A stretch of 64,000 bases of DNA, taken from a virus. The position numbers were made by a program, and so were the translations under genes. Each line of letters starts with the position of its first letter. Positions within the stretch are counted from its first letter, which is position 1. The stretch lies in UHGV virus genome UHGV-1358930. The stretch is one strand, 5' to 3'. The notes beneath the pieces were generated by a model. The model saw nothing but the letters and a program-made list of their open reading frames with translations, did no database searches and was not told the origin of the DNA. Below are positions 1 to 64,000 of the stretch, piece by piece.

Positions 1-2
1 TG

Positions 3-899
3 AAATATAAGAAGCGGAACTTAGAGCAGAGCCTGAATGCTTCAAATATCTGTCCTATTTTGCATGACGTATGTGATAGATTGACCATAGATAGAGGCGA
101 GTTAGCAGCACAGCTAGATACCGTTGAGACGGAATTGCTTGCTGCGCAGTATAGATACGCAGATATTACAAGTACCATCAATGATTTAACTTCAAAGATT
201 GACAAGTTGTCAAAAAATCTAGACGTCTTAGCTACTAACTACGATGTTAAGCAGCAGCTAATCGATCATAAAGCCGCTATCAAGTCTCAGGTGAGGGATA
301 TGGTTGCTAGTACTGGTCTCAATGCCGAATTTATCGAATCTGAGTTAGATAAGCTTGATAACATTCGAATCAAATTGCTTGCTAACATGGAATACGATAG
401 AATTATGTCTAAAGTTGTTAAAGATAAGTATCAAGCGGAACTGGATCTGGCAGTACTGAAACGCATTGCAGATAAGTTAGGTCCAAATCAGCTTCAAGCT
501 GTCGTATCCGCCGCACCATTCGAGTCTGCAAAGCAGATCATTTCAGATAATCTCAAAGCGTGCGGATTGCTTGGAGATGCGTATTTTGTTACAGATGGAG
601 GCAACAATTCATTTGACTTTGGACTTGTTAGAGATGATTTGCATATCTCTTATAAATCATTGTCATCGGGTGAAAAATGTCTGTACATGTTAGCATTTAT
701 GACAGCATTACTATCTATGAATGAATGCAGTATCAACCTTTTGCTGTTAGATGATGTATTCGATCACTTAGATAACCAGCACACACAGTTAGCTTTAAGC
801 TATATCAGCAATGATGCTAATGTGCAATACATTTTTGCCGGCGTAAACAATGTATTTGTTGAGCAGAAATTTGACAACATCGATGTTGTAAATATGTGA
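3..899 (+). CDS. SbcC/Rad50-like (T4 gp46-type) recombination ATPase, C-terminal part; reading frame is open to the window edge so the gene continues upstream
   Basis: Frame has no stop from nt 3. Coiled-coil-like segment, then ABC signature LSSGEK and Walker B/D-loop LLLLDDVFDHLD near the C-terminus. Confidence 0.5.
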   Translation, partial: KYKKRNLEQSLNASNICPILHDVCDRLTIDRGELAAQLDTVETELLAAQYRYADITSTINDLTSKIDKLSKNLDVLATNYDVKQQLIDHKAAIKSQVRDMVASTGLNAEFIESELDKLDNIRIKLLANMEYDRIMSKVVKDKYQAELDLAVLKRIADKLGPNQLQAVVSAAPFESAKQIISDNLKACGLLGDAYFVTDGGNNSFDFGLVRDDLHISYKSLSSGEKCLYMLAFMTALLSMNECSINLLLLDDVFDHLDNQHTQLALSYISNDANVQYIFAGVNNVFVEQKFDNIDVVNM

Positions 900-916
900 A
901 TTTAGGAGCAGCTAAA

Positions 917-1408
917 ATGACACTAGAAATCGGAAGTATCTACCATGTTAAGGTTATCAAATTGCTTGATAAAGCTATCATAGTTAGATTACCTGACAAC
1001 TCAACAGAATTGATTCATGTATCTAAAATTGCTAATGCATTTGTCAAAGCACCAGAAGAATATGTGTCGATAGATGATGAATTCGACGCTGTTGGAGTTA
1101 AAGGTCAGACCAAGCCTGTTGAATTATCTTTGAGACACTTAGATCTGAAGAAATTTAATGCTACGATAACTGAACCGAAGATTATCGACCCTCCTAGTAA
1201 ACAGAAGCCGAAACAGCATAGTAAGCTATCTCAGAATGCTAGTAATTCAACGAAACCAATACATTCTAAGATCGACAGGAAACTGTCCTTGGATGAGATG
1301 ATCAAGAAAAGCAACAAGCAATTTGAAGATAAGTTTAGAGGTAGGAAAGACTTCACAAAGAAGAACAAGACTCGTAGAAAAAACCAGAGGCCTTACGAAG
1401 AAGATTAA
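917..1408 (+). CDS. hypothetical protein with S1/OB-fold-like N-terminus and lysine/arginine-rich tail (possible nucleic-acid binding)
   Basis: AGGAG 8 nt upstream of ATG at 917. N-terminus GSIYHVKVIKLLDKAIIVRLPDNSTELIHVSKIA resembles an S1 domain. C-terminus is very basic. Confidence 0.4.
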   Translation: MTLEIGSIYHVKVIKLLDKAIIVRLPDNSTELIHVSKIANAFVKAPEEYVSIDDEFDAVGVKGQTKPVELSLRHLDLKKFNATITEPKIIDPPSKQKPKQHSKLSQNASNSTKPIHSKIDRKLSLDEMIKKSNKQFEDKFRGRKDFTKKNKTRRKNQRPYEED

Positions 1409-1591
1409 CTCTGTATGTCTTCTTGATGCTAAAGTGAATGAACTCGAAATCAAACAAATAGATATTGGCCGAGGATTTTTATCTTCAGCCAATATAAATA
1501 TTCTCAGAAATAGTTATCAAAAAATTAAAATTGCAACGATCGTTAAATAAGTATGTAGCAGAAGAAGGTCAGAGCTTTCGGAAGGAGCTGA

Positions 1592-1801
1592 ATGGTGATG
1601 AAGTCTCAGTCCACTAACTATTACGATCAGATTGATAAGGCAATCAAATCTTACGAACAATCTAGACCGTATCACCCTTTGGGTCCTGATAAAATCTGTG
1701 ATAAAATTGATTGGTGCTGGAAATGGAGAAAAATTTCTGAATGTCAGATGCACAGCCTAGTTGACCGAATAGTGTATCTGATGGACAATAACTTAGTTTG
1801 A
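1592..1801 (+). CDS. hypothetical small protein
   Basis: GGAAGGAG RBS upstream; 69-aa ORF with two Cys/Trp-rich motifs. Confidence 0.3.
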   Translation: MVMKSQSTNYYDQIDKAIKSYEQSRPYHPLGPDKICDKIDWCWKWRKISECQMHSLVDRIVYLMDNNLV

Positions 1802-1868
1802 ATTTAGTTTGATGTTACGGCGTCGCTAAGCGCTAAAACATAGTAGAAACCTTTATTCTATATGATGT

Positions 1869-1942
1869 TGGAGATTGGAGTAATGACAGCACATAGGTCT
1901 TTGACACCTACGGAGTAAGTTCAAATCTTGCATCTCCAGCCA
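1869..1942 (+). tRNA. tRNA-Gln (anticodon TTG), CCA encoded
   Basis: Acceptor tggagat/atctcca. Anticodon stem taggt/accta with loop CTTTGAC. T-arm gtaag-TTCAAAT-cttgc. Discriminator G then CCA. D-stem has one mismatch. Confidence 0.7.
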
Positions 1943-2446
1943 ACTGTCAATACTTAATTGACTGATGTCAGAGTAATCAGCTAACCTGACAAAGAATGAA
2001 AATGGTCGCCCTCCACCCGGAGGGCGTGGATGGAAATTACGAGATAAGTCCTCGTTATTTACCTTAGGATAGTGGCTAGTTGATAACGCGTAGCGTGACA
2101 ATCTAAGCGGTAAGCTGATGAACTAAATTATTTACAATCGTTAATTAAGTATGTAGCAGCTAGTAAGCTATTACATAGGAGCTCACAATCCTGCCGAAAT
2201 ATCATCTAGAATATTTCCGCGCAAATTGGCTGAAAAGAGTGAGTGGCAAGGAATATGCCAGGAATGATTCCAAAGTTGATAAGCAACTATAACCGGGTGC
2301 AAAACCAATCCCGGTATGATTAGAATCATACTTCTTAATAAGAATTCCGTATATCCTTGATTGAAGTATACGAAATTCGTTGATCCTAAAACGATAGGCG
2401 TTAACACATGTTTTATAGGTGACACCTCGGAAAGACGAGGATATAC

Positions 2447-2522
2447 GCTGGTGTAGCTCAGTTGGTAGAGCAGCTGATTTGTAATCAGCAGGTCAGGGGT
2501 TCGAGTCCGTTCACCAGCTCCA
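2447..2522 (+). tRNA. tRNA-Thr (anticodon TGT)
   Basis: Acceptor gctggtg/caccagc. D-arm gctc-agttggta-gagc. Anticodon stem gctga/tcagc with loop TTTGTAA. T-loop TTCGAGT. CCA encoded. Confidence 0.85.
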
Positions 2523-3265
2523 TATCGGCCGGTTTCGGGTCGTTAGATAAACACAGTGATGTGTATAAAGCATGGTCGATGATTTCTGAACCATGCGACT
2601 GAAGAAGTTCTTCAGTGCAACGGAAAACCAATATTCACTAATCCAAACCTACGGTTGAGGGCAACTGCTAATGCTATGGCTTGGAAGGAGTCATGAAAAA
2701 GGCTCTATATTAACTCGGAAACGAGTGGATGGGAAATTGCTTCGAGGTGCGAATCCTGTTAAGTTCAGTGCTTCGTTGATTTTGAAAGCTCCCTTAAATC
2801 GAAAGATAGGAGCGCTTTCAGTAAAGCCTGTCGATAACAAGACGGCAGAACGGCGACGATTGGGTCGTGCTCAAAAGGTACGAATGGTCAAACGTACACC
2901 TCGTCGTTCATTGGGATCAATACACACTTTAGCTTTCATTAGCACCAGTGGGGTAAACTGTTATATCAAGCAAAAGTGTGTGCGACTTTAGAGAGACAAA
3001 CGACTTATCGTTCTGAAAAATGAACGCGCGTAAAGCTCGCAAGGCAATACGTGAGACAGTACGAGTAGGTGCAACCGTAGGAGACCGCAATCTCCGCACT
3101 CCGCAAGAGGCGATGTGCTAAAAGGAAATCTATAGTGCTTCAGAGTAAGATTTTGCTGGCTTTTACAAAACCAGTGTCGTTGATGCCTACAGCTTAATCG
3201 GCTGTGTGGTCACTCGCTTCCAACGGCGAGAGATGGCATCGTGGCGGGTCAAGATCTCAGCCCGT

Positions 3266-3345
3266 CGTTCAATATAGTCCAATAGCTTATCACGGTAAAG
3301 CGCGTTTGTAAAACGACGAGTGGCTCGGTTCGAACCCGGCTTGGA
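3266..3345 (+). tRNA. degenerate tRNA-like element (anticodon loop TTGTAAA, GTA/Tyr-like); possible pseudogene
   Basis: 6-bp acceptor gtccaa/ttggac. Good D-stem gctt/aagc. T-loop TTCGAAC. Anticodon stem only about 3 bp. No CCA. Confidence 0.2.
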
Positions 3346-3629
3346 CATCCTATTAGACCCTTGCACGCCTCTCAACGATGCGTACCATGCGAGGGTCGAA
3401 ATTAAATAGTTTTCTTGCCGCATTTGGTACGAAGTATCAAAATATCCGCTGCCTGCGGTAATAGGTGATCTGAATATAGATCAAATTCAGATCAACGGCG
3501 TAGCATTTAACGGGCTTTAGCTACACTACACGGTAAGAGTTGAGAAAGCTGGTTGATGTATCGTGCAAACCTGCGGGTCCACGATCCACAGACGGTTCGC
3601 GATGACTGCTGTAAACGGAATCGCGTTTT

Positions 3630-3721
3630 GGGAATGTACTCAAGTGGTTGAAGAGACCAGTCCTGAAAACTGGGAGGTCGTTCATAGCGGCGCGAGCGTT
3701 CGAATCGCTCCATTCCCGCCA
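3630..3721 (+). tRNA. type II tRNA-Ser-like (anticodon TGA) with long variable arm; position 33 is C (atypical)
   Basis: Acceptor gggaatg/cattccc. D-arm ctc-aagtggttgaa-gag. Anticodon stem ccagt/actgg with loop CCTGAAA. About 20-nt variable arm. Perfect T-arm gagcg-TTCGAAT-cgctc. Discriminator G then CCA. Confidence 0.65.
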
Positions 3722-4276
3722 TCCCCGCTCGACGCAACGCGCCTGAGAATGAAACCGATGCAACTTTGGGAGCACGTCACACGGGCGGAAAAGCCGTGCG
3801 TTGCTAAACCTGCTCCAACGTAATGGAGGAAGTCGGAACGGCTAATCCGTCAAGAGCCGAAGAACTGGATCCTAAGCTCATATTCGATAACAACAGAAGC
3901 GTGTAGGTGGCAGCTCGGAAAGACGAGCAAATATAGGTCAGTACAGTGTAATTGGTATCACCCCGGACTGTAAATCCAGCTTGGCCTACTATAGAGATAG
4001 CGCTAAGACCAGCTATCACGGCGTTGAATCAGTGATCAGGTACAAGAAACGCTTAATCTCGAAGCGAAACAGAGTAGCTAAAAGAACTGTACGTTGCATA
4101 GTAGGCAACCAACCGAAATTGGCCGAACTGGCGTGTCGTGTAGCCATGCGACTTTAAATAACAACGGTGGCACCATTACATACAGATGCGCTGCGAGCAA
4201 AGTATGAGAAAGATTATCTTTCTTTTGTCGGTGGGCAGGTTTGAAGTTATCCTGTTGCAGATAAAACTTCAAACAC

Positions 4277-4350
4277 GCCGGTATAGTGTAGTGGTAACAC
4301 CCAATCCTTCCAAGATTGTATTGCGGATTCGAGTTCCGTTACCGGCTCCA
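4277..4350 (+). tRNA. tRNA-Gly (anticodon TCC), copy 1
   Basis: Acceptor gccggta/taccggc. D-stem gtgt/acac. Anticodon stem caatc/gattg with loop CTTCCAA. T-loop TTCGAGT. CCA encoded. Confidence 0.8.
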
Positions 4351-4460
4351 GCGCGAGAACGTCACTGACTAAGCGTAGCACAGTGCATGGATAGGAGGGA
4401 AGCTTCATGAGAAACGACGCGCACGCCTTCTAAGTCTTGAAAGGGGGGGGGACTTAGAAA

Positions 4461-4760
4461 ATGAGCAGAAGCTATAAGAAAACGCCGTGGTGCGGAGATA
4501 AGAAAGGCAAATGGAAAAAGCGCAGAGCTTCAAAGGTCGTGCGCGGATATCTCAGGCGCCATATCGAAGATCTGTTCCAAGATGCGCAATACAAGAAAAT
4601 CTACTGTTCACGGTACATATGCGACTACGGGTTCTTATATCCATGGGAAGAGCATTGGACGTATGTGCAGGAAGAGAATTCACATGTGCGTGCGAATGAG
4701 CCAAAACGTTCGAAAGAAGATGAGTACCGCCAGTGGTATCAAGAGTACAAAGCTAAATAA
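4461..4760 (+). CDS. hypothetical basic protein
   Basis: G-rich RBS before ATG at 4461. 99-aa Lys/Arg/Trp/Tyr-rich ORF. A hairpin gcgctct..agagcgc follows the stop codon. Confidence 0.35.
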   Translation: MSRSYKKTPWCGDKKGKWKKRRASKVVRGYLRRHIEDLFQDAQYKKIYCSRYICDYGFLYPWEEHWTYVQEENSHVRANEPKRSKEDEYRQWYQEYKAK

Positions 4761-4799
4761 CAATCGGTTATGCGCTCTCCGATAAAAGAGCGCACACGA

Positions 4800-4874
4800 T
4801 GGGCTATGGTGAAAAGGCAACACATCAGACTTTGACTCTGACATTTGTTGGTTCGAGTCCAACTAGCCCAGCCA
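4800..4874 (+). tRNA. tRNA-Gln (anticodon TTG), copy 2
   Basis: Acceptor tgggcta/tagccca. Anticodon stem tcaga/tctga with loop CTTTGAC. T-arm gttgg-TTCGAGT-ccaac. Discriminator G then CCA. Confidence 0.75.
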
Positions 4875-4949
4875 AGTAAAAAGAAGACGTTTTATCTCTC
4901 TTTATCTTTCTGTTTGTGGCATCAGTACAAACAAAATGCCACACAACAT

Positions 4950-5026
4950 GGGAATGTAGCTCAGTAGGTTAGAGCGCATGACTATAGGTCATGAGGTCGA
5001 AGGTTCAAGCCCTTCTGTTCCCTCCA
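4950..5026 (+). tRNA. tRNA of undetermined identity; anticodon loop CTATAGG gives a formal anticodon ATA (A34, highly unusual); Ile(TAT)-like, Tyr-decoding or a pseudo-tRNA are all possible
   Basis: Canonical cloverleaf: acceptor gggaatg/tgttccc, D-arm gctc-agtaggtta-gagc, anticodon stem catga/tcatg, T-arm gaagg-TTCAAGC-ccttc, CCA encoded. Confidence 0.6.
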
Positions 5027-5435
5027 AAGCCTATGTCAGTATAGGTCTTGAAATGATAAATAGACCAATACATTATCTTTCTAAAGATAATGTATCTGAT
5101 GAAAAGAGATCATCAACTCTCGGCGAAATATAACTGTTGTGACGAATGTGTCGCTTGACACAAAGAAGTAGCAGGTTCGTCGCTGCGCTTAATCTACTGA
5201 ACTGCAATGTTGATGTAAGCAGTGATAGAGGTTCCCAAACCCATTCAGGGAGATTAAGAAAAAGTTTGCTTATTTAGTAGAAAGAGGGTTGGAGGGGCAC
5301 AGCAAGTAGAATAAATGCAATAGGGCAACAAATTTGAAAGCTAATAAAGGATGTGCTAAGGAGCAGAAGTAACTACCTCTGTCTACTGTGTATTTCTACT
5401 AAATGAGTTTAACTTTTTATTAAGGAGCTTATAGT

Positions 5436-5648
5436 ATGAAAACATATACTTTTATTTGTTATGATAAGTATCCAAAAACAGTTAAAAAGTTCCACACTTT
5501 TAGAAAGCGATTTTCTTCGTTATCAGATATTGCTAAATTCTTAAAATCTTCAAATAAGCTCTATTTGCATGAGCCACTGAAACAGCTATCTAAAAACGAA
5601 TTAGCAATTCTGTCAAAGAAGCTCCGATCGTTAAATAACATCACATGA
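5436..5648 (+). CDS. hypothetical small protein
   Basis: AAGGAG RBS 7 nt upstream of ATG; 70-aa Lys-rich ORF. Confidence 0.4.
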   Translation: MKTYTFICYDKYPKTVKKFHTFRKRFSSLSDIAKFLKSSNKLYLHEPLKQLSKNELAILSKKLRSLNNIT

Positions 5649-5771
5649 AAAATCAAAATATTTATAAATAAGCTAGAAGGTTTTAATTAAATTTTATTTT
5701 TGACAATTATACTAAAATACTAAATTATCCGTATAATTGAACCTAATATAAATGTAGATAGGAGGTGATAC

Positions 5772-7028
5772 ATGATGAAAACATGGAAGCAAAATCTAAA
5801 ACATCTTACCGTCGATCAATACAATCTGTTAAGAGAATTATGTAGCTTGTCTAGAGCAGTATATAATGAAAGTTTGTATAATATTCGGCAGCATTATTTT
5901 GAAGAAGGTTCTTACTTGAGATATGAAGCAAACTACTATCTTGTAAAGAATTCTGATAATTACAAAAGATTAGGTGCAAATGTTGCTCAGCAATCTATGA
6001 AAGGAGCTGACGCATCCTTCAAATCCTTCTTCGGGTTACAGAAGCTCGCTAAATCCGGCAAGTATCAGGGCTGGAAAATACGAATGCCCAAATATTTGAA
6101 GAAAGATTCGTTTTTCAAAATAGTATTTAGTCAAGCGCAGATATCAGATGACAAATTTCGTGTTCCGGTTTCTTTTGATATGCGAAAAGATTACAAAGAA
6201 CCAATGTTCATAAAAATTCCTCCGCATATTATCGGCAAGAAAATAAGGCAGATTCATATTGTTCCTAAGTACAACGGTAGATACTTTGAAGTTAGATACA
6301 TGTTTGACGATATTGATGTAGAAAAGCCTGAAATCGATGCTACAAGAGCAATGGGAATAGACTTAGGTGTCAATAACTTAGCTACTTGTGTAACCGATAC
6401 AGGTGAGTCTTTCATAATTGATGGTAAGAAATTAAAATCAATAAATCAATGGTACAACAAAGAGTTGGCCAGACTGTCAAGTATTAAAGATAAGCAAAGT
6501 ATCAAAGGTTACACAAAACGCCAATACAACCTGACAACTAAGAGAAACAACAGAGTTAACAACTATATTTATTGTGCAGCTAAGAAAATAGTTAACTACT
6601 GTGTCAATAACAAAATTGGTAATATTGTTGTAGGGTATAATGATGGTTTTCAATCGAGATCCAACTTAGGAAAAGTAAATAACCAAAACTTCGTTATGAT
6701 TCCGTTAGGACGACTGAAGAGCAGACTTGAGTATCTTTGCAATCAACATGGAATCAATTTTGTACTTCAAGAAGAAAGTTACACTTCAAAAGCATCGTTC
6801 TTTGACGATGATAAAATGCCAAAATGGAATCCGCAGAATCCAGAAGAAGCAAAATTTTCGGGAAAACGCGTATACAGAGGATTATACATCACATCAAACA
6901 AAACCAAAATAAACGCAGATGTCAACGCAGCACTAAACATACTAAGAAAAAGTAACTTGACAGACCTAACCGTCTTACAAGCTAGAGGCGCAGTCAGCTC
7001 GCCTTCAAGATGCTATATAGCATCTTGA
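5772..7028 (+). CDS. tnpB: TnpB (IS200/IS605-family OrfB, RuvC-like RNA-guided nuclease family); no tnpA partner
   Basis: GGAGGTG RBS. 418 aa. C-terminal RuvC-III-like motif INADVNAALNILRKS. Overall TnpB architecture. Confidence 0.85.
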   Translation: MMKTWKQNLKHLTVDQYNLLRELCSLSRAVYNESLYNIRQHYFEEGSYLRYEANYYLVKNSDNYKRLGANVAQQSMKGADASFKSFFGLQKLAKSGKYQGWKIRMPKYLKKDSFFKIVFSQAQISDDKFRVPVSFDMRKDYKEPMFIKIPPHIIGKKIRQIHIVPKYNGRYFEVRYMFDDIDVEKPEIDATRAMGIDLGVNNLATCVTDTGESFIIDGKKLKSINQWYNKELARLSSIKDKQSIKGYTKRQYNLTTKRNNRVNNYIYCAAKKIVNYCVNNKIGNIVVGYNDGFQSRSNLGKVNNQNFVMIPLGRLKSRLEYLCNQHGINFVLQEESYTSKASFFDDDKMPKWNPQNPEEAKFSGKRVYRGLYITSNKTKINADVNAALNILRKSNLTDLTVLQARGAVSSPSRCYIAS

Positions 7029-7071
7029 TAAAGATTTTTTTAATGAATTTAATTGATTTATTTAAAATCTG

Positions 7072-7142
7072 CTGATGTAGCGCAGCTGTTAGAGCAACCG
7101 ACTTTAAGCAATGAGTCGTAGGTTGAAGTCTAGCAACCAGCT
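7072..7142 (+). other. tRNA-like remnant directly 3' of tnpB (D-arm-like tagcgcagctgttagagc, 5/7 acceptor pairing, aberrant 8-10 nt anticodon loop TTAAGCAATG)
   Basis: Partial cloverleaf only. Could be a disrupted tRNA, a tRNA-derived insertion target, or part of the TnpB-associated right-end RNA. Confidence 0.2.
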
Positions 7143-7153
7143 AGATTTGATAT

Positions 7154-7227
7154 GCGGATATAGTGTAACGGTAACATCCGACTCTTCCAAAGTCGTGTTG
7201 CGGGTTCGAGTCCCGTTATCCGCTCCA
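7154..7227 (+). tRNA. tRNA-Gly (anticodon TCC), copy 2
   Basis: Acceptor gcggata/tatccgc. Anticodon stem cgact/agtcg with loop CTTCCAA. T-arm gcggg-TTCGAGT-cccgt. CCA encoded. Confidence 0.8.
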
Positions 7228-7421
7228 AGAGGGAGTATGCACCCCGCTACCCATCTAGTATGTCGACTATCTGATGGCGCGAAATTTAACTGAAAAGAGC
7301 ATATATGCAAGCTTGTCGCATATGAGTACAAGTGTCGTAAAGTCAATACGATGTCTAACTATTTTGACAAAGGCAGAGAAGCTGCTATAATCGGGTGCAA
7401 AAACCATTCCCGATACAATAA

Positions 7422-7498
7422 GGGTCTTTAGCTCAGTTGGTCAGAGCATCCGGCTCATAACCGGACGGTCCAGGGTTCAAACCCCTGAAGACCCACCA
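7422..7498 (+). tRNA. tRNA-Met elongator-type (anticodon CAT; Ile2-lysidine identity cannot be excluded)
   Basis: Acceptor gggtctt/aagaccc with 1:72 paired. Anticodon stem tccgg/ccgga with loop CTCATAA. T-arm caggg-TTCAAAC-ccctg. Discriminator A then CCA. Confidence 0.9.
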
Positions 7499-7713
7499 CA
7501 ATTGGTACAACACGACTGTAACGACTCTCGCGGTTTAAAGTTGTATCCCACTTCTTGATTGAGGTGTGAAGTGTCAAGAGAGCTTCCGACGAGTCTTATG
7601 GGCACCACCTAGCGGTGAAAAGATAAGACAATCGTCATTAGATCTAAGTTGTCCGGCAGTGTTAATGTTATTGAATCATGGTGAAATTGTGATCACATCT
7701 GCCGGATACATAT

Positions 7714-7782
7714 CCTCCCGTAGTGTAGTGGTAGCACTAGCGTCCGTCAGGGCGAAGGATCCGTTCGAATCGGAAGGGAGGT
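7714..7782 (+). tRNA. tRNA-like, probably defective (GTC/Asp-like anticodon region but no proper 7-nt loop/5-bp stem; 4-bp T-stem; no CCA)
   Basis: Acceptor cctccc/gggagg. D-arm gtgt-agtggta-gcac identical in style to the Gly tRNAs. T-loop TTCGAAT. Confidence 0.3.
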
Positions 7783-7997
7783 TGTCTGGCACGGACAAAG
7801 TGCAGAACCTATCAAGAGGAATTCAGTGCCTGCCTCGCTTCGGATAGCAAAAGAAGGCGTTTGGTAGTAATCGACAAACTACTCGCGGTTACAGAGAGGG
7901 AGAGGCGTTACAGGTAAACCTCTTAGGTGCTATGATATCAGGCACTTAGCAAAGCACAGCTTGCAGTTAGGACTAATCCGACCAGATATCAAAATAT

Positions 7998-8071
7998 GCA
8001 GCTATAGTGTAATGGTAACACTCAACTCTTCCAAAGTTGTATTGCCGGTTCAAATCCGGTTAGCTGCTCCA
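7998..8071 (+). tRNA. tRNA-Gly (anticodon TCC), copy 3
   Basis: Acceptor gcagcta/tagctgc. Anticodon stem caact/agttg with loop CTTCCAA. T-arm gccgg-TTCAAAT-ccggt. CCA encoded. Confidence 0.8.
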
Positions 8072-8099
8072 CAGAAAGTCTACAGAAAGGGTGATAAAT

Positions 8100-8417
8100 A
8101 TGGCTATTTATAAATGCCCGGTTTGTGAAGGAAGGGGATTTGTTCCTTTCGGATTCTATACAAGTCAACCACATGATGGAAGCTCAATAACTGGTTCTGC
8201 TTCAACTGAAATTTGTAGAAGCTGTGATGGTAGAGGCGTAATATTTGATGAATGCCTTAGAACAGCTTCAAACAATGAGCAAAAGATCTGTAGCAACTGC
8301 GAAATGAATGATGGAATGGTATATATGTCTTATCCTCCTAAGTACAGATGCACTGTATCCGGTTGTTTCAATGAAGGAACACATCTATGCGATCTAGATG
8401 ACGTGATGGATAAGTGA
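8100..8417 (+). CDS. hypothetical Cys-rich zinc-ribbon protein
   Basis: Multiple CxxC pairs (CPVCEGRG, CRSCDGRG, CSNCE). RBS-like AAAGGGTG upstream. Confidence 0.5.
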   Translation: MAIYKCPVCEGRGFVPFGFYTSQPHDGSSITGSASTEICRSCDGRGVIFDECLRTASNNEQKICSNCEMNDGMVYMSYPPKYRCTVSGCFNEGTHLCDLDDVMDK

Positions 8418-8478
8418 AACAACTATCCAATATAATATAGAGATCGGTAGGACGCTGACGTGTGCTGACCGAATCGTT

Positions 8479-8518
8479 CCGTCTGGGTGCGTCAACACCT
8501 GGACGGTTCTTTTTTTTG
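8479..8518 (+). terminator. rho-independent terminator
   Basis: GC-rich stem ccgtctgg..ccaggacgg followed by TTCTTTTTTTTG. Confidence 0.7.
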
Positions 8519-8534
8519 TTGTTAGATGAATCAA

Positions 8535-8588
8535 ATTATTAACGAATTATTAACGGATATTGAATTTTCCATACAAATATCATATAAT
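8535..8588 (+). promoter_or_regulatory. operator-like direct repeats ATTATTAACGA (x2) fused to a sigma-A consensus promoter (TTGAAT-17-TATAAT)
   Basis: -35 at 8560-8565, 17-nt spacer, -10 TATAAT at 8583-8588. Repeats at 8535-8556. Confidence 0.6.
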
Positions 8589-8651
8589 ATAATCATAAAA
8601 AAGCTGGTCCAATCCAACACATCAAAAAGCTTCAAAGCTAAGGAGGACAAC

Positions 8652-8966
8652 ATGAAAGGATACGTTATCAAAGTTACATACCTCACAGGCCCACATGAAG
8701 GAAAGTCTTATTTCCTCCAAAAAGGTGGGTTTGTAACCTCTGATCCAGATAACCAGTGGTCACATAATTGCTACAAGACGGAAAATATCTGCAAGTCGGT
8801 TTGCAGACAACTTGGATGCAATAACAAGATTAACCACATGGTGGAGGAGAAAACCAGAGAGTTTCAGATTCAACACGGTCGAGATGTATCAGATTCAATG
8901 ATCTACGAATTGGAATACTACGAACCGTATTTCGTCAAAAATGTTCGCAATTCATATGTTGACTAA
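8652..8966 (+). CDS. hypothetical protein
   Basis: AAGGAGG RBS 6 nt before ATG at 8652. The upstream part of the listed ORF 8526 is the promoter region. Confidence 0.5.
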   Translation: MKGYVIKVTYLTGPHEGKSYFLQKGGFVTSDPDNQWSHNCYKTENICKSVCRQLGCNNKINHMVEEKTREFQIQHGRDVSDSMIYELEYYEPYFVKNVRNSYVD

Positions 8967-8979
8967 GGAGGTATTCAAT

Positions 8980-9258
8980 ATGATTGTATACAGCAGATCT
9001 GAAGCAAAAGAATTGTTAGATAGAAACTGCGAGATTGCAGAGCACTCCAGCATGGTTGTTGTTACAGTCTTTCACACGGACTTAATTACAAAGGAAGTAT
9101 GCGTTACAGACATATTCAGCCATGATGCAGTGCAGGCAATGATCTGGAAGTCAGATTACCTGAACCGACTCAAATCGCTAAAAGTTCCGTATATCGCATA
9201 TATCGGCAACACCCTTGAATCCGCATATAGCTATGTTGAATTTGAGGAGGACAAGTAA
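8980..9258 (+). CDS. hypothetical protein
   Basis: AAGGAGG RBS before ATG 8980. Confidence 0.5.
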   Translation: MIVYSRSEAKELLDRNCEIAEHSSMVVVTVFHTDLITKEVCVTDIFSHDAVQAMIWKSDYLNRLKSLKVPYIAYIGNTLESAYSYVEFEEDK

Positions 9259-9264
9259 CTACAT

Positions 9265-9459
9265 ATGAAAGAAATCAAATTTTTACTCAGTAATCATGAA
9301 GTAGAAACAATGCGAGCAGCATTCAACAACTCTTTTTTACAAAAACCTGATACAGAAGCAGCAGATAGCGAAATCGATGACACAGACAGCGATATCGCAA
9401 GATTCATTATCTGGAACTACGTTAAATTTTATGAAGCAATGAAAGGTACGGAGGAATGA
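9265..9459 (+). CDS. hypothetical acidic small protein
   Basis: GAGGAGG upstream; 64 aa. Confidence 0.4.
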   Translation: MKEIKFLLSNHEVETMRAAFNNSFLQKPDTEAADSEIDDTDSDIARFIIWNYVKFYEAMKGTEE

Positions 9460-9779
9460 CAATGATGGATAGAAAAGTTGATATGGCTCTGTTTTCTGCA
9501 AACAATTGGATCAATTACCAGCTTGAGATGCAGAAAGCTGCGATTCAAATCATAAGAAACGCAATTGAAGAAACAAGGAAAGCTTACACGCTTCAGAGCA
9601 AACAAAGCCTTGAGGAAGATGAAGGAGTTGAAGTTTTCACAAGCGCCGACATCGCAGAAATCTGCAAGTTGCTCGACAGCTCAGAATCGGAAATCGAGTC
9701 AGTTATATCTAAGCTAGAAGAAGCAAAGGAAATGATGCCTGATTTTGACAGGAGCTTAAAGCATGAAACGAATAAGTAA
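9456..9779 (+). CDS. hypothetical protein
   Basis: GGAGG RBS; overlaps the previous stop (ATGA). Confidence 0.5.
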   Translation: MTMMDRKVDMALFSANNWINYQLEMQKAAIQIIRNAIEETRKAYTLQSKQSLEEDEGVEVFTSADIAEICKLLDSSESEIESVISKLEEAKEMMPDFDRSLKHETNK

Positions 9780-10158
9780 GAAATCTAACATATTGGGAAT
9801 GGCTAAAGAACCGTCAAGAGGTGTTTTCTGGATCGTTGACGGAAAAGTTCTTTCATTTCCATTCTATCATGATATAACGTCTCTCGGCGTTTCTAAATCA
9901 GGATTGACATACAACCACAAAAAGTTGTGGCCAGAGGTTAAACCTAAAGGATGTAACAAGCCGTATAATTACTATCCTCGAGGAAGAGTCGAACTAGGTA
10001 GAAAGTTTCCTATCATCTATGTAAACCCGAATTTTGACAAGTTTGACCTAGCTGAGGTCAAAAAGGATTTTGGACTTGTAGATGAGCCGAAAGTAATATT
10101 TGACAATTCAGATCATTACAAATGTTATCTTGACGACGGATGGAAGCCAGATAAGTAA
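9763..10158 (+). CDS. hypothetical protein
   Basis: 131-aa ORF, start overlaps the previous gene. Confidence 0.45.
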   Translation: MKRISKKSNILGMAKEPSRGVFWIVDGKVLSFPFYHDITSLGVSKSGLTYNHKKLWPEVKPKGCNKPYNYYPRGRVELGRKFPIIYVNPNFDKFDLAEVKKDFGLVDEPKVIFDNSDHYKCYLDDGWKPDK

Positions 10159-10294
10159 CAATCGTTATATGATAAGAGATGAATAAATTGAAAAAAGTTA
10201 TCTACGCTTCTAAACAGCTGGAGGATAAGTACAAGAAATTAGCGTAAAAGCTTTACAAACAGAATAAATCTACAATGGAGAGACTTAAAGATAA

Positions 10295-10738
10295 ATGATA
10301 GATAGACAATTAGTTGAAGCATTTAACTCAAACAAGTCAAATGTAGAAATAATAGAGATTGAATTTTATGCGAATGTAGAGCAACCTAATAATGTCAATT
10401 CTGACAAAGATTCAACCCCTAAAGAACACAAGCAGAGTACTTATAAGAGAATATTCAAAGCCTTTGTAGATAATGCAATAAGACTTATGAAAGAAAGACA
10501 CAGCAGGATTGTAGATATCCATCAATCTAGCAGAGCTGGATCGAATTCTTGGTATGTCGCAATGTACCCAGCAAACAATCAGGGCGAGATAGAATCTAAA
10601 TATTTGTTCATTTTTGTATTCTCTGAATACGCAAAGCAGTTAAATGTTCCATTTGAGATCGTTGTCAAGAGAGACAACAACGAAATTCACATCAAGTCGT
10701 TCGCAGAGGCACTAGACTTCTTAACTATGATAAGATGA
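10295..10738 (+). CDS. hypothetical protein
   Basis: 147-aa ORF after an AT-rich spacer. Confidence 0.45.
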   Translation: MIDRQLVEAFNSNKSNVEIIEIEFYANVEQPNNVNSDKDSTPKEHKQSTYKRIFKAFVDNAIRLMKERHSRIVDIHQSSRAGSNSWYVAMYPANNQGEIESKYLFIFVFSEYAKQLNVPFEIVVKRDNNEIHIKSFAEALDFLTMIR

Positions 10739-10960
10739 AACGAACAGCGTGGATTGATAACTTGAATCAGCTCAAATAGCTGAAAATGAGCAGTCTTGGT
10801 AGAATGCGGGAAGTTGGTAAGGGTATCAACAACACACTACAGCATGGTGGGTTTGCTGTAGACAAAATACAATCAGCTCGATAATAGAGCTGTTAACGAA
10901 GATTCGGTTATGCATGAGCATTTCCGAATCTTTTATTGTGTTTGCTTAGAGGTGATAAAA

Positions 10961-11173
10961 ATGAAAATATTAAGATGTCCTGTATGCAATTCAAAAATCG
11001 TTATTTTACACGATATAGATACTAGATTTGACGAAATCCGATATCGTATACTTTGTTCAGATTACAGCTGTGTAATCAACGATGTATGCGCTTCTAGTTC
11101 AACTAAATTAGGTGCATATAAATTATGGATAGCAATGAGGAGATGGGTCTTACGTGATCACAGAGGAAATTGA
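10961..11173 (+). CDS. hypothetical zinc-ribbon protein
   Basis: GAGGTGA RBS before ATG 10961; CPVCNS ... CSDYSC motifs. Confidence 0.4.
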   Translation: MKILRCPVCNSKIVILHDIDTRFDEIRYRILCSDYSCVINDVCASSSTKLGAYKLWIAMRRWVLRDHRGN

Positions 11174-11663
11174 AGTATGGAAAGACATTCCAGGTTATGT
11201 GAGCTATCAAGCTTCAAGCTTAGGTAGAATTCGTCAATCGTTGCCAAACAGCAACTACAAATACCTAAAGCCCAGTATGACGACAGATGGATATTTAACA
11301 GTACACGTAGTAGGATGTCCGCTTAGATATCCAACAGTTGCTAAACTAGTTTGCTTAGCATTTCATGGACACTCTTCGCTTGATATTATTCATCCCGTTG
11401 TAGATCACATAAACAATAATTCAACAGATAATCGACCGGAAAATTTAAGATGGATATCACAAAGAGAGAACGTCAATCAAGCAATTAAGTACAGAATAGG
11501 TAAATGCCAAATACGATGCAAAGAAATAGGCGAAATATTTGATTCTATTTCTGCAGCGAGTAAGCAGCTTAGCATTCGTTACTATTCGATATATAACAAT
11601 CTGAGGAATAATATTCCAACGCATGGATTATCATTTGAAAGGATAGAAAAGGCAGATGGCTGA
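11154..11663 (+). CDS. HNH homing endonuclease (NUMOD4 + HNH_3 type)
   Basis: WKDIPGY..YQASSLGRIR N-terminus; HNH core VDHINNNSTDNRPENLRWISQRENVNQ. Confidence 0.8.
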   Translation: MITEEIEVWKDIPGYVSYQASSLGRIRQSLPNSNYKYLKPSMTTDGYLTVHVVGCPLRYPTVAKLVCLAFHGHSSLDIIHPVVDHINNNSTDNRPENLRWISQRENVNQAIKYRIGKCQIRCKEIGEIFDSISAASKQLSIRYYSIYNNLRNNIPTHGLSFERIEKADG

Positions 11664-12153
11664 AGAAATATGGAAAGACATCCCGAATTATACACCGTAT
11701 CAAGCTTCTTCATTAGGTAACATCCGAATGAAACTGACTGACGGTTCATTTAAGCTACTCAAGCCGTTCTTAAACATGGATGGTTACTATCAAGTAGCTG
11801 TCAAGAACTGTCCTACAAAACTACCTAACCTTCACAGGCTTGTAGCTTTTGCGTTTCATGGTGTACCAGAAACTAGGATGGTAGTAGATCATTTGAATAA
11901 CATACATACTGATAATAGACCTGAAAATCTAGAATGGGTTACGCAGAAAGAAAATATGCGAAGGGCGAAGGTGATGGGACTGTATGCTAAGAAAACAAAA
12001 ATCAAATGCGTAGAAGACAACATCATCTATGAATCTATCGCAGACTGCGCGAAGAAAACAGGTATTCGACCTGCAAGTTTGTGGAGTACTACAAGAGACG
12101 GTACAGCAATTCATGGTAAACATTATATAAGAATTGAGCAAGAAAATATCTAA
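11656..12153 (+). CDS. HNH homing endonuclease, tandem paralogue of the preceding gene
   Basis: EIWKDIPNYTPYQASSLGNIR; VDHLNNIHTDNRPENLEWVTQKEN. Confidence 0.8.
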   Translation: MAEEIWKDIPNYTPYQASSLGNIRMKLTDGSFKLLKPFLNMDGYYQVAVKNCPTKLPNLHRLVAFAFHGVPETRMVVDHLNNIHTDNRPENLEWVTQKENMRRAKVMGLYAKKTKIKCVEDNIIYESIADCAKKTGIRPASLWSTTRDGTAIHGKHYIRIEQENI

Positions 12154-12206
12154 ATATTAACAAATTATTAACGATAGTTGAATTCACCCTCAAGATCGCT
12201 TATAAT
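12152..12206 (+). promoter_or_regulatory. ATATTAACA/ATTATTAACGA operator-like repeats plus sigma-A consensus promoter (TTGAAT-17-TATAAT)
   Basis: -35 at 12178-12183, -10 at 12201-12206; same architecture as at 8535 and 57041. Confidence 0.6.
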
Positions 12207-12276
12207 ATAAGTATCGACATATAGTTACACATATCAGAAATCAGAAAATAACTGATACAAAAATTGGAGGTACAGT

Positions 12277-12564
12277 ATGGAGAAGAACATTGTAACTTCT
12301 ATAACAGATCAGATTCGAGTACTGCAGGAACATGAAGTCATTGCTTCAAAAGCAGGATTGCACTACGCAGTTATGTTTGTGCAGCTAGATGATAAATCAG
12401 AAGTATTCTGGCACGATATTTGGTCACAAGATAAGAATATACTCATGTGGATGCTAGACCAGCTTGAAGCAAGCTACAACGATATGGAAGATGTCAGATA
12501 TGAATCATATGTTGGTACACATATTCGTAACATCGGTTCGAGTGGATTAGATTTCAGTAATTGA
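12277..12564 (+). CDS. hypothetical protein
   Basis: GGAGG RBS; 95 aa. Confidence 0.5.
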   Translation: MEKNIVTSITDQIRVLQEHEVIASKAGLHYAVMFVQLDDKSEVFWHDIWSQDKNILMWMLDQLEASYNDMEDVRYESYVGTHIRNIGSSGLDFSN

Positions 12565-12646
12565 CGAAGAGTCTGCAATATGTCTTCGGAACAGATCAAT
12601 TCACAAATAGATTCAACTGATGTCAATATTTCTAAAGGGAACTAAT

Positions 12647-12952
12647 ATGAAACGTATCCAGTCTATCAATGAATTTCATAATGCAAAAGCAGATGTTATC
12701 AACAAAGCTAATATGATCAATGGATTCGCAGGTATGTGCTTCTTCACAGATCCAGTAACCGGCTACACTATTATGCTAGATGTAATCAGCTCAGACAGAA
12801 ATGTAGTAGAAGATTGGCTGGATAACTGTAGCAATACATATCGAAGAAATTGTGAAAGTTTTGTAACGTATCTAAATGAAGATCTTTATTATGATGGTGT
12901 AAAACGAGATTGGGCTTGGTCTTTACTTGGAAGCATATTCCAGTTCGCATAA
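12647..12952 (+). CDS. hypothetical protein
   Basis: AAAGGGAAC RBS before ATG 12647. Confidence 0.45.
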   Translation: MKRIQSINEFHNAKADVINKANMINGFAGMCFFTDPVTGYTIMLDVISSDRNVVEDWLDNCSNTYRRNCESFVTYLNEDLYYDGVKRDWAWSLLGSIFQFA

Positions 12953-12986
12953 ACATTGTAAGATACGTTACAATTGGAGATCAAAC

Positions 12987-13406
12987 ATGATTACTAAAAA
13001 AGATTTGTCATATTTTAGAATTGCTAAGCAAACAGCTAAATTGTCTACTTGGGAACAAGTTAGGTATCAAATTGGGTGTGTAGTAGTATTGAACCACAGA
13101 ATAATCAGCGTCGGATTCAACACAACAAAGACAGATACCCTTCAGAAGAAATACAACAAAGAGAGATTCACAGAAGAATCGTGTCATATGGCTCATGCGG
13201 AGCTGTTAGCTTTGAAGCCGTTGTTATACGATAACACGATTGACGCTTCTAAGCTTAAAGTATATGTATACAGAGAGTTGAAAACGGGTAAACTTGGCTG
13301 TGCTCGTCCTTGTAAAAGTTGTATGAAGCTGATAAAAGACATCGGCATTCGTTACATATATTATACAACTTCTGATGGATACGCAGAAGAAAAAATATTG
13401 TATTAA
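12987..13406 (+). CDS. dCMP/cytidine deaminase-family zinc enzyme (dCMP deaminase likely)
   Basis: CDA-fold zinc motifs HAE (CHMAHAELLAL) and PCxxC (RPCKSCMKLI). Confidence 0.7.
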   Translation: MITKKDLSYFRIAKQTAKLSTWEQVRYQIGCVVVLNHRIISVGFNTTKTDTLQKKYNKERFTEESCHMAHAELLALKPLLYDNTIDASKLKVYVYRELKTGKLGCARPCKSCMKLIKDIGIRYIYYTTSDGYAEEKILY

Positions 13407-13420
13407 GTAGGTGAATTACA

Positions 13421-13891
13421 ATGAAGTTGTTCTTAAATAGAGATATTTTCTGTCAAGCTTTTCCGATGTCTAAGGTAAAAGATAAACTACTTGCTGACTC
13501 AAAACAGCTCAACGAGCACATATTGAAATGCGTCATCTATTATGATGAGTTACATTGCTTATCGCATTGGATAGACGAAATTACAAGTTGGGTGTACAAA
13601 GCAAGCACAGTAAGCAGTAAGCACAACATATCGGGTAAAACGTATCAGAATACAATATTCAGCTGGTTTGGAGAAGATCAAAGAGACTGCGAATCTAATC
13701 TATACGACTTTTATGCAAAATTTGTTATGAAACGAAAATCTTACCCAGAGTTTGAAATTTCTGATTACTTGATTGAAAGATTGTATCATGTATATAGAGA
13801 ATTTGAACGTGATATCATCAACATGTATATTAGTAAATACAATTACAGTAAATCCGATTATCTAGAAGCTGTTACAGATATATTGAAGTGA
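13421..13891 (+). CDS. hypothetical protein
   Basis: AGGTGA RBS; 156 aa. Confidence 0.5.
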   Translation: MKLFLNRDIFCQAFPMSKVKDKLLADSKQLNEHILKCVIYYDELHCLSHWIDEITSWVYKASTVSSKHNISGKTYQNTIFSWFGEDQRDCESNLYDFYAKFVMKRKSYPEFEISDYLIERLYHVYREFERDIINMYISKYNYSKSDYLEAVTDILK

Positions 13892-13907
13892 GATAGGAGG
13901 TGACCGC

Positions 13908-14342
13908 ATGAAGAAGTGGATCAACTACAGCCAACCGATATTTGCAATGGCTATAATCAATCCGCAGCTAAATACGGAATTTGGAATATTTGTTGAAGTG
14001 TTTCAAAACAACGAAGGTAGTATTCCGCATGTGCATGTGTATCACGACAAATCTCGAAACAAGCGAAGATGCTCAATAGTTCGATTAGATAAACCAGAAT
14101 ACTCAACACATCACAAGTATAATCCTGCGATGCTTAAAGATGTGAAAGAAAAATTTCTTAAAATAATGACTCAACCCTGGCCCAGTCACATCATTCAGCT
14201 TTCCGATGGATCGTATCGACCTGCAACAGGATACGAAGCTGCAGTTAAAATTTGGGCAGATACATTTGAAAAAGGAAGTTTAGCGAAATTTAATCTAGAT
14301 AAGAATGGTGACATTATCAACATCGACTATTCTAACATTTAA
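13908..14342 (+). CDS. hypothetical protein
   Basis: GGAGGTGA RBS; 144 aa. Confidence 0.5.
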   Translation: MKKWINYSQPIFAMAIINPQLNTEFGIFVEVFQNNEGSIPHVHVYHDKSRNKRRCSIVRLDKPEYSTHHKYNPAMLKDVKEKFLKIMTQPWPSHIIQLSDGSYRPATGYEAAVKIWADTFEKGSLAKFNLDKNGDIINIDYSNI

Positions 14343-14364
14343 GAAAATATTAGGAGGTATTGCA

Positions 14365-14550
14365 ATGAACACGAAATTAGATGTTGTAGTTAAAATGAAT
14401 GAGCTTCAGGCTGAACTTATCCGTAGATATCAGGAAGAGCTCAAGCAGCTTAAAGCTGACATGAAGAAACAAGATCAGTCATACACAGATTCTGAGTTAA
14501 CTCGAGTAGGTTCTATATGCTGTGAGCTAGTTAATTCTAAGCGCAGCTAG
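14365..14550 (+). CDS. hypothetical small coiled-coil protein
   Basis: TAGGAGG RBS before ATG 14365. Confidence 0.4.
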   Translation: MNTKLDVVVKMNELQAELIRRYQEELKQLKADMKKQDQSYTDSELTRVGSICCELVNSKRS

Positions 14551-14605
14551 TAGATGCACAAGTATAACAGCTTGATAGATAAAAGTTTATATGTAGGAGG
14601 ACAAA

Positions 14606-16501
14606 ATGTCATTTAGCGCCTTAGAGAAAAAGATACAGGCAAATGCTCAAAAGTACTATACAGATGGCAGTCAAGAGCTTTCAGATAAAGAATTTGATAA
14701 TCTTGTAGACAAGCTCAAAGAAGAAAATCCAGCTTCTCCGATGCTAAAAACAGGCTGGGGATACGATGTAAACTCAGATACAACATCTGGGCATAAAGTT
14801 AAGCATAAGTATGGAGAAGTTGGCTCCCTCGATAAGGTCCATAACTGGAAAGAATTAAAAAGTTCTTTGAGAAATTCCGAGGTTGTTACTTCCTTGAAAC
14901 TCGACGGACTTTCTGTTGTAATGTACTATGAAGCAGGGCAGTTTAAATCCGCAGTGACTCGAGGAGATGGTGTAACAGGTATTGATATCACAGACAAGAT
15001 CGGGATGATATTGCACAAAAAGACTCTGACTGATAATACATTCAGTGGAGGAGTTAGAGGCGAAATTGTTATGTCTAATGAACAATTTCGACGTTACAAA
15101 TCTCAGCACGAAGATGCAAAGAACGCAAGAAATACAGCTGCAGGTATCATCAATTCTAAAGAATTGTCAGAAGATCTAGATTTTCTATCTGTTGTAGTAT
15201 ATAAAGTTGTTGGAGGTAACAAAGCATTTGACAATTATTCCAGTATGCTGAGTTGGCTTCATTCAAATTTTATCGATGTCGTAGATTGTGATATAACTAA
15301 GCTGTTTGAAGATACACTAGATTCCAGAATGGTTGAATACAAAGATGCTTGGTATGATGAATATCCAGCAGATGGAATTGTAATTGCCAGCCAAACTTTA
15401 AAACTACAAGAAGCAAATAACGAATATATCTACGATTTTGATTCTCAAGCGTTCAAGTTTCCCGCCGAATCGAAATTAACCAGAGTTAAATCCGTAGATT
15501 GGTCGCTATCCAAAACTAAATACATGATACCTGTTATCAATGTAGAACCCGTTCAGTTGTCTGGCACCACTGTTCAGTTTGCAACAGGATTCAATGCGAA
15601 ATACATAAAAGATCACAACATTGGGCCAGGAGCTGAAATTGAGCTTTGCAAAGCAAATGAGATAATCCCTTACGTTCTGAATGTCGTCTCTCCGTCGTCT
15701 GACATGTCAATGCCTACACACTGTCCGTGTTGTGATGCGGAGTTGATTCAGGCTGGTGTGAACTTGATGTGCCCCAACTATAAATGCACTAATTATCAGA
15801 AGACAGACCTCTTGATTTGGTGCAATCTATTGTCTCCAGTTGACGGCATTGGTGATGTACTCAGAGAAAGATTCTTGTATGAGGTATTCGGAGATTTGAC
15901 TACAGTCGATTCTCTCATGTCTAGATCTGTAGAGGATCTAGACCTAGAATTCTCAATGTACAATGGATCTGGAAAGCAGTTTGAGTTATTCAAACATTCG
16001 GTATATATGTTGTTCAATCAATCTGTTGATATTGCAACAGCGTTGCAAGCTTTAAATATTCCTAGATTAGGTCTAGAAACTTCTAGAAAACTGTCTGAAT
16101 ATCTAGATGTAATTGAACGAATACTCAAAGTGAGTCTAGGAGAAGCTCCAGTTTCAGAAATATCGAATCTGGATAGCTTCATTGGCTACGCTAATGCAAA
16201 TTCCATCCTAAGTCACCTAGATAAATTCGCAAGGCTGAAGTATATATGGGATAGAATATCTTGGTCTGATACAACTGCAGATCGAGTTAAAGTTGCAATT
16301 ACAGGTAAATTGTCTGTAAAACGATCTGAATTTGAATCGGAATTAAATCAACATGGATTTGAACTTGGCTCATTGTCTAAAGACACTGTTTATCTAATTA
16401 CAGATGACCCGAATAGCGGAAGTAGCAAGAATATTCAAGCTGACAAATACGGAGTATCTAAAATAACTGAACAAGATTTCCGAAATAAATTCATGAGGTG
16501 A
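14606..16501 (+). CDS. ligA: NAD-dependent DNA ligase (LigA family)
   Basis: Adenylation KxDG motif (SLKLDGLSV). Four-Cys zinc finger HCPCCDAE..CPNYKC. C-terminal HhH/BRCT-like region. 631 aa. Confidence 0.85.
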   Translation: MSFSALEKKIQANAQKYYTDGSQELSDKEFDNLVDKLKEENPASPMLKTGWGYDVNSDTTSGHKVKHKYGEVGSLDKVHNWKELKSSLRNSEVVTSLKLDGLSVVMYYEAGQFKSAVTRGDGVTGIDITDKIGMILHKKTLTDNTFSGGVRGEIVMSNEQFRRYKSQHEDAKNARNTAAGIINSKELSEDLDFLSVVVYKVVGGNKAFDNYSSMLSWLHSNFIDVVDCDITKLFEDTLDSRMVEYKDAWYDEYPADGIVIASQTLKLQEANNEYIYDFDSQAFKFPAESKLTRVKSVDWSLSKTKYMIPVINVEPVQLSGTTVQFATGFNAKYIKDHNIGPGAEIELCKANEIIPYVLNVVSPSSDMSMPTHCPCCDAELIQAGVNLMCPNYKCTNYQKTDLLIWCNLLSPVDGIGDVLRERFLYEVFGDLTTVDSLMSRSVEDLDLEFSMYNGSGKQFELFKHSVYMLFNQSVDIATALQALNIPRLGLETSRKLSEYLDVIERILKVSLGEAPVSEISNLDSFIGYANANSILSHLDKFARLKYIWDRISWSDTTADRVKVAITGKLSVKRSEFESELNQHGFELGSLSKDTVYLITDDPNSGSSKNIQADKYGVSKITEQDFRNKFMR

Positions 16502-16505
16502 TTAT

Positions 16506-17462
16506 ATGCAACTAGTTCAACCTTCTGTAGTGCGAATCGTAGAATCTGATCCGTTGACTCAGATCGAAAACGCCGCTAGAACTTGCTATAAGTCAGAAAG
16601 CAAAGCAGCTGCAGGATCAGCAAAACGAATGTTTGATAATCTAGTCAAAAACAAACATACAGCGATGTTAGAGCATGCTAGTTTAGTTTTTCAAGTATTT
16701 GACACAGATTATTATGATGCGCTTAAACACAATCTTAGCAAGTACATGAATTTCACAGAACACTGGACTATCAGCAAAGCTGATTCTAGATATACAACAC
16801 CTAGATTTTTAATGTCTGGAAATATCAGAGCTATCAATGATTCATGCATTCGTCAGATATATGAAGCAATGATTCAAGCTGGCCTATCTGATCTGTTGTA
16901 CCCTGATAGCTATCCTAAAGAAAATGAAAACTGGCCAAACGATGAACTACTCCCAAACACTAGAATCAAAGTAGTTGATATTGCTGAAATAGACGATTTA
17001 TCTGAATCCGAGAAACTGAATCATGTTTATGCGAGCTTCAAAATAAAAACAGATAGAGCTGTATCACACGAAATCGTCCGTCATAGGACAATGAGTTTTG
17101 CTCAGCAGTCTCAGAGATACGTTAAATACAATTCCGATGATATCGAATTCGTTGAACCTAGTTGGTATAGAAGTTCAACAGACGACATGAAGCAGATATT
17201 TTGCAATTCTCTACTACAATCTGAAAAGTCATACAACGAACTAATGTCAAAGGGATGTACTGCACAAGAAGCTAGATGTGTGCTACCTAATAGTACAGCT
17301 ACAGAAATTGTAGTTACAGGAAATCTCAAAGCTTGGAAGCATTTCATCAATCTTCGATACAAAGGTACAACAGGAAAACCGTATCCGGATATGAAAGTAG
17401 TTGCTGAACAAATCTACAATGAACTTAAAGTGGATCCGTTGTGTAAAGATGTGATTGAGTAA
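16506..17462 (+). CDS. thyX: flavin-dependent thymidylate synthase ThyX
   Basis: ThyX signature RHRx7-8S...QxSQRY (EIVRHRTMSFAQQSQRY). Confidence 0.9.
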   Translation: MQLVQPSVVRIVESDPLTQIENAARTCYKSESKAAAGSAKRMFDNLVKNKHTAMLEHASLVFQVFDTDYYDALKHNLSKYMNFTEHWTISKADSRYTTPRFLMSGNIRAINDSCIRQIYEAMIQAGLSDLLYPDSYPKENENWPNDELLPNTRIKVVDIAEIDDLSESEKLNHVYASFKIKTDRAVSHEIVRHRTMSFAQQSQRYVKYNSDDIEFVEPSWYRSSTDDMKQIFCNSLLQSEKSYNELMSKGCTAQEARCVLPNSTATEIVVTGNLKAWKHFINLRYKGTTGKPYPDMKVVAEQIYNELKVDPLCKDVIE

Positions 17463-17502
17463 TTTTCTACAGCGCATCAACATAACAAACATTAAATTAT
17501 AA

Positions 17503-17552
17503 TCACCTCTAGAACCTATAATAGAAATGGATAGGTCAGAGGTGATTTCTTT
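17503..17552 (+). terminator. hairpin with U-tract overlapping the RBS of the downstream gene (terminator/attenuator-like)
   Basis: Stem tcacctct..agaggtga followed by tttcttt; the 3' arm contains the GAGGTGA RBS of the ORF at 17553. Confidence 0.4.
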
Positions 17553-17786
17553 ATGTGTGAATGCTGCAAGCTACATGTCCCGGATACAAATATCGACATA
17601 GCGAATGATAGTTATGTTAAACTCGGAAGATTTGATGCAACGATCTGGATAATTAAACATGGCTGGTATCAATGTGACGGCAATCGTCCACATTGCGGGT
17701 GGTATTTTCAGCAAAAAGATGACCCTGCTATGATAAAACCTGTATCATTGTCAGATCTATACGATATATACGAAATACAGTTGTAA
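17553..17786 (+). CDS. hypothetical protein with HGWY-CDG-GWYF motif (paralogous domain shared with the next gene)
   Basis: IKHGWYQCDGNRPHCGWYF versus QHGWYIYRGLQKNGWYF in the next ORF. Confidence 0.5.
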   Translation: MCECCKLHVPDTNIDIANDSYVKLGRFDATIWIIKHGWYQCDGNRPHCGWYFQQKDDPAMIKPVSLSDLYDIYEIQL

Positions 17787-17800
17787 AGCGAGGTGATATC

Positions 17801-18460
17801 ATGAACTATATACAAATACCTGGTAGCATTACTAAGTTATACGAAGGCGATGTAGTAACTATCGAAACATATCCAGGAACTAAGTGGATTGTTCAGCACG
17901 GCTGGTACATATACAGAGGACTACAGAAAAACGGCTGGTACTTCTGTTCTGTAGATACGCAAACTACGTTACCTGCTACAAACGATGTGCTGCTCAATGT
18001 TTCAGACGTTTCAGGGTCAACTGGATGTTGTAAACCTGACACATCCTGTACATGCCATTGTCCTCCTCCGCCTGGCCCTCCGCCTCCGTGTCCTCCGCCT
18101 CCGTGTCCTCCACGTCCTATAGATCCACATAGCTTTCAAGTAGAACATGCGTTCATAACTGTAGATACAGAAGCAGAAAGAGACTATCTATTAGCTAATC
18201 AGTTGATTCCTAACGGTAAGATAGTAAAAGTTAATCAGACTACTTCTGGAACTAAATACTTCACCTGGAATCAAGTAGCTTCTAAATGGGAAGAGGAAAC
18301 ATTTGGAATCACTCCAGATAAGTATGTAACAACCGAAAGCTTGCCAGACAAGGTAGATAAGATTATAGAATCAAGCGAAAAAGTTCATGAAGCTATCAAA
18401 GAAGTCTCTGCTGAAACTGTACAGTGGAGTAAACTAGAAGTAAGGAGTAAAATAAGTTAA
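17801..18460 (+). CDS. hypothetical protein, N-terminal HGWY domain plus Cys/Pro-rich linker (CHCPPPPGPPPPCPPPPCPPRP)
   Basis: GAGGTGA RBS; 219 aa. Confidence 0.55.
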   Translation: MNYIQIPGSITKLYEGDVVTIETYPGTKWIVQHGWYIYRGLQKNGWYFCSVDTQTTLPATNDVLLNVSDVSGSTGCCKPDTSCTCHCPPPPGPPPPCPPPPCPPRPIDPHSFQVEHAFITVDTEAERDYLLANQLIPNGKIVKVNQTTSGTKYFTWNQVASKWEEETFGITPDKYVTTESLPDKVDKIIESSEKVHEAIKEVSAETVQWSKLEVRSKIS

Positions 18461-19962
18461 TGGCATCAAAAGTTCTTTTTAGTTATGGCTCAATTGATCT
18501 TTACAAAGCATTGTCAGTCAAAGATGAAAATACATTGTATTTTATCACAGACTCTCATGAAATTTATAAAGGTTCTGAGCTAATCGCGGATAAGACAGAA
18601 CTCAATGTTAAGTTTGTATCCGCAATTCCGTCTACAGCTACTGCTGTAGAAAACGTCTTGTACATTGCTACTGTAGAAGGAAAAACAACGTCTTGGATCA
18701 AGTCCGGGTCAACGATGATTCAAGTAGGTGGTGGAGAAGCTACTGAAATTGCAGACGGAGTTCTGAAGATCACCAATTTTGCCGAAGGCACTATCGCAAA
18801 GACACTAGATGCAGCGACAGACGAGCAGATTCCAACTGCTAAGGCTGTATCGGATGCAATCACTACAGCAGTTGGCCAGCTAGACTCTGCGTTTGTAGAC
18901 GTAGTTACAGAAGCAGCTCCAGAAGGAACTGCAGGTACTGTACTCAAGTTTACAACTAAGGGTGGAGAAACTAAGTCTGTAACTATTGCAGATATTTTCC
19001 TTGCCGGTGCTACATATGACAGCGCAAAGCACATCTTGACTCTAACACTTAATGATGCACAGCATTCTAAGGTAGAAGTTGACTTATCTACTTTTGTCGG
19101 ATCTTCTCTGTCCGATGTATCTGTAGGTGAGGATGAAGCGTTTACAGTAGAACTAGGCGATGGTGCTACGCTTGGTGGATTCAAGACAGGCGACAAGATT
19201 GCAAAGGATATGACAGTTGAAACCATCGTCAAGAAGCTTTTGATGAAACAAGTTCCTCCGACATATGTTCAGCCGTCTGTTGTAATTTCTAACAATGCGG
19301 GCTCATCCGCAGGTAATTACGAAATCGGATCTACTTTGAATGTCAAACTTCATGCTACGTTTACGCAGCATGACGCAGGCCAACTTACAAACATCCAGTT
19401 CAAGAAGAACAGTGTGAATGTGGGTGAAGCTTCTACATCTACTCCTGCAGATTACTCGGAAGAGTCATTGTCCCTCGTTTCTGCTACTACATATTCTGCA
19501 ACTGCTACGTATGCAGAAGGTGATGTAAAGAACGATAACCTAGGACAAGCTTATCCGACCGGACATATTGAAGCAGGTTCTAAGGATACTAGCAATTATG
19601 TATTCACTCCGTACCGTATGGGCTACTTCGCTGGATATACTTCTGACGTAGCTGAATTGACATCTGCAGCAATTCGTAATCTTCAAACAAAATCTAACGC
19701 AGCTTACAGATCAGGATCATTTAAGATCACAGTTAAAGCTGGAGCTAAGCGTGTTGTCATTGCTGCACCTGCAACTAACGCAGGTGTTACCAAGATTCTA
19801 AATGAATCTGCTTTGAACGCAGACGTCACATCTACCTTTGCTATGTCCACTATTGATGTAGAAGGTGCTAACGGCCATGCAGCTATTACATATAATGTTT
19901 GGACATATGTTCCGCTTAACGCATACAGCCAAGATGCTGTTCTTTCTGTTACGCTAGGTTAA
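18460..19962 (+). CDS. virion structural protein (fibre/decoration-like), paralogue 1
   Basis: N-terminal LYKALSVKDENTLYFITDSHEIYKGSEL motif shared with the next two genes; Thr/Ser/Ala-rich beta-rich body. Confidence 0.6.
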   Translation: MASKVLFSYGSIDLYKALSVKDENTLYFITDSHEIYKGSELIADKTELNVKFVSAIPSTATAVENVLYIATVEGKTTSWIKSGSTMIQVGGGEATEIADGVLKITNFAEGTIAKTLDAATDEQIPTAKAVSDAITTAVGQLDSAFVDVVTEAAPEGTAGTVLKFTTKGGETKSVTIADIFLAGATYDSAKHILTLTLNDAQHSKVEVDLSTFVGSSLSDVSVGEDEAFTVELGDGATLGGFKTGDKIAKDMTVETIVKKLLMKQVPPTYVQPSVVISNNAGSSAGNYEIGSTLNVKLHATFTQHDAGQLTNIQFKKNSVNVGEASTSTPADYSEESLSLVSATTYSATATYAEGDVKNDNLGQAYPTGHIEAGSKDTSNYVFTPYRMGYFAGYTSDVAELTSAAIRNLQTKSNAAYRSGSFKITVKAGAKRVVIAAPATNAGVTKILNESALNADVTSTFAMSTIDVEGANGHAAITYNVWTYVPLNAYSQDAVLSVTLG

Positions 19963-19985
19963 ATTATAGAAAGGAGTGAAACTTA

Positions 19986-21554
19986 ATGGCTACAATCAAT
20001 AAAACAAACGCTTTCATGGAGTTCCCTCTTCAAATCAGCCGTCAGTATAGCGGTCCAATTGAAAGATATTCCGTATTCTATTCTCTAGAAGAGGCTACTA
20101 CATATGCTACCACTAATCCAATTGCATATGTAGGTCAGATTGTAACAGTTGTTAACGAAGCTAAGAAGAATTCTGTTGCATATCAGATTTCTAATACAGA
20201 TGGCGATCTAGTTGAAATCGGTGCAAGCAAGCCGATGCTGTTCGTCGACAACGAATCTGCTATGCTAGCTCTAAAAGATCTTGAAGCTGGTCAGCAAGTT
20301 TACAGAGAAGATACCAGCACGGTATGGATCTTTGCTGGTGGCGATGCAACTCAGCTTGTAAACTGGCGCGAATCTGCTGCACACAGCGATACAATCTGGC
20401 AGGGTACCGAAAATAAAGTTATTTTCAATGCTATTACAGAAGCAGCTTATAAAGCTCTTGATGCAAAAGATGTAAATACACTTTATTTTATCACGGATGC
20501 GGGCAGAGTTTGCAAAGGTTCAGCAGACCTAACGAAATCTGTCATTGTAACTGACACGGTACCAGCAGTATCGGATGCAATTCTAGATAAGCTTTACATC
20601 AATTCTACTACATTTGAAGCAAAGATAACGACAGATAACGCAAGCTGGATTGTTCTTACTCCCGGTTATCTAACAGATGGTGCTAACTGGGCAGATGCAG
20701 ATTCTAACAAGTTTGCTACTATTGGTCTCATTAAGAAAGGAATCAAAGCTGCAGTAGATGCGATTTCACTTGCTACTACGTTTGATGCTATCACAGGTAG
20801 TGTCAAGGTAGGCGAAGGTACAGCTGCTACTCTTACCGGTGTTGCTCACGGAATCACCTATGATGCGTCTACGCTTACTATCACTATTCCGCAGTATGGT
20901 TCTGATAATCTAGTTGTAAACATTCCAAAGGACAAATTCGTAACTGCTGGTAAGTATTACGAAGATTATCCAGAAACAGATCCAACACAGCATAAGGTCA
21001 TTGTTCTAACTATTGATGGTCAGGCTGATCCTGTTATCATCCCTGCAGAAGCGCTTGTAAATATTTACAGTGCAGACAATACCAGCAAAAACGTTGTAAT
21101 TTCTGTATCCGATGACAATAAGATTTCTGCTCAGATCCTCATCGATCCGAATACTAAGAATGCACTTACGTATTCAGATGCCGGATTCCTTGTAGACATT
21201 TCTGGTAAGCTGGACAAGCTAACTTCTGCACTTGGTGACAAGATTGTCATCAGTGATGCAAATGGAAATGTAGTTGAGAGCAAGTTCTCTATCCAGTCTG
21301 AGGGCGAATTATCAGTCTCTTCAGAAAACATTGCAACTAACAATGTTGTATCTGCTGCAATCGCTAAGAAAGTTACAGCAGTAGCTGGAACTGAGAACAA
21401 CATCATTACATTTGGCACAGATGGTGCTATCAAAGATTCTGGTAAAACTATGGGCGGTGCTACGCTTTCTGAAACAGTTTCTGCCGATACTCTTGCTTCA
21501 GAAGCTGCCGTATCTGCGGCAATTGACGAAGTAATGAGCTGGCATTCTCTCTAA
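19986..21554 (+). CDS. virion structural protein (fibre/decoration-like), paralogue 2
   Basis: AYKALDAKDVNTLYFITDAGRVCKGSADL motif; AGGAG RBS. Confidence 0.6.
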   Translation: MATINKTNAFMEFPLQISRQYSGPIERYSVFYSLEEATTYATTNPIAYVGQIVTVVNEAKKNSVAYQISNTDGDLVEIGASKPMLFVDNESAMLALKDLEAGQQVYREDTSTVWIFAGGDATQLVNWRESAAHSDTIWQGTENKVIFNAITEAAYKALDAKDVNTLYFITDAGRVCKGSADLTKSVIVTDTVPAVSDAILDKLYINSTTFEAKITTDNASWIVLTPGYLTDGANWADADSNKFATIGLIKKGIKAAVDAISLATTFDAITGSVKVGEGTAATLTGVAHGITYDASTLTITIPQYGSDNLVVNIPKDKFVTAGKYYEDYPETDPTQHKVIVLTIDGQADPVIIPAEALVNIYSADNTSKNVVISVSDDNKISAQILIDPNTKNALTYSDAGFLVDISGKLDKLTSALGDKIVISDANGNVVESKFSIQSEGELSVSSENIATNNVVSAAIAKKVTAVAGTENNIITFGTDGAIKDSGKTMGGATLSETVSADTLASEAAVSAAIDEVMSWHSL

Positions 21555-21640
21555 TATCTTACAATAACCAAATATGTATGTTGTGTGTTCTCACAAGTAC
21601 GCACAACATACTAAATATATTTTATGAAAGGGCTAAATAT

Positions 21641-23236
21641 ATGCCTTCAACTTCAGGAATTATTGAATTTAAGTATGGTCTGCAGGCTGAGTATAACAGT
21701 GCAGCCAAAAACGCAAACACGATCTACTTTACGACAGATGCTCAGAGACTCTTTGTAGGTGATACTGAGTATACTCGTCCAGTTTCTCATGGCGCTGCTC
21801 TGCCTTCTAGTTTCTTGCCTCCGGATTCACTGTTCGTGCTGGAAGCGGGTACCGCTCGTTCACTCTACTTCAGCAAGGATGGCAAGACTTGGGAACTCAT
21901 TGCTAAGCTCAACGCTACGATCGCTAATGGTGTAGTTGGTAACAACACAGAGGGTGCTGTTGACTTCGGTGGTAGCTTCAAGATTCCGAAGGTTACTTAT
22001 GATGACCGAGGTAACATTACTGCAGCAGAAGATGTAACTATTACGCTTCCTGCAAATCCTGCCGATATCAAGAATACCGTTGAGGTAGATGGAACCGGAA
22101 ATGCTGTTACGGGTGCTACCTTTGATACTGCAGGTCATGCACTTACTCTCACAAAGGGTGAGACGTTTGCAACTAAGGCTTCTGTTGACGCAATTGCAGA
22201 GAAGCCGGCAATGGATATTACCTCAACTCAGATAACGAACTGGGACAATGAGGTAGGTGCAAAGGCTATTGCCAATGCTGCTGTAAAAGCTAATACTGCT
22301 ATCACCGGAGGTACACATACTAAAATCACGTATGATGCAAAAGGCCTTGTAACTGGTGGTACAGATCTTACTGCTGCAGATATCCCGACGTTAACACTAG
22401 CAAAGATTTCAGACGCTGGTGATGCAGCTAAGAAGGGTGTAGCTACCACTGTTACAGCTGGTGGCACGGACCTCCCGACTGCTGGTGCTGTTCAGACTGC
22501 AATCAACTCTGCTATTTCTGGTGTAACGCAGTTTGAAATCGTGAAGGTCGAGTCTTTCGACAAGCTTCCGTCTACGGGTGTAAAGGGTGTAATTTACCTT
22601 GTTCCGCATACTCATGGATCAAACGATACATTTGATGAGTATATCTGGAACACATCAGCAGCCGAACCGGCATATGAGAAGATCGGCAACACTGATGTTG
22701 ATCTATCTGGATATGTTCCGACCTCTCGTAAGATTAACGGTCAATCACTTGATGCAGATGTCAATATTACTACAATTACAGGTAATGCTGGATCTGCAAA
22801 CAAAGTAAATCATGCAATCACGATTGATGGTCAGAAATTCGACGGTTCTGCAGCAGTAACAATCAGCACCGCAAAGAGCGTCAGCTCTCTCACGGATACA
22901 ACTATCACATCAGCTGCAAACGGCAATTCTCTTGTCTACAACGGTACTGCCTGGGTAAACAAGACGCTTACTAAGGCTGATATAGGTCTTGGAAATGTAG
23001 ACAATACTGCTGACTCTGCTAAGTCAGTTGCGTCTGCAGGTAAGCTGACAACTGCCAGAACTATCACGCTTGAGGGTGATGCAACTGGATCTGTTTCCTT
23101 CGACGGATCTGAGAATGTGTCTATCGCAGTAACAGGTGTTAAGGCTGCAGCAGATGGAGAAGGTAACAACATTGTAGCTACGTATGCTACAAAGGCAGAA
23201 GTCGCAGCTGCAGCGCTTAAGTGGCAAACCATCTAA
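21641..23236 (+). CDS. virion structural protein (fibre/decoration-like), paralogue 3
   Basis: AAAGGG RBS before ATG 21641; NTIYFTTDAQRLFVGDTEY motif; repeated TGGT/ITGG segments. Confidence 0.6.
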   Translation: MPSTSGIIEFKYGLQAEYNSAAKNANTIYFTTDAQRLFVGDTEYTRPVSHGAALPSSFLPPDSLFVLEAGTARSLYFSKDGKTWELIAKLNATIANGVVGNNTEGAVDFGGSFKIPKVTYDDRGNITAAEDVTITLPANPADIKNTVEVDGTGNAVTGATFDTAGHALTLTKGETFATKASVDAIAEKPAMDITSTQITNWDNEVGAKAIANAAVKANTAITGGTHTKITYDAKGLVTGGTDLTAADIPTLTLAKISDAGDAAKKGVATTVTAGGTDLPTAGAVQTAINSAISGVTQFEIVKVESFDKLPSTGVKGVIYLVPHTHGSNDTFDEYIWNTSAAEPAYEKIGNTDVDLSGYVPTSRKINGQSLDADVNITTITGNAGSANKVNHAITIDGQKFDGSAAVTISTAKSVSSLTDTTITSAANGNSLVYNGTAWVNKTLTKADIGLGNVDNTADSAKSVASAGKLTTARTITLEGDATGSVSFDGSENVSIAVTGVKAAADGEGNNIVATYATKAEVAAAALKWQTI

Positions 23237-23275
23237 GTTCCTGTAATCTATAGTTACTAGAATATGTAGCATTTC

Positions 23276-23314
23276 GCCGAGTTGATTCAAATCAACTCGG
23301 CGATTTGTTTGTTC
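23276..23314 (+). terminator. rho-independent terminator
   Basis: 12-bp stem cgccgagttgat/atcaactcggcg, loop tcaa, then ATTTGTTTGTT. Confidence 0.8.
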
Positions 23315-23365
23315 ACCTTTAATACAACTGACGATAAACTACTACTAAACATATGTGGTGATGAC

Positions 23366-23710
23366 ATGAAAGATGTAAAATTAGAAGATGTATCGTTTAG
23401 CCGAGGACCTTCGAGCACAATTCCAGAAACTAAGATACCTGGAAGATTATTAGTAGAAACAGACACAGGAAATGTATTTTTAGATGATACAAAAGAATCT
23501 AGAGTACAATTAACAGATACATCAAAGTTATCTAAACACGGTGATGTATTAGATGATGGAGCGTCAATGGAATTTAAATCAGGTGAAGATTTTATACGCA
23601 TCTCAGGAAACTCGATTGAAGGCACAGCTTTATCCATCAAAAACATAAGAGAATCATTAGGGATTTCCGATAACAGACTTGTATGGACACCTATAAACGA
23701 GGAGAGATAA
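23366..23710 (+). CDS. hypothetical protein
   Basis: The ORF listed from 23282 overlaps the terminator; the likely start is ATG 23366 after GGTGATGA. Confidence 0.4.
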   Translation: MKDVKLEDVSFSRGPSSTIPETKIPGRLLVETDTGNVFLDDTKESRVQLTDTSKLSKHGDVLDDGASMEFKSGEDFIRISGNSIEGTALSIKNIRESLGISDNRLVWTPINEER

Positions 23711-23717
23711 CATAAAC

Positions 23718-24236
23718 ATGGATGAGATTCTGAAATACATTCAATTAGTTGCATCTTTGGTGTGCTCTATATCTGCTGCATCTGCAATAATTATCAAAAT
23801 TCTCAAAAAGTCGTTGATAAAGGTTACAAAAGAAGCAATTGATACTCACATGACCGAAATCAAACGAAATCAGCAGCAGAATATCAAGTCACTAGAATCT
23901 AAGATGCAAAGTAAGTTAGACGACATTAAATCATCTACTGATACACAGATGACTGCACTAACAAATCAGCTTCAAAGTTTATCTGAATCTCAATCAGATA
24001 CAAATGCCAAGCTTAAAGCTTCTTTGCTAGCATCTACGAGAGACAGAATAAATCAAGCGCATGACTATTACCTTAAAAAAGGATTCATAGGTACGCACTC
24101 TTTATTTATTGTAGAAGAATTATATTCCTCTTATACTGCATTGGGAGGAAACTCTTTTATAACACATCAAATGGAAGATATCAGAGAACTTAAGCTTACC
24201 AGCGCTGAGATGGAACAGTATGACAAAGAAAGCTAG
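23718..24236 (+). CDS. membrane-anchored coiled-coil protein (N-terminal TM helix)
   Basis: GAGGAGAG RBS; hydrophobic segment LVASLVCSISAASAIIIKIL followed by a Q/S-rich coiled coil. Confidence 0.5.
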   Translation: MDEILKYIQLVASLVCSISAASAIIIKILKKSLIKVTKEAIDTHMTEIKRNQQQNIKSLESKMQSKLDDIKSSTDTQMTALTNQLQSLSESQSDTNAKLKASLLASTRDRINQAHDYYLKKGFIGTHSLFIVEELYSSYTALGGNSFITHQMEDIRELKLTSAEMEQYDKES

Positions 24237-24324
24237 TTGTTTCTGCTCTGCAATACTTTCGTCACCTTTTATCTAATATATAGCAGGTGCTATTACATTA
24301 AACAATTTGTTGGAGGATGATTAT

Positions 24325-24537
24325 ATGCCGAGTGATAATACCATGATGTTGCCAATAGAAAACAATTCAATTAAGATCAAATTCGGAAGTCAATTGCCAA
24401 GCGCACCTGACAGAGATTGCATCTATTTCATAGCTGATGGAGAGACTAACACCTACAAACTCTATTTAGGAAACTATCCTATATATGCTAACGTGTCCGC
24501 AATAACTGACACTGAAATTGACGAAATTTGTAAATAA
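24325..24537 (+). CDS. hypothetical small protein
   Basis: GGAGG RBS 8 nt before ATG 24325. Confidence 0.45.
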   Translation: MPSDNTMMLPIENNSIKIKFGSQLPSAPDRDCIYFIADGETNTYKLYLGNYPIYANVSAITDTEIDEICK

Positions 24538-24560
24538 TTCTAGATGCAAGGAGGATTATT

Positions 24561-25647
24561 ATGGCGTTTTTAGATAACTCTGGATTGTCTAAGCTTTGGG
24601 CAAAAATAAAAGAACAGCTAAACAGCAAAGCAAATGCTTCGCATGATCATACATCAATTTCTGGTACTGCTTCTAATATCACAGGAGTTGTAGATTTTGC
24701 GCACGGAGGAACTGGTAGATCAAATAGAGATAGCGGATATTCGGCTTTGATGTCGGGGGGTGTACAAGGGAAATCTAAACGACGCTCAAAACGCAGGTGT
24801 TTATATGTTCACAACTGCGGATACTACAAATTATCCTACGTATGCTGGTAGAACTGATACTTGGGCAAGACTAGAAGTAACTACATCAGCTAGAGATTCT
24901 GCAGAAGTGATGCAAAGAGTGATATACAGTAGAGAAGGTGTAGAGTTTACTCGATTACATGCCAATGGAACAACTTGGACTCCTTGGCAAATTGTTGTAA
25001 GTGGCGCAGTTGCACATAGACAATTTGTGCAGAGTATTCCGTCTGGCGCAAATCTAAATGATTATATGATAAACGGTTCATATGTATCTACATCTAGTGA
25101 AAATATTATCGCTAATCTACCACCATTCTTTGGCGATGGTAAAGGTGCATTCACACTTCTTGTAACTGGAATTAGTACAGACTCTATGTATACTAATCAA
25201 ATCTTAATTGCTCTCGACAATAAACATGTATACATGCGATCTCAAACGAATTGGCAACTTCCCTGGGTCTGGACAGATTGGGCTCCAGTACCTATAGATT
25301 TTGTATCTAAAAATACAGGTAAATCTGAAATGCATTTGAACATAAGTAAACTCAATATAGAACCAAATCTGTATTTTGATAGAAGTGTTAATGGAGATAA
25401 ATATACTAGAATGTATGAAGCAAATACACAAGCTGCAGAATTAGCATTTGCACAAAAACCTGTAAATGGAACTGAAGCCATATCTAGATTAGCATGGGAT
25501 GGAGACCACATTGAGTTTAGAGGAGACAATAATACAATGTGGTTAGGTTCAAACTATCATCCGATGGCAAGATTCTACACATCAGACTACGGAACATCCC
25601 TACCAGCAGCTGGTTCTAAAGGTAGAGTCTTTTTCAAGAAAGTATAA
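24561..25647 (+). CDS. tail fibre protein (MAFLD-type), interrupted by a frameshift inside the G6 tract at 24755-24760 (listed ORFs 24561..24851 and 24760..25647 are the two parts)
   Basis: N-terminus MAFLDNSGLSKLW..SHDHTSISGTASNITGVV..GGTG is colinear with the paralogue at 25683. Removing one G restores LMSGVYKGNLNDAQNAGVYMF, matching the paralogue GDFNNLTTPGVYWV. Confidence 0.55.
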
Positions 25648-25682
25648 CAACACACAATTTATATGAAAGATAAGGTGAAAAC

Positions 25683-26561
25683 GTGGCGTTTTTAGATCAT
25701 GACGGATTGGTCAAAGTTTGGAGTAAAATGCTAGAGAAAGTAAATGCAAAAGCCGATAGTTCGCATGACCATAACAGCATATCGGGAACAGCTTCCAATG
25801 TAACAGGAGTTGTTAGCATCAGTAACGGAGGTACTGGTTCAGACTCACGTGGAGAGGGATATCAAGCTCTCCAGTCTGCTGGAACATTTTCAGGTGACTT
25901 TAATAATCTAACTACTCCAGGTGTGTACTGGGTAGATTTAAGAGAATGCACAAATGTTCCGCCTCGTCCAAATGGAATCAATCACGGAATACTAGAAGTA
26001 ATAAACAATGTCAATGTTTATCAGAGATTCACTTGTTTTGAGTACACGATGTATATCAGAACATATGCAAATAACATCTGGCAGGATTGGATTTGTATAT
26101 ATTCTTCTAAAGATATTATCGGACTAAATAATGGTGGTACTGGTGCATCTACTAGCTATGACGCTCAAATGAATTTAGGTATAATGCACGTTCACGATAT
26201 AGCAGCATCTGATCAGAATGACTGGAGAACTAAAGTGCTTTCTCAAATTTTACAAAATTCTATAAATTATGGTGGTGGCTTCCAATGTGGTAGTATTGGA
26301 TGGGCTGGTATTCAATTTGGTCAATACTTTGCTACTTCAGTCGGAAGTGGTGATAATCTATCGAATAGAATTTTGGCGCTAATCTACAATTCGGCTGGAA
26401 CAAACTGGGCATTAGAAGTATGGAGATGCGACGCAGGTACGTGGAATCCATGCGCAGTTAAAGGAGCATCACTACAAACAATGCCAGAAATTGGCTATGG
26501 TACAGCTGACCAAAGACCTGGTCCTGGACTCCCAGGAAGAATTTACTTCCAAAAGGTATAA
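25683..26561 (+). CDS. tail fibre protein (MAFLD-type) paralogue, GTG start
   Basis: AAGGTGA RBS; MAFLDHDGLVKVW..SHDHNSISGTASNVTGVV..GGTG; C-terminus GRIYFQKV similar to the first copy. Confidence 0.65.
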   Translation: MAFLDHDGLVKVWSKMLEKVNAKADSSHDHNSISGTASNVTGVVSISNGGTGSDSRGEGYQALQSAGTFSGDFNNLTTPGVYWVDLRECTNVPPRPNGINHGILEVINNVNVYQRFTCFEYTMYIRTYANNIWQDWICIYSSKDIIGLNNGGTGASTSYDAQMNLGIMHVHDIAASDQNDWRTKVLSQILQNSINYGGGFQCGSIGWAGIQFGQYFATSVGSGDNLSNRILALIYNSAGTNWALEVWRCDAGTWNPCAVKGASLQTMPEIGYGTADQRPGPGLPGRIYFQKV

Positions 26562-26590
26562 TATTAGAAACAACAAAAAGAGGTGATTGA

Positions 26591-27118
26591 ATGGCTTTAC
26601 AATCTAAAACAATTACTGGCAATGGTTCAAGAGGACACCATAAATTTACATTAACTGTTACAGAGAACAGTAAAAATGATAGTGCAAACACATCCAATAT
26701 TAGCTATACATTTAAAATTTCGCCTATTCAATCTGGATGGGGATGGAATACGCAAGGAACAAATATCAGTTACACTATCACGATAAACGGAACTAATTAT
26801 ACTGGAACAATTCCTGATTATAATGGTTCAAGTACAGTTACGTTGAAAAGCGGTACATTAAACGTTGCACATGATGCAACAGGTACAAAAACAATGAGTT
26901 TCAGTTTCAGTGTACGTGATAGAGACGGAGAAAGTTACACTTGCGGCTCAGCATCAGCTAGCGGATCTATGGTATTAACACCAACCACTGGTCAGGGACT
27001 TGTTTACATTGATAATGGGTCTGGTTGGGATGCATATCAAGTATATATCGACAATGGATCATCGTGGGATAGATACATTCCATATATTGACAACGGATCT
27101 GGCTGGGACATGTATTAA
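26591..27118 (+). CDS. structural protein with C-terminal triple repeat YIDNGSGWDxY
   Basis: AGAGGTGA RBS; Thr/Asn/Gly-rich; three tandem about 11-aa repeats at the C-terminus. Confidence 0.5.
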   Translation: MALQSKTITGNGSRGHHKFTLTVTENSKNDSANTSNISYTFKISPIQSGWGWNTQGTNISYTITINGTNYTGTIPDYNGSSTVTLKSGTLNVAHDATGTKTMSFSFSVRDRDGESYTCGSASASGSMVLTPTTGQGLVYIDNGSGWDAYQVYIDNGSSWDRYIPYIDNGSGWDMY

Positions 27119-27236
27119 GTGAATCAATGCTAGCAATAACTGTTGAAACTATTCAGCAGTTATTGTTATGTACACCTTTAATATCGACAAATGTATACAA
27201 ATTCGTTCAACTATGATACTAGGAGTTGATTCGTAT

Positions 27237-28856
27237 ATGCCAAGACAACTATGGAATGAAGGACGAGTTGTAGGCTTGTCCGCATATGAAGTCTATCTCA
27301 AACAACATCTGTCAAAAAATCCTGATATAGAACCTGCTACTGAAATTGAATGGTTAGCTGCTTCGATTGCATCTGGATCTTCTATGATACTGAAAATATC
27401 TGCTCACAAAACTGCAGGTAGACACATAGTAGATTACCCATTACCTGCAGATAGTAGACTATGTGCAGCTAACCTGATTTTTGGTAATTTTTTCTCTGGA
27501 GATGTAGATATATCCGACGCCTCATCTCCATTTGGTTATAGATTGTCATCTGTAGGTCAAACTGTTTCAAATACTGAGCACAGCCATCCGATTGGATCTG
27601 CTACGGACGCTACAAGTATTCCGAATCAAGTTGATGATACAGATTTATTTAACTCTAAAGCAAACGAATACAATAAAATTTTAGATGGTGTAGTCATTCA
27701 ACCAGGTAACTGGGAAGATACAGGTGCGGCAGCTCCTGCAGCAGATCTAATTCCAAACATGAAACTTTCACCTACTGTCCGTATACTATTCAAAGACAAA
27801 GTAGATGTAGATTTCTATGTTATATTAACTGGATTCACCAATAGATCTGTAATATCTGGAGTAGCTGGAATGGGAGGATCTTTTGATCCTATTGCTCCGC
27901 TAGACGGAACAGCATTTGGACCCGCACAGTTCCCTTGGGCTGCTAAAATCATATTCAATACGTCTAACTATACATTAGATCAGGCTGTATTATCTAATTA
28001 TTCTCGAAAGCTTCCTACTTCTGCAGCTGAAGTATCTGTAAAAGGCAAACCGATTATAGATATGGCTACAACTGACCCAAACAGCTACTATCATGCAAAT
28101 CTACCAGATGCGCAAGTTACAGAAAATGTCGTTAAATATAGCTCTCCAGACAACCAAATCAATGTACTAACTACATATACAAAGAAAGATAAATATCCGC
28201 CTGCGTTGTATGGAGGAATAGTAACTAAAACAGGTGAAAACACTATAAGTCCAATAGGTGTTGTATCCGAAGGTTCAGTTAAGATATTTGACAAAGATGC
28301 AACGAAAGATGATATAAAGGATTATGAAGACACGTATCCGGGTACATCTGGAATTCGTAAAAACGATGACGGAACTATGGATACTCTAGATAACGCTGAT
28401 AATCTAGTTAAAGTCGCTGAAGTGTCGCATAGAAGGCTTGTGTATAACAACATAGTCGCAAGCGACAACTATGTGAATGGCGTAGTAACTAAGACTGGAA
28501 ATAAATCTGCGATATCTCTATCACTATCGCCTAGCAGTAACGACACGCAGTATACGCTAGGAAATGATGGAGATAACAACAAGACCATAGGAAACACAAC
28601 ATTCGGAGTAGGTAACCTGCAGAAGCTGAGTCCAAATTCTTCTAATATCACATTCCCTTATATACTAGAAGCTATGTCTAATAATAAGTCAATAGACATT
28701 CTAGGAGATAACATGAAATTGCTGAAAGCTGGTCTAAATAAATCGGAACCATATGTCCAGCTTCCTAACGGACTTCGATTCTACATATCCGCAACAAAAC
28801 CAACTGCAACTGATGTCCCAATCGGGTCTATTGGAGTAGGCTGGACAGAGGAGTAA
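27237..28856 (+). CDS. tail/baseplate structural protein, hypothetical
   Basis: TAGGAG RBS before ATG 27237; 540 aa, Gly/Asn/Thr-rich. Confidence 0.5.
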   Translation: MPRQLWNEGRVVGLSAYEVYLKQHLSKNPDIEPATEIEWLAASIASGSSMILKISAHKTAGRHIVDYPLPADSRLCAANLIFGNFFSGDVDISDASSPFGYRLSSVGQTVSNTEHSHPIGSATDATSIPNQVDDTDLFNSKANEYNKILDGVVIQPGNWEDTGAAAPAADLIPNMKLSPTVRILFKDKVDVDFYVILTGFTNRSVISGVAGMGGSFDPIAPLDGTAFGPAQFPWAAKIIFNTSNYTLDQAVLSNYSRKLPTSAAEVSVKGKPIIDMATTDPNSYYHANLPDAQVTENVVKYSSPDNQINVLTTYTKKDKYPPALYGGIVTKTGENTISPIGVVSEGSVKIFDKDATKDDIKDYEDTYPGTSGIRKNDDGTMDTLDNADNLVKVAEVSHRRLVYNNIVASDNYVNGVVTKTGNKSAISLSLSPSSNDTQYTLGNDGDNNKTIGNTTFGVGNLQKLSPNSSNITFPYILEAMSNNKSIDILGDNMKLLKAGLNKSEPYVQLPNGLRFYISATKPTATDVPIGSIGVGWTEE

Positions 28857-28860
28857 TCGT

Positions 28861-30531
28861 ATGGCTACTTCAAATTTTACAACATTCAACAACGACTGGA
28901 CTTACTGTGCACAAGAGGGCTATATATCTGCGGGCACATTCAAAAACACAAATTCGAGTAAGATTCATATTTCTAGCGTATCGCTGTGGCTTGGTACTCT
29001 TAGTGGATATGTAAATGCAGGCGATACGACTACTGGAAATGGCAAACCAATTTCAACCACAGTTAAGATTGGAAACACAATATCTACTGCAGTAAACGTA
29101 ACAGCTGTAACTGGTACAGGTTACGATTCTAGTGTAGGATACTACCCTACGCATAAAAATAACCCCGAATATAAGTTTCCGATATCCGCTACCGTAAATC
29201 CAGGAGCTACAGTAACAATATATGTGCATGCTCCAAATGGAATAAATACCTCCACAGGAAATTGTTTAACAAAAACGCAAAACAAAGGCACAGTGACGTA
29301 TGAAGTAGTTCCGGACTATTATACTGTATCCTACGATGCTAACGGAGGTACAGGTGCACCAGCTTCTCAACAAAAAATACATGATGTTAATCTAACTCTG
29401 TCCTCTACTGAACCAAAAAAAGCATCAACGTCTGTTTCAAGCTACCGTGTTACATTCAATGCCAATGGAGGTTCATGTGATGTAGCTTACAGAGACTCGA
29501 CCAAAACAACTACTTACACATTTATTTGCTGGGCTGCAAATAAAGATGGATCAGGTACAACCTGGTTTCCAGGAGGTACGTATCGTCAAAACGCTTCCAT
29601 AACACTATATGCAAGTTACGTAGGAGTAGAGACACAAGATTCAGTCGGACTCCCGCACGCTTCTAGACCTGGATACGTGTTTAAAGGTTGGGCAGAATCA
29701 CCATCGGAAACTTCTGGTGGCACACTATGGTACACTCCACAGCAGAATATTACCCTATATGCAACATGGGAGCGAGCTTCTATCACAATTACATATAACG
29801 CTAATGGTGGATCTGGAGCTCCTTCAAATCAATCAGGTGTACCGCCAATTACAATCAGTTCAACTATACCTACTAGATCTAATTGCAAATTTAAATGTTG
29901 GAATACTAGATCTGACGAATCTGGTACATCATACAATCCTGGAGATGTATACAATGGGTTCTCTAATGTCACATTGTATGCAATATGGCTATATAAATTC
30001 ACAATAGGTGGAACAGATGGAACAGTGACGTATAGCGGATCTTCGTTATCTCTCGCATACTCCGCAGACAATTCTACGCTTACTGCGTATCTGGATAAGG
30101 GTACACACATACCGTTATCTGAGTTCAGGTTCAATTGGGACTCGTACTCAGGAAAAACTTTACAAAGCTGGAACACCAATACAGCAGGAAGTGGAACTTC
30201 ATACAGCTTAACTCAGACAATACAATTATCATCTGCATTGACGTTGCATGCAATAGCAGCTCCGCTACACACATATACTGTATCATTTTACGATGGAAAA
30301 TCTCCTGTAAATTCTGTGATCAGCTCTATTCAAAAACCATACGGATCCGAATTGGTTGATTCAGATTATCCTACTCCGCCTACTTGGCCTGGTCACAAAT
30401 TTTCTGGTTGGGTAGGAGGATATTCGATAGTAATGAAAGACATGACAATAACTGCGATGTGGGGATCTTCTCCCGTATGGATATTCACTACATCTGGGTG
30501 GGTCAAATATTCACCGAAGGAGAAAAAATAA
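28861..30531 (+). CDS. receptor-binding/tail protein with Listeria-Bacteroides (Flg_new-like) repeats
   Basis: Repeated Yx(A/D)NGG(T/S)GAP strands: YDANGGTGAPASQ, FNANGGSCDV, YNANGGSGAPSNQ. Confidence 0.6.
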   Translation: MATSNFTTFNNDWTYCAQEGYISAGTFKNTNSSKIHISSVSLWLGTLSGYVNAGDTTTGNGKPISTTVKIGNTISTAVNVTAVTGTGYDSSVGYYPTHKNNPEYKFPISATVNPGATVTIYVHAPNGINTSTGNCLTKTQNKGTVTYEVVPDYYTVSYDANGGTGAPASQQKIHDVNLTLSSTEPKKASTSVSSYRVTFNANGGSCDVAYRDSTKTTTYTFICWAANKDGSGTTWFPGGTYRQNASITLYASYVGVETQDSVGLPHASRPGYVFKGWAESPSETSGGTLWYTPQQNITLYATWERASITITYNANGGSGAPSNQSGVPPITISSTIPTRSNCKFKCWNTRSDESGTSYNPGDVYNGFSNVTLYAIWLYKFTIGGTDGTVTYSGSSLSLAYSADNSTLTAYLDKGTHIPLSEFRFNWDSYSGKTLQSWNTNTAGSGTSYSLTQTIQLSSALTLHAIAAPLHTYTVSFYDGKSPVNSVISSIQKPYGSELVDSDYPTPPTWPGHKFSGWVGGYSIVMKDMTITAMWGSSPVWIFTTSGWVKYSPKEKK

Positions 30532-31266
30532 ATGGGATGGATAATGTCTTCAAAATTTCCTGGAAAAGCTATCATCTACAACTACTACAATCAGGATGTA
30601 GGTAGTTCAAAGAAGGGAACATATACGAAAGCGGATCCAGAATTCTTCAACTGGCAAATAGGTGAATACTGGCTCCAGCACGATCAATGTATAAAATATA
30701 TCAACACTGCCGAAAGTGCGATACGATTGACACGTGTAGGAATAAAAACCATGTCATGTAACTCCAATGGTCAAAGTTACTGGTCATACGGAGGTGGTCC
30801 GAACCCGCCTGTAACTGGCAAAGGTGGAAAATATTATGCGTTTATACAGCATTTTGATGCAAATGAAAACTTGCTAGATAGATCATATATTGGAGATACT
30901 AAACCTGCGATTGATATTCCCGACGTTGGACCTAACATGATATGGGCAGGAGACGGAAGTACGCTAGGGCATACTGCAATATTTGATTCAACAAAGATGA
31001 CGATGAACACATATGAAACACCAGATTGTCCTGCCATACAGCCAGGAGAAGGATTCTATCTTCATTTAGGCATCGGAGAATTCACTGAAACTTGGCTACC
31101 TGCAGTAAACATCATGTTTTCATTAGTGCCTGGAGATATGGATATATATATTGAACCTGCAGAACAGCCGGCAATATGGAGATTCGAAGAGGATAGAAAA
31201 TGGCACTTAGTTAAACGCTTATACAAGATGACAGGATCCGGATGGACAAGCATGTACGACAAGTAG
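30532..31266 (+). CDS. hypothetical structural protein
   Basis: AAGGAGAAAAAA RBS; 244 aa. Confidence 0.5.
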   Translation: MGWIMSSKFPGKAIIYNYYNQDVGSSKKGTYTKADPEFFNWQIGEYWLQHDQCIKYINTAESAIRLTRVGIKTMSCNSNGQSYWSYGGGPNPPVTGKGGKYYAFIQHFDANENLLDRSYIGDTKPAIDIPDVGPNMIWAGDGSTLGHTAIFDSTKMTMNTYETPDCPAIQPGEGFYLHLGIGEFTETWLPAVNIMFSLVPGDMDIYIEPAEQPAIWRFEEDRKWHLVKRLYKMTGSGWTSMYDK

Positions 31267-31274
31267 GTGAAATC

Positions 31275-31661
31275 ATGAAAATATTTACAAGCAAGACAAC
31301 AAAATTAAGTGCTAATCAGCAAGTAAATAGAGTTGGTAAATACTTATTTAATCACATTGACAGCGCATACAACTATAAAAAATCTGGAAATATGTTTGAT
31401 GTGTATATCACAGCATACTATCAAGATACAAGTAGACTCGACTCTAGTGTAGAAGAAATGAATATTGACATCAACATAACTACATACAGCAATAAGCTCC
31501 GAATAAATATTATTTCTTTAGATGAAAATGAGAAGACTATCGGATCTGATGTGTATACGCCTGAGTTTCTTGAGGACTTGCCGAAAGCTTACAGCAAAAT
31601 AATGAACCGAATAAAGTACAGGATGTCTAAAGAGTTCTCGAAATACGAATTTATTTTCTAG
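31275..31661 (+). CDS. hypothetical protein
   Basis: AGGTGA RBS before ATG 31275. Confidence 0.45.
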   Translation: MKIFTSKTTKLSANQQVNRVGKYLFNHIDSAYNYKKSGNMFDVYITAYYQDTSRLDSSVEEMNIDINITTYSNKLRINIISLDENEKTIGSDVYTPEFLEDLPKAYSKIMNRIKYRMSKEFSKYEFIF

Positions 31662-31929
31662 ATTCGTTATTTATATCGGAGGAGAATCTACAAATGAGAC
31701 TATACATCAAATCAAGTGAAAACACATCCGAAGAATTTGAAACGTTCAACACATTTGAAGTTAGTAGCATATCCGATGTACTTTCAGCTCATGCCTGATG
31801 AATTTCACTATAAAAGACCTCTTAGACAAGGAGGTCCGATGCTTGTGAAAATAGCTTATAGAACAATTCAATGGTAATCAGTTTTCACGCGTTAACATAA
31901 CATCATTCTAACTAGGAGCTGCTGAATCA

Positions 31930-32709
31930 ATGAAAAAACGAATATATCCAATATCTGCTGGAATTCGTGTTGAGAACAACAAATTTATATTTAAGAATGA
32001 AAATTCACCTGATGATATAATTGATTTCAAATATCCTCAGATATATCAATCGAAATTTGGAAAATACACTTATTGGTTCGGTTACAAGTTCAATGACACA
32101 GTTTCCTCTAAAGACAGATCTAAGTTCTTGCACGCTATCAAAGGATTATCCGAAGATCAGATATCTGATAATGATATTGTTGACTTTATAGACAGGCCAA
32201 TATTTGAGTTAGACAACTATATAAATACGTACAGCATATCTGCAGTTATTTACCCAGTATCTGGAAGAAGCAAGTTAGTTTCTAAAATAATAAGTGAAGT
32301 AGGGAGATTCACTTCACATGATACAAAGAGGCTGTCGTTTGAGTTTGTTAAAAATATTCCAAATAAAATTGAATTTGATTGGGAGCAATTTGAATCCGAT
32401 ACGTCGAATGATCTCAACAAATACAATCAAATGAAGAAATATGTAACAGAGGAATTGTTACCAGCTATTCATTCCTTAGATTACTTTTCTCTTGCAGAAA
32501 ATGTGAAACCTAAATATCGAAAGTATATAAAAAACTATTTGGCATTGTCTGAATCAGATGTAGCTAAACTAGCTTCGTTAAAAGGTGAAACTGTTCTTAT
32601 TATAGACGATATAAATACATCAGGTGCTACACTAGATGAGCTTGTCCGAAACATCAGACTACTAAATAACACGTGCAAGATTTTTATTTATACGCTTATC
32701 GGTAAATAG
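31930..32709 (+). CDS. type I phosphoribosyltransferase-domain protein (C-terminal PRPP-binding motif) with unknown about 150-aa N-terminal domain
   Basis: PRT type I signature VLIIDDINTSGATL near the C-terminus; TAGGAG RBS. Confidence 0.6.
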   Translation: MKKRIYPISAGIRVENNKFIFKNENSPDDIIDFKYPQIYQSKFGKYTYWFGYKFNDTVSSKDRSKFLHAIKGLSEDQISDNDIVDFIDRPIFELDNYINTYSISAVIYPVSGRSKLVSKIISEVGRFTSHDTKRLSFEFVKNIPNKIEFDWEQFESDTSNDLNKYNQMKKYVTEELLPAIHSLDYFSLAENVKPKYRKYIKNYLALSESDVAKLASLKGETVLIIDDINTSGATLDELVRNIRLLNNTCKIFIYTLIGK

Positions 32710-32904
32710 CGAACCAATCGTTAATTTATATAGTAACTTGACGAAGAGTATACTCAATATCGTGCACATGGAGTAAAAAAAATAACATTGACACATGCCG
32801 ATGATCACATAGATAGAATACCGCTTGTGTTTTGTAAGAAACCTTGACACCCACAAGCCCAGCAGAAATGCTGAAATAAACAAAAATAAAAGGAGTTAAT
32901 AATT

Positions 32905-33654
32905 ATGAGTAAATTACGAAAGATCATTGTTTCAGAAATTGAGGACTACAGAGTTCTCTTGCGCAATGCGCCAGCTGTTACAATGATCTTTTTCTGTGTG
33001 TCTGTTATCTTAATGAACCTATTTGCGTCTAAAGAGCTACTAAATATTGAATATTTAGGGCTAGATTGCGGATTTTTGCTATCATGGCTCAGTTTTCTTT
33101 GCATGGATATGCTGACAAAGCGATTTGGTGCAAAACCCGCGATCAAACTTTCATTGTTTGCTGTTTTCCTCAACTTGCTTACATGTATATTCTTCTTTAT
33201 AGTTGCACACATCGGAAACAACTGGGCAGCTTTCTATACATACGAAAATGACATTGCTAACTCCGCTATAAATGAAACAATCGGAGGTACCTGGTATGTG
33301 TTAGTGGGATCAATGACTGCTTTCGTTGTTTCGTCAATTGTAAACGCACTGCTAAATGAAGGAATTGGTAAATTAGTTAAGAGGAAAAATTTTGTCGAAT
33401 ACGCTCTTAGGTCATATGCTTCTACAATGATTGGTCAGTTTGTAGACAATCTTGTTTTTGCAAGCTTAGTATCTAAGATTTTCTTTGGGTGGACATGGAA
33501 GCAGGTAGTATTTTGCTCACTCGCTGGAGCTATCGCAGAACTTCTATCCGAAGTAATTTTCAGCCCGATCGGATTTAAAGTTTGCAAGAAATGGGAGAAG
33601 CACAATGTAGGCGCGGATTATATCAAGTACACGCTTAGCAAAGAAAGGAGATAA
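32905..33654 (+). CDS. yhhQ: YhhQ/DUF165-family membrane protein (queuosine-precursor preQ0/preQ1 transporter family)
   Basis: 6-7 predicted TM helices; CMDMLTKRFGAKPAIKLSLFAVFLNLL resembles the YhhQ core (D..tEvyG motif); AAAGGAG RBS. Confidence 0.6.
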   Translation: MSKLRKIIVSEIEDYRVLLRNAPAVTMIFFCVSVILMNLFASKELLNIEYLGLDCGFLLSWLSFLCMDMLTKRFGAKPAIKLSLFAVFLNLLTCIFFFIVAHIGNNWAAFYTYENDIANSAINETIGGTWYVLVGSMTAFVVSSIVNALLNEGIGKLVKRKNFVEYALRSYASTMIGQFVDNLVFASLVSKIFFGWTWKQVVFCSLAGAIAELLSEVIFSPIGFKVCKKWEKHNVGADYIKYTLSKERR

Positions 33655-33660
33655 TTAAAC

Positions 33661-34341
33661 ATGTCAAATAACAAAGGAGTAGTAGTTGTAACTGGATCTT
33701 CTGGAGGTATTGGAGAGGCCATATGTAAAAAATTTCTATCCGAGGGGTTTGAAGTTCACGGAATTGATGTAGTAACTCCTTCGACAGAACTTCTACATGA
33801 TTTAAACTTCTATTCACACATAAACGATATTAGAAATTCTAATGATCTGCCAGACATTGACAAAGTGGAGTACTTGATCAATTGTGCAGGTACTCAAAAT
33901 TCATACGATGATATCGGAAATAATCTTATCGGTCTAATGAATACTACAGAGAAATATGGACTTCAATATTGGATTAAATCAATTGTAAACATGGCATCTG
34001 TATCCGCGCACAACGGATGTGAATTTCCTAAATACGTCGCGTCTAAAGGTGGTGTGCTCGCTTATACTATATGGACAGCCAAAGAAATTGCTACATACGA
34101 GAATCACCCAACATGTAACAGCCTATCATTTGGCGGAGTACTGACAGCACTTAATTCGGAAGTTATCTGTGACAAAGAAAAGTTCAACAAGATTATGGAC
34201 ATGACTCCGTTAAGGAAGTGGGCTACAGCTGAAGAGTGTGCAGAATGGACATACTTCATCTCAGTTGTAAATAAATCAATGTCAGGACAAGATATCATTA
34301 TCGATAACATGGAAACTAGAAACAATCAGTTTGTTTGGTAA
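33661..34341 (+). CDS. short-chain dehydrogenase/reductase (SDR) family oxidoreductase
   Basis: Rossmann TGSSGGIG at the N-terminus; catalytic YxxxK-like YVASK; AAAGGAG RBS. Confidence 0.6.
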   Translation: MSNNKGVVVVTGSSGGIGEAICKKFLSEGFEVHGIDVVTPSTELLHDLNFYSHINDIRNSNDLPDIDKVEYLINCAGTQNSYDDIGNNLIGLMNTTEKYGLQYWIKSIVNMASVSAHNGCEFPKYVASKGGVLAYTIWTAKEIATYENHPTCNSLSFGGVLTALNSEVICDKEKFNKIMDMTPLRKWATAEECAEWTYFISVVNKSMSGQDIIIDNMETRNNQFVW

Positions 34342-34350
34342 AGTATTCAA

Positions 34351-34406
34351 AGAGAGTTTTGTATTCCTTTGAAACCCTCTCTGAAAATAAAAATAATAAG
34401 GAGAAG
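34351..34406 (+). ncRNA. candidate preQ1-I-type riboswitch-like leader (hairpin + A-rich tail + SD) upstream of queF
   Basis: agagag..ctctct 6-bp stem, then gaaaataaaaataataaggag with the SD in the tail; architecture only, no model scan possible. Confidence 0.3.
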
Positions 34407-34413
34407 TAAAAAA

Positions 34414-35925
34414 ATGCTAAAATCAAACAATGGAAGAACATCCGAAGACTTATCAGGAGTAACTCTACTTGGTAATAACAACACTGAGTACAACTACGAC
34501 TATACTCCAGAAGTTCTAGAAACATTTGTAAACAAGCATCCTGACAACGATTATGTTGTCACATTTGATGCTTATGAATTTACAAGCAAGTGTGTCACCG
34601 GAGACACTATGATAGATGTTGCATGTAATGAAACTGACAATCCGGATGGAATTCCAATCAAAGATTTGGTAGGTACAGAAGGATATGTGTTTTGTGTAGA
34701 TCCCACTACATTACAACCATTATGTAGGAAGTATCGAGATGTACGAAAGACTGGAGAAAGTGTACCTGTAGTTAAAGTACTCATGCAAAGTTTGAGAACA
34801 GATGGAAAGGGTAACACATACTATGAATCTTCTGAAATCAAGTGTACACCTGATCATATGATATTGGTGAAAAAAGGATTCCATGATAGCGAATGGGTGT
34901 GTGCAAAAGATCTCAAACCTGGCATGAGGTTGATTGCAAATCAAAGAAGTGGAGATGTAATACGATCTAAACTTCGACACAGACTTATTGGGGAAGCAAT
35001 TTTTGATGAAGATATTATGAATATTCATCATATAGACGGTAATCATTACAATAATGACCCATCTAATCTATCTAATTTATCTTCTCATGATCATCACCAT
35101 CTTCATAGATCTCAAGAATATGGATACGATAATTTAGATGTATCATACTTAGTTGATCTGTATAACTCCGGAGAAAACTTCAACTCCATAGCAAAGATGT
35201 TCAACTGTGATGTATCTACCATTGAATCTAGAATAGGTAATATAGTTGGAAGACGGACACAATCAGAGTCATTATCACTACGAAATAACTTGTTGAATAA
35301 AGAGCGGGATAGCGAAATCTGTGAATTGTACAACAAAGGATACTTGCTATCTGAAATTGCAGATTACTTAAATATCCACAGTACAACAGTGTTAGGAGCA
35401 CTAGAAAGACACGGCATCCCTCGCAGAGAATCGAACTTCTCTAGGTACAATCGAAAGAAATTGAACCTCCCACCATTGAATCATAAAGTACTAGCTGTAC
35501 TAGATGGTGGATATGAAGATGTGTACAACATGGAAGTAGAAGGAGTTGAAAACTATTTTGCCAATGAAGTGATAGTCCATAACTGCCCAAAAACGGGGCA
35601 GCCAGATTTTGCAAAAGTTGTAATTAGTTACATTCCTAATGAGAGAATGGTTGAAAGCAAGTCCCTAAAGCTTTACCTCTTTTCTTTCCGCAATCATGGA
35701 GATTTCCACGAAGACTGCATGAACATCATCATGAAGGATCTAATTCATCTTATGGATCCGAAGTACATTGAAGTAAAAGGTATTTTTTCTCCAAGAGGAG
35801 GTATCTCCATCTTTCCCTTTGTTAACTACGCGAATCCGAAATTTAATTATCAGGATTTTGCAAAGTCTCGAATGCTGGAGGCGCTTAGAGATTCGAGCAA
35901 TAGAACAGTAAGATACGATATGTGA
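34414..35925 (+). CDS. queF: NADPH-dependent 7-cyano-7-deazaguanine reductase QueF (YkvM type), interrupted by an intein (extein 172 aa)
   Basis: N-extein ends ..AYEFTSK, C-extein starts [18 protein letters not shown]..; spliced junction [14 protein letters not shown] matches the QueF catalytic motif E(F/Y)TSLCPxTGQPD. Confidence 0.8.
34591..35583 (+). mobile_element. intein (331 aa) within queF carrying an HNH endonuclease domain and two HTH modules; inserted immediately before the QueF catalytic Cys, which serves as +1 residue
   Basis: Block [11 protein letters not shown] at the start; terminal VIVHN followed by extein Cys; HNH core [23 protein letters not shown]. Confidence 0.75.
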
Positions 35926-36023
35926 AACAACGGGAAGATATAAATATAGTAAAGTCTGTAGATACGTACAGCAAAAAAAAGCAGCAAACTCTAGAATAGA
36001 TTACAATTACTTAGAAAGGTTAG

Positions 36024-36767
36024 ATGAAAATGGAAAACAAAAGAAATTCAAACAAAAAAGCGTTGGTGCTCTCGTCAGGTGGAGTAGACTCCACTACTTG
36101 CGTAGGTATTGCTGTAAATGAATTAGGTTCTGAAAATGTTAGCACTGTATCGGTGTTTTATGGACAGAAACACAATAAAGAACTTGAATGCGCTGAAAAA
36201 GTAGCTGAATTTTATAATGTAAAGCACTATGTTCTTGACTTGTCTAATGTCCTTCAGTACAGCAACTGTTCTCTAATGAAGAACAGCACAGAAGAAATCC
36301 CTATGATGAGCTACGCAGAGCAGATTGAAAAGAATGGTAAACCATCAACAGAAGTTCCATTGAGAAATGGACTCATGCTCATGGCAGTTGGCTCATTAGC
36401 TATGCAACTTTATCCAGAAGCTGATGTCGATATTTACATTGGAGCACATGCCGATGATGCTGCAGGTAATGCTTATCCAGATTGCTCTGCAGAATTCATT
36501 CAAAACGTAAAAGAAGCAATATTGATTGGATCTAGATATAAAGTTAACTTAGTTTCTCCATTTGTGAATCATAACAAATCAGAAGTTGTTAAATTAGGGT
36601 TATCTATAGGTGCTCCGTATGAATTAACAACTTCCTGTTACAATGGCAGAGAGAAAGCTTGTGGATTGTGTGGAACCTGCAGAGATCGTATAGCTGCATT
36701 CAAAGCAAACAATGCAATTGACCCAATTGAATATGAAATTGACGACCCATTCAAAGAAATGCGATGA
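36024..36767 (+). CDS. queC: 7-cyano-7-deazaguanine synthase QueC
   Basis: PP-loop [14 protein letters not shown]; C-terminal zinc Cys cluster [10 protein letters not shown]. Confidence 0.9.
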
Positions 36768-36774
36768 TGTTCAA

Positions 36775-37371
36775 ATGGAAATATGGCGACCTGCTAAAGG
36801 ATATGAAGATAAATATGAGGTGAGCAATTTAGGACGAGTAAGAAATTCAAAGCATTATATCATGAAACCACATCTACAAGATGATGGATATCTTTGGATA
36901 TACCTTGCGTCTAAAACTAGTCCTAACAACACATCAATTCATAGGCTAGTTGCTAAAACGTTTATTCCGAATCCAGAAGGCAAACCGCAAGTAAATCACA
37001 TAGACGGGAACAAAACAAATAATCGAGTTGAGAATCTAGAATGGGTTACAGGATCTGAAAATGTTAAACATGCTTATGCCAATAATCTAATTGCAGACAA
37101 ATCTCCTGAAGGCATCAGAAATATTGTAGCAGCAGCTAGAAAATCATTGAAGAAATATTGCAACATCCCGATAATATGTGAAACTACAGGGCAAGAGTTT
37201 GAATCTATTCATCATGCTGCACTACATTATGATGTAGACGATACCACTATTCAAAACATCGTAAGAAATGTAACAAAAAGATCCAGAAAACTACCTGGAT
37301 TGAAATTTAGATTCAAATATCCAGAGATTACTTGTAGATCACCTCATAGAAAGAAACATTTAATTAAATAG
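36775..37371 (+). CDS. HNH homing endonuclease inserted between queC and queD
   Basis: [23 protein letters not shown]; [25 protein letters not shown]; C-terminal IENR/NUMOD-like module. The ORF listed from 36712 overlaps queC; the likely start is ATG 36775. Confidence 0.75.
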
Positions 37372-37387
37372 CTTTGGAGGAATGAGA

Positions 37388-37825
37388 ATGTATACAGTAA
37401 AAACAAAAGTATCTTTTGAAGCTGCGCATCGTCTATACAATGTAGACACATACTCAAAAGAATGCAGAGATAATCTCCATGGGCACTCATACAAAGTAGA
37501 AATTGTCGTAGGCGCAGATAACTTGAACTCTGCTGGAATGGTTATTGATTTCAAGCTGCTAAAAACAGTTATTCGAGAAGAGATTGAATCTAAATATGAT
37601 CATTCTTGTATATTGAGAAAATGCGATCCAATTGCAAATACTATCAAGGAAAACTGTAAGAAAGTTATCCTTGTTGACGAAAGTCCTACTGCAGAATGGA
37701 TGGCAAAAGAATTCTATGACATGATTGAATCTAAAGTTCATACGTATTCTTCTGATTTACATGTTGTTTCAATTGGAGTACAAGAAACAGAAAATAACAT
37801 TGCGTATTATCTTCCGGAGGAATAA
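37388..37825 (+). CDS. queD: 6-carboxy-5,6,7,8-tetrahydropterin synthase QueD
   Basis: CRDNLHGHSYKVEIVV zinc/catalytic motif; GGAGG RBS. Confidence 0.9.
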   Translation: MYTVKTKVSFEAAHRLYNVDTYSKECRDNLHGHSYKVEIVVGADNLNSAGMVIDFKLLKTVIREEIESKYDHSCILRKCDPIANTIKENCKKVILVDESPTAEWMAKEFYDMIESKVHTYSSDLHVVSIGVQETENNIAYYLPEE

Positions 37826-37827
37826 AC

Positions 37828-38469
37828 ATGAAAGTTATCGAATTATTTAATAGTATTGATGGAGAGGGCAAACGAGCTGGTATGCTCGCTACGTTTATAC
37901 GTCTGTCTACGTGCAATCTTAGATGCAGTTACTGCGATTCCGCTTACGCTTTCGATGATAAGCTTGCTGAAGAGATGTCAATTCAAAGTATTGTAGCAAA
38001 CTGCGACAAATATGATTGTCCGCAAATTACGCTAACTGGTGGAGAGCCTTTGATTTCCAGAGACGTAGAGCTACTTTTATCCGAACTTGATTCTCATGGA
38101 TATGACGTCAATGTGGAAACAAATGGGTCTATTGATCCATCCGCATATCATAAATACAAAAATGTTTGGTTCACAATTGACTGGAAATGCCCTTCTAGCG
38201 GTATGGAGTCAAAAATGAATCCGAAAGCATTTGAAACACTTCGTGAGCAGGATGTACTAAAATTCGTAGTAGGGTCAAATGAGGACTTACAAGATGCGTT
38301 ACACGTCATCAAGAAGTACAACCCAAAATGCTCAATCTATTTCAGTCCGGTATTTGGATATGATGCAAAAAATATCGTAGAATTCATGAAAGATCACAAA
38401 CTGAATGATTGCAAAGTTCAGCTTCAAATTCATAAGTATATCTATGACCCGAATGCTAGAGGAGTATGA
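37828..38469 (+). CDS. queE: 7-carboxy-7-deazaguanine synthase QueE (radical SAM)
   Basis: [10 protein letters not shown] radical-SAM cluster motif; GGAGG RBS. Confidence 0.9.
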
Positions 38470-38486
38470 TCAAAGAAGGTGTTGAT

Positions 38487-39062
38487 ATGAAAAATATTGA
38501 TAAAAACAAAATTGAAAAGCTGACAAGAGAGCTCTTAGTAGCTTTAGGCGATGATCCTGACAGAGAAGGGTTGAAGAAGACTCCAAGTCGAGTTGCAAGA
38601 ATGTGTGATGAATTATTTGAAGGTATGACACATTCGAATCACGAGATAGCTGAAATGTTCAATACATGTTTTGAAGATGTAAAAACTGGAGATCTTGTAG
38701 TGGAGAGCAATATTCCGATTCACTCCTGCTGCGAACATCATCTCATGCTGATGTATGATATGTCAGTAGCTATTGGATACATTCCAAATGGTAAAGTTAT
38801 CGGATTATCTAAGCTTGCTAGAATTTCTGACATGGTTGGAAAGCGACTTCAGTTGCAAGAACGAATCGGTTCAGATATCGCAGATATTCTCCACGAAATT
38901 CTCAATACCAATGACATCATTGTTGTCATTCAAGGAAAGCACGGATGCATGACAGCACGCGGCATTAAATCAAGAGAAGCAATAACTCGAACAGCTACAC
39001 TTAGAGGAAGATTTGAGTCAGATTCAGATCTACGATCCGAATTCTATTCTCTCATCAAATAA
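38487..39062 (+). CDS. folE: GTP cyclohydrolase I FolE
   Basis: CEHHLM active-site motif; N-terminus aligns with B. subtilis MtrA-type FolE ([17 protein letters not shown]). Confidence 0.9.
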
Positions 39063-39101
39063 CTTACTTCTGGATACAGATAAGTAGATTGAATCGTTAA
39101 T

Positions 39102-39137
39102 GTAGACGTACTAAACTATAGTGCGTCTACAATTTTA
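39102..39137 (+). terminator. possible terminator hairpin
   Basis: gtagacg..cgtctac stem followed by AATTTTATAT. Confidence 0.35.
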
Positions 39138-39188
39138 TATACTTAGTTAAATTTTACGAAAATAATCTAAAGAAATGAGGTCAAATAA

Positions 39189-39800
39189 TTGAAAAAGCTG
39201 ATTAGATCTTCAACAACTGCTGTATATTCAACGCAGATCGCACCAAAAATATTAGAAATTTGGATTGTAGATGATGTTCGGCACTGCAGCGCATCCATAG
39301 CAGCTGCAGACGAAACTGCCGAAACTCGTGAAGGGCTAGAAACAGAGAAAACATCACAAAATAAAAATTCTAGAATAAGACGAATTGAGCCAAGTGCTGA
39401 TATCGAAGAATTTCTAAATAGTATGAAGAAAGCTCCTATTCTATTTATAGAAAGATCTGCAAAAAATTCGGCATTTTTGAAGTTATATAAAACATTATCT
39501 GGAAAATTGTTTGATGTGGCTGTAGCAAAAGAACTTCTGAATCAGCTTACAGTTTCTGATTATGTATATACTACGGAAAGTGATTCAGCTAATTACAAAG
39601 GAGATGAGTTAATTGTATTTGAACCTGTGCATGATCTAGTATCTAGAAAAAATGGAGTTGTATTGAAAAATGTCGTAATCTATATGAAAATAGATAAAAC
39701 AGAGTCAAACGAAGATGAGACAGTTTTAGTATCATTTCATTCCGCTGAATTTGAAGATGACAAACCGTATAGTTCTGCGAACAACAAGGAGGATAGATGA
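39189..39800 (+). CDS. hypothetical protein (TTG start)
   Basis: GAGG RBS; 203 aa. Confidence 0.4.
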   Translation: MKKLIRSSTTAVYSTQIAPKILEIWIVDDVRHCSASIAAADETAETREGLETEKTSQNKNSRIRRIEPSADIEEFLNSMKKAPILFIERSAKNSAFLKLYKTLSGKLFDVAVAKELLNQLTVSDYVYTTESDSANYKGDELIVFEPVHDLVSRKNGVVLKNVVIYMKIDKTESNEDETVLVSFHSAEFEDDKPYSSANNKEDR

Positions 39801-40276
39801 GGTACATGAAAATTTTTGCATTTGCGGATAAGAAAGATAGCATCAAAGACAAATTGAAAGAGAAATCAGATGATTTAGTATATCACCTCGTGAAAGTATT
39901 TTTGTTCCCTAACTGCGAAGTGAAACCTCACTGGTGTCAAGAAATCTACGGATTTATTCACAGCGTACCTAAAACTAAAAACAAGAATAAGTTCCCAGAC
40001 AAGACTTTCATCTTCAATAACACTTACGAAATCTGGGGAGATACAATTGAATCCTGTATCATAACTGCTATAAAGGATTATCCTAGTATAGTGCCATTAT
40101 TTGATCAGCACACCGGGTTAGCTATCTGCGAAACTGCAGTTAGAGAGTATTTTGAATGGTTATCTGAGGAGCTATCTAGTATCGGAAGAGTCGCATCTTC
40201 AGATGTATACAAGAAGATTGATGAGCTAATCGAAGAAGTAGTTCAAAAATTGAATAACACAACATATGCACTATAA
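39797..40276 (+). CDS. hypothetical protein
   Basis: AAGGAGG RBS; 159 aa. Confidence 0.45.
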   Translation: MRYMKIFAFADKKDSIKDKLKEKSDDLVYHLVKVFLFPNCEVKPHWCQEIYGFIHSVPKTKNKNKFPDKTFIFNNTYEIWGDTIESCIITAIKDYPSIVPLFDQHTGLAICETAVREYFEWLSEELSSIGRVASSDVYKKIDELIEEVVQKLNNTTYAL

Positions 40277-40332
40277 GGAAAAGAAATCTGAACTGAATCA
40301 TCAAAACGATAGGAATAAAGGAGAATTTGCTT

Positions 40333-40803
40333 ATGTATGTTAGGAAAATTATGACAGACACAACAAAGCATGCAATGGAGACATTGATGCGAAACATTGG
40401 AGGACCGTTTGGAGCTGCAATTGTTAAAAACGGAGAAGTAATCTGTGTAGAATCAAATTCGGTGTTAAGGGATAAAGACCCAACAGCACATGCGGAAATG
40501 AATGCTATTCGATCTGCATGCAGAAAGTTGAAGACTTACGATCTAAGTGACTGCGAATTGTATGCAACTGGCAGCCCTTGTCCTATGTGCTTAAGTGCAA
40601 TAATCTGGGCAAATATCAAGACAGTATACTATTCTGGTACGTACGAAGATTGCAAGAAGATTGGATTTAGAGATGACTTCATTTTCAATTTCATCAAGAA
40701 TGATTGCAAGAACGATGATATTGTTAAACTAGAATTGCATGACAATGATCTGGCAAATACATTGTACAACGCATATGAAACATTCTCAGGAGAATTATAC
40801 TAA
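40333..40803 (+). CDS. CDA-fold nucleobase deaminase, closest to guanine deaminase GuaD/TadA family
   Basis: IGGPFGAAIV..DPTAHAEMNAIR..SPCPMCLSAIIWA: zinc-ligand HAE and PCxxC motifs with spacing typical of Bacillus GuaD-type guanine deaminases. Confidence 0.65.
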   Translation: MYVRKIMTDTTKHAMETLMRNIGGPFGAAIVKNGEVICVESNSVLRDKDPTAHAEMNAIRSACRKLKTYDLSDCELYATGSPCPMCLSAIIWANIKTVYYSGTYEDCKKIGFRDDFIFNFIKNDCKNDDIVKLELHDNDLANTLYNAYETFSGELY

Positions 40804-40804
40804 C

Positions 40805-41203
40805 ATGTACAGCATGCAAACTTCAGAATTTAATCTAACTGAACACTTGAAACGATACGTCAATTACACAGAGGTTATAATCTTTCCAGACGGACACATT
40901 GAATATGCGATTCCTTCGCACCAAGAGAAACTTATTTCTATATTGTGTAGTATGGAGCACAAATCGCGACAACAAGTTATAGACGAAACACCCCCAGAAT
41001 ATTATTTTGATTGGCTGAACTATTTACTCAATAAAACAGGATGTATTTCGGTTTGGTTTGATTTCATCATCACTACAAATCGCATGACAGATGCGCAAAA
41101 CGACACAATTATCAACTTGATACAATCTGGAGCAGTGCGATTAGACAAGAATAAGAATGAACCTAATATTTATTTGAAATATAGCAAATATGCAAGAAAG
41201 TGA
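40805..41203 (+). CDS. hypothetical protein
   Basis: GGAG RBS before ATG 40805. Confidence 0.4.
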   Translation: MYSMQTSEFNLTEHLKRYVNYTEVIIFPDGHIEYAIPSHQEKLISILCSMEHKSRQQVIDETPPEYYFDWLNYLLNKTGCISVWFDFIITTNRMTDAQNDTIINLIQSGAVRLDKNKNEPNIYLKYSKYARK

Positions 41204-41208
41204 TTCTT

Positions 41209-41586
41209 ATGAAAAAACGAGTAATAGAAATTCCTGAAATATCAAATTTCGCATTTGTGCTCAATTCCTCCGAGATATTGTCTTCTATATCCACTCGAGA
41301 TCTTCTCAAAAATATTGTAAGGTGTAGATCATCTAACATATGGGGATATGGTATAAATGTCAAGGATAAAAAAGACAGAGTCGGAAACATGATCATTCAA
41401 TTCAAAAACAAATACGGCGGACCTGACGATGTATACATGTATTACGATGTACCTATTGAGGTGTATAGAAGGATGATAACCGCACCAAGTAAGGGTCACT
41501 ATATGTGGTACAATATCCGTAACAGATACAAGTATTCAAAGTTAACTGGAAATAAGCGTGGAGTTTTACCTAATGCAGTGAATTGA
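41209..41586 (+). CDS. KTSC-domain protein
   Basis: YDVPIEVYRRMITAPSKGHYMWYNIRNRYKY matches the KTSC domain consensus. Confidence 0.55.
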   Translation: MKKRVIEIPEISNFAFVLNSSEILSSISTRDLLKNIVRCRSSNIWGYGINVKDKKDRVGNMIIQFKNKYGGPDDVYMYYDVPIEVYRRMITAPSKGHYMWYNIRNRYKYSKLTGNKRGVLPNAVN

Positions 41587-41657
41587 AGAAAATGGTATCA
41601 CAAGAAAAATCAAAATATCTGTAAGCAAAATAAAATTTCTTAGATGGATGTGTATGT

Positions 41658-41945
41658 ATGAGATATTTGATTGCGTATGTTCCTTATACTAGACGAGAGG
41701 AGAACATTGAGCTTATATTTTGCGATACGGTAAGAGAACTGCTACAAGTGATTGTAGAAAATATCGGATGTGCTCCTGTGGAATATTATGAAGACGGAGT
41801 TTTCTACGATTACGACGGATATGAAGTTGATTTCTCGTTGCAGTCCTGCTTGTCTTACTTGAAGGAGCATTTCGTCGGTGATGGGTCTTACGGTGCTGTT
41901 TTGCTAACTATCGCAAAGGGCAGAACTGTTCTGTTCCAAGGCTGA
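41658..41945 (+). CDS. hypothetical protein
   Basis: 95-aa ORF. Confidence 0.4.
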   Translation: MRYLIAYVPYTRREENIELIFCDTVRELLQVIVENIGCAPVEYYEDGVFYDYDGYEVDFSLQSCLSYLKEHFVGDGSYGAVLLTIAKGRTVLFQG

Positions 41946-42169
41946 TAGATTCTACAATAAGGCTAAGTCAAAATAAAATAAGGATCGTTAAATACATTGC
42001 AAGTAGATCTATTCAAAATAACTTGCAATGTATTTATTATTTTGAGGAGATGATATAGGAAATTTGAAACGATAACATAATCAATATAAGAATACACATC
42101 AAAACCGTAACTAACGATCTGCGCCAAGCTCGCAAAGATCGCAGCCTATCAAGAAAGGAACATTTATCA

Positions 42170-42823
42170 ATGGATGTAGTAAAGAATATGCGTGGAAGTA
42201 TTTGGTGGTTGAAAGACGAATTTGATAAATACAAAGGTGAAAGAGGCATCCTTAGAGGTTCTAGGCCGGTTATCATTATGAATAATCCAGCAAACGAATA
42301 TAATGATTGCACTATTACATATTTGCCGATTTCTAAGTGCGAATCTCATGCTGGTGATGATAGTCGAATTCAAATGTTTTATCAGGTACCTATTCAGATT
42401 CCTGGTAATAAATCTAGTTATGTATGTTGTAATAGCATCATGACTACAACTACTTCTCATCTTGGAGAATATGTTGGGCAGATTTCAGAAGATAAGCTAA
42501 AAGAAGTCGAAGCCGAATTGATGCGTTATCTTTCTCTTTCTGAAAAAGTCGTTACACGAGAAGTAATAAAAGAGGTTAGGGATACAGACAAGGCAACGAA
42601 AACAACTTCTTTTTCTATTACAGACGCTGTCGCTTGTCCAGAACTCAAAAAAGTATATTCTAGTTGTACTGAAATGGCTAAAGATCTTAACTGCTCTCCT
42701 GCGTCTATCAGCAAGTCGAGTAGATGGGGAAGTAAGCTGATGCACAAATACACAGTGTTTAAAGTAGCAACGGCTGCTGGAAACTATGTTTGCAAAACTA
42801 AGGAGGAAATCAAAAATGAGTGA
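42170..42823 (+). CDS. protein with N-terminal PemK/MazF-like (toxin endoribonuclease fold) domain fused to a C-terminal putative DNA-binding module
   Basis: GSIWWLKDEF..KGERGILRGSRPVIIMNN...CTITYLPISK resembles the MazF/PemK core (G.E..G.RP..v.s ... v.PiTs). Confidence 0.45.
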   Translation: MDVVKNMRGSIWWLKDEFDKYKGERGILRGSRPVIIMNNPANEYNDCTITYLPISKCESHAGDDSRIQMFYQVPIQIPGNKSSYVCCNSIMTTTTSHLGEYVGQISEDKLKEVEAELMRYLSLSEKVVTREVIKEVRDTDKATKTTSFSITDAVACPELKKVYSSCTEMAKDLNCSPASISKSSRWGSKLMHKYTVFKVATAAGNYVCKTKEEIKNE

Positions 42824-43775
42824 GCTACTTAATATTCCTGGAATTCTTTGGCAAGACCTAGGAACACGAACTGATTCAGAAAACACAACACTTGACAGCT
42901 TGATGACGAAAGCAGGTGCAAACTACACTGTATCTGCATACAAGATGTATACAGAAGTAGCAAACAGCGTACAAGGATATCATGCTATTTACAGAAATGA
43001 CGACAAACGTCTGATGTGTGTAGTAAATAATTTCTACCCTGAACTTGTTCAGAATAACATGACGTTTGCTCTCATGGAACCTCTGATGGCTGCGGGACTT
43101 GTATCATTTGAATTTTCGTCTGTAGCATCAGGTGGACTGTATCACTACGGTGTATTCAAATCTAATAAGACATGTAAGATCCTTAATGAAGATATTGAAC
43201 ATTATTTTCTTGTAGTGAATGATCATAGCAAGACTGATAGAAAAGTTTCTGTATTCAATCTGCCTGTACGAAAAAAGAATGAAACTATTCTTTTCTGCTC
43301 CATGACAAACAGTGCTTATAAGCTTCGTATGCCAGTTTCTGAAGATAACCTGTCCAATGAAGCTGCTGGCACTATGATCATGTCTTCGATTGATGACGCA
43401 TTCCTTTGGTGCGAAATCAAACTAAAAAAGCTATATAATAAGAAGATTGAGCTTGAGGACGTTGCTAAGGTTATGGACGAGTTGTTTCCTTACGTTTCTG
43501 CTTCAAATGGAGATCCGTTGGATACAAAAGCAAACGAAAAAGTTGACGAGCTCAGAAGCACCTTCCAAGAGTGCATTGATTCAGATGATAATGATGAATA
43601 TCGTCAAACTGCACTATATCTTTACCTTGGTATGCTAGATTATACGCAGCACTACTGGGCAAGTGCAGAAAAAGGATACGACATCAACAAGAAGATGACC
43701 GTAGTACCTGGATTCTTTACTTCGATTGATACAGAAGGTGCTAAAGTAGCTAAGCTGCTAAAAATGCTGAAGTAG
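42816..43775 (+). CDS. hypothetical protein
   Basis: AAGGAGG RBS before ATG 42816; 319 aa. Confidence 0.5.
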   Translation: MSELLNIPGILWQDLGTRTDSENTTLDSLMTKAGANYTVSAYKMYTEVANSVQGYHAIYRNDDKRLMCVVNNFYPELVQNNMTFALMEPLMAAGLVSFEFSSVASGGLYHYGVFKSNKTCKILNEDIEHYFLVVNDHSKTDRKVSVFNLPVRKKNETILFCSMTNSAYKLRMPVSEDNLSNEAAGTMIMSSIDDAFLWCEIKLKKLYNKKIELEDVAKVMDELFPYVSASNGDPLDTKANEKVDELRSTFQECIDSDDNDEYRQTALYLYLGMLDYTQHYWASAEKGYDINKKMTVVPGFFTSIDTEGAKVAKLLKMLK

Positions 43776-43796
43776 TAAAATACAAAGTAAAAAATT

Positions 43797-43834
43797 GAGC
43801 CGAAGCGTGACAACTTCGGCTCTTTTATTATTTT
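43797..43834. terminator. bidirectional rho-independent terminator between convergent genes
   Basis: gagccgaag..cttcggctc 9-bp stem flanked by A-run and TTTTATTATTTT. Confidence 0.75.
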
Positions 43835-44601
43835 AAGGAGAAAGTTTCTCTAACATTCATTGACGTATGTAATCTATTGTAAAGCATTGTTTCTGCAGTT
43901 TTTAGTTTACTTTTTACTGTTTTGCTATCTAATCCATACATATCACATATTTTAAATATATCAGAATCTGTAAGTTTGTGCTCTCTATCTATCATCTCTC
44001 TCATCAGAAGTTCTTCAATAGTATCATAATTATCAGAAGATAGGGAGGTTAATTCAATCGACGGGATGTCCTCAGAAGTCAAGAAGGGTTCATGCTTATC
44101 AAGATCAGCTATGTATAAGGTTCCAAATATGGCTTTTAATGAATCCATCTTATCTACAGGTAAATGTAACCTTGGATCGGATAGATCTTCGTATTTAACT
44201 TGACCCCAATGTTTACCTAACTGTTCTCCGACTTCCATACATAAAGATCTACGAATGGAGTATTTAACTTCGTTCAACTCTCTTTCAATCATCTCTCCTA
44301 TACGAAGTAAATAAAATACTGAAAACGATAGATCTTGTCTATATCCTTTATGTGTTTCATCACCCTGCCATTTGTACCACCAAAAACATTCACAAAAATG
44401 AGTCAGAGCTGATTGAAGTTTATCTTCATATGTAACAGTAGAATTGTTGATAAATGTTCTACTTGCTACATATCCAAAAAACGCATAGTTAAGCTCTATT
44501 ATCTCATCGCGTTGTTTGAAACATTTCATTCGCTCTGCTTTATTTTGTGGCATAGTCGAATATATGTCTAAGGTTCGTTGTTTTATTTCCTCATTAGTCA
44601 T
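43828..44601 (-). CDS. sigma-70-family phage sigma factor-like protein
   Basis: Region-2-like IELNYAFFGYVASRTF and C-terminal HTH-like region; sole sizeable minus-strand gene, facing a large regulatory region. Confidence 0.55.
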   Translation of the reverse strand: MTNEEIKQRTLDIYSTMPQNKAERMKCFKQRDEIIELNYAFFGYVASRTFINNSTVTYEDKLQSALTHFCECFWWYKWQGDETHKGYRQDLSFSVFYLLRIGEMIERELNEVKYSIRRSLCMEVGEQLGKHWGQVKYEDLSDPRLHLPVDKMDSLKAIFGTLYIADLDKHEPFLTSEDIPSIELTSLSSDNYDTIEELLMREMIDREHKLTDSDIFKICDMYGLDSKTVKSKLKTAETMLYNRLHTSMNVRETFSLK

Positions 44602-45810
44602 TTTCTAGCACTCCCGTATCAATTGATGAAATTCTGAAATATTGAAATATTTAATAAACTGAGTAATGTGTAGAATATTGTGAAAACTGAAAATATGAAC
44701 CTTTGTTAATCTTACATGTAGAGGTATGTTTAAATCTACAAATATATTATATGAACTTAGTTAGCAGAAGTCAATGTAAATTAGCCAATTCATATCAAAA
44801 TTTTTATTGAAATCAGCAGATTTTCAGAATTTTGAAGTTTTACACAATTTGATCTAACTATAAAGCTAGATAGGAAATAACTATAACAAGCTGTTTGGCA
44901 TATAGATATGTTATAGCGAGACTTGAATAGCACTATAAGATAAATAACACGAACTTATCGCAATATCCGAAATTTAGAAATATTGAAGATTTGTGTATGG
45001 ATCATCTTAAACATTGAAATCTACAAAATCTACAATATCTGAAATTTTGAGATATTGTAAATTTGAATACTTTAACATACGTATATTGAATGTGCTTAAA
45101 AGATTAAATTTTCGTAAATTATTTTATTTATAGTTAAAATTTATGATTTGTTAATAGTTATAAACAGTATAAAAGTGATCTATTATTATAAGTGTCACCG
45201 TCTAGGTATATATGTATTCAATATATCATATAGTAGATATGTAAGTATTATATATCAAGCACATATCAAAATACTATAGCAAACTAAGTTATATAGGTAA
45301 TCCCTATATCAAGGTGTAATCTATATACAGTAATCCCTCACAGCGTAAGTTGAGCATAAACAATGAAATTGAGACATGTAGATATATTATCGCTATATAT
45401 CTAAACAAATTGATATAGTATTGACATATAGAGAATCACGTGATATTATAGCAAAACTTCATGGTTATGAAACTTCTATGTAACAAAATCAGTCAGAAAC
45501 CACCAAAATTTGAATATTTCAGAATATTGAAATTTCAATAATATGTAAATTTTACAATCTTTCAGAATCGTGAATATTTCAAAATATGAAAATTTCAACT
45601 TTCCGCTAAAATCACCAGAATTTAGTAAAATTGAAAGAATATGAAAATTTGATGCCTTCAATCTTTCAGAATCTGGTCATTTGGCCGCTTTAATATTATT
45701 AAAGAAATTAAAGTAATTAAAGTTATAATGTTATTAAAGTTATTTTAAAGGAATTAGCCAATTAAAGTAAAAAAGAATTAAAGTAAAAACTCGCAAGCTC
45801 GTTTTTACTT
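44602..45810. repeat. AT-rich repeat-rich intergenic region (iteron-like TTTCAGAAT / GAAATATTGAAAT units; ATTAAAGT x6 at 45690-45780; internal TTGACA-17-TATTAT promoter around 45420-45450)
   Basis: Multiple imperfect direct and inverted repeats, no credible ORFs. Confidence 0.6.
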
Positions 45811-46119
45811 TTTGGTTTGTAATCTGAGAACATAAATTCTGTCAGTAGATACCTCTATGCTGAAACGCATTGACGTACTTTTATGCGATCATGCGAAACA
45901 CATAGACGTGGGCGTGACCTAAACACTACAGTTGATACTGCACATGGTCGGTTCAAACTACGTAGTAGTTGAATTTTTGAGTAATTTGGTGGCGCTTGCG
46001 TTGAATATCTGTCTTCGTCTCGTGTATGCAACGCACGTATGAGTCTCATATGCAAAAAAAATATTCGCCAGCGCATTGGCAAATATCTGTTAGATTTCAA
46101 AAATTTATAAAATTCGGGG

Positions 46120-46148
46120 TTGACTTTTTGAAGCAGATACCTTATACT
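46120..46148 (+). promoter_or_regulatory. sigma-A consensus promoter (TTGACT-17-TATACT) driving an about 460-nt untranslated leader/ncRNA before the ORF at 46616
   Basis: Exact -35 hexamer, 17-nt spacer, near-consensus -10. Confidence 0.6.
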
Positions 46149-46615
46149 ATGGGTGTAGGTTCACCTAACAAGTTAAAACTCAGTTGAGCGTAGCACCTCG
46201 ACTACTTACTACTTCTGCTAGGCAGCTTCATGATAGAGTCAGCGCAAGATCGTCGAAGCAGGTAACTTGTTAGAAACCGAATCGTTAATGTACTTAGCAA
46301 ACCGCCACCAGGTAACTCCTATCGAGCTTGAAATTGAATAATCTCAAGATTGGTCAACAAAATCTTCTTTCAGAAGAGGCGCCAGTTTTGTACTCATCTT
46401 CTACTCACTTTTCGATAGGGGTGCTGGTAGTTGCTAAGCTATCAGTTTAGGTTTGCTAAAGTAGAAATAATCATCTACGTGAATTAGCCGGTATCTAGAG
46501 GTCGCTACTCGACGGTACGACGTTGTAGCATGCGTAGAAGCTGCAGCTGATGTGATGAGTGCAAAACTGACGCCTTTCTTTTGTTTATTTAGTAGTTCGG
46601 AGGGCTAAAGCATAC

Positions 46616-47983
46616 ATGGATATCTACACCGCAATGAATTCTATAAATAAGCTTGAAAATTTCATTATCAACGAATTTGATTTTGCAAAAGGAATGTATA
46701 GATCTACAATGACTAAGCTCAAAGAGATTGATAAGAAATGTAACGCAATTTCGACTAAATTGAATTCTTCTTTATCTGATGCAGGTGTAGAAGACAAAGT
46801 TAGTAAAGCTATCGAATTGACAAATCAGCTGAATATTTTGCTATCTGAGTTATCTGCGTCAGAAATTGAAAGTTCTAGAGAATTGAAAGAATCTTTCAAG
46901 TCTTGCGCAGCTATTTTTGTTATAGACGAAGATAAACCTCCAGCGACTGATAAGAGACTAGAAAATAAGCTAGATGCAATTTTAGATATATTGAAGAATT
47001 CTTCAATTTCTGATAAATTTACTAGTATTGAATCTAATCAATTTAATAAGCCTCTTGAAATTACAGAAAATGAGGATTCTAATGCGGTTGTGAGCAGATC
47101 CAGCGTTGCTGCAGATCAAATGAACGCATCTGAGACAGATTGCACTACTGTTGTTGATGTTAATCCTGTTTCATCATCTAACAATGAAGAACACACAAGT
47201 GCTTCTAATTCACTATCTTCAGATGTCAACCGGCGTCAGATATTCAAACGATTTGTCTCTACAATGGAGTATGCAAAGACTCATTCTACAAATTATCCAT
47301 TGGCTGACGTTGCAAAAGACTTGATTGTGGAGTGGTTTCAAGCTAGATTTTGTGATCCGACAACGCATTTCAAGTATAGACATCGAACTATTATAACTGG
47401 TATGTTGTCAATTACACTAGAAGTCGCTAGGAAGTATGCGTCATATTGTAAAGAGTCTTGGAGGCAGATATTAGATGTTTGGCCAAAGGTTAAGACGTCT
47501 GATATCTTAAGTGTCTCTTCTTTGATATCTGATATTCGTTCAAATAACATGCAATTTGCTTTGAGTTACGAGCTACAGTCTGCTATGTCAGATCCTGATG
47601 TTTTTGTTGAACGGTATGGTGAATATAAATTTACAGCAGTATGCGCTGAATATGTTTGGTACATACTTACTACTACAGTTTTTAAGAAAATCTGTGCAGA
47701 CGATGCATCTAACCATTTCGGAGTATCTGCAAGCTACTACATTACAAAACACAGTTTATGGGACTTGCTACTTAGCCATGAGGATAGCATCTATTTAGGT
47801 AATAAGGATATGTGTGATGTAGATGGTTACATATTTTCACCTGAAGGCATAGAATTCTGCGAAGACATGGAACTTAATCCGCATAAAATGGTTACTCATA
47901 TTGAAACGTATGACGCAGTCGATAAACATGATAAACATGTTGCAGCTAAGCAGGCGGAGAAGTTAGAGGAGGGCTTGATTTGA
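46616..47983 (+). CDS. hypothetical protein
   Basis: GGAGGG RBS; 455 aa; Ser-rich central region. Confidence 0.55.
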   Translation: MDIYTAMNSINKLENFIINEFDFAKGMYRSTMTKLKEIDKKCNAISTKLNSSLSDAGVEDKVSKAIELTNQLNILLSELSASEIESSRELKESFKSCAAIFVIDEDKPPATDKRLENKLDAILDILKNSSISDKFTSIESNQFNKPLEITENEDSNAVVSRSSVAADQMNASETDCTTVVDVNPVSSSNNEEHTSASNSLSSDVNRRQIFKRFVSTMEYAKTHSTNYPLADVAKDLIVEWFQARFCDPTTHFKYRHRTIITGMLSITLEVARKYASYCKESWRQILDVWPKVKTSDILSVSSLISDIRSNNMQFALSYELQSAMSDPDVFVERYGEYKFTAVCAEYVWYILTTTVFKKICADDASNHFGVSASYYITKHSLWDLLLSHEDSIYLGNKDMCDVDGYIFSPEGIEFCEDMELNPHKMVTHIETYDAVDKHDKHVAAKQAEKLEEGLI

Positions 47984-49302
47984 AACGTATATTTAGCGAA
48001 GCGGGGTTAGAGAACTACTCGCCTATTCAGTTAAAACGGTCTCCGATGCAAATGGTAATACGAGACGAAATAGCCCGTATTATTCAAAATTTTAGAAATA
48101 CTCAGAAATACAAAAAATCTGCGTTGCGTGCACTGAACATATTGATGTATGCCACATTCTCAAACTCGTATCCGCCTGGCTGGAGCTCTGATGATGGATC
48201 TGCTCCTGTAGTATCATATTTTTCTAAGTTATCTGAAGAAGATATTCGAGCAGAGATTGGAGATTACTATTTAGATTATGTGGATGTTAAGTGGATTGAT
48301 ATTCCAGAATCTAATAGTTCTGATAACGCAAGTATAGCGCCTACGAAGTCAAAAAAGCTTGCGCAGAATTCTATTGATAATAATTCTAAATCTGATAGTA
48401 GTACTCCAGATGACAAAATATTTGACAGCCTAGAAACTGTTGACCTAGATGAAGCACTTAGCGCATTAAATGATAAAAGCACTTCAGCGTCTAGCAGTCA
48501 ATCCAAAGAAGCTGGCAGCACTTTAGGTAGTAATCATCTTGATACGATCTATGATGAAGTTAGACCAAATTCTAAGCCGGAGGATCTTTGGTTGAATGGG
48601 CCCGCAGTACCACAAATTGATACGTCTAAAATCTGGAGACGAGGTATTGTAGACGATACTGAATTAGTGATATATCATAGTTTACCTGAAATTCCTACAC
48701 GTCAGTGTGAAATCTCCATCACTACAGATTCTAGTAAATTAGCTAAGACAGATCTAATGAAATTATATCCAGACTGTATGTTTTATACTAGGCCGATGAT
48801 ACTATATTCCGAATCTTGCGGATTGAAGATGCATAAAACCTTTGGTGGCATAATACCAATCAAAGGCTTCACACAAAAGCAGATCATTGATAATATCGTA
48901 AAATATCCAGTAGTTACTGGTATGACTAGAGAAGGCAAAAAGCACGGACGGTCTATATTTGTTGAATTTGAAAAATTCATAGAAATTGACGGTGAGTTAT
49001 ATAAGACAACAGACATGATTGATAAATTACCTGACCTGAAAACGCTGAAGCCTTCATGGTCAATTATCGCTGAATACGTCGTTCGTCGTTATTTACTTGA
49101 GAGAGACATCTTACATATAGACCATAAGTACAAGATGTATGGAACGCTAGATCCATACTTAACATTGTTCATGCCGTCTCAAGATTATGTATCTGCTGGG
49201 CACAAAGATGTTGTAGCTATTGCAAAACATTGCGTAGAGTCTAGAGTAAGCTATCTCCAGAGTAGAAGTCCCATCATTCGGAGGTTAGAAGAAAATGCAT
49301 GA
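47980..49302 (+). CDS. hypothetical protein
   Basis: 440 aa; start overlaps the previous stop. Confidence 0.55.
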   Translation: MKRIFSEAGLENYSPIQLKRSPMQMVIRDEIARIIQNFRNTQKYKKSALRALNILMYATFSNSYPPGWSSDDGSAPVVSYFSKLSEEDIRAEIGDYYLDYVDVKWIDIPESNSSDNASIAPTKSKKLAQNSIDNNSKSDSSTPDDKIFDSLETVDLDEALSALNDKSTSASSSQSKEAGSTLGSNHLDTIYDEVRPNSKPEDLWLNGPAVPQIDTSKIWRRGIVDDTELVIYHSLPEIPTRQCEISITTDSSKLAKTDLMKLYPDCMFYTRPMILYSESCGLKMHKTFGGIIPIKGFTQKQIIDNIVKYPVVTGMTREGKKHGRSIFVEFEKFIEIDGELYKTTDMIDKLPDLKTLKPSWSIIAEYVVRRYLLERDILHIDHKYKMYGTLDPYLTLFMPSQDYVSAGHKDVVAIAKHCVESRVSYLQSRSPIIRRLEENA

Positions 49303-49879
49303 TTGTATATATACACCATATTGTACATACAAACAATGCGACTTAGCTTGTCCTAATAGAGCTGAAGTGAATTGTTGGTTCAAACGATGCCGACTTGATA
49401 TGTCAAATAATTGCTTGCATACTAATATCCGAAATATTGAGAAAGCCGAGGATCTACTAAGTAACAAGTATGGAGAAACTGTGTGGTTTCCCACAGATAA
49501 TCCTTCAGATGCAAGCGACACTATTTGCTACGTAGCTATTTGCAAATATGGTAAAGGTACTGCTCTTGGAAACGGAATATACAATCTGGATTTTGCAAAA
49601 TTTATAGATATGATCAAGGAGTCCTGGAATACGCATTTTGAAACAGATAACTTAATTCAGATGCGTGTGTGGTCTTTGTCTGCAAATTACCTAGTTATCT
49701 CAAATCTAGATTATGTTAGATTTCAAGATTTTGAAAGTCAAACGTTGCTAAGGCTTCTGAATGATCGAAGAGATTATACAAAGACAACTGTAGTAGTTAC
49801 TAGTAAAGAACCTTTGGTCGGCAGCGGAAATTTCTTTCCTAGATTGACTTCTTTGCTAAAGGGGGTCAAGAGCAATTGA
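49295..49879 (+). CDS. hypothetical protein, Cys-rich N-terminus (possible helicase-associated factor)
   Basis: 194 aa immediately upstream of the helicase gene; function not inferable from sequence alone. Confidence 0.45.
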   Translation: MHDCIYTPYCTYKQCDLACPNRAEVNCWFKRCRLDMSNNCLHTNIRNIEKAEDLLSNKYGETVWFPTDNPSDASDTICYVAICKYGKGTALGNGIYNLDFAKFIDMIKESWNTHFETDNLIQMRVWSLSANYLVISNLDYVRFQDFESQTLLRLLNDRRDYTKTTVVVTSKEPLVGSGNFFPRLTSLLKGVKSN

Positions 49880-52299
49880 CGAATTCAGTAGAACTTCAAG
49901 TTATTTGTAAAATTTTAACAAGTCAAGATGATTCTGAAATTGATAGGCTGTGTGCGTTTGATGAATCCTATTACGCAGTATTCAAAGATCAGATCAAATT
50001 TATTCTAGATCATAGAGAAAAATATCATACTGTCCCAGACTTGTTTACGTTCCAAGCTCAATTCGAAGACATTGTTTTGATTGATGTAAACGAATCTGCA
50101 GATTTTTTAGTAGACGGACTTCGGAAAAACAAGCAGCAGATCATACTCTTACAAACATTCAATAAGCTATCTGAGTTAGGTTCTGCAGACGTTTCTGAAG
50201 CTTGGCAGTTCTTACAATCCCAATGCGACAAAGCTGCTCAACTTGATAATTCTAACCCGATGGATATCATCAAAGAAGCTCACAAGCGAAGTGATCAAGT
50301 TTTATCGCTAAGTAATCAAACAAGAATTCCTACAGGATTCAAAGAAGTAGATGAAACAATGTATGGAGGATTGTCAACTGTTGAAGAACTTTGTCTTGTA
50401 GTTGCTAGAACTAACACAGGTAAAGCTCAGCCTCTTTGGAGTAATATCTTAACACCTACTGGGTGGAAGCGTATGCGAGATATTCAAGTAGGAGACATTG
50501 TATGCGGTAGAGATAATGACAATGGTAAAGTAGTTCAAATATTTCCGCAAGGTACAATTGACTACTATCGTGTAAAGTTTGATGATGGTACTTATACGGA
50601 GTGTTCTGCAGATCATCTTTGGGAAGTTCTGGATAGTGAACGAAGGAAGCATGATAGAAAAACTTATGGTCAGTATCTTACATTGACTACTCGAGATATT
50701 CGGAATCATATGTATCGCAGATACTCTGTTGATATGTGTGAACAAATTGAATTCGAGAGTGCTTTTGATACAGATAGTGAACTTGACGGATATTTTTTAG
50801 GAGCATTTATCGGGCATGGTAGAAATGTAGGTAACAAGCTATATATTCATTCTCTGTCCGATGTTTCAAAGCGACGTATAATTGATGCATTGTCTAAATA
50901 TCGTTGTCAATTCACAGAAAATGATCCAAATACACTCGTGATTGAGGATAAGAATGATGGTAAGCTTATCCAAAAGATGTTCGAGTACAACTTGATGAAC
51001 TGCAAAGTCATTGATAGACATATTCCGGATATATATTTTCATAGCCCTGTAAATGTTAGAAAAGCTCTGTTATCAGGTCTCTGCGATACAGATAGCACAA
51101 TGTTATCAAAAAATCATAGAGGTTGGGTTTTCGTTACATCTTCAGATCAGCTTAAATCTGATTTTGTTTACATTGCTAGATCTTTAGGTGTAAAAGCAAA
51201 GGTGTCGACTGCAAGATCTGGTAGATGGGTTGACTTAGGTGTATCGCACGTTGCGAATACGTACCACAGGGTTATGTGTATCTCAAAATTCAATCCGTTT
51301 TATGGTTCACCAAATTACACAGAATTTGAACGCAGACAGGATAAAACTAAATTTAAAAATCGCAAGCGTGTTTGCAAATTCATTGATTCTATTGAATACG
51401 TAGGTAAGACGGAATGCCAGTGTATCATGGTAGACAATAAGACGCATACATATATTACAGATGATTTTATTGTCACACATAACACCTGGGTTACTACTAA
51501 GATGATGGAGTCTGCACAAGCGAATGGATTTCCTGTACTATATTATAGCCCAGAGATGCAATCTGCTTTCATTGGCACACGATTTGATACCTGGAGAGGT
51601 CACTTCCGAAATAGCGATATTCAACGAGGTAAATACAGCGAAGACTACATTCAGTACATCAAAGACATTGTTAAAGAGGAAACTGGTGCATTTGTTGCAG
51701 AAGACAAAGATATGCCAGGAGGAAAAACAACTGTCAGGTCGATTGAAACTCTAGTCAAGCGACATCATATAAAGCTTGTTATCATTGATGGTCTGTCTTA
51801 TATGGCAGATACAGAAAAGTCTGATAGCGATGTTATTAAGTATAAAAATATATGTACTGGACTATTCCGAATGTCTAAAACATATGGATGTGCTGTAGTA
51901 GTATCTGTACAAGCTAATAGAGACACTAAATCTAATGTCGATGACAAAGGAGTCCCGTGGCCTGATATGTATTCGATTGAAGGCTCAGACCATCCAGGAC
52001 GTATTGCAACTCAAGTATTTGCGCTTCGACAATTGTACGAAGAGCATACATTAGAGATAAAGCTGTTGAAGACTAGAAATGCAAAGAATGCAAATCCTAC
52101 GTTCGCATATGTATGGGATCCAAATACAGGAAACACAGAGTTTGTTTCGGATGATGCATCGGCTGCTCCTCCTTCTGCTCCTGCACAGCCTAGCAAGTTC
52201 TCAACGCCGACAGTGTCAGCAAAGATTGTACACACCGATATAGATGATAATCTAATCGATGCCAGTACAGATGACGATCTAGATGACGTTGAGTTTTGA
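49876..52299 (+). CDS. DnaB-like replicative helicase (T4 gp41-like), interrupted by an intein in the P-loop
   Basis: Exteins join as ..LVVARTNTGK|TWVTTKMMESAQANG (Walker A GxxxxGKT). C-terminal RecA-like motifs: Walker B LVIIDGLSYM, SVQANRD. Confidence 0.8.
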   Translation: MTNSVELQVICKILTSQDDSEIDRLCAFDESYYAVFKDQIKFILDHREKYHTVPDLFTFQAQFEDIVLIDVNESADFLVDGLRKNKQQIILLQTFNKLSELGSADVSEAWQFLQSQCDKAAQLDNSNPMDIIKEAHKRSDQVLSLSNQTRIPTGFKEVDETMYGGLSTVEELCLVVARTNTGKAQPLWSNILTPTGWKRMRDIQVGDIVCGRDNDNGKVVQIFPQGTIDYYRVKFDDGTYTECSADHLWEVLDSERRKHDRKTYGQYLTLTTRDIRNHMYRRYSVDMCEQIEFESAFDTDSELDGYFLGAFIGHGRNVGNKLYIHSLSDVSKRRIIDALSKYRCQFTENDPNTLVIEDKNDGKLIQKMFEYNLMNCKVIDRHIPDIYFHSPVNVRKALLSGLCDTDSTMLSKNHRGWVFVTSSDQLKSDFVYIARSLGVKAKVSTARSGRWVDLGVSHVANTYHRVMCISKFNPFYGSPNYTEFERRQDKTKFKNRKRVCKFIDSIEYVGKTECQCIMVDNKTHTYITDDFIVTHNTWVTTKMMESAQANGFPVLYYSPEMQSAFIGTRFDTWRGHFRNSDIQRGKYSEDYIQYIKDIVKEETGAFVAEDKDMPGGKTTVRSIETLVKRHHIKLVIIDGLSYMADTEKSDSDVIKYKNICTGLFRMSKTYGCAVVVSVQANRDTKSNVDDKGVPWPDMYSIEGSDHPGRIATQVFALRQLYEEHTLEIKLLKTRNAKNANPTFAYVWDPNTGNTEFVSDDASAAPPSAPAQPSKFSTPTVSAKIVHTDIDDNLIDASTDDDLDDVEF
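50425..51483 (+). mobile_element. intein (353 aa) with LAGLIDADG homing endonuclease; class-3-like (Ala1, WCT motif)
   Basis: Starts AQPLWSNILTPTGW; ends FIVTHN|T. Block B ..ADHLW, block F ECQCIMV, block G Thr-His-Asn. LAGLIDADG motifs LDGYFLGAFIGHG and LLSGLCDTDS. Confidence 0.65.
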
Positions 52300-52305
52300 T
52301 ATACT

Positions 52306-52337
52306 CCCGCCGAATCAATATTCGGCGGGTTTGCTTT
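52306..52337 (+). terminator. rho-independent terminator
   Basis: cccgccgaat..attcggcggg stem followed by TTTGCTTT. Confidence 0.75.
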
Positions 52338-52514
52338 GGTGCGATCGTTAGATAAACTAAGAAGGGAGTTAACATCACACCAGATTTGAAAATAAACATT
52401 AAATACCTTTATTTTCTTAATCTGTTCCTCTTTCAACGACCTTGCTTGACAAGTCAAGTCTTACTAGATCTCCAGAGGCGTTAATTTCCGCTTGTGCAGC
52501 GGTATTTGTTATTT

Positions 52515-53651
52515 TTAGGAGAAAGCTATTCTCAAGCCCTCGTTCAATATATTCTTTGATGCATTGATATCTCTATCATGTGTTGTTTGACAATTAGGAC
52601 AAGTCCAATTTCTAACTTCAAGATTTTTGACTTCTGGATTTTTGAATCCGCAACAGCTACAAGTTTGAGAAGACGGAAAGAAGGCGTCTATTTTGACAAG
52701 TTGTTTTCCATACCAGCTGCACTTGTAAGTCAATAGTTCAACGAATTTTGACCAGCTTGCGTCTGAAATTGCTCTTGCTAGTTTATGATTCTTGACCATA
52801 TTTTTGACTTTCAAGTCTTCAACACAGATTATGTCGTGGTTTTTGACAAATTCTGTTGACAGCTTGTGCAAGAAATCATTTCGTTGATTTGAAACTTTCT
52901 CAAATTGTTTAGCAAGTCTGATTCTTGATTTGTTTCTGTTATTAGATCCTTTTTGCTTCTTCGAGAGCTGTCTTTGAAGTCTTCTTAACTTCTTAGTAGA
53001 CTTTGAAAGGTATTTCGGATTTTTGATCTTTTCACCGTCTGAAGTTATTGCGAAATCTTTGATGCCGAGGTCAATTCCTACAACAGATCCAGTTTTGTCA
53101 AACTCTTCAATTTCAACATCTTTGCAACAGATACTTGCAAAATATTTTCCTGAAGCTGTTTTTGAGATGGTTGCCGAAAGCGGAGTTCCTTTGACATTTA
53201 AATTTCCTTTGAATTTAACCCATTTCAATTTAGGCAAGAAGATCTTGTTATCTAAACAATGAAATTGTGCAGGTGTGGAGTATGTAGCCTTATATGACTG
53301 TCTACTTGAAAGTTTCTTCTTAAATTTAGGATAACCTGGTTGCTTTCCATTCTTTACGTTTCTAAAGAAGTTTTGATACGCAGTATCAAGATCTCTAAGA
53401 GACGATTGCAAAGCCATTGCTTCAGGTTCTTTCAACCATGAATATTCGTCAAGCTTCTTGAGCTTTGTTAAATCTGCAGAATTTTGATTATATGTATTTG
53501 ACTTTCTTGCCTCTTCATAATCTTTGATGGATTTAGCAAGATAGTAGTTGTAGACAAATCTGCAGCAGCCAAAGGTTTTTGCAATTTGCTCAATCTGCTG
53601 CTTGTTCGGATATATCCGTATTTTATAAGCTTTCAGAATCATTTTGGTCAT
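52515..53651 (-). CDS. tnpB: TnpB (IS607/IS605-family OrfB, RuvC-like nuclease with C-terminal zinc finger)
   Basis: N-terminus [23 protein letters not shown]; zinc finger [24 protein letters not shown]. Confidence 0.85.
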
Positions 53652-54243
53652 CTGAAAGTGCCTCCTTGATTTTAGCTACGCTTCTCTTAGAATACATTTT
53701 CATTGAGTAACAGTGCAGTAAACTTACGATTTCTTCAAAAATTTCTTCAGAATCAAGTTTTTCGGATCCTAGTTGGGACGCAACAACTATCTCTGTTCCA
53801 AATTTTCTAAAAAGATGATAAAATAGATCAAATCCTACTCTAGACAGTCTGTCTTTATAATTGATAACTACTTTCTCAACTTTATATTCCAATACATCGT
53901 CTAATAGTTCAAAAAACTGTTTTCTGTTTTCAAAAGAAATTCCGGAAGCAACCTCTTGAAAAACACCATCGACTTGAATTCCGGAATTCATGCAAAAACT
54001 GTTCAAAGATTCAAGTTGGTTCGCTAGATCCGATTTTTGAGATATTGTAGAAACTCTAGCGTAGATATAATTTTTTCTTGTTTGACCGTTATTTAATATA
54101 GAGTAGACGTCTTTATCATGATAGATGCGCTTACCTGTAGGTGTTAAGTCATAATGAATGAGTCCTCTTTTGCAATAATGACCAAGTGTTGGCTGTGAAA
54201 TATTCAATAGTTGTAACACTTGTTTAGCTTTCATATTGATCAC
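53623..54243 (-). CDS. tnpA: IS607-type transposase TnpA (small serine recombinase with N-terminal MerR-like HTH)
   Basis: [26 protein letters not shown]; catalytic serine motif [14 protein letters not shown]; 29-nt overlap with tnpB. Confidence 0.85.
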
Positions 54244-54295
54244 CTCAAAATAATTTAAGGTTAAAAAATAATATCATCTTAATATAAAAAAGGAA

Positions 54296-55303
54296 ATGCT
54301 ATATATGAATATTGATACCATAATTGATAAACTTTCATCTCAAGGGTTTATACGCCTAAATAGGCATATAGGCGACTACTATAGCTGCTATTGCCCATTT
54401 CACAGTGATGGAAAAGAGAAAAAGCCGTCCTCTGGTATATTGCTAAGAGACCAGTATCGCAATGGACAGCACTATCCTGCTGGATTCTTTAACTGTTTCA
54501 CTTGTCACCATGCATATCAACTGGAAGAGTTCATCACAGAGCTATTGAAAGTTAATTCTATCCACATGTCTGGTAGAGATTGGCTCATCAAGAATGATCC
54601 AGATTATGATCCAGATACAGAATTTGAATATCTCTTACCTAGAGATATGATGCAGTCTGTCGTGAATTCTTTTGCATTAAAGCAGATATCTAGTAAGTCG
54701 GGAGTTCAAAAACCTTCATTCATATCTGAGTCAGAACTTTCTAAGTATAGATACACAGTACAGTATATGTATGACCGAAAACTTACAGACACTGTGATCG
54801 ACTTATTTGACGTAGGGTTTGATGCTAATTTCGTTCCAGCAGGAAGAAAGAAATCAGTTCCATGCGTCACATTCCCGGTAAGAGATGTCCACGGAAATAC
54901 GCTGTTCATCTGCAGACGATCGATTGAAGGAAAATCATTCTATCTACCGTCAAACATAGAAAAATCTGTATATGGGCTGTATGAATTACCTCAAGGATGT
55001 AAATCTGTTATCATCGCGGAAAGCTGCTTCAATGTTCTAACTTCTTACGTTTACGGTGTACCTGCTGTAGGTCTACTAGGTACTGGTACTCCTCATCAGA
55101 TTTCTCAGCTTAGAAGTTTAGGTGTAAATGAGTTTGTATTAGGATTAGATCCAGATGAAGCAGGAGATAGAGCTTGCAAGCGATTGAAACGAGCACTCGG
55201 CGATATTGCTATTATCCGACGCATGAATGGAATACCTGAAGGAAAAGATATAAATGACCTCACCAAGTCTGAATTTTTAGACATATACAGAAGTAGAATG
55301 TGA
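54296..55303 (+). CDS. DnaG-like DNA primase (zinc-binding + TOPRIM)
   Basis: Zinc finger CYCPFH..CFTCHH; TOPRIM VIIAESCFN ... LGLDPDEAG. Confidence 0.8.
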   Translation: MLYMNIDTIIDKLSSQGFIRLNRHIGDYYSCYCPFHSDGKEKKPSSGILLRDQYRNGQHYPAGFFNCFTCHHAYQLEEFITELLKVNSIHMSGRDWLIKNDPDYDPDTEFEYLLPRDMMQSVVNSFALKQISSKSGVQKPSFISESELSKYRYTVQYMYDRKLTDTVIDLFDVGFDANFVPAGRKKSVPCVTFPVRDVHGNTLFICRRSIEGKSFYLPSNIEKSVYGLYELPQGCKSVIIAESCFNVLTSYVYGVPAVGLLGTGTPHQISQLRSLGVNEFVLGLDPDEAGDRACKRLKRALGDIAIIRRMNGIPEGKDINDLTKSEFLDIYRSRM

Positions 55304-55344
55304 TAGATCGTTAAAATTAAATGTACTAAATACTTAGGAGTGAT

Positions 55345-55632
55345 ATGTTGATTACACTGAATATTAGAAATTGTAAGATTTTAGACACTGCGACTTTATC
55401 TAAATTGACAGCATATATTGATAAGTTGCAAAATAAACTTGAAGCTGCTGAGATGGTTGAATCGCAGCAGAATATGTTGATCGACGCGTTGATCGAAGAA
55501 AATCAAAGACTTCATACTTTAGTAGATACTGGGCGGGATACCAATGAAACTAAACAAACAGCAAGAAAAGCTAATAGATCTATCGTTTCTGTCCGATATA
55601 AAACAAGCTCAAGTTATGCAGACATGCGATAA
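55345..55632 (+). CDS. hypothetical coiled-coil protein
   Basis: TAGGAGTGA RBS; 95 aa. Confidence 0.4.
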   Translation: MLITLNIRNCKILDTATLSKLTAYIDKLQNKLEAAEMVESQQNMLIDALIEENQRLHTLVDTGRDTNETKQTARKANRSIVSVRYKTSSSYADMR

Positions 55633-55840
55633 GATTATCGAAGATTTGACAAGCAACCACTCTAGCATTAGACAATGTTCTGATAACATAGGAGTGCCTA
55701 AGTCTACAATTCATCTTTATATTCACACTTATATTAGAGAATATTATAACAGCGATTATAAGGAGATCCAGCATCTTTTGCAATTCAACAAGAGATACAG
55801 ATGCAAATGTAGAAGATGCTGGACAGAAAGGTACTGGTGA
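55544..55840 (+). CDS. hypothetical protein with HTH-like segment (overlaps the previous ORF in another frame; true start uncertain)
   Basis: SIRQCSDNIGVPKSTIHLYI resembles an HTH; Cys-rich C-terminus. Confidence 0.3.
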   Translation: MKLNKQQEKLIDLSFLSDIKQAQVMQTCDKIIEDLTSNHSSIRQCSDNIGVPKSTIHLYIHTYIREYYNSDYKEIQHLLQFNKRYRCKCRRCWTERYW

Positions 55841-55844
55841 TATT

Positions 55845-57035
55845 TTGAATTATGCTTGGATGTTGAGGCAAGACGGTACGGCATTCAGCTGCACACATCA
55901 TTTATATTGCATGGATGACGACGATTTATCTTCTGAAGCAGAGTGTGCTGCATTTATTTTAAATAGCAACTCTAAAGATTCTAAATTAGCCGAATTGATT
56001 CTAGACGCTTGGATGGCATTAGGGATTGAAAACTCTGTCAACTACGATGCGGATGAAGAAGACATTGAAAATGCAATCATCAAATTTGCAAACTCCGTTC
56101 CATATCATTTTCAATTTGAGTTAAAGTTAAGCAAGCTGTTACAGATTCACAAATCTGCACATAATTATAGCGATGTGGACAGCTTGTATGAGTTCTGTGA
56201 CTATGTTAGATCTGAGTTATCTACGCTTCAAAGACAGATAAAACATTCTATCAATCAGCAGTTTTGTAGAGTTAGATTTGGAGGGCAGTATGACTCAATC
56301 AATCCTACTAGCACACTTTGGTTTAGAATCTCTAGTGTAGGATTCAATTGGGCTGATACTATATACATTTTCGCTTCAGAATGCAAGAAGTCTTATCATG
56401 TAGCATACATTACCATATGTAGAGATCATGAATCTGACAATGGTATAGATTCAGACGCAGATGAATATTTCTACAAGGCTCGAGATGGAGCTATCTATTA
56501 CAACATGCCGATTGAAGAGTTCCTTGCTGAAGAACATGAACATTCTTTAGTATTTTCTAACAAGCAGATAAATGTCATGAAGGGCTACGTGAAGACCATT
56601 AGAGATTGCTTCAAGTTTGGTAAAACCGAGCAAGAAACTGCAGATATTTTATTGTCGCACGATATTAACTATGATCCGATGATGTGGGATAGATTGAAGA
56701 ATAGAGACAGAGCGCGTTTCTGTATTGCAGCGTCACAATACTTTGATGAGGCAAACAACAGGACAAAGAACCGATTGAACAAGATTATGAATATGATCAT
56801 CAATCGCTACCCTGAAATCAAATCTGTGGATATTGACTACAAATACAGAGACAAGGTGAGAGGTAAAACACCTGGATGCGAATATCTATTCTATTTGACA
56901 TCTAACTTTGATGAAATTGATAGACTAGAAATATCAACTGTATTCAATCGTCTAGAAACAAACCCGGATATTATCTTTAGAAGATTCAAACAGGAATATG
57001 AATCGTATAAAGAATACTCAAACTTGAATATCTAA
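55845..57035 (+). CDS. hypothetical protein
   Basis: 396 aa, TTG start as listed. Confidence 0.5.
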   Translation: MNYAWMLRQDGTAFSCTHHLYCMDDDDLSSEAECAAFILNSNSKDSKLAELILDAWMALGIENSVNYDADEEDIENAIIKFANSVPYHFQFELKLSKLLQIHKSAHNYSDVDSLYEFCDYVRSELSTLQRQIKHSINQQFCRVRFGGQYDSINPTSTLWFRISSVGFNWADTIYIFASECKKSYHVAYITICRDHESDNGIDSDADEYFYKARDGAIYYNMPIEEFLAEEHEHSLVFSNKQINVMKGYVKTIRDCFKFGKTEQETADILLSHDINYDPMMWDRLKNRDRARFCIAASQYFDEANNRTKNRLNKIMNMIINRYPEIKSVDIDYKYRDKVRGKTPGCEYLFYLTSNFDEIDRLEISTVFNRLETNPDIIFRRFKQEYESYKEYSNLNI

Positions 57036-57040
57036 ATCTA

Positions 57041-57104
57041 AATATTAACGAATTATTAACGAACGGAAATAGGTATTGACTTTTTAGCCATTTTATCTTA
57101 TAAT
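57041..57104 (+). promoter_or_regulatory. AATATTAACGA/ATTATTAACGA operator-like repeats plus sigma-A consensus promoter (TTGACT-17-TATAAT)
   Basis: -35 at 57076-57081, 17-nt spacer, -10 at 57099-57104. Confidence 0.65.
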
Positions 57105-57165
57105 AATAGCATAATAAGTCAACCAAATAACACATATCAAAACACATCAATTGGAGGATTTACAA

Positions 57166-57858
57166 ATGGCTAAGAGAATCAGATTCAACGATATTTCCCG
57201 TTTCGACAAAAACAACAGAAGAAGAATTGCTCATGGCTCAGATCCTATTCCGGTTGTTAGACCCTTCCGTGCAGCGTATCTGATGTTCCGTGACTATCTC
57301 GATTATGACAGACCGCTGACTTATAATGAATGGATGAATCGTCTGGAATCAGATAAGGCAGCGGCTTTATATGTTCAGTTCTACGATCAGATTCAGCTTG
57401 CTTGGTACAAAGCAAAAAGCTTCTATGCTGTTGAAGAAGATGGCGTGTCTACAATGATGCAATATCTTATGAAGAATGTTCCTGTCATCAACAAAGACGA
57501 AAAGCGCTTCACACCTCGTTATATATATCGTGTAGCTTACAACTGCTTGTATTGCATCTGTCATGACATCAAAGTTGATAAAGACAGATGGGAGTTAGAG
57601 AGCAGCAATATTACATCTAATTCCGATGAAGAAGAAGTAGATGTGTTCAATTTCATTCCGTCTAATTTTGACATTGAGCGAATGATGAATGAAGAAAAAT
57701 TCTGGAAGGCTATCATGTCTCAAGACGAAGATACAATTACATATGTGGATTGCGTCATCAATCATACAAGATTTCCTGCGGGTATGAAAGCTAGAAGTCC
57801 TAAGATCATCGCAAAGTTAAAGGTAGTTCTTTCAGAACTGGCTGATGAGGAGTTCTAA
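57166..57858 (+). CDS. hypothetical protein (possible transcription factor)
   Basis: GGAGG RBS 8 nt before ATG 57166. Confidence 0.45.
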   Translation: MAKRIRFNDISRFDKNNRRRIAHGSDPIPVVRPFRAAYLMFRDYLDYDRPLTYNEWMNRLESDKAAALYVQFYDQIQLAWYKAKSFYAVEEDGVSTMMQYLMKNVPVINKDEKRFTPRYIYRVAYNCLYCICHDIKVDKDRWELESSNITSNSDEEEVDVFNFIPSNFDIERMMNEEKFWKAIMSQDEDTITYVDCVINHTRFPAGMKARSPKIIAKLKVVLSELADEEF

Positions 57859-58285
57859 AATGAAACGTACTATCACTCAAAGTATACGAGTAGAGCTCAG
57901 CTATCTGATGAAGCTAAACGGAAAGCCTCTATTGAATTCACATGCCTATCGAGTTGAAGCTACGATTTGCAATAATTCTAACATTGGCAGGATGATGGAT
58001 TTCGAGGATATATCAAAACTACTGTTTGAGGCTATCCCAACGAATTCATTTCTCATTTCTACATCAAGCGAAGAAGCTGAGTTAGAAGTAGCTAAAGCGC
58101 TGAAGCAGTTTGGAGTTCCTGTAATTGTATATTCTGAAGAGCTCTGTACAGAGAACTTGTTGATGCTATTCGTCAAATCCATAAATCAAAAACTAGCAGA
58201 ATATTCAGACAGTTTAAGTTCATACGAACTGGTAGAGCTTAAGCTTTGGGAAACCGATAATTATTGTGCTACTTACGTAGCATAA
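57845..58285 (+). CDS. hypothetical protein
   Basis: 146 aa. Confidence 0.45.
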   Translation: MRSSKMKRTITQSIRVELSYLMKLNGKPLLNSHAYRVEATICNNSNIGRMMDFEDISKLLFEAIPTNSFLISTSSEEAELEVAKALKQFGVPVIVYSEELCTENLLMLFVKSINQKLAEYSDSLSSYELVELKLWETDNYCATYVA

Positions 58286-58331
58286 TGAAATTTATAGCAT
58301 ATCTAGATATATCAAATTAGGAGGCAATAAT

Positions 58332-59042
58332 ATGGCATTCAAAACAGTAGACAGCTACAACGAAGCACGATTTGGTGGATTCTTCCTTCTTAGAAACGAT
58401 GGAGATTACGCTGATGTAATCTTCATGTATAGAAGTAGAGAAGATGTACTTGTTGCAGATACACATTACATCAAGTCTGCTGACTATCAGGGATACGTTC
58501 ATTGCTGTGGTAAGGGTTGTCCTGCGTGTCAGAAGGGCATCAGAGTTCAGACAAAACTGTTCATCCCTCTCTACAACATTTCCGAAGGTAAGATTGAATT
58601 CTGGGACAGAACAATGCGATTCGAGCCGCAGCTGATGAACGATGTATTCAAGAATTTTGCTAATCCTTCCGAATATGTATTCAGAGTTACGCGACATGGC
58701 GCAGCTGGATCTATTGATACAACCTATGAGATCCAAGCTATTTCTAGAAACAACGTCATGTCCTACGCGGATATCCTTGCATCTAACAATGTAACTTCTC
58801 CTGAGTATTATTCGGAAGTTTGCAAAGAAGTCGATAGTTTCCATCTTTCTGACATGCTAAATGAACGAGCAGATAATGTATCTACTCCTTCAACTGCTGC
58901 GTATAGCGCAAATCTTCCGGATTATCAGATTAAGCCTAGAGCTGTTGCAACTACGTACACTGATCCAGCTCCCGCAATTGAAATTCCGGACGACAATGAT
59001 TCTAGCTTAGAATCTTTAGACGAAGACGATGTTAATTTTTGA
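58332..59042 (+). CDS. putative single-stranded DNA-binding protein (Cys-cluster plus acidic C-terminal tail ending in Phe)
   Basis: HCCGKGCPAC cluster; C-terminus DDNDSSLESLDEDDVNF resembles SSB protein-interaction tails. Confidence 0.4.
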   Translation: MAFKTVDSYNEARFGGFFLLRNDGDYADVIFMYRSREDVLVADTHYIKSADYQGYVHCCGKGCPACQKGIRVQTKLFIPLYNISEGKIEFWDRTMRFEPQLMNDVFKNFANPSEYVFRVTRHGAAGSIDTTYEIQAISRNNVMSYADILASNNVTSPEYYSEVCKEVDSFHLSDMLNERADNVSTPSTAAYSANLPDYQIKPRAVATTYTDPAPAIEIPDDNDSSLESLDEDDVNF

Positions 59043-59131
59043 TCTAATCTAAGCTATCAGAAGCCGATTCACTTTTCATTATCAACAACAACAAAATATT
59101 TGACCTGTAATCGTTATATATCTTGAGGAGG

Positions 59132-59174
59132 GCTTCACACATTAGATAGACTTAATTGTGTGAAGCTTTTCTTT
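59132..59174 (+). terminator. rho-independent terminator
   Basis: 10-bp stem gcttcacaca/tgtgtgaagc followed by TTTTCTTT. Confidence 0.75.
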
Positions 59175-59207
59175 ATACAAAAATAAACTGATAAGGAGGA
59201 CATTAAG

Positions 59208-60476
59208 TTGAGTTTATTTACCAAGTCACAAATGGCGAAATTCAATGAAGTTGCCGAACGAAGCAAACAGCTTAACAAAGAAAAACCAAAGTCTGTAAAT
59301 GTATCTACAGTAAATGCGGAATTGAAGTCGATGTCAGATTCTGTGCTAGAATACTTCAAAGACTCCCCTGCTATCTGCATTCGAACCGCTGATCAGCTAC
59401 ATGAATACATTGATAAATGTATCGAAGCTGGATACGCTGGTATAGATACAGAAACAACGGGACTAGACAGACAAAGAGATTACATTGTAGGCGCGTCTTT
59501 ATATTATCCGGATGGTACAGAATGTTATATTCCGATGAAACATAAGATCCCTATTTTCGAAACTCCTTACAAAAATCAACTGTCTTATGAAGAAGTAACT
59601 AAAGAATTCAAACGACTAGAAAACAGCAACATACGACTCATTTTTGCAAATGCTGACTTCGACTTAGCAATGATCTACAAGGATCTAAAAGTTGATTTCA
59701 ACGATAGATTCTATTATGATGTTATTCTTGCATGGCGTTGTTTGAAGGAGAATGAGTTACACAATGACTTGAAATTCCTTTACAATAAATATGTATTGAA
59801 AGGAAAAGGAGATCCTAAACGTTTTAGCGATTTCTTTTCTGTAAAGCTGTTCCCATATTCTGATCCTGAAATCGCTAAATTGTACGCAGCAAACGACGCA
59901 AAAATCACATTTCAACTGTTCAAGTGGCAGCTTCCTTATGTTACAGAAAGTCATCCTAAGTGTCAGAAAGCTCACCTAGAAGCAATATCTAGACTCATTT
60001 GGAACATAGAGTTTCCACTGGTTAAAGTCTGCCAGAATATGTATAGAAGAGGTTCATACATTGATTCTAATGTTGCTAGTGTTTTGAAAAAGCGATACAG
60101 AGATGAATACAATGTAGAAGTCAAAAAGCTACAAGACATGGTACAAAAAATCATTGATAATACGAATATAGCATATTCAGGTAAACGTCCATTTACTAGA
60201 GGAGCAGATTTCAACCCATCTTCACCTCCTCAAGTTAAATATTTGATATACAATCTACTTCAAATTCCTAAAGGATCGTCTTCTGGAACAGGTAAAGAAG
60301 TATTGAACGAACTTAATCTGCCTGTAACAAATCAGATACTGAAGGTAAGATCTCTATCTGTACTTATCAATACATTCGTAGAGAAGCTACCAGCTGCCGC
60401 AAGTCTGGATCATAGAATTCATGGTCAGTTCAAGCAGGTGGGTGCAGCCACGGGCAGGTTGTCTTGTGCCGAGCCT
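59208..60476 (+). CDS. family A DNA polymerase, exon 1 (3'-5' exonuclease domain and start of the polymerase domain; TTG start)
   Basis: Exo I motif GIDTETTGL; ends at ..KQVGAATGRLSCAEP (PolA motif TGRLSSxxPNLQNIP), then out-of-frame sequence and a stop. Confidence 0.75.
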
Positions 60477-61382
60477 AAACATGATAAATCAGATTGGGCT
60501 CGTAAAATCGAGTTAATTCAGGGAAGGGTAGCAGCTTGACGCTGTGAGATAACCCTGAGCCAAGGCTCTCATATATCTACTTAGGAGGTACACGATATGA
60601 GAAAGATTCAATTCAATGAAGAGACCATCAATGCAATTAAAAATTTTATAGAGTCTGGTCACACAATGGAAGAGACATGTAACAGATTTACGCTCAAATA
60701 CGATACATTGAAACGTGTAATGTTTGAGAACAATCTGAAGCCGTATAGAGCAGATAAATCACATCCCGTTATCTTCACTAGAGATGAGGAAAACATCGTA
60801 TGTAAGCTATATTCGACAACTTCAATGACAATGAAAGATATCTGTAAAGAAGTGAAGCTACCTGATTACGCTGTGCAGAAAATACTATCGGATAATTTTT
60901 CTGAAAAATACAGAAATGAAAGGAAAGCAAAGCTTTATAGATTGTCCAAACGGTGCGAGAATAGTCCGTGGTTTCAGAAATACGGAGCAGACTCTTCTCA
61001 GTGGGTCGGAGGCGTTGTAGACGATGGCAACGGATATGATATGATCAAAAAACCTGAGTGGTACACAGGTAGAAAGTGTTCTGATTATGTCTTTTTACAT
61101 ACAGTTGTGATGTGTGAGCACTTAGGTCTAACTGAACTTCCTAAAGGATATGTAGTACATCATATCGACGGAAACAAGAAAAATAACACAATAGATAATT
61201 TAGCGTTGATGACCGTGTCAGGACACAGTAAGTTACATTTGTTGATGAAGAATCTATGCAAGGTGCAGAGACTATCCGAACAGGAGTAAGCGAAAGCTGA
61301 AATGCTAGACAATGGTTGTGTATGACATCTATCATTCCTACTAGTTATACAAGCCATCGAAGATATAGTCCACAAATAATTG
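60477..61382 (+). mobile_element. putative group I intron 1 in the DNA polymerase gene (encodes HNH endonuclease)
   Basis: Exon 1 ends after U (cct|); the intron ends in G immediately before exon-2 codon AAC; free-standing ORF with its own RBS inside. Confidence 0.6.
60597..61289 (+). CDS. intron-encoded HNH homing endonuclease
   Basis: TAGGAGG RBS; HNH core VVHHIDGNKKNNTIDNLALMTVSGHSKLH. Confidence 0.8.
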   Translation: MRKIQFNEETINAIKNFIESGHTMEETCNRFTLKYDTLKRVMFENNLKPYRADKSHPVIFTRDEENIVCKLYSTTSMTMKDICKEVKLPDYAVQKILSDNFSEKYRNERKAKLYRLSKRCENSPWFQKYGADSSQWVGGVVDDGNGYDMIKKPEWYTGRKCSDYVFLHTVVMCEHLGLTELPKGYVVHHIDGNKKNNTIDNLALMTVSGHSKLHLLMKNLCKVQRLSEQE

Positions 61383-61450
61383 AACCTGATGAATATCCCG
61401 TCGCATGCGGTTGATATTCGACATATGTTCAGAGCAACTCCCCAGAAAGA
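61383..61450 (+). CDS. DNA polymerase exon 2 (3' boundary uncertain)
   Basis: Begins NLMNIPSHAVDIRHMFRA, completing the PolA motif P-NLQNIP..IR.aF; the downstream read-through does not match the expected DYSQIELR region. Confidence 0.5.
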
Positions 61451-62848
61451 TTACACAGTTGAATCAGAAGTAGATGACAATAACGAAGTATCATTCGTTA
61501 TTGATAATGGACATGAATTACAAACATCTGAAGGATATAAGCCAGTAGTAGATATTGTTCCCGGAGATGTTGTAATGTTTGATGATAAGGAGGTATCAAG
61601 CTTAATTGTCAAAGAAGTTGAAACTAAAGGTACGTCAACCCGAGTACGTTTTGATGTCATCTGACTACAGTTTACGAAAGTTGGCTGTAGTAAAACCTTG
61701 TTAAGTCGATGAATACTTGATAGATAATTCTATAACCTAAATACAAGAATTGGTTCGACTATCAAGTTAATATCGAGCAAAATAGGACCTTTTATCTTGT
61801 TGAGTATAGTCTCTTAAAAATTGGAGGTATTCGACATGATAATATATAAAATATACAATGATGTTAATTCTAAGCTTTACATCGGTCAAACAACAAAATC
61901 GCTTGAAGAAAGAATAAATGGGCATCATTCTTCTATGATAGGAGGGCAAGATACTCATCTATATCGAGCAATGCGAAAATACGGATGGGAAAAGTTTCAT
62001 TTTGAAATAATATCCAGAGCTGATAGTCAAGATGAATTAAATTATCTTGAAGAGTATTATATCCGTAAGTTAGATACAATAAGAAATGGATATAACATGG
62101 CTCCAGGAGGATCAAAAAATGTTATGTACTCATCTATCGTAGCAGCTAAACATGATGCTAAAATGAGAACAGATTCTGTAAGAAAGAAAATATCAGAATC
62201 AATGAAAAAGTCTTATGCTTCACGCGGTGGTCCCTCAGAAGAACACAGGAAGCATCTTTCACAAGCCAAGAAGGAATATTATCAAACTCCTGAAAGCGAA
62301 TTGACACGAGAAAGGTTTAGAAAGTCATTCAAGCTATCTCCTGAGCATTATAAGGCACTGAATGACGCGAAAAACAAAAGTGTATATTGCATAAATGAAT
62401 CTAATGAAGTAGTTGCAAAATTTGATAGGGTCAAAGATGCAGCTATTTGGTGGATGTCTACTGGGTACAAAGTTAAACATTATGATCAACTTTGTGACAA
62501 AATAAAAGAGTCCAGCAAGCAAAATAGATTCATAAAGGGGCTAAAATGGTTCTATTGTGTGTAGAGACTATCGAAAGCTAGAAATTGACATTCAGAGAAA
62601 TCTGTAAATGATTTTAGGTAAATCAGGTCAGTTGAGATAACCAAGTGAGTAGAGTACAGCTCAAGTGAGTTAGCATCTGCATGATATTAGTGTAGAGTAA
62701 GCCTATTGAATGGAAATTCAAGGGTTCATTTGAATTGGTGATAGATTCAAATGTTCAAGAGATAGTCCGGCACTCTTGGTGACAAGAGAAATGTTTAACG
62801 AACATTCAACTAATTAAGCAGCAAGAACCAAAAATTTGCGCATACGTA
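61451..62848 (+). mobile_element. putative group I intron 2 (encodes GIY-YIG endonuclease); boundaries approximate
   Basis: Non-coding flanks around a free-standing GIY-YIG ORF; exon 3 resumes at about 62849 after an in-frame stop. Confidence 0.4.
61821..62564 (+). CDS. GIY-YIG homing endonuclease
   Basis: YKIYNDVNSKLYIGQTT GIY-YIG motif; TGGAGG RBS. Confidence 0.8.
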   Translation: MEVFDMIIYKIYNDVNSKLYIGQTTKSLEERINGHHSSMIGGQDTHLYRAMRKYGWEKFHFEIISRADSQDELNYLEEYYIRKLDTIRNGYNMAPGGSKNVMYSSIVAAKHDAKMRTDSVRKKISESMKKSYASRGGPSEEHRKHLSQAKKEYYQTPESELTRERFRKSFKLSPEHYKALNDAKNKSVYCINESNEVVAKFDRVKDAAIWWMSTGYKVKHYDQLCDKIKESSKQNRFIKGLKWFYCV

Positions 62849-63025
62849 GGTAACATCAAAGAACTTTGCGAAGGTTTTGCAAACGGGAAAGATGCTTACG
62901 CGATGATCGCAGCTGTTTCTTTCAATAAGTCATATGAAGAATGCTTAGAGTTTCACCCTGTTACGCATGAGTATCAGCCTGAAGGTAAAGCAAGAAGAAC
63001 AGAATCGAAGTCCGTACTTTTGGGT
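62849..63025 (+). CDS. DNA polymerase exon 3 (boundaries approximate)
   Basis: GNIKELCEGFANGKDAYAMIAAVSF..RRTESKSV aligns with the PolA region NLIEAFRRGLDIHTKTAMDIF..RRQAKAVNFG; the frame then diverges and stops at 63067. Confidence 0.5.
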
Positions 63026-64000
63026 GAACGTAAAAGTTATGCCCCATATTTCAAGTTCTCGCATTAAATTTGCTTGAAATATGAAAATCTTGTGAACTAC
63101 ATTGCTCATAGGTGTTGAGAACACGATTAGGATATACAGGAAATGGTATATAGGTTCTCAGCTAACTGGGGATACTCAAAAGAGTGAATCCAGTGCCAAG
63201 CATCAAGTCTTCACGGAGTTCTATACCTTACATCATATCGGAGGTGTAGAACTTGAACAATTATTCATCATACATCATAACTTGTAAGGACAATGGAATG
63301 CAATACATCGGAATAACTTCTATTGGTTTAAGAAATAGGTGGTATGCACATGTTTCATGTTCTCGAAATTTAAGTAGTAATAATCCAATGTATAAGGATA
63401 TGAAAGAATTTGGAGAATCCTCTTTTGAAATACATGAAATTGAATCTGGGTTATCAAAAGAAGAAGCCGATGCGCGTGAAAAGGAACTAATAAAGATTTA
63501 TAATACAAAGTGGCCTAACGGATACAACTTAACAGACGGTGGATTCAAGAATGATGGACAGTTATTACCAGAAGGTCGATCGGCTAGAATATCTTGTAAG
63601 CTACGCGGAGTTCCTAAATCAAGCGAGCATAGATTGCATCTAAGTCAGTCTAGGATTGGAAAATACAAAGGAGCAGACAACGCCTTCTATGGTAAACATC
63701 ATTCTGATGAAACTATATTGAATCTTCAGAAGCTATTATCCCACGGAAAGGTTTATCAGTTAGACAAAAAATCTAAATTAGTTGTAGGCACATTTGATAG
63801 CGCAGCGTTTGCAGCAAGATACATATCTGAAAACAAATTATCTTCTGCAAAAATAGATACTATAAATGCTAGATTATGCGAAGTTATGAACAATGATAAT
63901 CGTTCCGCATACGGTTTTATGTGGAGACGCGATGAAGGTCAATCGACTAAGTATTAGAAGAGAAAATAGAGCTACTCTTCGAAGCGCAAGACATTAAGCG
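63026..64000 (+). mobile_element. putative group I intron 3 (encodes GIY-YIG endonuclease); runs to the window end
   Basis: Polymerase homology is lost after ..SVLLG; free-standing GIY-YIG ORF follows. Confidence 0.35.
63253..63957 (+). CDS. GIY-YIG homing endonuclease
   Basis: YIITCKDNGMQYIGITS..RWYAH GIY-YIG motif; GGAGG RBS. Confidence 0.8.
   Translation: MNNYSSYIITCKDNGMQYIGITSIGLRNRWYAHVSCSRNLSSNNPMYKDMKEFGESSFEIHEIESGLSKEEADAREKELIKIYNTKWPNGYNLTDGGFKNDGQLLPEGRSARISCKLRGVPKSSEHRLHLSQSRIGKYKGADNAFYGKHHSDETILNLQKLLSHGKVYQLDKKSKLVVGTFDSAAFAARYISENKLSSAKIDTINARLCEVMNNDNRSAYGFMWRRDEGQSTKY

Follow-up and report, generated by a model that had tools for sequence, protein, structure and literature searches.

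Gene order and leader RNAs of the locus

Three plus-strand open reading frames lie upstream of queF in the window (the whole 64-kb stretch of phage DNA that was analysed), at 31930–32709 (259 aa), 32905–33654 (249 aa) and 33661–34341 (226 aa). The first is an accessory gene encoding a ComF-like protein of the type I phosphoribosyltransferase (PRTase) fold, the second encodes a membrane transporter of the Vut_1/QPTR (YhhQ, COG1738; PF02592) family predicted to import a queuosine-precursor base, and the third a classical short-chain dehydrogenase/reductase (SDR; adh_short, 49.6 bits). These frames, their domain calls (a PRPP-motif protein, Vut_1/YhhQ and an SDR) and their order upstream of queF agree with a preliminary description of this DNA, as do the strong ribosome-binding sites (RBS) reported there, since an AGGAG-type site precedes each of the three genes. 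The tight spacing that it also claimed holds for Vut_1 to SDR (6 nt) and for SDR to QueF, where the ORF list has a TTG start at 34369 (gap of 27 nt) and the RBS belongs to the likelier ATG at 34414 (72 nt), but not for PRTase to Vut_1, where a 195-nt gap contains a structured leader RNA. The idea of a single three-gene operon was not supported, since this leader RNA separates PRTase from Vut_1 and the slot occupied by the PRTase gene is variable; a coding-strand terminator was not predicted between the two genes. The variable cassette slot (31663–32780) lies between the last gene of the structural module (31242–31661) and the leader of the que operon. The locus straddles two separate things, precursor-supply genes at 32905–39062 and an accessory gene at 31930–32709.

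The supply genes continue on the plus strand with QueF, the preQ0 reductase (34414–35925; TIGR03139, 149 bits), which is interrupted by an intein of 331 aa with an HNH endonuclease (34591–35583; intein/HNH matches). QueC (preQ0 synthase; 36024–36767; PF06508, 179 bits), a free-standing HNH/NUMOD4 homing endonuclease between queC and queD (36712–37371; PF07463, PF13392), QueD (CPH4 synthase; 37382–37825; PF01242, 95 bits), QueE (radical SAM CDG synthase; 37828–38469; PF04055, PF13353) and FolE (GTP cyclohydrolase I; 38466–39062; PF01227, 210 bits) follow. FolE, QueD, QueE, QueC and QueF all exceed the Pfam/NCBIfam thresholds, and the preQ0 pathway is represented. A megablast search of 50,697 phage records with the cluster gave zero matches. 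A QueD paralog at 57845–58285 was considered as a second QueD and rejected, as it is devoid of the Cys/HGH catalytic motif. The 396-aa and 235-aa proteins beside this paralog gave no Pfam match at E ≤ 10 and no phage tblastn match; by analogy with phage phiST they had been suspected to be DpdA3-like.

Two copies of a preQ1-I-like leader RNA, a riboswitch candidate, are found on the same strand. Copy 1 (32820–32907; model R1, 55.5 bits, E 3.6e-9) runs to the RBS and start codon of Vut_1, carries a lineage-specific extra hairpin and is conserved ahead of Vut_1 in every related locus, and copy 2 (34347–34414; model R1, 65.4 bits, E 3.6e-11) runs to the RBS and ATG of QueF. The same element is present in the 5′ UTR of Dp-1 queF (L018:73–135, 57.7 bits). 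Pairing in the P1 helix reaches 99.3%, and five of its seven pairs show compensatory changes; the covariation value is 0.823, compared with 0.161 for shuffled controls (0/500) and no more than 0.168 for slid positions. This covariation, an A-rich 3′ tail leading into the RBS and the siting upstream of Q genes are all characteristics of preQ1-I. The Rfam model RF00522 gave no match at E ≤ 10 in positions 31600–34500 of the window and none at E ≤ 5 in Dp-1; because of this, the ligand, which is probably of the preQ1 type, is assigned from resemblance and genomic context.

The transporter and its dehydrogenase partner

Membership of protein 2 in the Vut_1 family is clear (PF02592, 81.3 bits against a cutoff of 27.2), with a score of 43.3 bits for TIGR00697 ("queuosine precursor transporter"), under the equivalog cutoff of 50.95. 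Its gene is tied to Q/deazaguanine genes or preQ1-type leaders, and the place in a deazapurine pathway previously proposed for it is supported, as it stands behind a preQ1-I-like leader, adjoins que genes here and adjoins DpdA in other phages. The SDR shows the classical signatures TGSSGGIG (TGxxGGIG), NCAG and S113...Y125-x3-K129, of which S113, Y125 and K129 are invariant in 12 family members, as is Asp36. Sequence comparison of the SDR with the PDB retrieved generic SDRs and no characterised close relative.

SDR and Vut_1 form a conserved pair common to phages and gut bacteria, for which no published description was found. The two genes are adjacent in 19 of 20 viral loci and in 71 of 80 bacterial loci, the latter with housekeeping neighbours around. 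DpdA, Vut_1 and SDR adjoin one another in 14 phage loci devoid of que genes (in that order in 11), and the pair adjoins QueF-C-D-E-FolE in a further set of loci, also 14. A preQ1-I-like aptamer precedes 23 of 67 bacterial Vut_1–SDR copies, with zero matches elsewhere in 1.6 Mb; these aptamers score 24–25 bits, below the Rfam gathering threshold of 39. The SDR probably belongs to queuosine-precursor salvage, as an enzyme so far undescribed. It is conceivable, and offered here as a tentative idea, that it is a missing enzyme of a salvage route which many gut anaerobes control through a preQ1-I-variant riboswitch and from which phages captured it to feed DpdA, the phage leader being an unrecognised long-loop preQ1-I variant. 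As an example, imported queuine may be oxidised at its cyclopentenediol (or a hydroxylated precursor related to it may be oxidised), releasing preQ1. In many gut bacteria the cassette is linked to preQ1 sensing and in phages to DpdA, which suggests that a step of queuosine-precursor salvage is still unassigned; genes missing from this pathway are actively sought (PMC11130926). The covarying leader, which Dp-1-like phages and large gut phages carry ahead of queF and of the transporter, is likewise of interest as an element missed by current Rfam models.

The PRTase family and its variable slot

The PRPP-binding loop of the first protein, VLIIDDINTSGATL (residues 221–234), consists of a hydrophobic strand, an acidic pair and T/S-G-x-T, and residues D226, D227, T230 and T234 are invariant across 49 homologs. 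The core adopts a Rossmann-like PRT fold. PF00156 scores 25.0 bits, below its gathering cutoff of 26.3, and covers only residues 212–246 (profile positions 80–112), and NCBIfam returned only faint comF/Hpt/Apt/OPRT matches. In a structure comparison ComFC came out nearest, with a C-terminal PRT domain and the PRPP loop near the C-terminus, whereas the cutoffs of the ComF, Apt and Hpt families were not reached (19.1 versus 233.55 bits for TIGR00201 (ComF); among the Hpt/Apt/Gpt models, 18.6 versus 150 for TIGR01203 and 16.2 versus 184 for PRK08558). The four-Cys zinc finger of ComF/ComFC is absent, the whole protein having one Cys (C248), and Thr230 stands at what we take to be the position of the catalytic Asp in HGPRT-type enzymes. 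The N-terminal part, which had been described as an unassigned domain of about 150 aa, in fact consists of some 55 beta-rich residues and, after them, two helices that extend to about residue 98. It always accompanies the PRT domain (373 family representatives, E ≤ 1e-10); among the best 150 of these 373 relatives most matches span the full length, and those that are shorter come from short fragment proteins. In distant members of the family a YAcAr SLOG domain is fused to the PRTase.

The sister phage IMGVR_UViG_3300029032_000001 is 97–99% identical to the window on either side of the slot, which there holds a 2.6-kb IS607-like element (serine recombinase, TnpB and a 163-aa ORF) and no PRTase; Vut_1-SDR-QueF-C-D-E-FolE is retained. 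The contents of the slot vary over 23 related loci: some have nothing there, others small unrelated ORFs, an IS607-like element or, in only three lineages, the PRTase gene. Convincing flanking repeats were not seen at the PRTase cassette. None of 20 IMG/VR Vut_1 contigs has a PRTase gene within 10 kb of Vut_1, and none is shared with the nine IMG/VR contigs from a PRTase motif scan. Conversely, Vut_1, SDR and que genes were absent near 12 distinct PRTase loci within the sequence examined, up to 10 kb on each side, and the complete 219-kb genome of Sphingomonas phage PAU, whose gp114 is a full-length member of the family (E 7e-54), gave no QueC/D/E/F, FolE, Vut_1 or DpdA match. The outcomes which the preliminary description had named as counting against its own proposal were largely obtained; the PRTase family occurs in phages free of nearby que genes.

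On the other hand, PRTase stands directly upstream of Vut_1–SDR in the window, in L001 and in L006–8, which represent three lineages that have diverged (70% and 53% identity), and a fourth PRTase phage (L002) also encodes a DpdA of the window type. Since PRTase adjoins Vut_1–SDR in three lineages and L002 has DpdA, there may be a loose functional association of PRTase with deazaguanine phages. In L039, DpdA takes the position of PRTase directly upstream of Vut_1–SDR. PRTase is an optional accessory add-on outside the preQ1 operon, which is probably under riboswitch control, the leader RNA lying between it and the transporter.

A probable preQ1 supply operon and alternative readings

The transglycosylase expected to use the products of this operon was sought in the 64-kb window by tblastn and phmmer with the Dp-1 and MS1 DpdA proteins and with a 70-sequence DpdA HMM, and none was found there; hhalign for DpdA on nine unannotated ORFs of the window and L122 (plus one positive control) gave none either. 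It is encoded in the sister phage, 95–99% identical, about 38 kb downstream of Vut_1 and about 10 kb beyond where the window stops, in the replication module and next to a dGTP-diphosphohydrolase-like gene, immediately past the last base visible for the window phage. L122, 100% identical to the window, ends about 140 nt before the DpdA start. The DpdA encoded by L134 (321 aa) is 39% identical to Dp-1 gp7 (E 4e-52), and at least 15 of 20 Vut_1 contigs are among the DpdA matches listed. From the syntenic position in the sister genome, the window phage itself probably encodes DpdA. On the current view (PMC10516641), phages introduce every 7-deazaguanine modification of their DNA after replication, and Dp-1 DNA carries dPreQ1 (PMC6884629), which the DNA of the present phage would carry as well. 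Because the sister phage encodes a Dp-1-type DpdA, post-replicative base exchange would explain the pathway and salvage at the nucleotide level would be needless.

Taken as a whole, the locus is probably a Dp-1-type preQ1 DNA-modification supply operon with a separate accessory ComF-like PRTase. Genes 32905–39062 would constitute the precursor-supply half of a system placing 7-aminomethyl-7-deazaguanine (preQ1) in DNA: FolE, QueD, QueE and QueC would make preQ0, which QueF would reduce to preQ1, while Vut_1/QPTR would bring in an external queuosine precursor and the NAD-type SDR, translationally coupled to Vut_1, would convert or condition the imported compound. Vut_1–SDR and queF each stand behind a leader copy, and since the leaders overlap the RBS, expression would probably fall when the base is plentiful. 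DpdA would then exchange guanine in finished DNA for the free base. The PRTase gene (31930–32709) would be a "moron" inserted in the variable slot upstream of the operon leader, and its product a ComF-like PRPP-binding enzyme of a phage family acting independently of deazapurines, most likely in nucleotide handling or nucleotide-centred phage–host conflict.

In the biosynthesis of toyocamycin and tubercidin, ToyH and TubE act as PRPP-dependent 7-deazapurine phosphoribosyltransferases, and a comparable activity was proposed in the preliminary description, where PRTase lifts a deazapurine base to the nucleotide level; imported or phage-made preQ0/preQ1 would be phosphoribosylated and the deazapurine incorporated by a polymerase. 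An intact, invariant PRPP loop, the gene order upstream of Vut_1–SDR in three lineages, the presence of DpdA at the same position in L039 and the dGTP-diphosphohydrolase-like gene of the lineage are consistent with such a route. It is contradicted by the near-identical que-bearing phage devoid of PRTase, as are nearly all sampled que/DpdA phages, by the presence of the family in PAU, by DpdA in the lineage and by the location of PRTase outside the preQ1-like leader. The 6-oxopurine PRTases have a catalytic Asp after the acidic pair, which is missing from the ComF/OPRT-type motif found here (DDINTSG), and the product has no dedicated kinase or reductase; this route is accordingly the least probable of those considered. 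PRTase could instead be a dispensable helper of DpdA, converting released guanine and PRPP to GMP and thereby pulling the exchange forward and salvaging the purine. Such a role would suit the patchy distribution and the four PRTase phages with deazaguanine genes (the window, L001 and L006, and L002 with DpdA), but PAU has the family and no DpdA, similarity to Hpt or Gpt does not extend beyond the PRPP loop and, in two lists, none of the nine IMG/VR PRTase contigs is among the DpdA matches listed, which makes it unlikely.

Two other readings concern the supply genes themselves. The cluster could serve tRNA, more preQ1 being provided to host TGT for queuosine-tRNA and efficient translation of phage genes; the lack of DpdA in the 64-kb window, the nine tRNA genes of the phage and the resemblance of the leader to riboswitches of bacterial Q regulons would all be compatible with this. 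None of the nine tRNAs has a GUN anticodon, however (the tRNA-Tyr call has AUA), DpdA is found in the sister phage and in at least 15 of 20 related contigs, and dPreQ1 occurs in the DNA of Dp-1, whose QueF, leader and DpdA are of the same type, leaving this reading very unlikely. About as improbable is a generic vitamin or metabolite uptake-and-reduction cassette unrelated to deazaguanines. The Pfam name of Vut_1 (putative vitamin transporter), the TIGR00697 score below cutoff and the unrelated housekeeping neighbours at most bacterial copies agree with it, but not the adjacency of the pair to DpdA or to the que genes in 14 phage loci each, the shared leader before the pair and queF or the aptamers upstream of 23 of 67 bacterial copies with zero background matches.

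A PRTase route to deazapurine nucleotides, if true, would challenge the post-replicative view (PMC10516641); the evidence gathered here lends it no support, and that view stands for this phage. The ComF-like PRTase family, widespread in phages and sometimes fused to YAcAr SLOG, is a candidate player in nucleotide-centred phage–host conflict.

Comparison with known systems

Like the phage gene, those of ToyH and TubE encode type I PRTases beside preQ0 synthesis genes. They are fixed in their clusters and nucleotide-tailoring enzymes follow them, whereas the phage PRTase is optional, outside the regulated unit and mostly found away from que genes. ComFC of H. pylori (PDB 7P0H), the nearest structure, shares the C-terminal PRT domain and the PRPP loop near the C-terminus; it is 13% identical to the phage protein, which differs by the lack of the four-Cys zinc finger, by its phage context and by the absence of ComFA. 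For the transporter and its partner, the closest parallel is the queuine salvage enzymes QueK and QueL, reportedly described in Clostridioides difficile by Yuan and co-workers in 2019, where, likewise in gut Firmicutes, a transporter is combined with an enzyme that yields preQ1 from a Q-family compound taken up by the cell. The partner in the phage is an NAD-type SDR, as against a radical-SAM lyase (QueL) and a nucleoside hydrolase (QueK) there.

The leader resembles the preQ1-I riboswitch (RF00522) in its P1 of 5–7 bp, the loop start UU(C/U)(G/U), the loop end (A/C)(C/U)CC, the A-rich tail into the RBS and the position upstream of queF and a Q-precursor transporter, and differs by a loop about 6 nt longer. 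QPTR/YhhQ proteins (COG1738, PF02592) are presented as queuosine-precursor transporters in a transporter survey (PMC11130926; Zallot 2017 cited therein), and the phage Vut_1 shares their Pfam family, Q/deazaguanine gene context and preQ1-type leaders. It scores below the NCBIfam equivalog cutoff and belongs to a subtype constantly coupled to an SDR, a pairing of which that survey makes no mention.

Similar, too, are the Dp-1 and MS1 clusters (Hutinet et al., 2019, PMC6884629; Cui et al., 2023, PMC10516641), which combine FolE, QueD, QueE, QueC and QueF with a precursor transporter, a DpdA of the same subfamily and the same leader RNA before queF; the QueF exteins are 64–72% identical to those of Dp-1, and QueC is 42–50% identical. 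The preliminary description knew of no phage deazapurine cluster with the PRTase, transporter and SDR together; the transporter alone had already been recorded in the MS1 and Dp-1 clusters (PMC6884629). In those phages DpdA lies inside the cluster, whereas in the present lineage it is part of the replication module, about 38 kb off, and the phage Vut_1 is of another subtype (23% identical to that of MS1). Dp-1 and MS1 have no SDR, which here is always paired with the transporter, and the present locus is further distinguished by the intein in QueF and the accessory PRTase upstream.

Gene content of the predicted modification region

The region represents a system of a known kind, a predicted preQ1 DNA-modification operon of the Dp-1 type, with an unrelated ComF-like phosphoribosyltransferase (PRTase) moron inserted directly 5' of it. 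The window is a phage sequence, as indicated by the structural genes upstream, the dCMP deaminase, DnaB, primase and split PolA genes downstream and nine tRNA genes (within 1869–8071); no close relative was found among deposited phages. The ORFs of the PRTase (31930–32709, + strand; VLIIDDINTSGATL at residues 221–234), a Vut_1 (PF02592) transporter (32905–33654, +; Pfam 81.3 bits) and a classical SDR whose cofactor and Ser-Tyr-Lys motifs are intact (33661–34341, +) lie at the positions and on the strand reported in the preliminary description, whose calls of a PRPP motif, a YhhQ/DUF165 protein and an SDR are borne out by the PRPP loop, the PF02592 match and the SDR motifs. The Vut_1 protein also matches TIGR00697 (queuosine precursor transporter) at 43.3 bits, under the cutoff of 50.95. 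Downstream of the trio follow QueF (intein-split), QueC, a free HNH endonuclease, QueD, QueE and FolE. The tight spacing attributed to the trio holds for Vut_1-SDR (6 nt) and for the likewise close SDR-QueF, but not for PRTase-Vut_1 (195 nt).

The QueF intein (34591–35583, +; 331 aa with HNH endonuclease and HTH domains) sits directly before the nucleophilic Cys of the EFTSxCPxTGQPD motif; queF is uninterrupted in the sister phage (IMG/VR contig 3300029032_000001, 97–99% identical). The free-standing HNH/NUMOD4 endonuclease ORF between queC and queD overlaps the final 56 nt of queC (36712–36767); in related phages an endonuclease may be present or absent at this position. The DnaB-to-polymerase stretch is very dense in homing elements, with a DnaB-like helicase interrupted by a likely intein that carries a Hom_end domain of the LAGLIDADG type (49876–52299, +), and a family A DNA polymerase broken up by one HNH and two GIY-YIG endonuclease genes (59208–64000, +). 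Just 5' of PolA is a second PTPS/QueD-fold protein (57845–58285, +; PF01242, 25.4 bits) without QueD's Cys and HGH catalytic motif, which recalls by position and fold the DpdL paralog proposed in phage phiST; the flanking proteins of 396, 235 and 236 aa have no detectable homologs. Elsewhere, one protein joins a PemK/MazF-like toxin domain with a NUMOD1 DNA-binding motif (42170–42823, +; conserved in L001, the PRTase locus of another phage). Among the tRNA genes are an Rfam abiF RNA match (3359–3395, +; 38.3 bits against a gathering score of 37) and a tRNA called tRNA-Tyr (4950–5026, +; anticodon AUA, anticodon loop CUAUAGG), which has A34 and not the queuosine-accepting G34.

A leader RNA upstream of Vut_1 and queF

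Alignment of about 170 nt 5' of Vut_1 from ten loci revealed a conserved element in which compensatory changes are obvious. By pattern scan it is present in 36 distinct sequences from the window and related phages, directly 5' of Vut_1 or QueF barring three chance-looking exceptions. In a 23-sequence alignment, 99.3% of cells in the P1 helix are paired and both sides change in 5 of the 7 pairs (54 cells); the P1 covariation score of 0.823, compared with 0.161 in shuffles, was reached in none of 500 and fell to 0.168 or less when partner columns were slid. Within the window, a covariance model has just two strong matches, copy 1 (32820–32907, +; 55.5 bits) 5' of Vut_1 and copy 2 (34347–34414, +; 65.4 bits) 5' of queF, plus one weak, probably chance match (4884–4946, −). 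The model also matches the 5' UTR of queF in Streptococcus phage Dp-1 (L018:73–135, 57.7 bits), and detects no leader in the vicinity of DpdA or of other phages' PRTase genes.

The leader consists of a 5–7-bp stem and a loop GUUUUGUA...CCUGA(C/A)A(C/U)CC, followed by an A-rich tail into AAGGAG, a layout parallel to the Rfam PreQ1 consensus (GuGG-UUCGuAAaCcUCC-CaCu-AUAAAAAACUAAGG) with about 6 extra loop bases. Because of this parallel, and although Rfam 15 gave no leader match at E ≤ 10 in the window or at E ≤ 5 in Dp-1, the element is considered a preQ1-I-like riboswitch candidate with a presumed ligand. The loop (U)UCCU may plausibly pair with the RBS; these bases are invariant across versions and hence give no covariation signal for such pairing. 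Since the PRTase gene lies 5' of copy 1, it falls outside either putatively regulated unit, and the single operon previously described is not supported for the trio, which copy 1 separates into PRTase and Vut_1-SDR.

The PRTase as an accessory gene

The sister phage provides the most direct evidence that the PRTase is an accessory gene: its DNA is 97–99% identical to the window on both flanks of a variable slot between the late genes and the Vut_1 leader, in which a 2.6-kb segment (serine recombinase, TnpB and a 163-aa ORF) replaces window positions 31663–32780, and it retains Vut_1-SDR-QueF-QueC-QueD-QueE-FolE without the PRTase. The order of four late genes, slot and Vut_1 is kept in 23 related loci, where the slot is empty in 7, holds the PRTase in three lineages and contains one of several unrelated small ORFs in others. 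The window has its own IS607-like element (serine recombinase and TnpB/Cas12f-like OrfB; 52515–54243, −) between DnaB and primase; akin elements occur in the sister phage's slot and near the trio in L006, another phage PRTase locus.

The PRTase family is coherent: a first search gave 163 clusters at 90% identity, and an exhaustive profile search at E ≤ 1e-10 gave 373 representatives, the best 150 of the 373 being mostly full-length (N-terminal part and PRT domain) and the shorter ones fragment proteins. Among 15 distinct loci compared, Vut_1-SDR adjoins the PRTase only in the window, L001 (70% identity) and L006-8 (53%), and que genes are nearby only in the window and L001; in the other 12, neither Vut_1 nor the SDR nor any que gene lies within the fetched sequence (up to 10 kb per side), and their PRTase neighbours are NAD-ligase and ThyX, a CCA-adding enzyme or structural-type genes. 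The sole cultured-phage homolog found, gp114 of Sphingomonas phage PAU, belongs to the family at full length (profile E 7e-54); in the complete PAU genome (219 kb), tblastn and HMM searches detected no QueC, QueD, QueE, QueF, FolE, Vut_1, SDR or Dp-1-type DpdA.

The preliminary description is sound in its observations and partly supported in its interpretation. Its proposal that the PRTase salvages a deazapurine base to the nucleotide level is not supported for an accessory gene outside the putatively leader-controlled units, whose family occurs without que genes in 12 loci and in PAU; a nucleotide-level route through this enzyme is very improbable. A looser association, in which the enzyme might for instance recycle guanine released by DpdA, would agree with the position of the PRTase directly 5' of Vut_1 in three diverged lineages and with the window-type DpdA found elsewhere in a fourth PRTase phage (L002 contig); it is judged unlikely. 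The enzyme is best read as a PRPP-dependent protein of nucleotide handling or conflict, independent of deazapurines. Pfam Pribosyltran covers only its PRPP loop (25.0 bits against a cutoff of 26.3), NCBIfam comF, Hpt, Apt and OPRT matches are faint and each well under their own cutoffs, and a BFVD search returned uncharacterised viral relatives only. Like ComF, it has the PRT domain last, with the PRPP loop (DDINTSG, of the ComF/OPRT and not the HGPRT kind) near the C-terminus, but it lacks the four-cysteine finger and scores far under the comF cutoff. Five distant family members (P0342, P0372, P0380, P0381 and P0386) carry an N-terminal YAcAr SLOG domain (PF10686), which comparative genomics has linked to NAD-/nucleotide-derived signalling in phage-host conflict (PMC7824862). 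These fusions connect the ComF-like family with conflict systems centred on nucleotides and NAD; they also recall the partnership of ComFC with DprA, also a SLOG protein.

The transporter-SDR pair, DpdA and known systems

The transporter and SDR form a conserved module. In 20 IMG/VR contigs retrieved with the window's Vut_1, the SDR directly follows Vut_1 in 19, and QueF-QueC-QueD-QueE-FolE then follow in 14. DpdA, window-subtype Vut_1 and SDR are adjacent in 14 of 80 listed Dp-1-type DpdA loci (11 in the order DpdA-Vut_1-SDR), with no que gene within the fetched sequence (up to 6 kb per side); these resemble a form of the system restricted to salvage. An SDR profile scan of bacteria, one genome per species, gave 80 loci from gut/rumen Clostridia, Oscillospiraceae, Lachnospiraceae, Bacteroidales, Coriobacteriia, spirochaetes and others, with a Vut_1 gene abutting the SDR in 71. 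They are flanked by housekeeping genes of unrelated function (prolyl-tRNA synthetase, HtpG, RlmE, adenosine deaminase), indicating chromosomal two-gene operons and not prophages. A preQ1-I-like aptamer (GACAG-UUCGU..ACCAUC-CUGUC-GUAAAACAAAACCAG) lies 30–340 nt 5' of Vut_1 in 23 of 67 bacterial loci, the pattern matching nowhere else across 1.6 Mb of these loci; two of the aptamers align to Rfam PreQ1, at 24–25 bits, below the gathering score of 39. In classical SDRs, an Asp at the end of beta-strand 2 marks the use of NAD(H) and not NADP(H), and the invariant Asp of this family at that position suggests NAD(H). As preQ0 and preQ1 have neither a hydroxyl nor a carbonyl group for SDR action, we speculate that the substrate is more likely a hydroxylated Q-family compound, e.g., queuine. 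No mention of a window-type SDR was found in phage deazaguanine papers or the transporter survey.

No DpdA was detectable within the 64-kb window. A second scan, with divergent large-phage members as seeds, placed DpdA on at least 15 of the 20 contigs retrieved with Vut_1, among them the sister phage, where it lies in the replication module (L134:3001–3966, 321 aa), about 10–11 kb past the window end. With 39% identity to Dp-1 gp7 over 243 residues (E 4e-52), it is a divergent Dp-1-type DpdA. The ENA contig L122 is 100% identical to window 53253–64000 and runs 10 kb further, the sister-phage sequence L134 matches its last 2.9 kb at 95% identity, and the L134 DpdA gene starts about 140 nt past its end; from this alignment, the window phage's own DpdA is predicted to follow the clamp-loader and RecA genes, about 10.1 kb beyond the window. 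In L134, a PF18909 dATP/dGTP-diphosphohydrolase-like gene (3980–4540) directly follows DpdA in the replication module, a pairing that recalls the MazG/dUTPase-like gene near DpdA3 in phiST.

Cui et al. argue that every known phage 7-deazaguanine modification is installed post-replication by DpdA (PMC10516641), and the window phage appears to fit this picture: the base would be inserted into replicated DNA by DpdA in the fashion of Dp-1, whose DNA contains dPreQ1 (PMC6884629). QueF, the leader and the DpdA type are common to Dp-1 and the window phage or its sister. On the other hand, Dp-1-like phages use QueT as transporter and MS1-like phages a different Vut_1 subtype, both without the SDR. 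As a version of the Dp-1-type system, the region is new, having a conserved transporter-SDR cassette and a long-loop preQ1-I-like leader.

Follow-up and report, generated by a model that had tools for sequence, protein, structure and literature searches.

The locus raises the question of what kind of element interrupts queF in this phage, and what becomes of the enzyme. On the + strand of the window, the whole 64,000-nt stretch of UHGV virus genome UHGV-1358930 that was analysed, a single open frame spans 34369-35925, as seen in both the ORF list and the raw sequence. The start codon is most likely ATG 34414, with a GGAG at 34400-34403, 10 nt upstream, giving a queF::intein precursor gene at 34414..35925 (503 aa plus stop); public gut-metagenome contigs carry gene calls for an identical 503-aa product, with the same start. 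An earlier note on this DNA had placed a 331-aa insert ending in VIVHN at 34591-35583, and codons read by hand bear this out to the base: AAG (Lys59) ends at 34590, TGT (Cys1 of the insert) occupies 34591-34593, AAC (Asn331) 35581-35583 and TGC (the +1 Cys) 35584-35586. The insert is 993 nt, or 331 codons, in frame, with CVTGD at its start, VIVHN at its end and CPKTGQPDF next. Stop codons are absent from the insert in the queF frame but number 15-39 in each of the five other frames, and the probability of no stop in 331 codons is ~4e-12 at the insert's own base composition, so the open frame goes far beyond chance.

Without the insert, the product is predicted to be a complete unimodular QueF. 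Excision of 34591-35583 leaves the 172-aa product that the earlier note had expected, made up of an N-extein (34414..34590, 59 aa, ending ...EFTSK) and a C-extein (35584..35925, 113 aa plus stop) that are contiguous in the alignments to TIGR03139 (preQ1 synthase, unimodular QueF) and to the B. subtilis QueF 4F8B. This product scored 165.7 bits against TIGR03139 (cut-off 86.9), with a single match stretch covering positions 2-114 of the 115 in the model, whereas the match was broken into two when the insert was left in. The extein-only alignment with YkvM/QueF, here to 4F8B, is gapless (E 7.6e-67) and brings the +1 Cys codon (35584..35586) onto B. subtilis Cys55, in agreement with the claim that the splice-junction nucleophile is also the catalytic Cys of QueF; the 4FGC sequence has Ala at this position. 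Cys55 of B. subtilis QueF is invariant and forms the thioimide with preQ0; it is also prone to oxidation, from which a disulfide with Cys99 protects it (PMC5372742). Taking the list of catalytic residues from the same study (Cys55, Asp62, Glu97 and the QueF motif; PMC5372742), we found C60, D67 and E102 in the exteins, where the numbering is that of B. subtilis plus 5, and ESKSLKLY, beginning at E83, fits the motif E(S/L)K(S/A)hK(L/Y)(Y/F/W). The C-extein carries the equivalents of Asp62, Glu78 (in ESKSLKLY), Glu97 and Cys99. Sequence separates QueF from QueF-L poorly in phages (PMC6884629); given the gapless match to B. subtilis QueF, the window QueF is predicted to reduce preQ0 to preQ1 in an NADPH-dependent reaction.

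The insert itself has the anatomy of a class 1 intein (34591..35583, Cys1 ... His330-Asn331). It matched Pfam Intein_splicing at 46.4 bits (cut-off 35.8) and TIGR01443 (intein_Cterm) at 20.9 bits in the full precursor and 16.5 bits as the intein alone (cut-off 15.6), and it has a Hint fold. The N-terminal lobe of the Hint domain (34591..34950, intein residues 1-120) contains Cys1 of block A (34591-34593) together with Thr86 (34846-34848) and His89 (34855-34857) of block B. The C-terminal lobe (35482..35583, residues 298-331), which corresponds to intein_Cterm, contains Asp310 of block F (35518-35520) and His330-Asn331 of block G (35578-35583). Across 65 aligned sequences, Cys1, His89 (in the block B motif TPDH), His330 and Asn331 are invariant, and conservation reaches at least 90% at Thr86, Asp310 and the +1 Cys. 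The class 1 set is complete, comprising Cys1, the block B TxxH, the Asp, His and Asn of blocks F and G, and the +1 Cys, and the comparison with Hint and intein blocks proposed in the earlier note came out in favour of an intein.

A naturally empty site was found in IMG/VR contig IMGVR_UViG_3300029032_000001 (L003), which is 98.9% identical to the window upstream of the intein site and 97.1% identical downstream. This uninterrupted homologue is without exactly 34591-35583, with DNA breakpoints at the two ends of the intein; it reads ...GCTTACGAATTTACGTCAAAG↓TGCCCAAAAACGGGG... across the insertion point (arrow), and the QueF that it encodes matches the predicted spliced product at 100% identity. 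The insert might instead have been a genuine extra QueF domain, a Hint domain of the bacterial intein-like (BIL) or another type, an intron-like element inserted in frame, or a decaying element that has made queF a pseudogene. Nothing specific speaks for these readings, and the conserved catalytic splice residues, the empty site in L003 and the Hint fold contradict them. We reject them on these grounds and regard them as hardly tenable. With a high degree of confidence, we conclude that a bona fide class 1 intein, competent for splicing and equipped with an HNH homing endonuclease and two HTH modules, occupies 34591-35583, immediately ahead of the catalytic-Cys codon in the queF of a large uncultivated gut phage.

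For an intein of this class, the Hint domain would fold within the 503-aa precursor, and Cys1 would undergo an N-S acyl shift, after which the +1 Cys would attack the thioester in a trans-thioesterification. Cyclisation of Asn331, helped by His330, would then free the 331-aa intein as a 38-kDa endonuclease, and an S-N shift would yield an ordinary 172-aa QueF whose Cys is available for the thioimide with preQ0. The unspliced precursor should be inactive, because 331 residues part the ...EFTSK strand from the catalytic Cys. We infer all three of splicing, HNH cleavage of the empty site and inactivity of the precursor.

The part of the intein between the two Hint lobes was described in the earlier note as an HNH endonuclease domain with two HTH-like modules, and sequence comparisons support both elements. 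The HNH module lies at 34951..35124 (residues 121-178), with a His147 (35029-35031), Asn159 (35065-35067) and His172 (35104-35106) triad. HTH module 1 lies at 35137..35235 (residues about 183-215) and HTH module 2 at 35320..35460 (residues about 244-290), the latter comprising a second HTH_38 stretch with HTH_40/HTH_23 and model helices at 253-290. Pfam HTH_38 matched the insert at 32.6 bits (cut-off 27), and HTH folds were matched in the structure comparison of the intein. For Pfam HNH_3, the window copy scored 18.3 bits, under the cut-off of 24.8, but 35 of the 65 family members have a match at E <= 1e-3, the best at 2.9e-11. His147, Asn159 and His172 are the sole invariant residues in the central region of 56 sequences, and they sit in a conserved motif, HRLI...HH-D-x-N-H-x-N-N-x-P-x-N-L...H-x-x-x-H. 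With a profile of the HNH part only, I-HmuI (1U3E) ranked first among PDB sequences as a weak match (E 0.19), and the fold search found no structural match to HNH nucleases of the beta-beta-alpha-metal fold. The assignment of the central module as HNH-type is well supported by sequence and is without confirmation from the fold search.

The sub-threshold Pfam score and the missing structural match would also suit a reading in which splicing by the Hint domain is intact but the embedded HNH no longer works as a nuclease, the element having spread by general homologous recombination or by cleavage in trans by a free-standing HNH enzyme of the operon. Free-standing NUMOD4-HNH genes do occur at polymorphic positions adjoining queF and queC (36712-37371 in the window; also in L063 and L067), and defunct endonucleases of phage T4 have reportedly been documented to home in trans. 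Against this, the H-N-H triad and its flanking motif are invariant in the 56 sequences, down to ~27% identity, and the HTH modules are under strong purifying selection: relative to the closest distinct allele (L062), dN/dS came to 0.088 over the whole intein, with 0.07 in the HTH region. By this computational measure, the intein as a whole is under purifying selection, which is strong in the HTH modules. The reading of an inactive HNH also bears on how the element has moved between phages, and here the DNA flanking the insertion point is informative.

Between the exteins of L003 and of the window there are 7 nt differences in 519 nt, five of which lie within the 16 nt that immediately precede the insertion point (P = 5.6e-7 for the clustering; 2.8e-4 when counted by events). 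All five are synonymous, and they include the Ser58 codon, which is AGC in the window and TCA in L003. A second comparison is provided by L065, a different phage that has no dehydrogenase gene and whose neighbouring genes are 65-74% identical to those of the window. Its exteins are 67-80% identical, but its intein has only 6 mismatches in 993 nt (99.4% DNA identity), and the tract shared with the window begins at 34573 and ends at 35585, extending 18 nt past the intein on its upstream side and 2 nt on its downstream side. The upstream co-conversion flank (34573..34590, + strand), 18 nt that include the Ser58 codon, is identical in the window and L065. The reverse pattern was seen for L067, in which the flanks are 95-100% identical to the window but the intein is 47-75% identical in DNA and 64% in protein. 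Decoupling of intein and extein identity extends across the family, with 99.7% for the intein versus 85.7% for the C-extein in P0001, and 64.4% versus 100% in P0015. The -2 serine codon is AGY in 10/10 intein-bearing but only 4/13 intein-free alleles (one-sided P 0.0009; 0.004 once collapsed to lineages). AGY and TCN serine codons cannot be interconverted by single synonymous steps, which argues that the flank was imported with the intein.

These comparisons show computationally that the intein is mobile, with horizontal transfer between diverged queF alleles and a second lineage at the same site; the evidence for mobility into cognate empty sites is population evidence. Among related IMG/VR queF loci, 48 of 49 gave matches of uninterrupted length. 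The over-long match at L048 was ruled out as an intein, being a tandem queF fragment plus an intact queF. The element is still spreading, with unusually clear signs of ongoing homing, and selfish homing accounts for the data. During co-infection, the freed intein would find an intein-free queF allele by means of its HTH modules, and the HNH would nick or cut close to the insertion point. Repair off the intein-bearing genome would then copy the intein with a very short flank (at most 18 nt upstream and at most 2 nt downstream). That the transferred tract stops within 18 and 2 nt of the intein is what a break at the insertion site should produce, and it counts further against an inactive HNH, as does the finding that L065 and L002 have the intein but no free-standing HNH in the operon. 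We consider the inactive-HNH reading unlikely. The free-standing NUMOD4-HNH genes of the operon are likewise unlikely drivers of spread, since they are missing from L065 and L002, both of which have the intein, and since transfer stops at the intein.

A search with the intein alone retrieved about 75 protein clusters with a relative in QueF (32-100% identical), all of the QueF-hosted clusters coming from uncultivated phage contigs. The junction HN↓CP is present in 76/76 QueF-hosted clusters examined, and those that are readable share one common junction, EFxS(K/L/R)↓C ... HN↓CPxTxQPD (arrows, splice points). The QueF inteins fall into size classes of 331-341 aa (full length), 218-223 aa and 139-163 aa (mini-inteins). 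The 218-223-aa forms have retained the HNH and lost both HTH modules by deletion, and the hosts of the short forms are 81-93% identical overall to hosts of full-length forms in pairwise alignments. On this computational evidence, the short forms are in-situ deletion derivatives that have lost the HTH modules or the whole endonuclease.

In an exhaustive search of 1.84 billion representatives, the QueF clade comprised 13 representatives at E <= 1e-30, set off by a gap in scores between E 1e-31 and 1e-23 from hundreds of inteins in other proteins. Some of these inteins, in RecA, an SMC/SbcC-like ATPase, unidentified large proteins, terminases and a glycosyltransferase-like protein, share the overall architecture of the QueF intein, and shared block sequences such as CVTGDT..PIKDLVG also occur in terminase, RecA, SMC-like, NrdD and glycosyltransferase inteins. 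No close relative was found in GenBank phages or GTDB genomes. The region gave no megablast match to GenBank phages, where tblastn with the intein retrieved distant terminase inteins only, the nearest deposited examples being in the terminase large subunits of Brochothrix phage BL3 and Lactobacillus phage CL2. Single-protein scans with the intein retrieved only relatives of 28-35% identity in IMG/VR, in terminases and a glycosyltransferase-like protein, and of 27-31% identity in GTDB genomes, in MAGs.

One relative, P0077, interrupts FolE as ...FSN↓C...HN↓CEHH and is 28% identical to the QueF intein by BLASTP and 33% in the multiple alignment; with the intein spliced out, the FolE is an ordinary GTP cyclohydrolase I (E 1.6e-56). 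A profile-profile alignment brings the FolE Cys of P0077 into register with QueF Cys55, as a weak match (probability 26%, E 7e-4). A recent jump from QueF to FolE was ruled out, since the DNA at both junctions is unrelated (12/30 and 22/45 matches).

In the window, queF::intein is part of an operon of genes for a Vut_1 (YhhQ-like) transporter (32905-33654) and a short-chain dehydrogenase (33661-34341), which precedes queF::intein, followed by queC (36024-36767), the free-standing NUMOD4-HNH gene (36712-37371), queD (37382-37825), queE (37828-38469) and folE (38466-39062). A terminator-like hairpin lies after folE (39101-39131). No preQ1 riboswitch was detected at Rfam gathering thresholds, promoter-like sites showed no excess over the shuffled expectation, and Pfam or PHROGs scans of about 50 ORFs of the window turned up no recognisable DpdA/TGT. 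The preQ1 made by this phage may be used in its DNA, as it is in phages Dp-1 and HVTV-1 (PMC6884629), or in tRNA. The window belongs to a phage of ~160 kb, and the same protein is found on contigs of 108-162 kb; the window encodes 9 tRNAs, tail proteins, an NAD-dependent ligase, ThyX and dCMP deaminase, as well as DnaB, primase and polymerase fragments. Two other proteins were considered as intein hosts: ThyX (318 aa) contains no intein, and the 360-aa 'QueD' of L059 was ruled out, being an HNH endonuclease fused upstream of QueD. The lysins of relatives bear ChW or choline-binding repeats, which points to Firmicutes as hosts.

The position of the intein at the catalytic Cys also invites a regulatory reading, in which the element is kept mainly as a conditional switch that turns on QueF post-translationally in response to thiol redox or an infection cue. 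Both splicing nucleophiles, Cys1 and Cys+1, are cysteines, the +1 Cys is the oxidation-prone residue of QueF and its disulfide partner Cys99 is kept in the extein (PMC5372742), and a role in post-translational regulation has been proposed for phage inteins (PMC5050341). However, the near-identical phage L003 does without the intein, 48 of the 49 related IMG/VR queF loci match at uninterrupted length and the remaining one (L048) holds no intein, and the penultimate His and the other catalytic residues are canonical, unlike those of the 'tuned' phage inteins (PMC5050341). Moreover, the element passes horizontally between phages, gives way to other lineages and erodes into mini-inteins, a pattern that argues for a selfish element rather than a fixed regulatory device. 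We consider maintenance as a switch very unlikely. A regulatory checkpoint, as raised in the earlier note, is conceivable, given the cysteine nucleophiles and the redox-sensitive Cys55, yet nothing in the data requires it. A broader proposal, that the intein is a thiol-redox or infection-stage gate on the step from preQ0 to preQ1 and that its relatives target the structurally equivalent active-site Cys in two paralogous T-fold enzymes from one pathway, QueF and FolE (the 'CEHH' of P0077), would in our view be a long shot. If it were true, which 7-deazaguanine base the phage makes could vary with redox conditions in the infected cell, and the targeting of equivalent Cys residues would point to inheritance of the site at the level of the fold or to repeated capture. 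Conditional splicing, if true, would connect protein splicing with which modified base is chosen for phage DNA or tRNA.

Inteins reside mostly in replication, repair and packaging proteins. With the selfish, mobile intein in QueF, the list of hosts gains an enzyme of small-molecule biosynthesis, from the 7-deazaguanine (queuosine/preQ1) pathway. To our knowledge, few HNH-type inteins have been characterised biochemically; for the QueF intein, the L003 sequence is a defined candidate target, and the apparent co-conversion tracts are very short. The QueF intein also offers an unusually complete natural homing series, with empty and occupied sites, a second lineage, a distant phage with the same intein, and derivatives that lack the HTH modules or the endonuclease. 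[quoted passage not shown] The literature yielded no full-text report linking an intein with QueF, queuosine or 7-deazaguanine, and two surveys of phage inteins make no mention of QueF, queuosine or cyclohydrolase (bioRxiv 10.1101/2025.01.02.630785; PMC5050341). Judged by these surveys and by the full-text searches, QueF is new both as a host protein and as a place of insertion for a well-known kind of element. Annotation pipelines split or mis-size intein-bearing queF genes, and surveys of phage 7-deazaguanine pathways could miss or misclassify QueF.

The locus can be compared with several known systems. As for the unimodular QueF enzymes (YkvM, TIGR03139; 4F8B, 4FGC and 5UDG), the extein is alike end to end and has the same Cys55, Asp62, Glu78, Glu97 and Cys99 equivalents; in contrast to QueF of B. 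subtilis, that of the window is encoded by a phage and interrupted by an intein. The mini-inteins of solved structure, NrdJ-1, Npu and Ssp DnaB and Mtu RecA, are endonuclease-free or derived from LAGLIDADG forms and have replication or repair proteins as hosts, whereas the QueF intein has kept an HNH and two HTH modules and has a small-molecule biosynthetic enzyme as its host. With the I-HmuI-type (Pfam HNH_3) homing endonucleases of phages of Gram-positive bacteria, the QueF intein has in common the motif HRL..(V/I)HH-D-G-N..NN...NL..H and a modular build with C-terminal helix-turn-helix DNA-binding units. The terminase inteins of phages BL3 and CL2 are like the QueF intein in having an HNH-interrupted Hint domain, Cys1, HN and +1 Cys, a phage host and insertion at an active site, but the two differ in sequence, with 28-33% identity over the N-terminal 41-45% of the intein alone.

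Free-standing homing endonuclease genes were found in the que operon, in positions that differ from phage to phage. In the window, a gene encoding a NUMOD4 + HNH_3 endonuclease lies between queC and queD (36712-37371, + strand). This gene is missing from L002, a related locus with an intein-bearing queF; it is located between queF and queC instead in another relative, L063, and NUMOD4 + HNH_3 genes occupy both sites in L067, a near-identical phage with a different queF intein. Given this variation, the que operon is a hotspot for independent homing endonuclease genes. We also noted a relative's "QueD" of 360 aa (L059:12517-13599), which we considered as a possible further intein host. This candidate was rejected, since its N-terminal half resembles an HNH endonuclease and continues in frame into a normal QueD.

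The operon additionally encodes a weakly phosphoribosyltransferase-like protein (31930-32709), a Vut_1/YhhQ-type transporter (32905-33654) and a short-chain dehydrogenase (33661-34341), all on the + strand. The first of these genes falls inside a segment swapped between the window and L003, a near-identical phage with an empty queF site: ~1.1 kb of the window (31664-32779) is replaced by ~2.6 kb in L003 (1774-4368), with flanks that are 98-99% identical. No DpdA/TGT, which could route the QueF product preQ1 to DNA or tRNA, was recognised among the ~50 ORFs of the window scanned with Pfam or PHROGs.

Within the tRNA region, ARAGORN called a tRNA-Tyr with an ATA anticodon (4950-5026, + strand), and Rfam confirmed a tRNA at this position. 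Such an A34 is uncommon for tRNA-Tyr, which is among the tRNAs that normally carry queuosine in place of G34. The same region contains a borderline Rfam match to the abiF RNA (3359-3395, + strand; 38.3 bits, gathering score 37), and a TnpB-like gene with OrfB_IS605 and Cas12f1-like TNB domains is found within the tRNA array (5772-7028, + strand).

A second intein of the window, 353 aa long (50425-51483, + strand), is carried by a DnaB-like helicase gene (49876-52299, + strand). It splits the P-loop (junctions ...ARTNTGK/AQPLWSN...FIVTHN/TWV..., with slashes at the intein boundaries) and has an internal match to the LAGLIDADG-type "Hom_end" domain. Because its first residue is Ala, not Cys or Ser, the intein may be of a non-class-1 mechanistic type. 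The helicase gene is adjoined on the opposite strand by a phrog_506 transposase gene (52515-53651, - strand), which is overlapped by another ORF (53623-54243, - strand). Farther downstream, a free-standing HNH endonuclease gene (60597-61289, + strand) comes after a 443-aa DNA-polymerase ORF (59208-60539) and may therefore interrupt the polymerase gene. An ORF with a PemK/MazF-like toxin domain (42170-42823, + strand) also gave a weak match, under the Pfam cut-off, to NUMOD1, which homing endonucleases commonly carry as a DNA-binding motif.

Inteins related to that in queF were also detected in other proteins. Those in the terminase large subunits of loci L052, L053 and L055 have good, in-frame Hint blocks at both termini, and the stop codons spanning their central region suggest that the endonuclease is out of frame or decayed. 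The FolE (GTP cyclohydrolase I) of L064:216-1625 (P0077) is split by a related HNH intein, 28% identical to the queF intein by BLASTP and 33% in an alignment. The DNA at the two insertion sites is unrelated. The FolE insertion point is directly 5´ of the Cys of the CEHH motif, and this Cys is in register with QueF Cys55 in a weak profile alignment.

Follow-up and report, generated by a model that had tools for sequence, protein, structure and literature searches.

What might a phage do with a guanine-deaminase-like enzyme whose gene lies next to a pathway for guanine replacement? The question is posed by positions 40333-40803 of a 64,000-nucleotide stretch of the viral genome UHGV-1358930 (the whole of which is referred to here as the window), where an earlier note, made from the sequence alone, placed an enzyme of the Bacillus guanine deaminase type beside a deazaguanine cluster and offered two possible roles: depletion of competing guanine, or deamination of a 7-deazaguanine derivative to give a deazaxanthine-type base.

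The phage enzyme DpdA acts in the manner of tRNA-guanine transglycosylase (TGT): guanine is expelled, a covalent enzyme-DNA intermediate is formed, and an incoming base is accepted. The share of genomic guanine that is replaced by phage DpdA systems ranges from 0.01% to 100%, for reasons that are not understood. We find that the gene in the window encodes an intact member of the guanine deaminase family, and that the association of such genes with DpdA and 7-deazaguanine genes is specific to phages. The best explanation, to which we give an even chance of being right as a whole, is that the enzyme is a working deaminase that removes the guanine expelled by DpdA.

The deaminase gene and its family

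The presence of a guanine-deaminase-like gene at this position is confirmed. Its open reading frame is intact, running from an ATG at 40333 to a TAA at 40801-40803 on the + strand, and the identical 156-aa product emerges from independent gene calls on five public metagenome contigs (20-200 kb). The motifs quoted in the earlier note are all present in this product (IGGPFGA at residues 22-28, HAE at 53-55 and PCPMC at 82-86).

40318..40323, + strand: Shine-Dalgarno sequence AAGGAG, 9 nt 5' of the deaminase ATG (read from the sequence)
40333..40803, + strand: predicted guanine deaminase, Bacillus-type (CDA fold), 156 aa (open reading frame, PF00383, match to 1WKQ/1TIY, AlphaFold model)

The protein matches the cytidine/deoxycytidylate deaminase zinc-binding family (PF00383) at E 3e-24. 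Among sequences in the PDB, its closest relative is the guanine deaminase of B. subtilis (bGD; 1WKQ/1TIY, E 1e-32), followed by the guanosine deaminase of Arabidopsis (AtGSDA, E 5.5e-28), with the TadA enzymes far behind; identity to these nearest characterised enzymes is 37-45% for bGD and 35-46% for AtGSDA. An AlphaFold model (49 homologues in the alignment; mean pLDDT 94.3) finds its best fold match in 1TIY_A, which it follows over its full length (TM 0.90, rmsd 2.1 A, 157 columns). This superposition takes in the extended C-terminal arm, which is domain-swapped in bGD, and the arm of our monomer model is consistent with a domain-swapped dimer. By comparison, GSDA superposes closely over a core of 110 residues (rmsd 1.1 A) and diverges over the full length (rmsd 16-17 A), and TadA structures fit about 100 core residues only (TM 0.58-0.63).

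Family models point the same way, in that the protein falls below the NCBIfam cut-offs both for the TadA equivalog (62.1 bits against 150) and for ComEB (41.2 bits against 219). The sequence and fold matches to 1TIY, together with these scores, uphold the earlier assignment to the Bacillus type of guanine deaminase as opposed to dCMP deaminase or TadA. A separate dCMP deaminase, which the earlier note had also reported, is indeed encoded in the window (ORF 12927-13406; PF00383, E 3.5e-13). Within PHROGs, the best match is a partial one to a dCMP-deaminase family (residues 46-114 only), and that collection has no family matching a protein of the guanine deaminase type. We conclude that the gene product is probably a functional guanine deaminase, zinc-dependent and of the B. 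subtilis GuaD/YknA type, a predicted function that forms part of the evenly weighted explanation given above.

The neighbouring 7-deazaguanine cluster

The cluster that had been placed beside the deaminase is borne out by Pfam matches to YhhQ, QueF, QueC, QueD, QueE and FolE, and the region reads as follows.

32905..33654, + strand: YhhQ/Vut_1-family putative preQ0/preQ1 transporter (PF02592, E 1e-22)
33661..34341, + strand: short-chain dehydrogenase (SDR) between YhhQ and QueF (PF00106, E 4e-13)
34369..35925, + strand: QueF (preQ0 reductase), interrupted by an intein (PF14489, E 2e-32, residues 412-490)
36024..36767, + strand: QueC (PF06508, E 1e-52)
37382..37825, + strand: QueD, PTPS family (PF01242, E 3e-27)
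37828..38469, + strand: QueE-like radical SAM enzyme (PF04055, PF13353; its place between QueD and FolE is kept in relatives)
38466..39062, + strand: FolE, GTP cyclohydrolase I (PF01227, E 2e-62)
39101..39131, + strand: terminator-like hairpin after FolE, 13 bp with a T-rich tail (suggestive, the count of such sites in the region being no higher than the shuffled expectation)
39189-39800 and 39797-40276, + strand: two ORFs between FolE and the deaminase, with no Pfam match

[quoted passage not shown] Given the hairpin that follows FolE, the deaminase may in this phage belong to the next transcription unit. Two of the less familiar members of the region are shared with relatives: the SDR is syntenic and 56-65% identical in a sister clade (loci L002-L008), and the ORF at 39797-40276, which has a weak match to phrog_31822, is syntenic and 72-75% identical in clade B. 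The intein of QueF carries HNH_3 and HTH_38 domains besides Intein_splicing (Pfam), and an HNH homing endonuclease is encoded between QueC and QueD on the same strand.

A phosphoribosyltransferase-like ORF at 31930-32709 was considered as a further member of the pathway and rejected: it scores below the Pfam cut-off, has no PDB or PHROG match, and is absent from a contig that is 99% identical to the window. A megablast search of the locus against GenBank phages returned no match.

Association with pathway genes in viruses and bacteria

A scan of IMG/VR with the window protein and an alignment of viral copies yielded 82 viral loci with a GuaD-type gene, and a locus was scored as linked when DpdA and/or any of FolE, QueD, QueE, QueC or QueF lay within 10 kb of the deaminase. 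By this measure 65 of the 82 viral loci are linked, as are 32 of 48 clusters formed at 90% identity and 17 of 29 formed at 70% identity. The bacterial comparison comprised the 80 best species-representative loci, mostly from gut and rumen Bacillota and allies, of which a single one is linked (1/80); this locus (L042) itself resembles a phage cluster, with the array DpdA-GuaD-QueC-QueD-QueE-FolE. The difference between viruses and bacteria is significant, also after de-replication (Fisher p 6e-28 to 2.5e-11), and the co-occurrence with que genes in relatives, to which the earlier note had looked for a check on its reading, is strongly positive.

Pathway genes in the viral loci mostly lie within 2.5 kb of the deaminase, often abutting or overlapping its ORF, and a further three viral loci pair the deaminase with the YhhQ precursor transporter only. 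The immediate neighbour varies by lineage (i.e., QueC, QueD, FolE, DpdA or a phosphoribosyltransferase), and QueF is present in the deaminase-bearing clusters at 15 loci and absent from others. Phage nucleotide-metabolism genes tend towards replication modules in any case, which inflates adjacencies of this sort.

Viewed from the side of DpdA, the association is rare: a deaminase was found within 6 kb in only 3 of the 72 DpdA loci sampled, and no close copy of it was found in cultured GenBank phages. Because of this, DpdA must be able to work without a deaminase, which is an accessory and not a core component of these systems.

Three viral lineages of the deaminase are nearer to chromosomal bacterial copies than to other viral lineages (74 vs 68%, 71 vs 61% and 69 vs 54% identity), and these three interleave with bacterial copies in a neighbour-joining tree. 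These relationships, in which the direction of transfer rests on one tree without support values and on pairwise identities, suggest that a host gene was captured repeatedly for one and the same viral pathway, and phages would have taken it from the purine catabolism of their hosts.

DpdA in a near-identical contig and in relatives

Neither Pfam nor a custom DpdA HMM detected a DpdA/TGT homologue in the window, and none was found in the 20-kb loci of clades A and B. Pfam left DpdA unrecognised in every relative, and its genes were identified by tblastn to annotated DpdA genes and by the custom-built HMM. In the relatives, a Pfam-silent protein of about 300 aa encoded downstream of PolA proved to be a DpdA1-type transglycosylase that shares 32-40% identity with DpdA as annotated in the phages MS1, Flasso, Dp-1 and CAjan.

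A DpdA gene at L188:10345-11331 came to light in three more viral scans, which followed the contig IMGVR_UViG_3300029032_000001 (99-100% identical to the window). Its product matches the custom DpdA HMM at E 2e-73 and shows 38-39% identity to the DpdA proteins of Bacillus phage Flasso and Streptococcus phage Dp-1. This dpdA gene lies about 31 kb downstream of the deaminase, at a distance equivalent to that in the sister clade, and DpdA is present in all five of the clade-B contigs common to both scans (5/5). With its que and folE genes and the DpdA at L188, the near-identical contig is, to judge from its gene content, equipped with a complete preQ1-type DNA modification system, and we infer that the same holds for the window phage. 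Among characterised systems the nearest is that of phage Dp-1, in whose DNA dPreQ1 accounts for about 1.7% of G (PMC6884629).

Active-site residues and predicted discrimination against 7-deazaguanines

CDA-type guanine deaminases combine a zinc site and a hydrophobic pocket with an anchoring Asn, two acidic residues that shuttle protons, and a lid formed by the C-terminus (PMC9081823, PMC9739398), and both acidic shuttles are required (PMC9081823). Residue numbers in the phage enzyme coincide with those of bGD, whose sequence and C-terminus were checked against 1WKQ, so each feature can be located directly. The zinc site is of the bGD type, with H53 (of HAE) and C83 and C86 (of PCxxC); the two shuttles are E55 and D114 (E79 and E143 in the guanine deaminase NE0047); the anchoring Asn is N42 (N66 in NE0047 and N69 in GSDA); and the stacking Phe is F26. 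The protein ends in GELY, and 27 of 28 viral homologues and 79 of 80 bacterial ones likewise end in Tyr. Together these eight catalytic and guanine-reading residues (F26, N42, H53, E55, C83, C86, D114 and Y156) show no variation across 12 diverse viral lineages and the 49 database homologues, and they are kept in all 78 bacterial sequences compared, save for one in which Y156 is gapped. No column of the combined viral and bacterial alignment contains a viral-specific residue.

The conservation of N42 and Y156 matters because of what is known of 7-deaza substrates. In AtGSDA, 7-deazaguanosine adopts a near-perfect binding pose and yet is inert: loss of N7 removes the hydrogen bonds to Tyr185 of the C-terminal lid and to Asn69, and the lid stays open (PMC10663702). 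NE0047 accepts hardly any alteration of the guanine scaffold (PMC9081823). Since 7-deazaguanosine is inert in GSDA, and the residues concerned are invariant here, the phage enzyme is predicted by analogy to discriminate against 7-deaza bases and so to spare preQ0 and preQ1. That there is no viral-specific residue, that some captures are apparently recent, and that the gene occurs in clusters with and without QueF argue that the phage enzymes still act as their bacterial counterparts do.

Removal of guanine as the proposed role

We propose that the deaminase removes guanine, which is both the leaving group of DpdA and a competitor in its reaction, while sparing preQ0 and preQ1, a proposal that we judge to be evenly balanced between right and wrong. 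It builds on what is directly observed (i.e., the family of the enzyme, its intact active site, its membership of the cluster, its phage-specific co-occurrence with pathway genes and the DpdA gene of the near-identical contig); that guanine and not guanosine is the substrate, that DpdA benefits, and with these every functional step, we infer. The depletion of competing guanine, as raised in the earlier note, fits the evidence.

In the proposed sequence of events, DpdA would cut guanine from replicated phage DNA and insert preQ1, releasing one free guanine per exchange. Free guanine itself serves DpdA-type enzymes as a substrate, so it would rival preQ1 for the enzyme-DNA intermediate. DpdA catalyses the exchange of [14C]guanine into DNA, the basis of the standard DpdA assay (PMC10164549), from which it follows that guanine is a competent incoming base. 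By converting guanine to xanthine and ammonia, the deaminase would supply an irreversible sink for this product and competitor. The precursors preQ0 and preQ1 would be left untouched, in that a substrate would be captured through hydrogen bonds that its N7 forms with Asn42 and with Tyr156 of the C-terminal lid, and 7-deazaguanines have no N7. Salvage of the xanthine or guanine may follow in some related phages, by a purine phosphoribosyltransferase (PRT) encoded next to the deaminase.

For a 124-kb genome of 37.6% GC, with 10-30% of G replaced and a burst of 50-100, we estimate that about 0.4-2.3 mM guanine would be released in a cell of 1 fL. Such concentrations are far over the solubility of guanine and over the micromolar affinities typical of TGT enzymes.

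Alternative roles

A different use for the same reaction would be the recycling of guanine, with the deaminase and an adjoining purine PRT (or the host Xpt) routing guanine through xanthine to XMP, GMP and GTP, and so feeding FolE and preQ synthesis. GTP is the precursor of the preQ pathway and FolE is encoded in the cluster. A purine PRT is present at 15 related viral loci, in most of them within about 0-20 nt of the deaminase, and the best PDB matches of this protein are the purine PRT 1VDM and the E. coli xanthine-guanine PRT (XGPRT). However, a xanthine-guanine PRT could use guanine directly, such that deamination would add nothing to salvage; moreover, the window phage has no credible purine PRT, nor do most deaminase-bearing loci have one. 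We view recycling as unlikely to be the function of the gene. Recycling and removal of a competitor are compatible, and both may act together. A nucleotide route, in which the PRT would make a 7-deaza nucleotide for incorporation by a polymerase, as in the biosynthesis of tubercidin and toyocamycin, was also considered for these loci and was rejected, 12 of the 15 having DpdA within 10 kb.

It is also conceivable that the deaminase is a generic auxiliary gene of purine metabolism (e.g., for pool balancing or nitrogen release) that has no tie to DpdA and has come to lie near que genes through the clustering of phage nucleotide-metabolism genes in replication modules. The clusters do sit in DnaB-primase-PolA modules, neither a que gene nor DpdA lies within 10 kb at 17 of the 82 viral loci, and in the window a terminator-like hairpin separates FolE from the deaminase. 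But a generic gene would hardly be expected to be so rare in phages (there is no PHROGs family and no close copy in GenBank phages) and yet to have 59-79% of its viral copies linked to the pathway; nor would it explain why several apparently independent captures all entered the same type of cluster, or why at three more loci the deaminase is paired with YhhQ only. We consider this explanation distinctly unlikely.

The sequence does not discriminate between specificity for guanine and for guanosine, because the ribose contacts in GSDA are made by backbone atoms (PMC9739398), and the enzyme might instead be a guanosine or deoxyguanosine deaminase, like plant GSDA, that acts on nucleosides from the breakdown of host nucleic acids. 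AtGSDA is the second-best PDB match, at the E value of 5.5e-28 given above, and has in common with the phage enzyme N42, E55, an acid at position 114 and the C-terminal Tyr; the bacterial homologues carry merely the label 'nucleoside deaminase' at NCBI. The full-length fold nevertheless favours bGD (TM 0.90, 2.1 A), with GSDA fitting the 110-residue core only. B. subtilis YknA is a proven guanine deaminase, and GSDA has been reported almost exclusively in plants (PMC9739398). A nucleoside substrate of this kind appears to us quite improbable.

The second role raised in the earlier note, deamination of a 7-deazaguanine derivative, is disfavoured. It would have the enzyme convert preQ0, preQ1 or CDG (as base, as nucleoside or in DNA) to a 7-deazaxanthine-type base, and what recommends it is only the genomic adjacency to the preQ pathway; a low promiscuous activity may exist. 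Against it stand the invariance of the N7-reading Asn42 and terminal Tyr156, the inertness of AtGSDA towards 7-deazaguanosine after the loss of two bonds (PMC10663702) and the intolerance of NE0047 to changes of scaffold (PMC9081823). The lack of viral-specific substitutions tells against it too, as do the identity of up to 74% between recently captured copies and genes on bacterial chromosomes and the occurrence of the gene beside both cyano pathways (without QueF) and aminomethyl pathways (with QueF). We hold such a reaction to be very unlikely. A 7-deazaxanthine-type base has never been reported in DNA and would be new if true, but that gut phages carry one, made by this deaminase from preQ0 or preQ1 or from the base in DNA, is highly improbable.

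Finally, a TadA-like tRNA adenosine-34 deaminase, perhaps acting on a phage A34 tRNA, is almost certainly the wrong reading and was rejected on family scores and fold coverage: the CDA fold is shared, the TadA model matches at E 5e-17 and the window has a tRNA with anticodon AUA (4950-5026), but the score of 62 bits is set against an equivalog cut-off of 150, TadA structures fit about 100 core residues at TM of about 0.6, the guanine-deaminase-specific D114 and the pocket-closing C-terminal Tyr lid are present, and the linkage is to que and DpdA genes and not to tRNA genes.

Relation to known systems

If guanine removal on behalf of DpdA is indeed the function, a dedicated guanine sink would be an accessory factor of a new class, serving base exchange after replication, with a parallel in the dNTP-clearing enzymes of other base-replacing phages. 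In the 2-aminoadenine (Z-genome) phages, DatZ and MazZ clear the pool by hydrolysing dNTPs before replication. The logic is alike, in that the canonical competitor is eliminated by an accessory enzyme, to the advantage of the modified base; the phage deaminase, by contrast, would act on a free base and serve an exchange that takes place after replication, and its fold is unrelated to those of DatZ and MazZ. The proposal predicts that free guanine limits DpdA in vivo. It would thereby bear on the differing levels of modification among DpdA phages, and an added guanine deaminase could raise modification yields in engineered DpdA/TGT labelling systems.

Compared with the described DpdA/preQ1 systems (Streptococcus phage Dp-1, Escherichia phage CAjan and phage 9g), the one considered here is related through its transglycosylase (DpdA as encoded by the near-identical contig shares 39% identity with the Dp-1 enzyme) and differs in two respects: neither a guanine deaminase nor a purine PRT is part of the described systems, and here about 31 kb separate dpdA from the biosynthesis genes. 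Two reference surveys of 7-deazaguanine clusters make no mention of a deaminase or a phosphoribosyltransferase, and a search of the open-access and bioRxiv literature for guanine deaminase linked to DpdA, QueC, preQ0, deazaguanine or phage turned up nothing relevant. The enzyme is an ordinary member of a known family, and it is its phage-specific recruitment into DpdA/7-deazaguanine clusters that appears to be unreported. Because PHROGs and NCBIfam are without a matching model, annotation pipelines will call such genes 'dCMP deaminase' or 'TadA', and such miscalling hides a marker that flags 7-deazaguanine clusters in about 60-80% of the viral contigs that have the deaminase.

Among characterised enzymes, GSDA (PDB 7DBF and others) shares with the phage protein the core of the fold, the Asn and the N7-reading C-terminal Tyr lid; it differs in being a plant enzyme that needs the ribose and does not bind guanine, and its C-terminal arm is arranged differently from that of the phage model. 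The resemblance to bGD (GuaD/YknA; 1WKQ, 1TIY; CDA superfamily, COG0590) extends to the length of 156 aa, the numbering, the HAE/PCPMC zinc site, E55, D114, N42, F26 and Tyr156, and to the full-length fold including the C-terminal arm. The two proteins are only about 38% identical, and the setting of their genes differs, bGD belonging to nitrogen-regulated purine catabolism whereas the phage gene lies beside a 7-deazaguanine pathway. The residues that flank the second acidic shuttle differ as well: the phage enzyme has R113 and D115, as do its homologues in gut bacteria, where bGD has D113 and S115.

Purine phosphoribosyltransferase and transporter genes at deaminase loci

Fifteen viral loci carry a gene for a purine phosphoribosyltransferase (PRT) alongside the guanine deaminase gene, and at most of them the two genes directly abut. 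Examples, located on contigs recovered in the IMG/VR scans, include:

L021:9481-10008, purine PRT
L010:10472-10897, purine PRT
L191, L194, L195, L220 and L228, purine PRT

The best PDB matches of the deaminase-associated enzyme are 1VDM and the E. coli xanthine-guanine PRT. The enzyme appears to be another accessory for purine salvage, hitherto undescribed, in clusters encoding DpdA, the DNA-guanine transglycosylase.

The window itself contains an open reading frame (ORF) with a weak resemblance to PRTs:

31930-32709, +, ORF of 259 aa with a sub-threshold PRT match over its last 35 residues

This ORF is missing from L001, a contig that is otherwise 99% identical to the window and that has, at the corresponding position, about 2.7 kb of unlike sequence.

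At three viral loci (L193, L212 and L213), a YhhQ-type precursor transporter is situated some 660–710 nt from the deaminase, and biosynthesis genes are absent within 10 kb of the deaminase. The phages carrying these loci may import the 7-deazaguanine base rather than make it.

Genes neighboring the deaminase in the window

Within the deazaguanine cluster, the gene for QueF is interrupted and is separated from that for YhhQ by a dehydrogenase:

33661-34341, +, short-chain dehydrogenase between YhhQ and QueF
34369-35925, +, QueF interrupted by an intein with HNH and HTH domains

In QueF, only residues 412–490 make up the nitrile-reductase domain, and in relatives the match is limited to about 110 residues. 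The dehydrogenase is syntenic in the sister clade of related phage contigs, at 56–65% identity. Downstream of the deaminase is a toxin-like gene:

42170-42823, +, PemK/MazF-like toxin domain fused to a NUMOD1 DNA-binding motif

Conservation of this gene in the sister clade is 87–88%, and the ORF after it (329 aa; phrog_1221) is conserved as well.

tRNAs

Nine tRNAs occur in the window at 1869-8071, among them:

4950-5026, +, tRNA called by ARAGORN as Tyr(ata); Rfam tRNA score, 62.7 bits

Its loop, CUAUAGG, yields the anticodon AUA, with A at position 34; the variable arm is short and, by eye, the body is Ile-like. In a phage that makes preQ1, it is odd to encounter A34 in a tRNA for a codon normally read by a G34 or Q34 tRNA. 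The tRNA region also includes a match to the abiF RNA family of Rfam (3359-3395, +), whose score of 38.3 bits is barely above the gathering score of 37.

Selfish and mobile elements

The genome of this phage is heavily colonized by selfish elements. A homing-endonuclease (Hom_end) insertion resides within the DnaB helicase (49876-52299, +), and the family A DNA polymerase (59208-63957, +) is split by two ORFs, one HNH (60597-61289) and the other GIY-YIG (61821-62564). Free-standing HNH genes and transposon-related ORFs are also present:

11154-12153 and 36712-37371, free-standing NUMOD4-HNH genes
5772-7028, +, first of two TnpB/IS605 OrfB-type ORFs
within 52515-54243, -, second TnpB/IS605 OrfB-type ORF

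The second TnpB-type ORF adjoins a serine resolvase with a MerR-type HTH (53623-54243), and the two together constitute an insertion between DnaB and primase.

Follow-up and report, generated by a model that had tools for sequence, protein, structure and literature searches.

A gene-free gap of 2 kb (44602-46615) in an uncultivated large phage (~160 kb) carries a leader with a conserved promoter and a folded, covarying and highly conserved 3′ 205 nt, and the same RNA architecture was found before the DNA-replication genes in about 25 of about 37 distinct relatives examined. This comparative evidence gives good support to the regulatory RNA locus that a first-pass annotation had suggested here. 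We propose, with a probability of roughly 45%, that the gap would be the early control region of the phage replication module: an early leader RNA would gate the replication operon, as an attenuator and/or an RNase III site, and an iteron-like repeat block would be a plausible candidate origin. All positions refer to the window, that is, the whole stretch of 64,000 nt of UHGV virus genome UHGV-1358930 that was analyzed.

Layout of the gap

The gap and its borders contain the following features.

43828-44601 (-): divergent early gene, 257 aa, with a sigma-factor-like predicted fold
44622-45064: left set of TTTCAGAAT/GAAATATTGAAAT-type units, mostly inverted, with an imperfect palindrome (44961-44992/45026-45057)
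44746-44774 (-): promoter of the 257-aa gene, TTGACT-17-TATAAT, 11/12 match to sigma-70/sigma-A
45421-45449 (+): promoter-like site TTGACA-17-TGnTATTAT, 11/12 with TG extension
45505-45682: iteron-like array, 4-5 same-orientation AAT(A/C)TTTCAGAAT..TGAA units with TTTCA-N6-TGAAA dyad symmetry
45698-45786: AT-rich 9-bp tandem array, unit ATTAAAGTA, ~10 degenerate copies by TRF
45780-45811: A/T-stemmed hairpin, arms AAAGTAAAAAC and GTTTTTACTTT, loop CTCGCAAGCTCG, followed by a T run
45812-46058: GC-richer spacer, partly conserved (64-84% identity to relative L070), without a conserved ORF
46059-46088 (-): terminator-like hairpin of 12 pairs followed by T8, upstream of the leader promoter
46096-46148 (+): leader promoter, with an A/T-rich UP-like stretch, -35 TTGACT (46120-46125), 17-nt spacer and -10 TATACT (46143-46148)
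46155-46373 (+): 5′ half of the leader, with helix P0 (46158-46175 with 46263-46278) around a hypervariable insert
46281-46287 (+): ATCGTTA motif in the 5′ half of the leader
46345-46354 (+): CAAGATTGGT, potential partner of the P1 5′ arm
46374-46578 (+): structured RNA domain of 205 nt with 3-4 internal hairpins, closed by P1
46377-46398 with 46554-46575: helix P1, 22 bp, with a conserved C46382·A46570 mismatch and a U46391·G46561 wobble
46575-46590 (+): U-rich tract TTTCTTTTGTTTATTT directly 3′ of P1, T at 13 of 16 nt
46599-47983 (+): Shine-Dalgarno GGAGGG (46599-46604) and first operon gene, 455 aa, ATG at 46616

At first reading the gap had been said to hold no credible ORF, and none that is conserved emerged here. 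The longest ORFs encode 81, 61, 53, and 47 aa, most of them from TTG or GTG starts; the 81-aa ORF is absent from relative L148 and carries 1-nt indels in relatives. With no conserved ORF and with such frame-breaking indels, a hidden small protein gene was rejected. The gap yielded no tRNA or tmRNA in a dedicated search, and the 2-kb region had no match by DNA similarity among 50,697 phage records. Its middle part, 45001-46000, is the kilobase with the lowest GC content of the whole window (27.2%). The leader had been described as GC-richer, in agreement with its relatives, which have a GC content of ~35-50% in the 250-650 nt that precede the first gene, compared with ~15-25% in the AT-rich block.

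Conservation was gauged as identity to L070 in 100-nt bins, on which scale the flanking genes reach 79-90%. By this measure, two blocks of the gap, 45505-45786 and 46374-46578, are better conserved than the flanking genes. The spacer at 45812-46058 gave no fold signal (z -0.65 on the plus strand and -0.2 on the minus strand), and a structured RNA was rejected there. The hairpin at 46059-46088 is conserved in L148, and a mismatch in it is repaired in relatives. The hairpin at 45780-45811, which from its sequence is a possible weak bidirectional terminator, has a paired insertion across both arms in L070; its loop motif CTCGCAA(A)GCTCG also occurs in L002, L029, L030, and L032, on a different hairpin stem in L032.

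The promoters and ribosome-binding sites of the phage look like those of Firmicutes. For the host, GTDB genomes offered no more than two MAG contigs, both mis-binned and with labels in conflict (Bacteroidaceae and Clostridia). The NAD ligases of the phage and of Bacillus phage SP-15 share 33% identity, and by sequence the phage is only distantly related to known phages.

The predicted leader RNA and its P1 domain

Several sigma-A-like promoters had been annotated, with 45420 and 46120 given as positions. These two hold as sequence matches, but of the two only the one at 46120 is conserved in relatives, and a third strong promoter, on the minus strand (44774->44746), had gone unmentioned. The promoter at 46120-46148 (TTGACT-17-TATACT) matches the sigma-A/sigma-70 consensus at 10 of 12 positions. 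A near-consensus promoter lies at the same position in 27 related clades (consensus TTGACTT-N17-TATAAT, with an A/T-rich stretch upstream), and the nhmmer alignment to the L002 clade also supported it. At the 45421 site, L070 and L148 no longer have the -35 element and L147 has a weakened one; L148 has no equivalent site. From the position of the conserved promoter we infer transcription of the leader from ~46155, so that ~460 nt separate the start from the ATG at 46616, the length originally given to the leader.

The RNA signal of the leader is found only in the 205-nt domain. The 5′ 220 nt are hypervariable with a fold z of ~0, and a structured RNA in this half was rejected on that value. 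The domain itself folds with z values of -5.9 and -6.2 (-5.4 on the minus strand), and positions 46401-46600 are 94-95% identical to L070, above the range of the flanking genes; it is nearly invariant in L147 and L148. In a helix scan, P1 was the best long-range helix of the entire 64 kb, extending to 27 bp with its flanking pairs and enclosing 155 nt. Within the domain, the G·U pair 46427/46442 is replaced by A-U or G-C in relatives.

The whole-leader MAFFT alignment across clades misaligned the interior of the domain, and covariation was therefore counted only on P1, anchored by conserved cores. When the window clade was compared with the L002 clade, both sides had changed in 7 of 29 P1 pairs, and a single side had changed in none; 91.6% of the cells of the P1 alignment were paired, compared with 35-45% when it was slid. 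Changes at paired positions within the L002 clade were mostly wobble-preserving, and most of the variable columns lay in loops. Across 25 representative clades, the best helix close to the start of the operon scored 33-58, as against 18.5 ± 2.5 with a maximum of 30 in 500 shuffles. The P1-equivalent helix was 22-34 bp long in 24 of these 25 clades, in some of them perfect over 27-29 bp, and ended 4-74 nt before the start codon, with sequences that are unrelated between clades. The non-Watson-Crick positions of the P1-type helices amounted to 59 G·U on the plus strand versus 17 on the minus strand. IMG/VR was also scanned for the promoter/start motif and for the two P1 cores. Most of the matches were due to chance and lay in coding DNA, and all true relatives belonged to the window clade or the L002 clade.

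The P1 domain matches no described RNA family. A search of 44400-46800 against Rfam 15 gave no match at the gathering threshold, and none at E up to 10 counted as a family match; the best sub-threshold match was the RpsF leader on the minus strand, with 25.9 bits against the 37 needed. Among relatives, nothing was found at the gathering threshold (11 relatives) or at E up to 1 (6 relatives), and a literature search for a described motif of this kind returned nothing specific.

In the reading that we prefer, host RNA polymerase would start at the promoter at 46120-46148 and make an untranslated leader of ~460 nt, from which the transcript would run into an operon for three uncharacterized proteins, a DnaB-type helicase, a primase, and PolA. 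The 3′-terminal 205 nt of this leader would fold into the branched domain closed by the 22-bp P1 and act as a cis-acting gate on the early transcript, with P1 and its U tract working as a leaky terminator, or attenuator. Because P1 offers at least two turns of dsRNA, RNase III would probably cleave there as well. The 10-bp partner at 46345-46354 would hold the P1 5′ arm until the 3′ arm has been made, and the alternative fold with this pairing would allow read-through. The competitor helix of 46345-46354 with the P1 5′ arm (at 46381-46390) is marginal in the window (p ~0.05) and reaches 0.01 in L002, with covariation.

The region just 3′ of the helix bears on termination. A U-rich tract immediately follows P1, and TTCTTTTG after the helix has T at 6 of 8 nt, in a tract that lies 40 nt before the start codon. 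Over 25 clades, the 8 nt after the helix contain 4.6 T on average, compared with a background of 2.55, and at least 5 T in 14 of the 25. The U-rich tail is missing in about a third of the clades, and termination therefore cannot be the universal role of the helix. P1 lacks the compact G+C-rich stem with a loop of 3-8 nt that marks intrinsic terminators and was not called by a terminator scan; since it encloses 155 nt, its hairpin is not a canonical intrinsic terminator. Its 22 bp suffice in length for an RNase III substrate, which takes at least 20-22 bp of dsRNA (~two turns).

The near-invariance of the domain interior is more than a terminator or an RNase III site would need and hints that the RNA may have a specific partner or act in its own right. 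The domain could be a stand-alone, trans-acting phage RNA that the strong host-type promoter would supply early. Either the U tract would free it by termination or RNase III would cut it out at P1, in the way that rRNA is released from pre-rRNA stems, and its position in a leader would be secondary; it would act on a protein or nucleic acid, for example RNA polymerase or the replication machinery. We consider this unlikely, although several features speak for it besides the interior that hardly varies within a clade. Just 11-35 nt separate the promoter from P1 in many clades, which makes the locus look like a compact RNA gene; the unpaired motifs CAGTTYA and CTGGTAG are conserved in common among the relatives; and in six clades the U-rich tail is followed by a separate ATCGTTA before the ribosome-binding site, which could be the operon's own promoter. 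ATCGTTA is, however, only a candidate promoter, and in the window nothing promoter-like lies from P1 to the start codon, from which it follows that the operon would have to be transcribed through the domain. Nor did any Rfam family match, 6S, GOLLD, and ROOL included. Similarly, we think it improbable that the P1-closed domain, 100-240 nt long, is a new class of phage non-coding RNA that is early, abundant, released, and endowed with its own function; such an RNA may license or time replication at the iteron array, or may act on host sigma-A RNA polymerase at the time when the sigma-like phage protein encoded next door takes over. Covariation between the loop of an internal hairpin and the P1 5′ arm, seen in ten or more related clades, would suggest a change of conformation or pairing with another molecule; leader elements are not known to use such a pairing.

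It is equally doubtful that the helix would be an RNase III processing or mRNA-stability site only, at which cleavage would part the leader from the replication mRNA and so set how stable that mRNA is or how well it is translated, with no termination involved. A helix of at least 22 bp in 24 of 25 clades, far beyond what termination needs, whose sequence is free and whose pairing is maintained, would suit such a site, as would the lack of a U-rich tail in roughly one clade in three. The T enrichment 3′ of the helix is nonetheless clear in most clades, and processing alone leaves the conservation of the interior unexplained. A DNA-level feature (an invertible promoter switch, MITE-like insertion, or cruciform) or a hidden small gene is very improbable: two inverted 22-nt arms 155 bp apart and the low minus-strand z, as in any inverted repeat, would fit it, but the window and each related locus have a single copy of the arms, unrelated sequences stand at the same position in ~25 clades, the G·U bias favors the transcribed sense, and the arms hold no promoter and the region no conserved ORF. 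An invertible switch or MITE was accordingly rejected on its single copy, the lack of an internal promoter, and the position fixed in ~25 clades.

The iteron-like repeat block

The multiple repeat units that had been noticed in the gap form clusters far above chance. TTTCAGAAT has 8 copies in the window, 5 of them inside the gap; 1.7 are expected window-wide, and none of 100 shuffles reached 8. The 17-mer TTTCAGAATNTTGAAAT (up to 3 mismatches) has 12 matches against 3.1 expected, 7 of them within 44822-45680. ATTAAAGT has 5 exact copies in 45707-45784, and ATTAAAGA stands at 45698. The left repeat set (44622-45064) is poorly conserved, with 46-50% identity to L070. The array at 45505-45682, with plus-strand units at 45513, 45556, 45573, and 45660 and a detected period of 43 nt, shows 89-91% identity to L070, compared with 79-90% in the flanking genes; it is nearly invariant in L147 and L148 and partly kept in the L002 clade. 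The 9-bp tandem array at 45698-45786 is kept in relatives, and L011 has an analogous 9-nt tandem array. Related clades carry clade-specific arrays of their own, with 4-6 direct repeats in the same place. Folded as RNA, the iteron block gave a z of -2.9, which we attribute to its palindromic units.

On this layout, the block at 45505-45786 may plausibly be the replication origin that had likewise been suggested for the gap. The simplest reading is that it would be a binding array for the phage replication initiator, that is, an origin beside its own replication genes; the block lies directly upstream of the replication module and is conserved above the coding level. Iteron origins have at least three same-orientation repeats of ~17-30 bp and an adjacent AT-rich, easily melted element, and the array and the tandem array at 45698-45786 provide both. 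DnaA boxes (TTATCCACA, up to 1 mismatch) were absent from 44602-46615, with a window-wide count at chance level, and a DnaA-type oriC was rejected on their absence from the gap. The GC skew, calculated over the 64 kb only, is positive on both sides of the locus, with a local dip and no sign change; in phages, skew mostly tracks gene orientation.

Family searches for an initiator protein among the products of the downstream operon identified none. The genes downstream of the first one include those for a 194-aa protein, a DnaB-like helicase, a primase, and PolA. The three uncharacterized operon proteins and their orthologues gave no informative family match in Pfam, PHROG, or NCBIfam; the sole family signal of the 194-aa protein is a faint IstB/DnaC-like match. 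The 455-aa first gene evolves fast, its product being 29% identical to the L002 orthologue, versus 70% for the sigma-like protein, and 88% and 75% identical to those of L147 and L148. Its AF2 model has a pLDDT of 37, and a tblastn search with this gene gave no match.

Given the dyad symmetry of the repeat units, a dimeric regulator might use them as its operators instead. The AT-rich block would then be an operator or architectural array of a phage transcription regulator for the two divergent early promoters and not an origin, which we regard as a lesser but real contender. The TTTCA-N6-TGAAA dyad within the units is of a type typical of sites for dimeric helix-turn-helix proteins, the units sit between two strong divergent promoters, and an extra TCTTTCAGAA copy lies in the leader at 46366-46375. 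No unit, however, covers the -35 or -10 element of either conserved promoter, the best-conserved array is ~440-615 nt upstream of the leader promoter, and origins classically combine 4-6 direct repeats with a short-period AT-rich tandem array, alongside the replication genes.

A transcript-primed origin, in which an R-loop of the leader RNA would prime DNA synthesis and the helix domain would position or process the primer, is improbable. Origins of this kind are known from ColE1 (RNA II) and, as promoter-dependent origins, from T7 and T4, and the locus resembles them in that a strong conserved promoter adjoins the replication genes and the AT-rich block and in that its folded RNA has roughly the length of RNA II; the plus-strand G·T wobbles would also suit hairpins on a displaced non-template DNA strand. 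Against this, the conserved promoter at 46120 points away from the iteron/AT-rich block, the 45421 site, which is the sole promoter into the block, is not conserved, and the helix is followed by an ordinary ribosome-binding site and gene with no AT-rich unwinding region. For the iteron block, priming of the RNA II type was rejected because transcription from the conserved promoter would run in the wrong direction.

As a candidate initiator-binding origin, the block shares with lambda ori, SPP1 oriL, and the oriV of iteron plasmids the 4-6 same-orientation repeats of ~20-30 bp spaced by 30-55 bp, the adjacent short-period AT-rich array, the loader, helicase, and primase genes alongside, and the clade-specific repeats. 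Unlike the lambda and SPP1 origins, which lie inside the initiator gene, the array here is outside any gene; it also differs from iteron origins in the internal dyad symmetry of its units and in that no DnaA boxes, skew change, or initiator were found.

The divergent gene, related systems and significance

The 257-aa gene had been labeled a sigma-factor gene. The sequence signature implied by this label was not found, as the protein had no match in Pfam, PHROG, or NCBIfam, no sigma-70 region 2 or 4 signature, and no sigma factor in a profile search of PDB sequences; its predicted fold is closest to sigma factors, weakly so. The AF2 model (pLDDT 78, with a disordered linker at residues 161-189) was compared with the PDB by Foldseek, and each of the 21 best matches was a sigma factor or a holoenzyme containing one, at a low TM of ~0.3. 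The top matches were a SigD model, T. thermophilus sigma-A, sigma-28, and WhiG, with a best E of 1.4e-3. The protein has at least 684 metagenomic homologues, none of them annotated. Its promoter is also present in L148 and readable in the L002 sequence, and the 100-nt bin that holds it is 82% identical to L070, versus 46-50% in the neighboring intergenic bins. SPO1 gp28 and gp34 and T4 gp55 are phage-encoded alternative sigma factors; the 257-aa gene is like them small and early, with a host-type promoter. It differs in the absence of a Pfam sigma-70 region 2 or 4 signature and in that the match of the predicted two-domain helical fold of its product to sigma factors is weak.

ATCGTTA, a strand-specific intergenic 7-mer, could be the promoter element of the 257-aa protein; it resembles the SPO1 late -35 element CGTTAGA. 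The 7-mer often lies directly before strong hairpins, which is odd for a promoter.

Terminated phage leaders that are read through by antitermination are represented by the lambda pR'-tR' leader and lambda N/nut, and pT181/pIP501-type plasmids have attenuators in the leaders of their rep mRNAs. With the lambda pR'-tR' '6S' leader with Q, lambda N/nut, and the pT181/pIP501-type rep attenuators, our locus shares a strong constitutive promoter and an untranslated leader of a few hundred nt, and with antiterminated phage and plasmid leaders a hairpin and U tract before a key operon and an alternative partner of the hairpin 5′ arm. It is unlike the lambda and plasmid attenuators in the length of the hairpin (22-34 bp), in its conserved branched interior of 40-180 nt, and in the third of clades without a U tract; no antiterminator protein, nut/qut-like site, or antisense RNA was identified here. 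The lambda N leader, T7 R0.3-R1.1, the SP82 sites, and pre-rRNA stems have in common with P1 a long dsRNA of at least two helical turns whose pairing is kept and whose sequence is free, and the RNase III sites of phage early mRNAs are likewise placed to separate an upstream RNA from a downstream message. Those of lambda, T7, and SP82 are simple irregular hairpins, whereas P1 closes a large sequence-conserved interior and its cleavage is predicted. GOLLD, ROOL, and 6S are, as the P1 domain would be, large structured non-coding RNAs with a strong promoter, in gut and rumen phages; the P1 domain is smaller (~100-240 nt), is fixed in an operon leader, and matches no Rfam 15 model.

The homologues of the sigma-like protein, at least 684 in number, mark a large family of uncultivated gut and rumen phages. 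For these phages, which have no cultured member, the block at 45505-45786 would be a concrete origin candidate, with the fast-evolving first gene, a candidate for the initiator, as its natural counterpart. The locus offers a defined system linking a sigma-like early protein, the ATCGTTA signal, and host-type early promoters. If the P1 domain gates the replication genes, it would be a new and widely used control point of the early-to-replication transition; if its RNA acts on its own, it would add another class to the few large structured phage RNAs.

Gene neighbourhood and content of the intergenic region

The intergenic region (44602-46615) belongs to a large phage, to which none of 50,697 deposited phage genomes is closely related. 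Contigs near-identical to the window (116-161 kb) were found in metagenome assemblies, and related contigs came from rumen-type IMG/VR samples and human-gut metagenomes. Two contigs with the sigma-like gene, L149 and L150 (GTDB bins, 127-142 kb), come from MAGs labelled Bacteroidaceae and Clostridia and are probably whole phage genomes in wrong bins. Almost all genes of the window lie on the plus strand, and the genes and RNAs considered are as follows.

43828-44601, minus strand: sigma-like gene (257 aa), left of the intergenic region
46616 onward, plus strand: replication operon, right of the region, opening with three uncharacterised proteins (455, 440 and 194 aa)
49295-49879: 194-aa protein directly before the helicase; faint IstB/DnaC-like AAA+ match (E 0.02)
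49876-52299: DnaB-type helicase
52515-54243, minus strand: IS607-like pair (serine-recombinase TnpA and TnpB) between the helicase and primase genes
5772-7028: further TnpB-like gene
34369-35925: QueF-like protein with an intein-splicing domain and HTH domains
1869-8071: nine clustered tRNA genes
4950-5026: tRNA-Tyr by ARAGORN, unusual anticodon ATA
3359-3395: abiF RNA match (Rfam), just above threshold
42170-42823: one protein with a MazF/PemK-like toxin domain and a NUMOD1 DNA-binding motif

The 257-aa protein had no match in Pfam, PHROG, NCBIfam or PDB sequences, and its homologues, at least 684, are all unannotated. The 21 best PDB matches of its AlphaFold model (pLDDT 78) were sigma factors, matched weakly (best E 1.4e-3, TM ~0.3). 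After the three uncharacterised proteins, the operon continues with the DnaB-type helicase, the inserted IS607-like element, a primase and a family-A DNA polymerase, suggesting that the intergenic region is a control region ahead of the replication module. The 194-aa protein may be a helicase loader, and the helicase probably carries an intein, because it has 807 aa, compared with ~450 aa in other clades, and contains a homing-endonuclease domain. A similar IS607-like element lies just upstream of the equivalent intergenic region in a related locus (L147, 1-1276).

The first-pass annotation had described the region as a gene-free stretch with iteron-like repeats and sigma-A-like promoters, and this description was confirmed with two corrections. 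The longest ORFs encode only 81, 61, 53 and 47 aa, mostly from TTG/GTG starts; the 81-aa ORF is missing from the relative L148 and contains single-base indels in relatives. The repeats are enriched, as TTTCAGAAT occurs eight times in the window, five of these in the region, against 1.7 expected; seven of the 12 near-matches to the extended 17-mer fall in 44822-45680, and ATTAAAGT has five exact copies inside 78 bp. The lowest-GC kilobase of the window (27.2% GC) is 45001-46000. Both promoter matches proposed earlier are present; the one at 45421, however, is not kept in relatives, and a strong minus-strand promoter had been missed. The promoters are all of the sigma-70/sigma-A type.

44774->44746, minus strand: promoter of the sigma-like gene (11/12)
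45421-45449, plus strand: promoter-like site, not conserved (11/12)
46120-46148, plus strand: leader promoter (10/12)

Conserved blocks and the repeat array

The sigma-like protein led to 33 related loci in IMG/VR and 80 in metagenomes, and the first operon gene to closer relatives. The sigma-like gene is divergent from the replication operon in these relatives, with 0.4-2 kb between them, in which an AT-rich block is followed by a GC-richer one. Identity to the relative L070 is 79-90% in the flanking coding DNA and 45-57% in most of the intergenic DNA, with two non-coding blocks standing out, 45501-45800 (89-91%) and 46401-46600 (94-95%). Both are also near-invariant in two further relatives, L147 (first-gene protein 88% identical to that of the window) and L148 (75%). 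This greater conservation than in the neighbouring genes indicates that two non-coding elements are under stronger purifying selection than the adjacent genes.

The first block contains the following elements.

45505-45786: conserved repeat block, four to five same-orientation units, then a 9-bp AT-rich tandem array
45698-45786: 9-nt array of ~10 copies by Tandem Repeats Finder
45780-45811: hairpin 3' of the tandem array

Relatives have their own 20-30-bp unit in four to six direct repeats with a spacing of 30-55 bp, in one case together with a 9-nt tandem array. Iteron origins are arranged in this way, and in this phage the arrangement adjoins the putative loader, helicase and primase genes; the block possesses both the repeats and the AT-rich element of such origins. 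Against an origin, the region has no DnaA boxes, the GC-skew sign is constant across the locus and no initiator was recognisable. Taken together, we put the chance that the block is a replication origin, as the first-pass annotation had proposed, at close to even. The first operon gene diverges far more rapidly than the genes around it (29% identity to the orthologue in the L002 clade, where the sigma-like protein keeps 70%), and its protein, we infer, would suit a specificity partner of the clade-specific repeats. An operator array is the less likely reading: each unit contains the dyad TTTCA-N6-TGAAA, a symmetry that would allow an operator, but the cores of both conserved promoters are free of such units. 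Because the leader promoter reads away from the block, it is excluded as a source of RNA-II-type priming there, and the block did not class as a DnaA-type or a transcript-primed origin.

The stretch that separates the repeat block from the leader promoter contains CTCGCAA(A)GCTCG, conserved in the window (45790-45801) and in the intergenic regions of L002, L029, L030 and L032; it forms a hairpin loop in the window and in L032, on different stems. A further element immediately precedes the leader promoter.

46059-46088, minus strand: conserved hairpin followed by T8

Leftward (antisense) transcripts would end at this hairpin, but a search for a matching promoter on the minus strand found none.

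The structured leader domain

In 27 clades the 46120 promoter is retained, in the form TTGACTT-N17-TATAAT with an A/T-rich stretch upstream, 170-630 nt from the first gene. The leader of the window is homologous to that of the L002 clade by nhmmer (E 1e-7 to 1e-10), and no Rfam model matched the window or 17 related loci. A fold signal was limited to 46374-46578 (z = -5.9 to -6.2), with none in the 5' 220 nt of the leader or in the spacer 45812-46058 (z near 0). The domain is closed by one helix.

46377-46398 with 46554-46575, plus strand: helix P1, closing domain 46374-46578

P1 is the top-scoring long-range helix across all 64 kb, and is followed by a TTTCTTTTGTTTATTT tract, GGAGGG and the ATG at 46616. 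A strand-neutral search of relatives recovered 32 distinct P1-like helices at the equivalent position. In 25 representative clades the helices scored 33-58, compared with 18.5 +/- 2.5 (maximum 30) in 500 dinucleotide shuffles, and measured 22-34 bp in all but one; they enclose 37-177 nt and end 4-74 nt ahead of the start codon, with sequences unrelated from clade to clade. Their non-Watson-Crick positions read as G·U 59 times in the plus sense and 17 times in the minus sense, suggesting that the helix functions within one strand, that of the transcribed sense.

Comparison of the window and L002 clades showed two-sided changes at 7 of 29 P1 pairs and one-sided changes at none; P1 cells were 91.6% paired, compared with 35-45% when the partner was slid. 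Two P1 positions do not vary, the C·A mismatch 46382/46570 and the U·G pair 46391/46561. In the domain interior, the G·U pair 46427/46442 is replaced by A-U in two relatives and by G-C in another. The L002 clade retains 91 predicted pairs; where paired positions do change, wobble-preserving transitions predominate, and variable columns fall mostly in loops.

The 7-mer ATCGTTA occurs twice on the minus strand of the window and 12 times on the plus strand (1539, 2137, 5627, 10161, 10997, 32717, 39093, 41984, 46281, 52344, 55307 and 59110), and recurs in the leaders of almost every related locus. The plus-strand copies all appear intergenic by the ORF list, several lying 4-68 nt past a stop codon and three (39093, 41984, 59110) having a strong hairpin directly 3'. 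The 7-mer may be a promoter recognised by the phage sigma-like protein or, alternatively, an RNA processing signal.

Possible action of the leader

The domain may gate the early replication-operon transcript in cis, as an attenuator and/or an RNase III site, a reading for which we estimate a probability of roughly 0.45. No promoter-like element was found between P1 and the start codon in the window, suggesting that the operon is read through the domain and that any termination is partial or regulated. The 8 nt after P1 contain six T, with a mean of 4.6 over clades against a background of 2.55 and at least five in 14 of 25 clades, an enrichment that would favour a terminator or attenuator. P1 did not class as a canonical terminator: the helix extends far beyond termination needs, its interior is large, and the U tract is absent in a third of clades. 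Nor did its inverted repeat class as a DNA inversion switch.

The gate reading also draws on competitors of the P1 5' arm, whose recurrence across clades fits a switch. In the window, a 10-bp helix (46345-46354 with 46381-46390) competes for the core of this arm and is predicted to form ahead of 3' arm transcription; it is kept in the L002 clade with two covarying positions (p ~0.05 in the window, 0.01 in L002). In at least 10 other clades, an internal hairpin loop has 6-8 nt complementary to the outer 5' arm; this loop is absent in the window and L002 clades. The loci in which the first-hairpin loop complements the closing-helix 5' arm are L011, L014, L015, L020, L025, L027, L030, L083, L087, L103 and L104. 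Loop and arm change together (GCCGCAC-GUGCGGC, CCUCAC-GUGAGG, CCUGCAA-UUGCAGG, CGGCAU-AUGCCG), which suggests alternative pairing or an intermolecular contact.

Two readings that partly overlap with the gate are each less likely. What stays constant across clades is a double-stranded RNA of two turns or more, the length that RNase III requires and that P1 attains, and the helix could have a pure RNase III processing role; the near-invariant interior would instead suit a leader RNA with a function of its own.

What we infer about the function of 44602-46615 is drawn from sequence and from established analogues. The leader may be likened to the lambda pR'-tR' terminated leader with antitermination, to attenuators in plasmid rep leaders and to RNase III sites in phage early mRNAs, and the repeat block to the iteron origins of lambda, SPP1 and plasmids. 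What is new is a structured leader domain, widely conserved and so far undescribed, ahead of a phage replication operon and adjoining a well-defined candidate origin.
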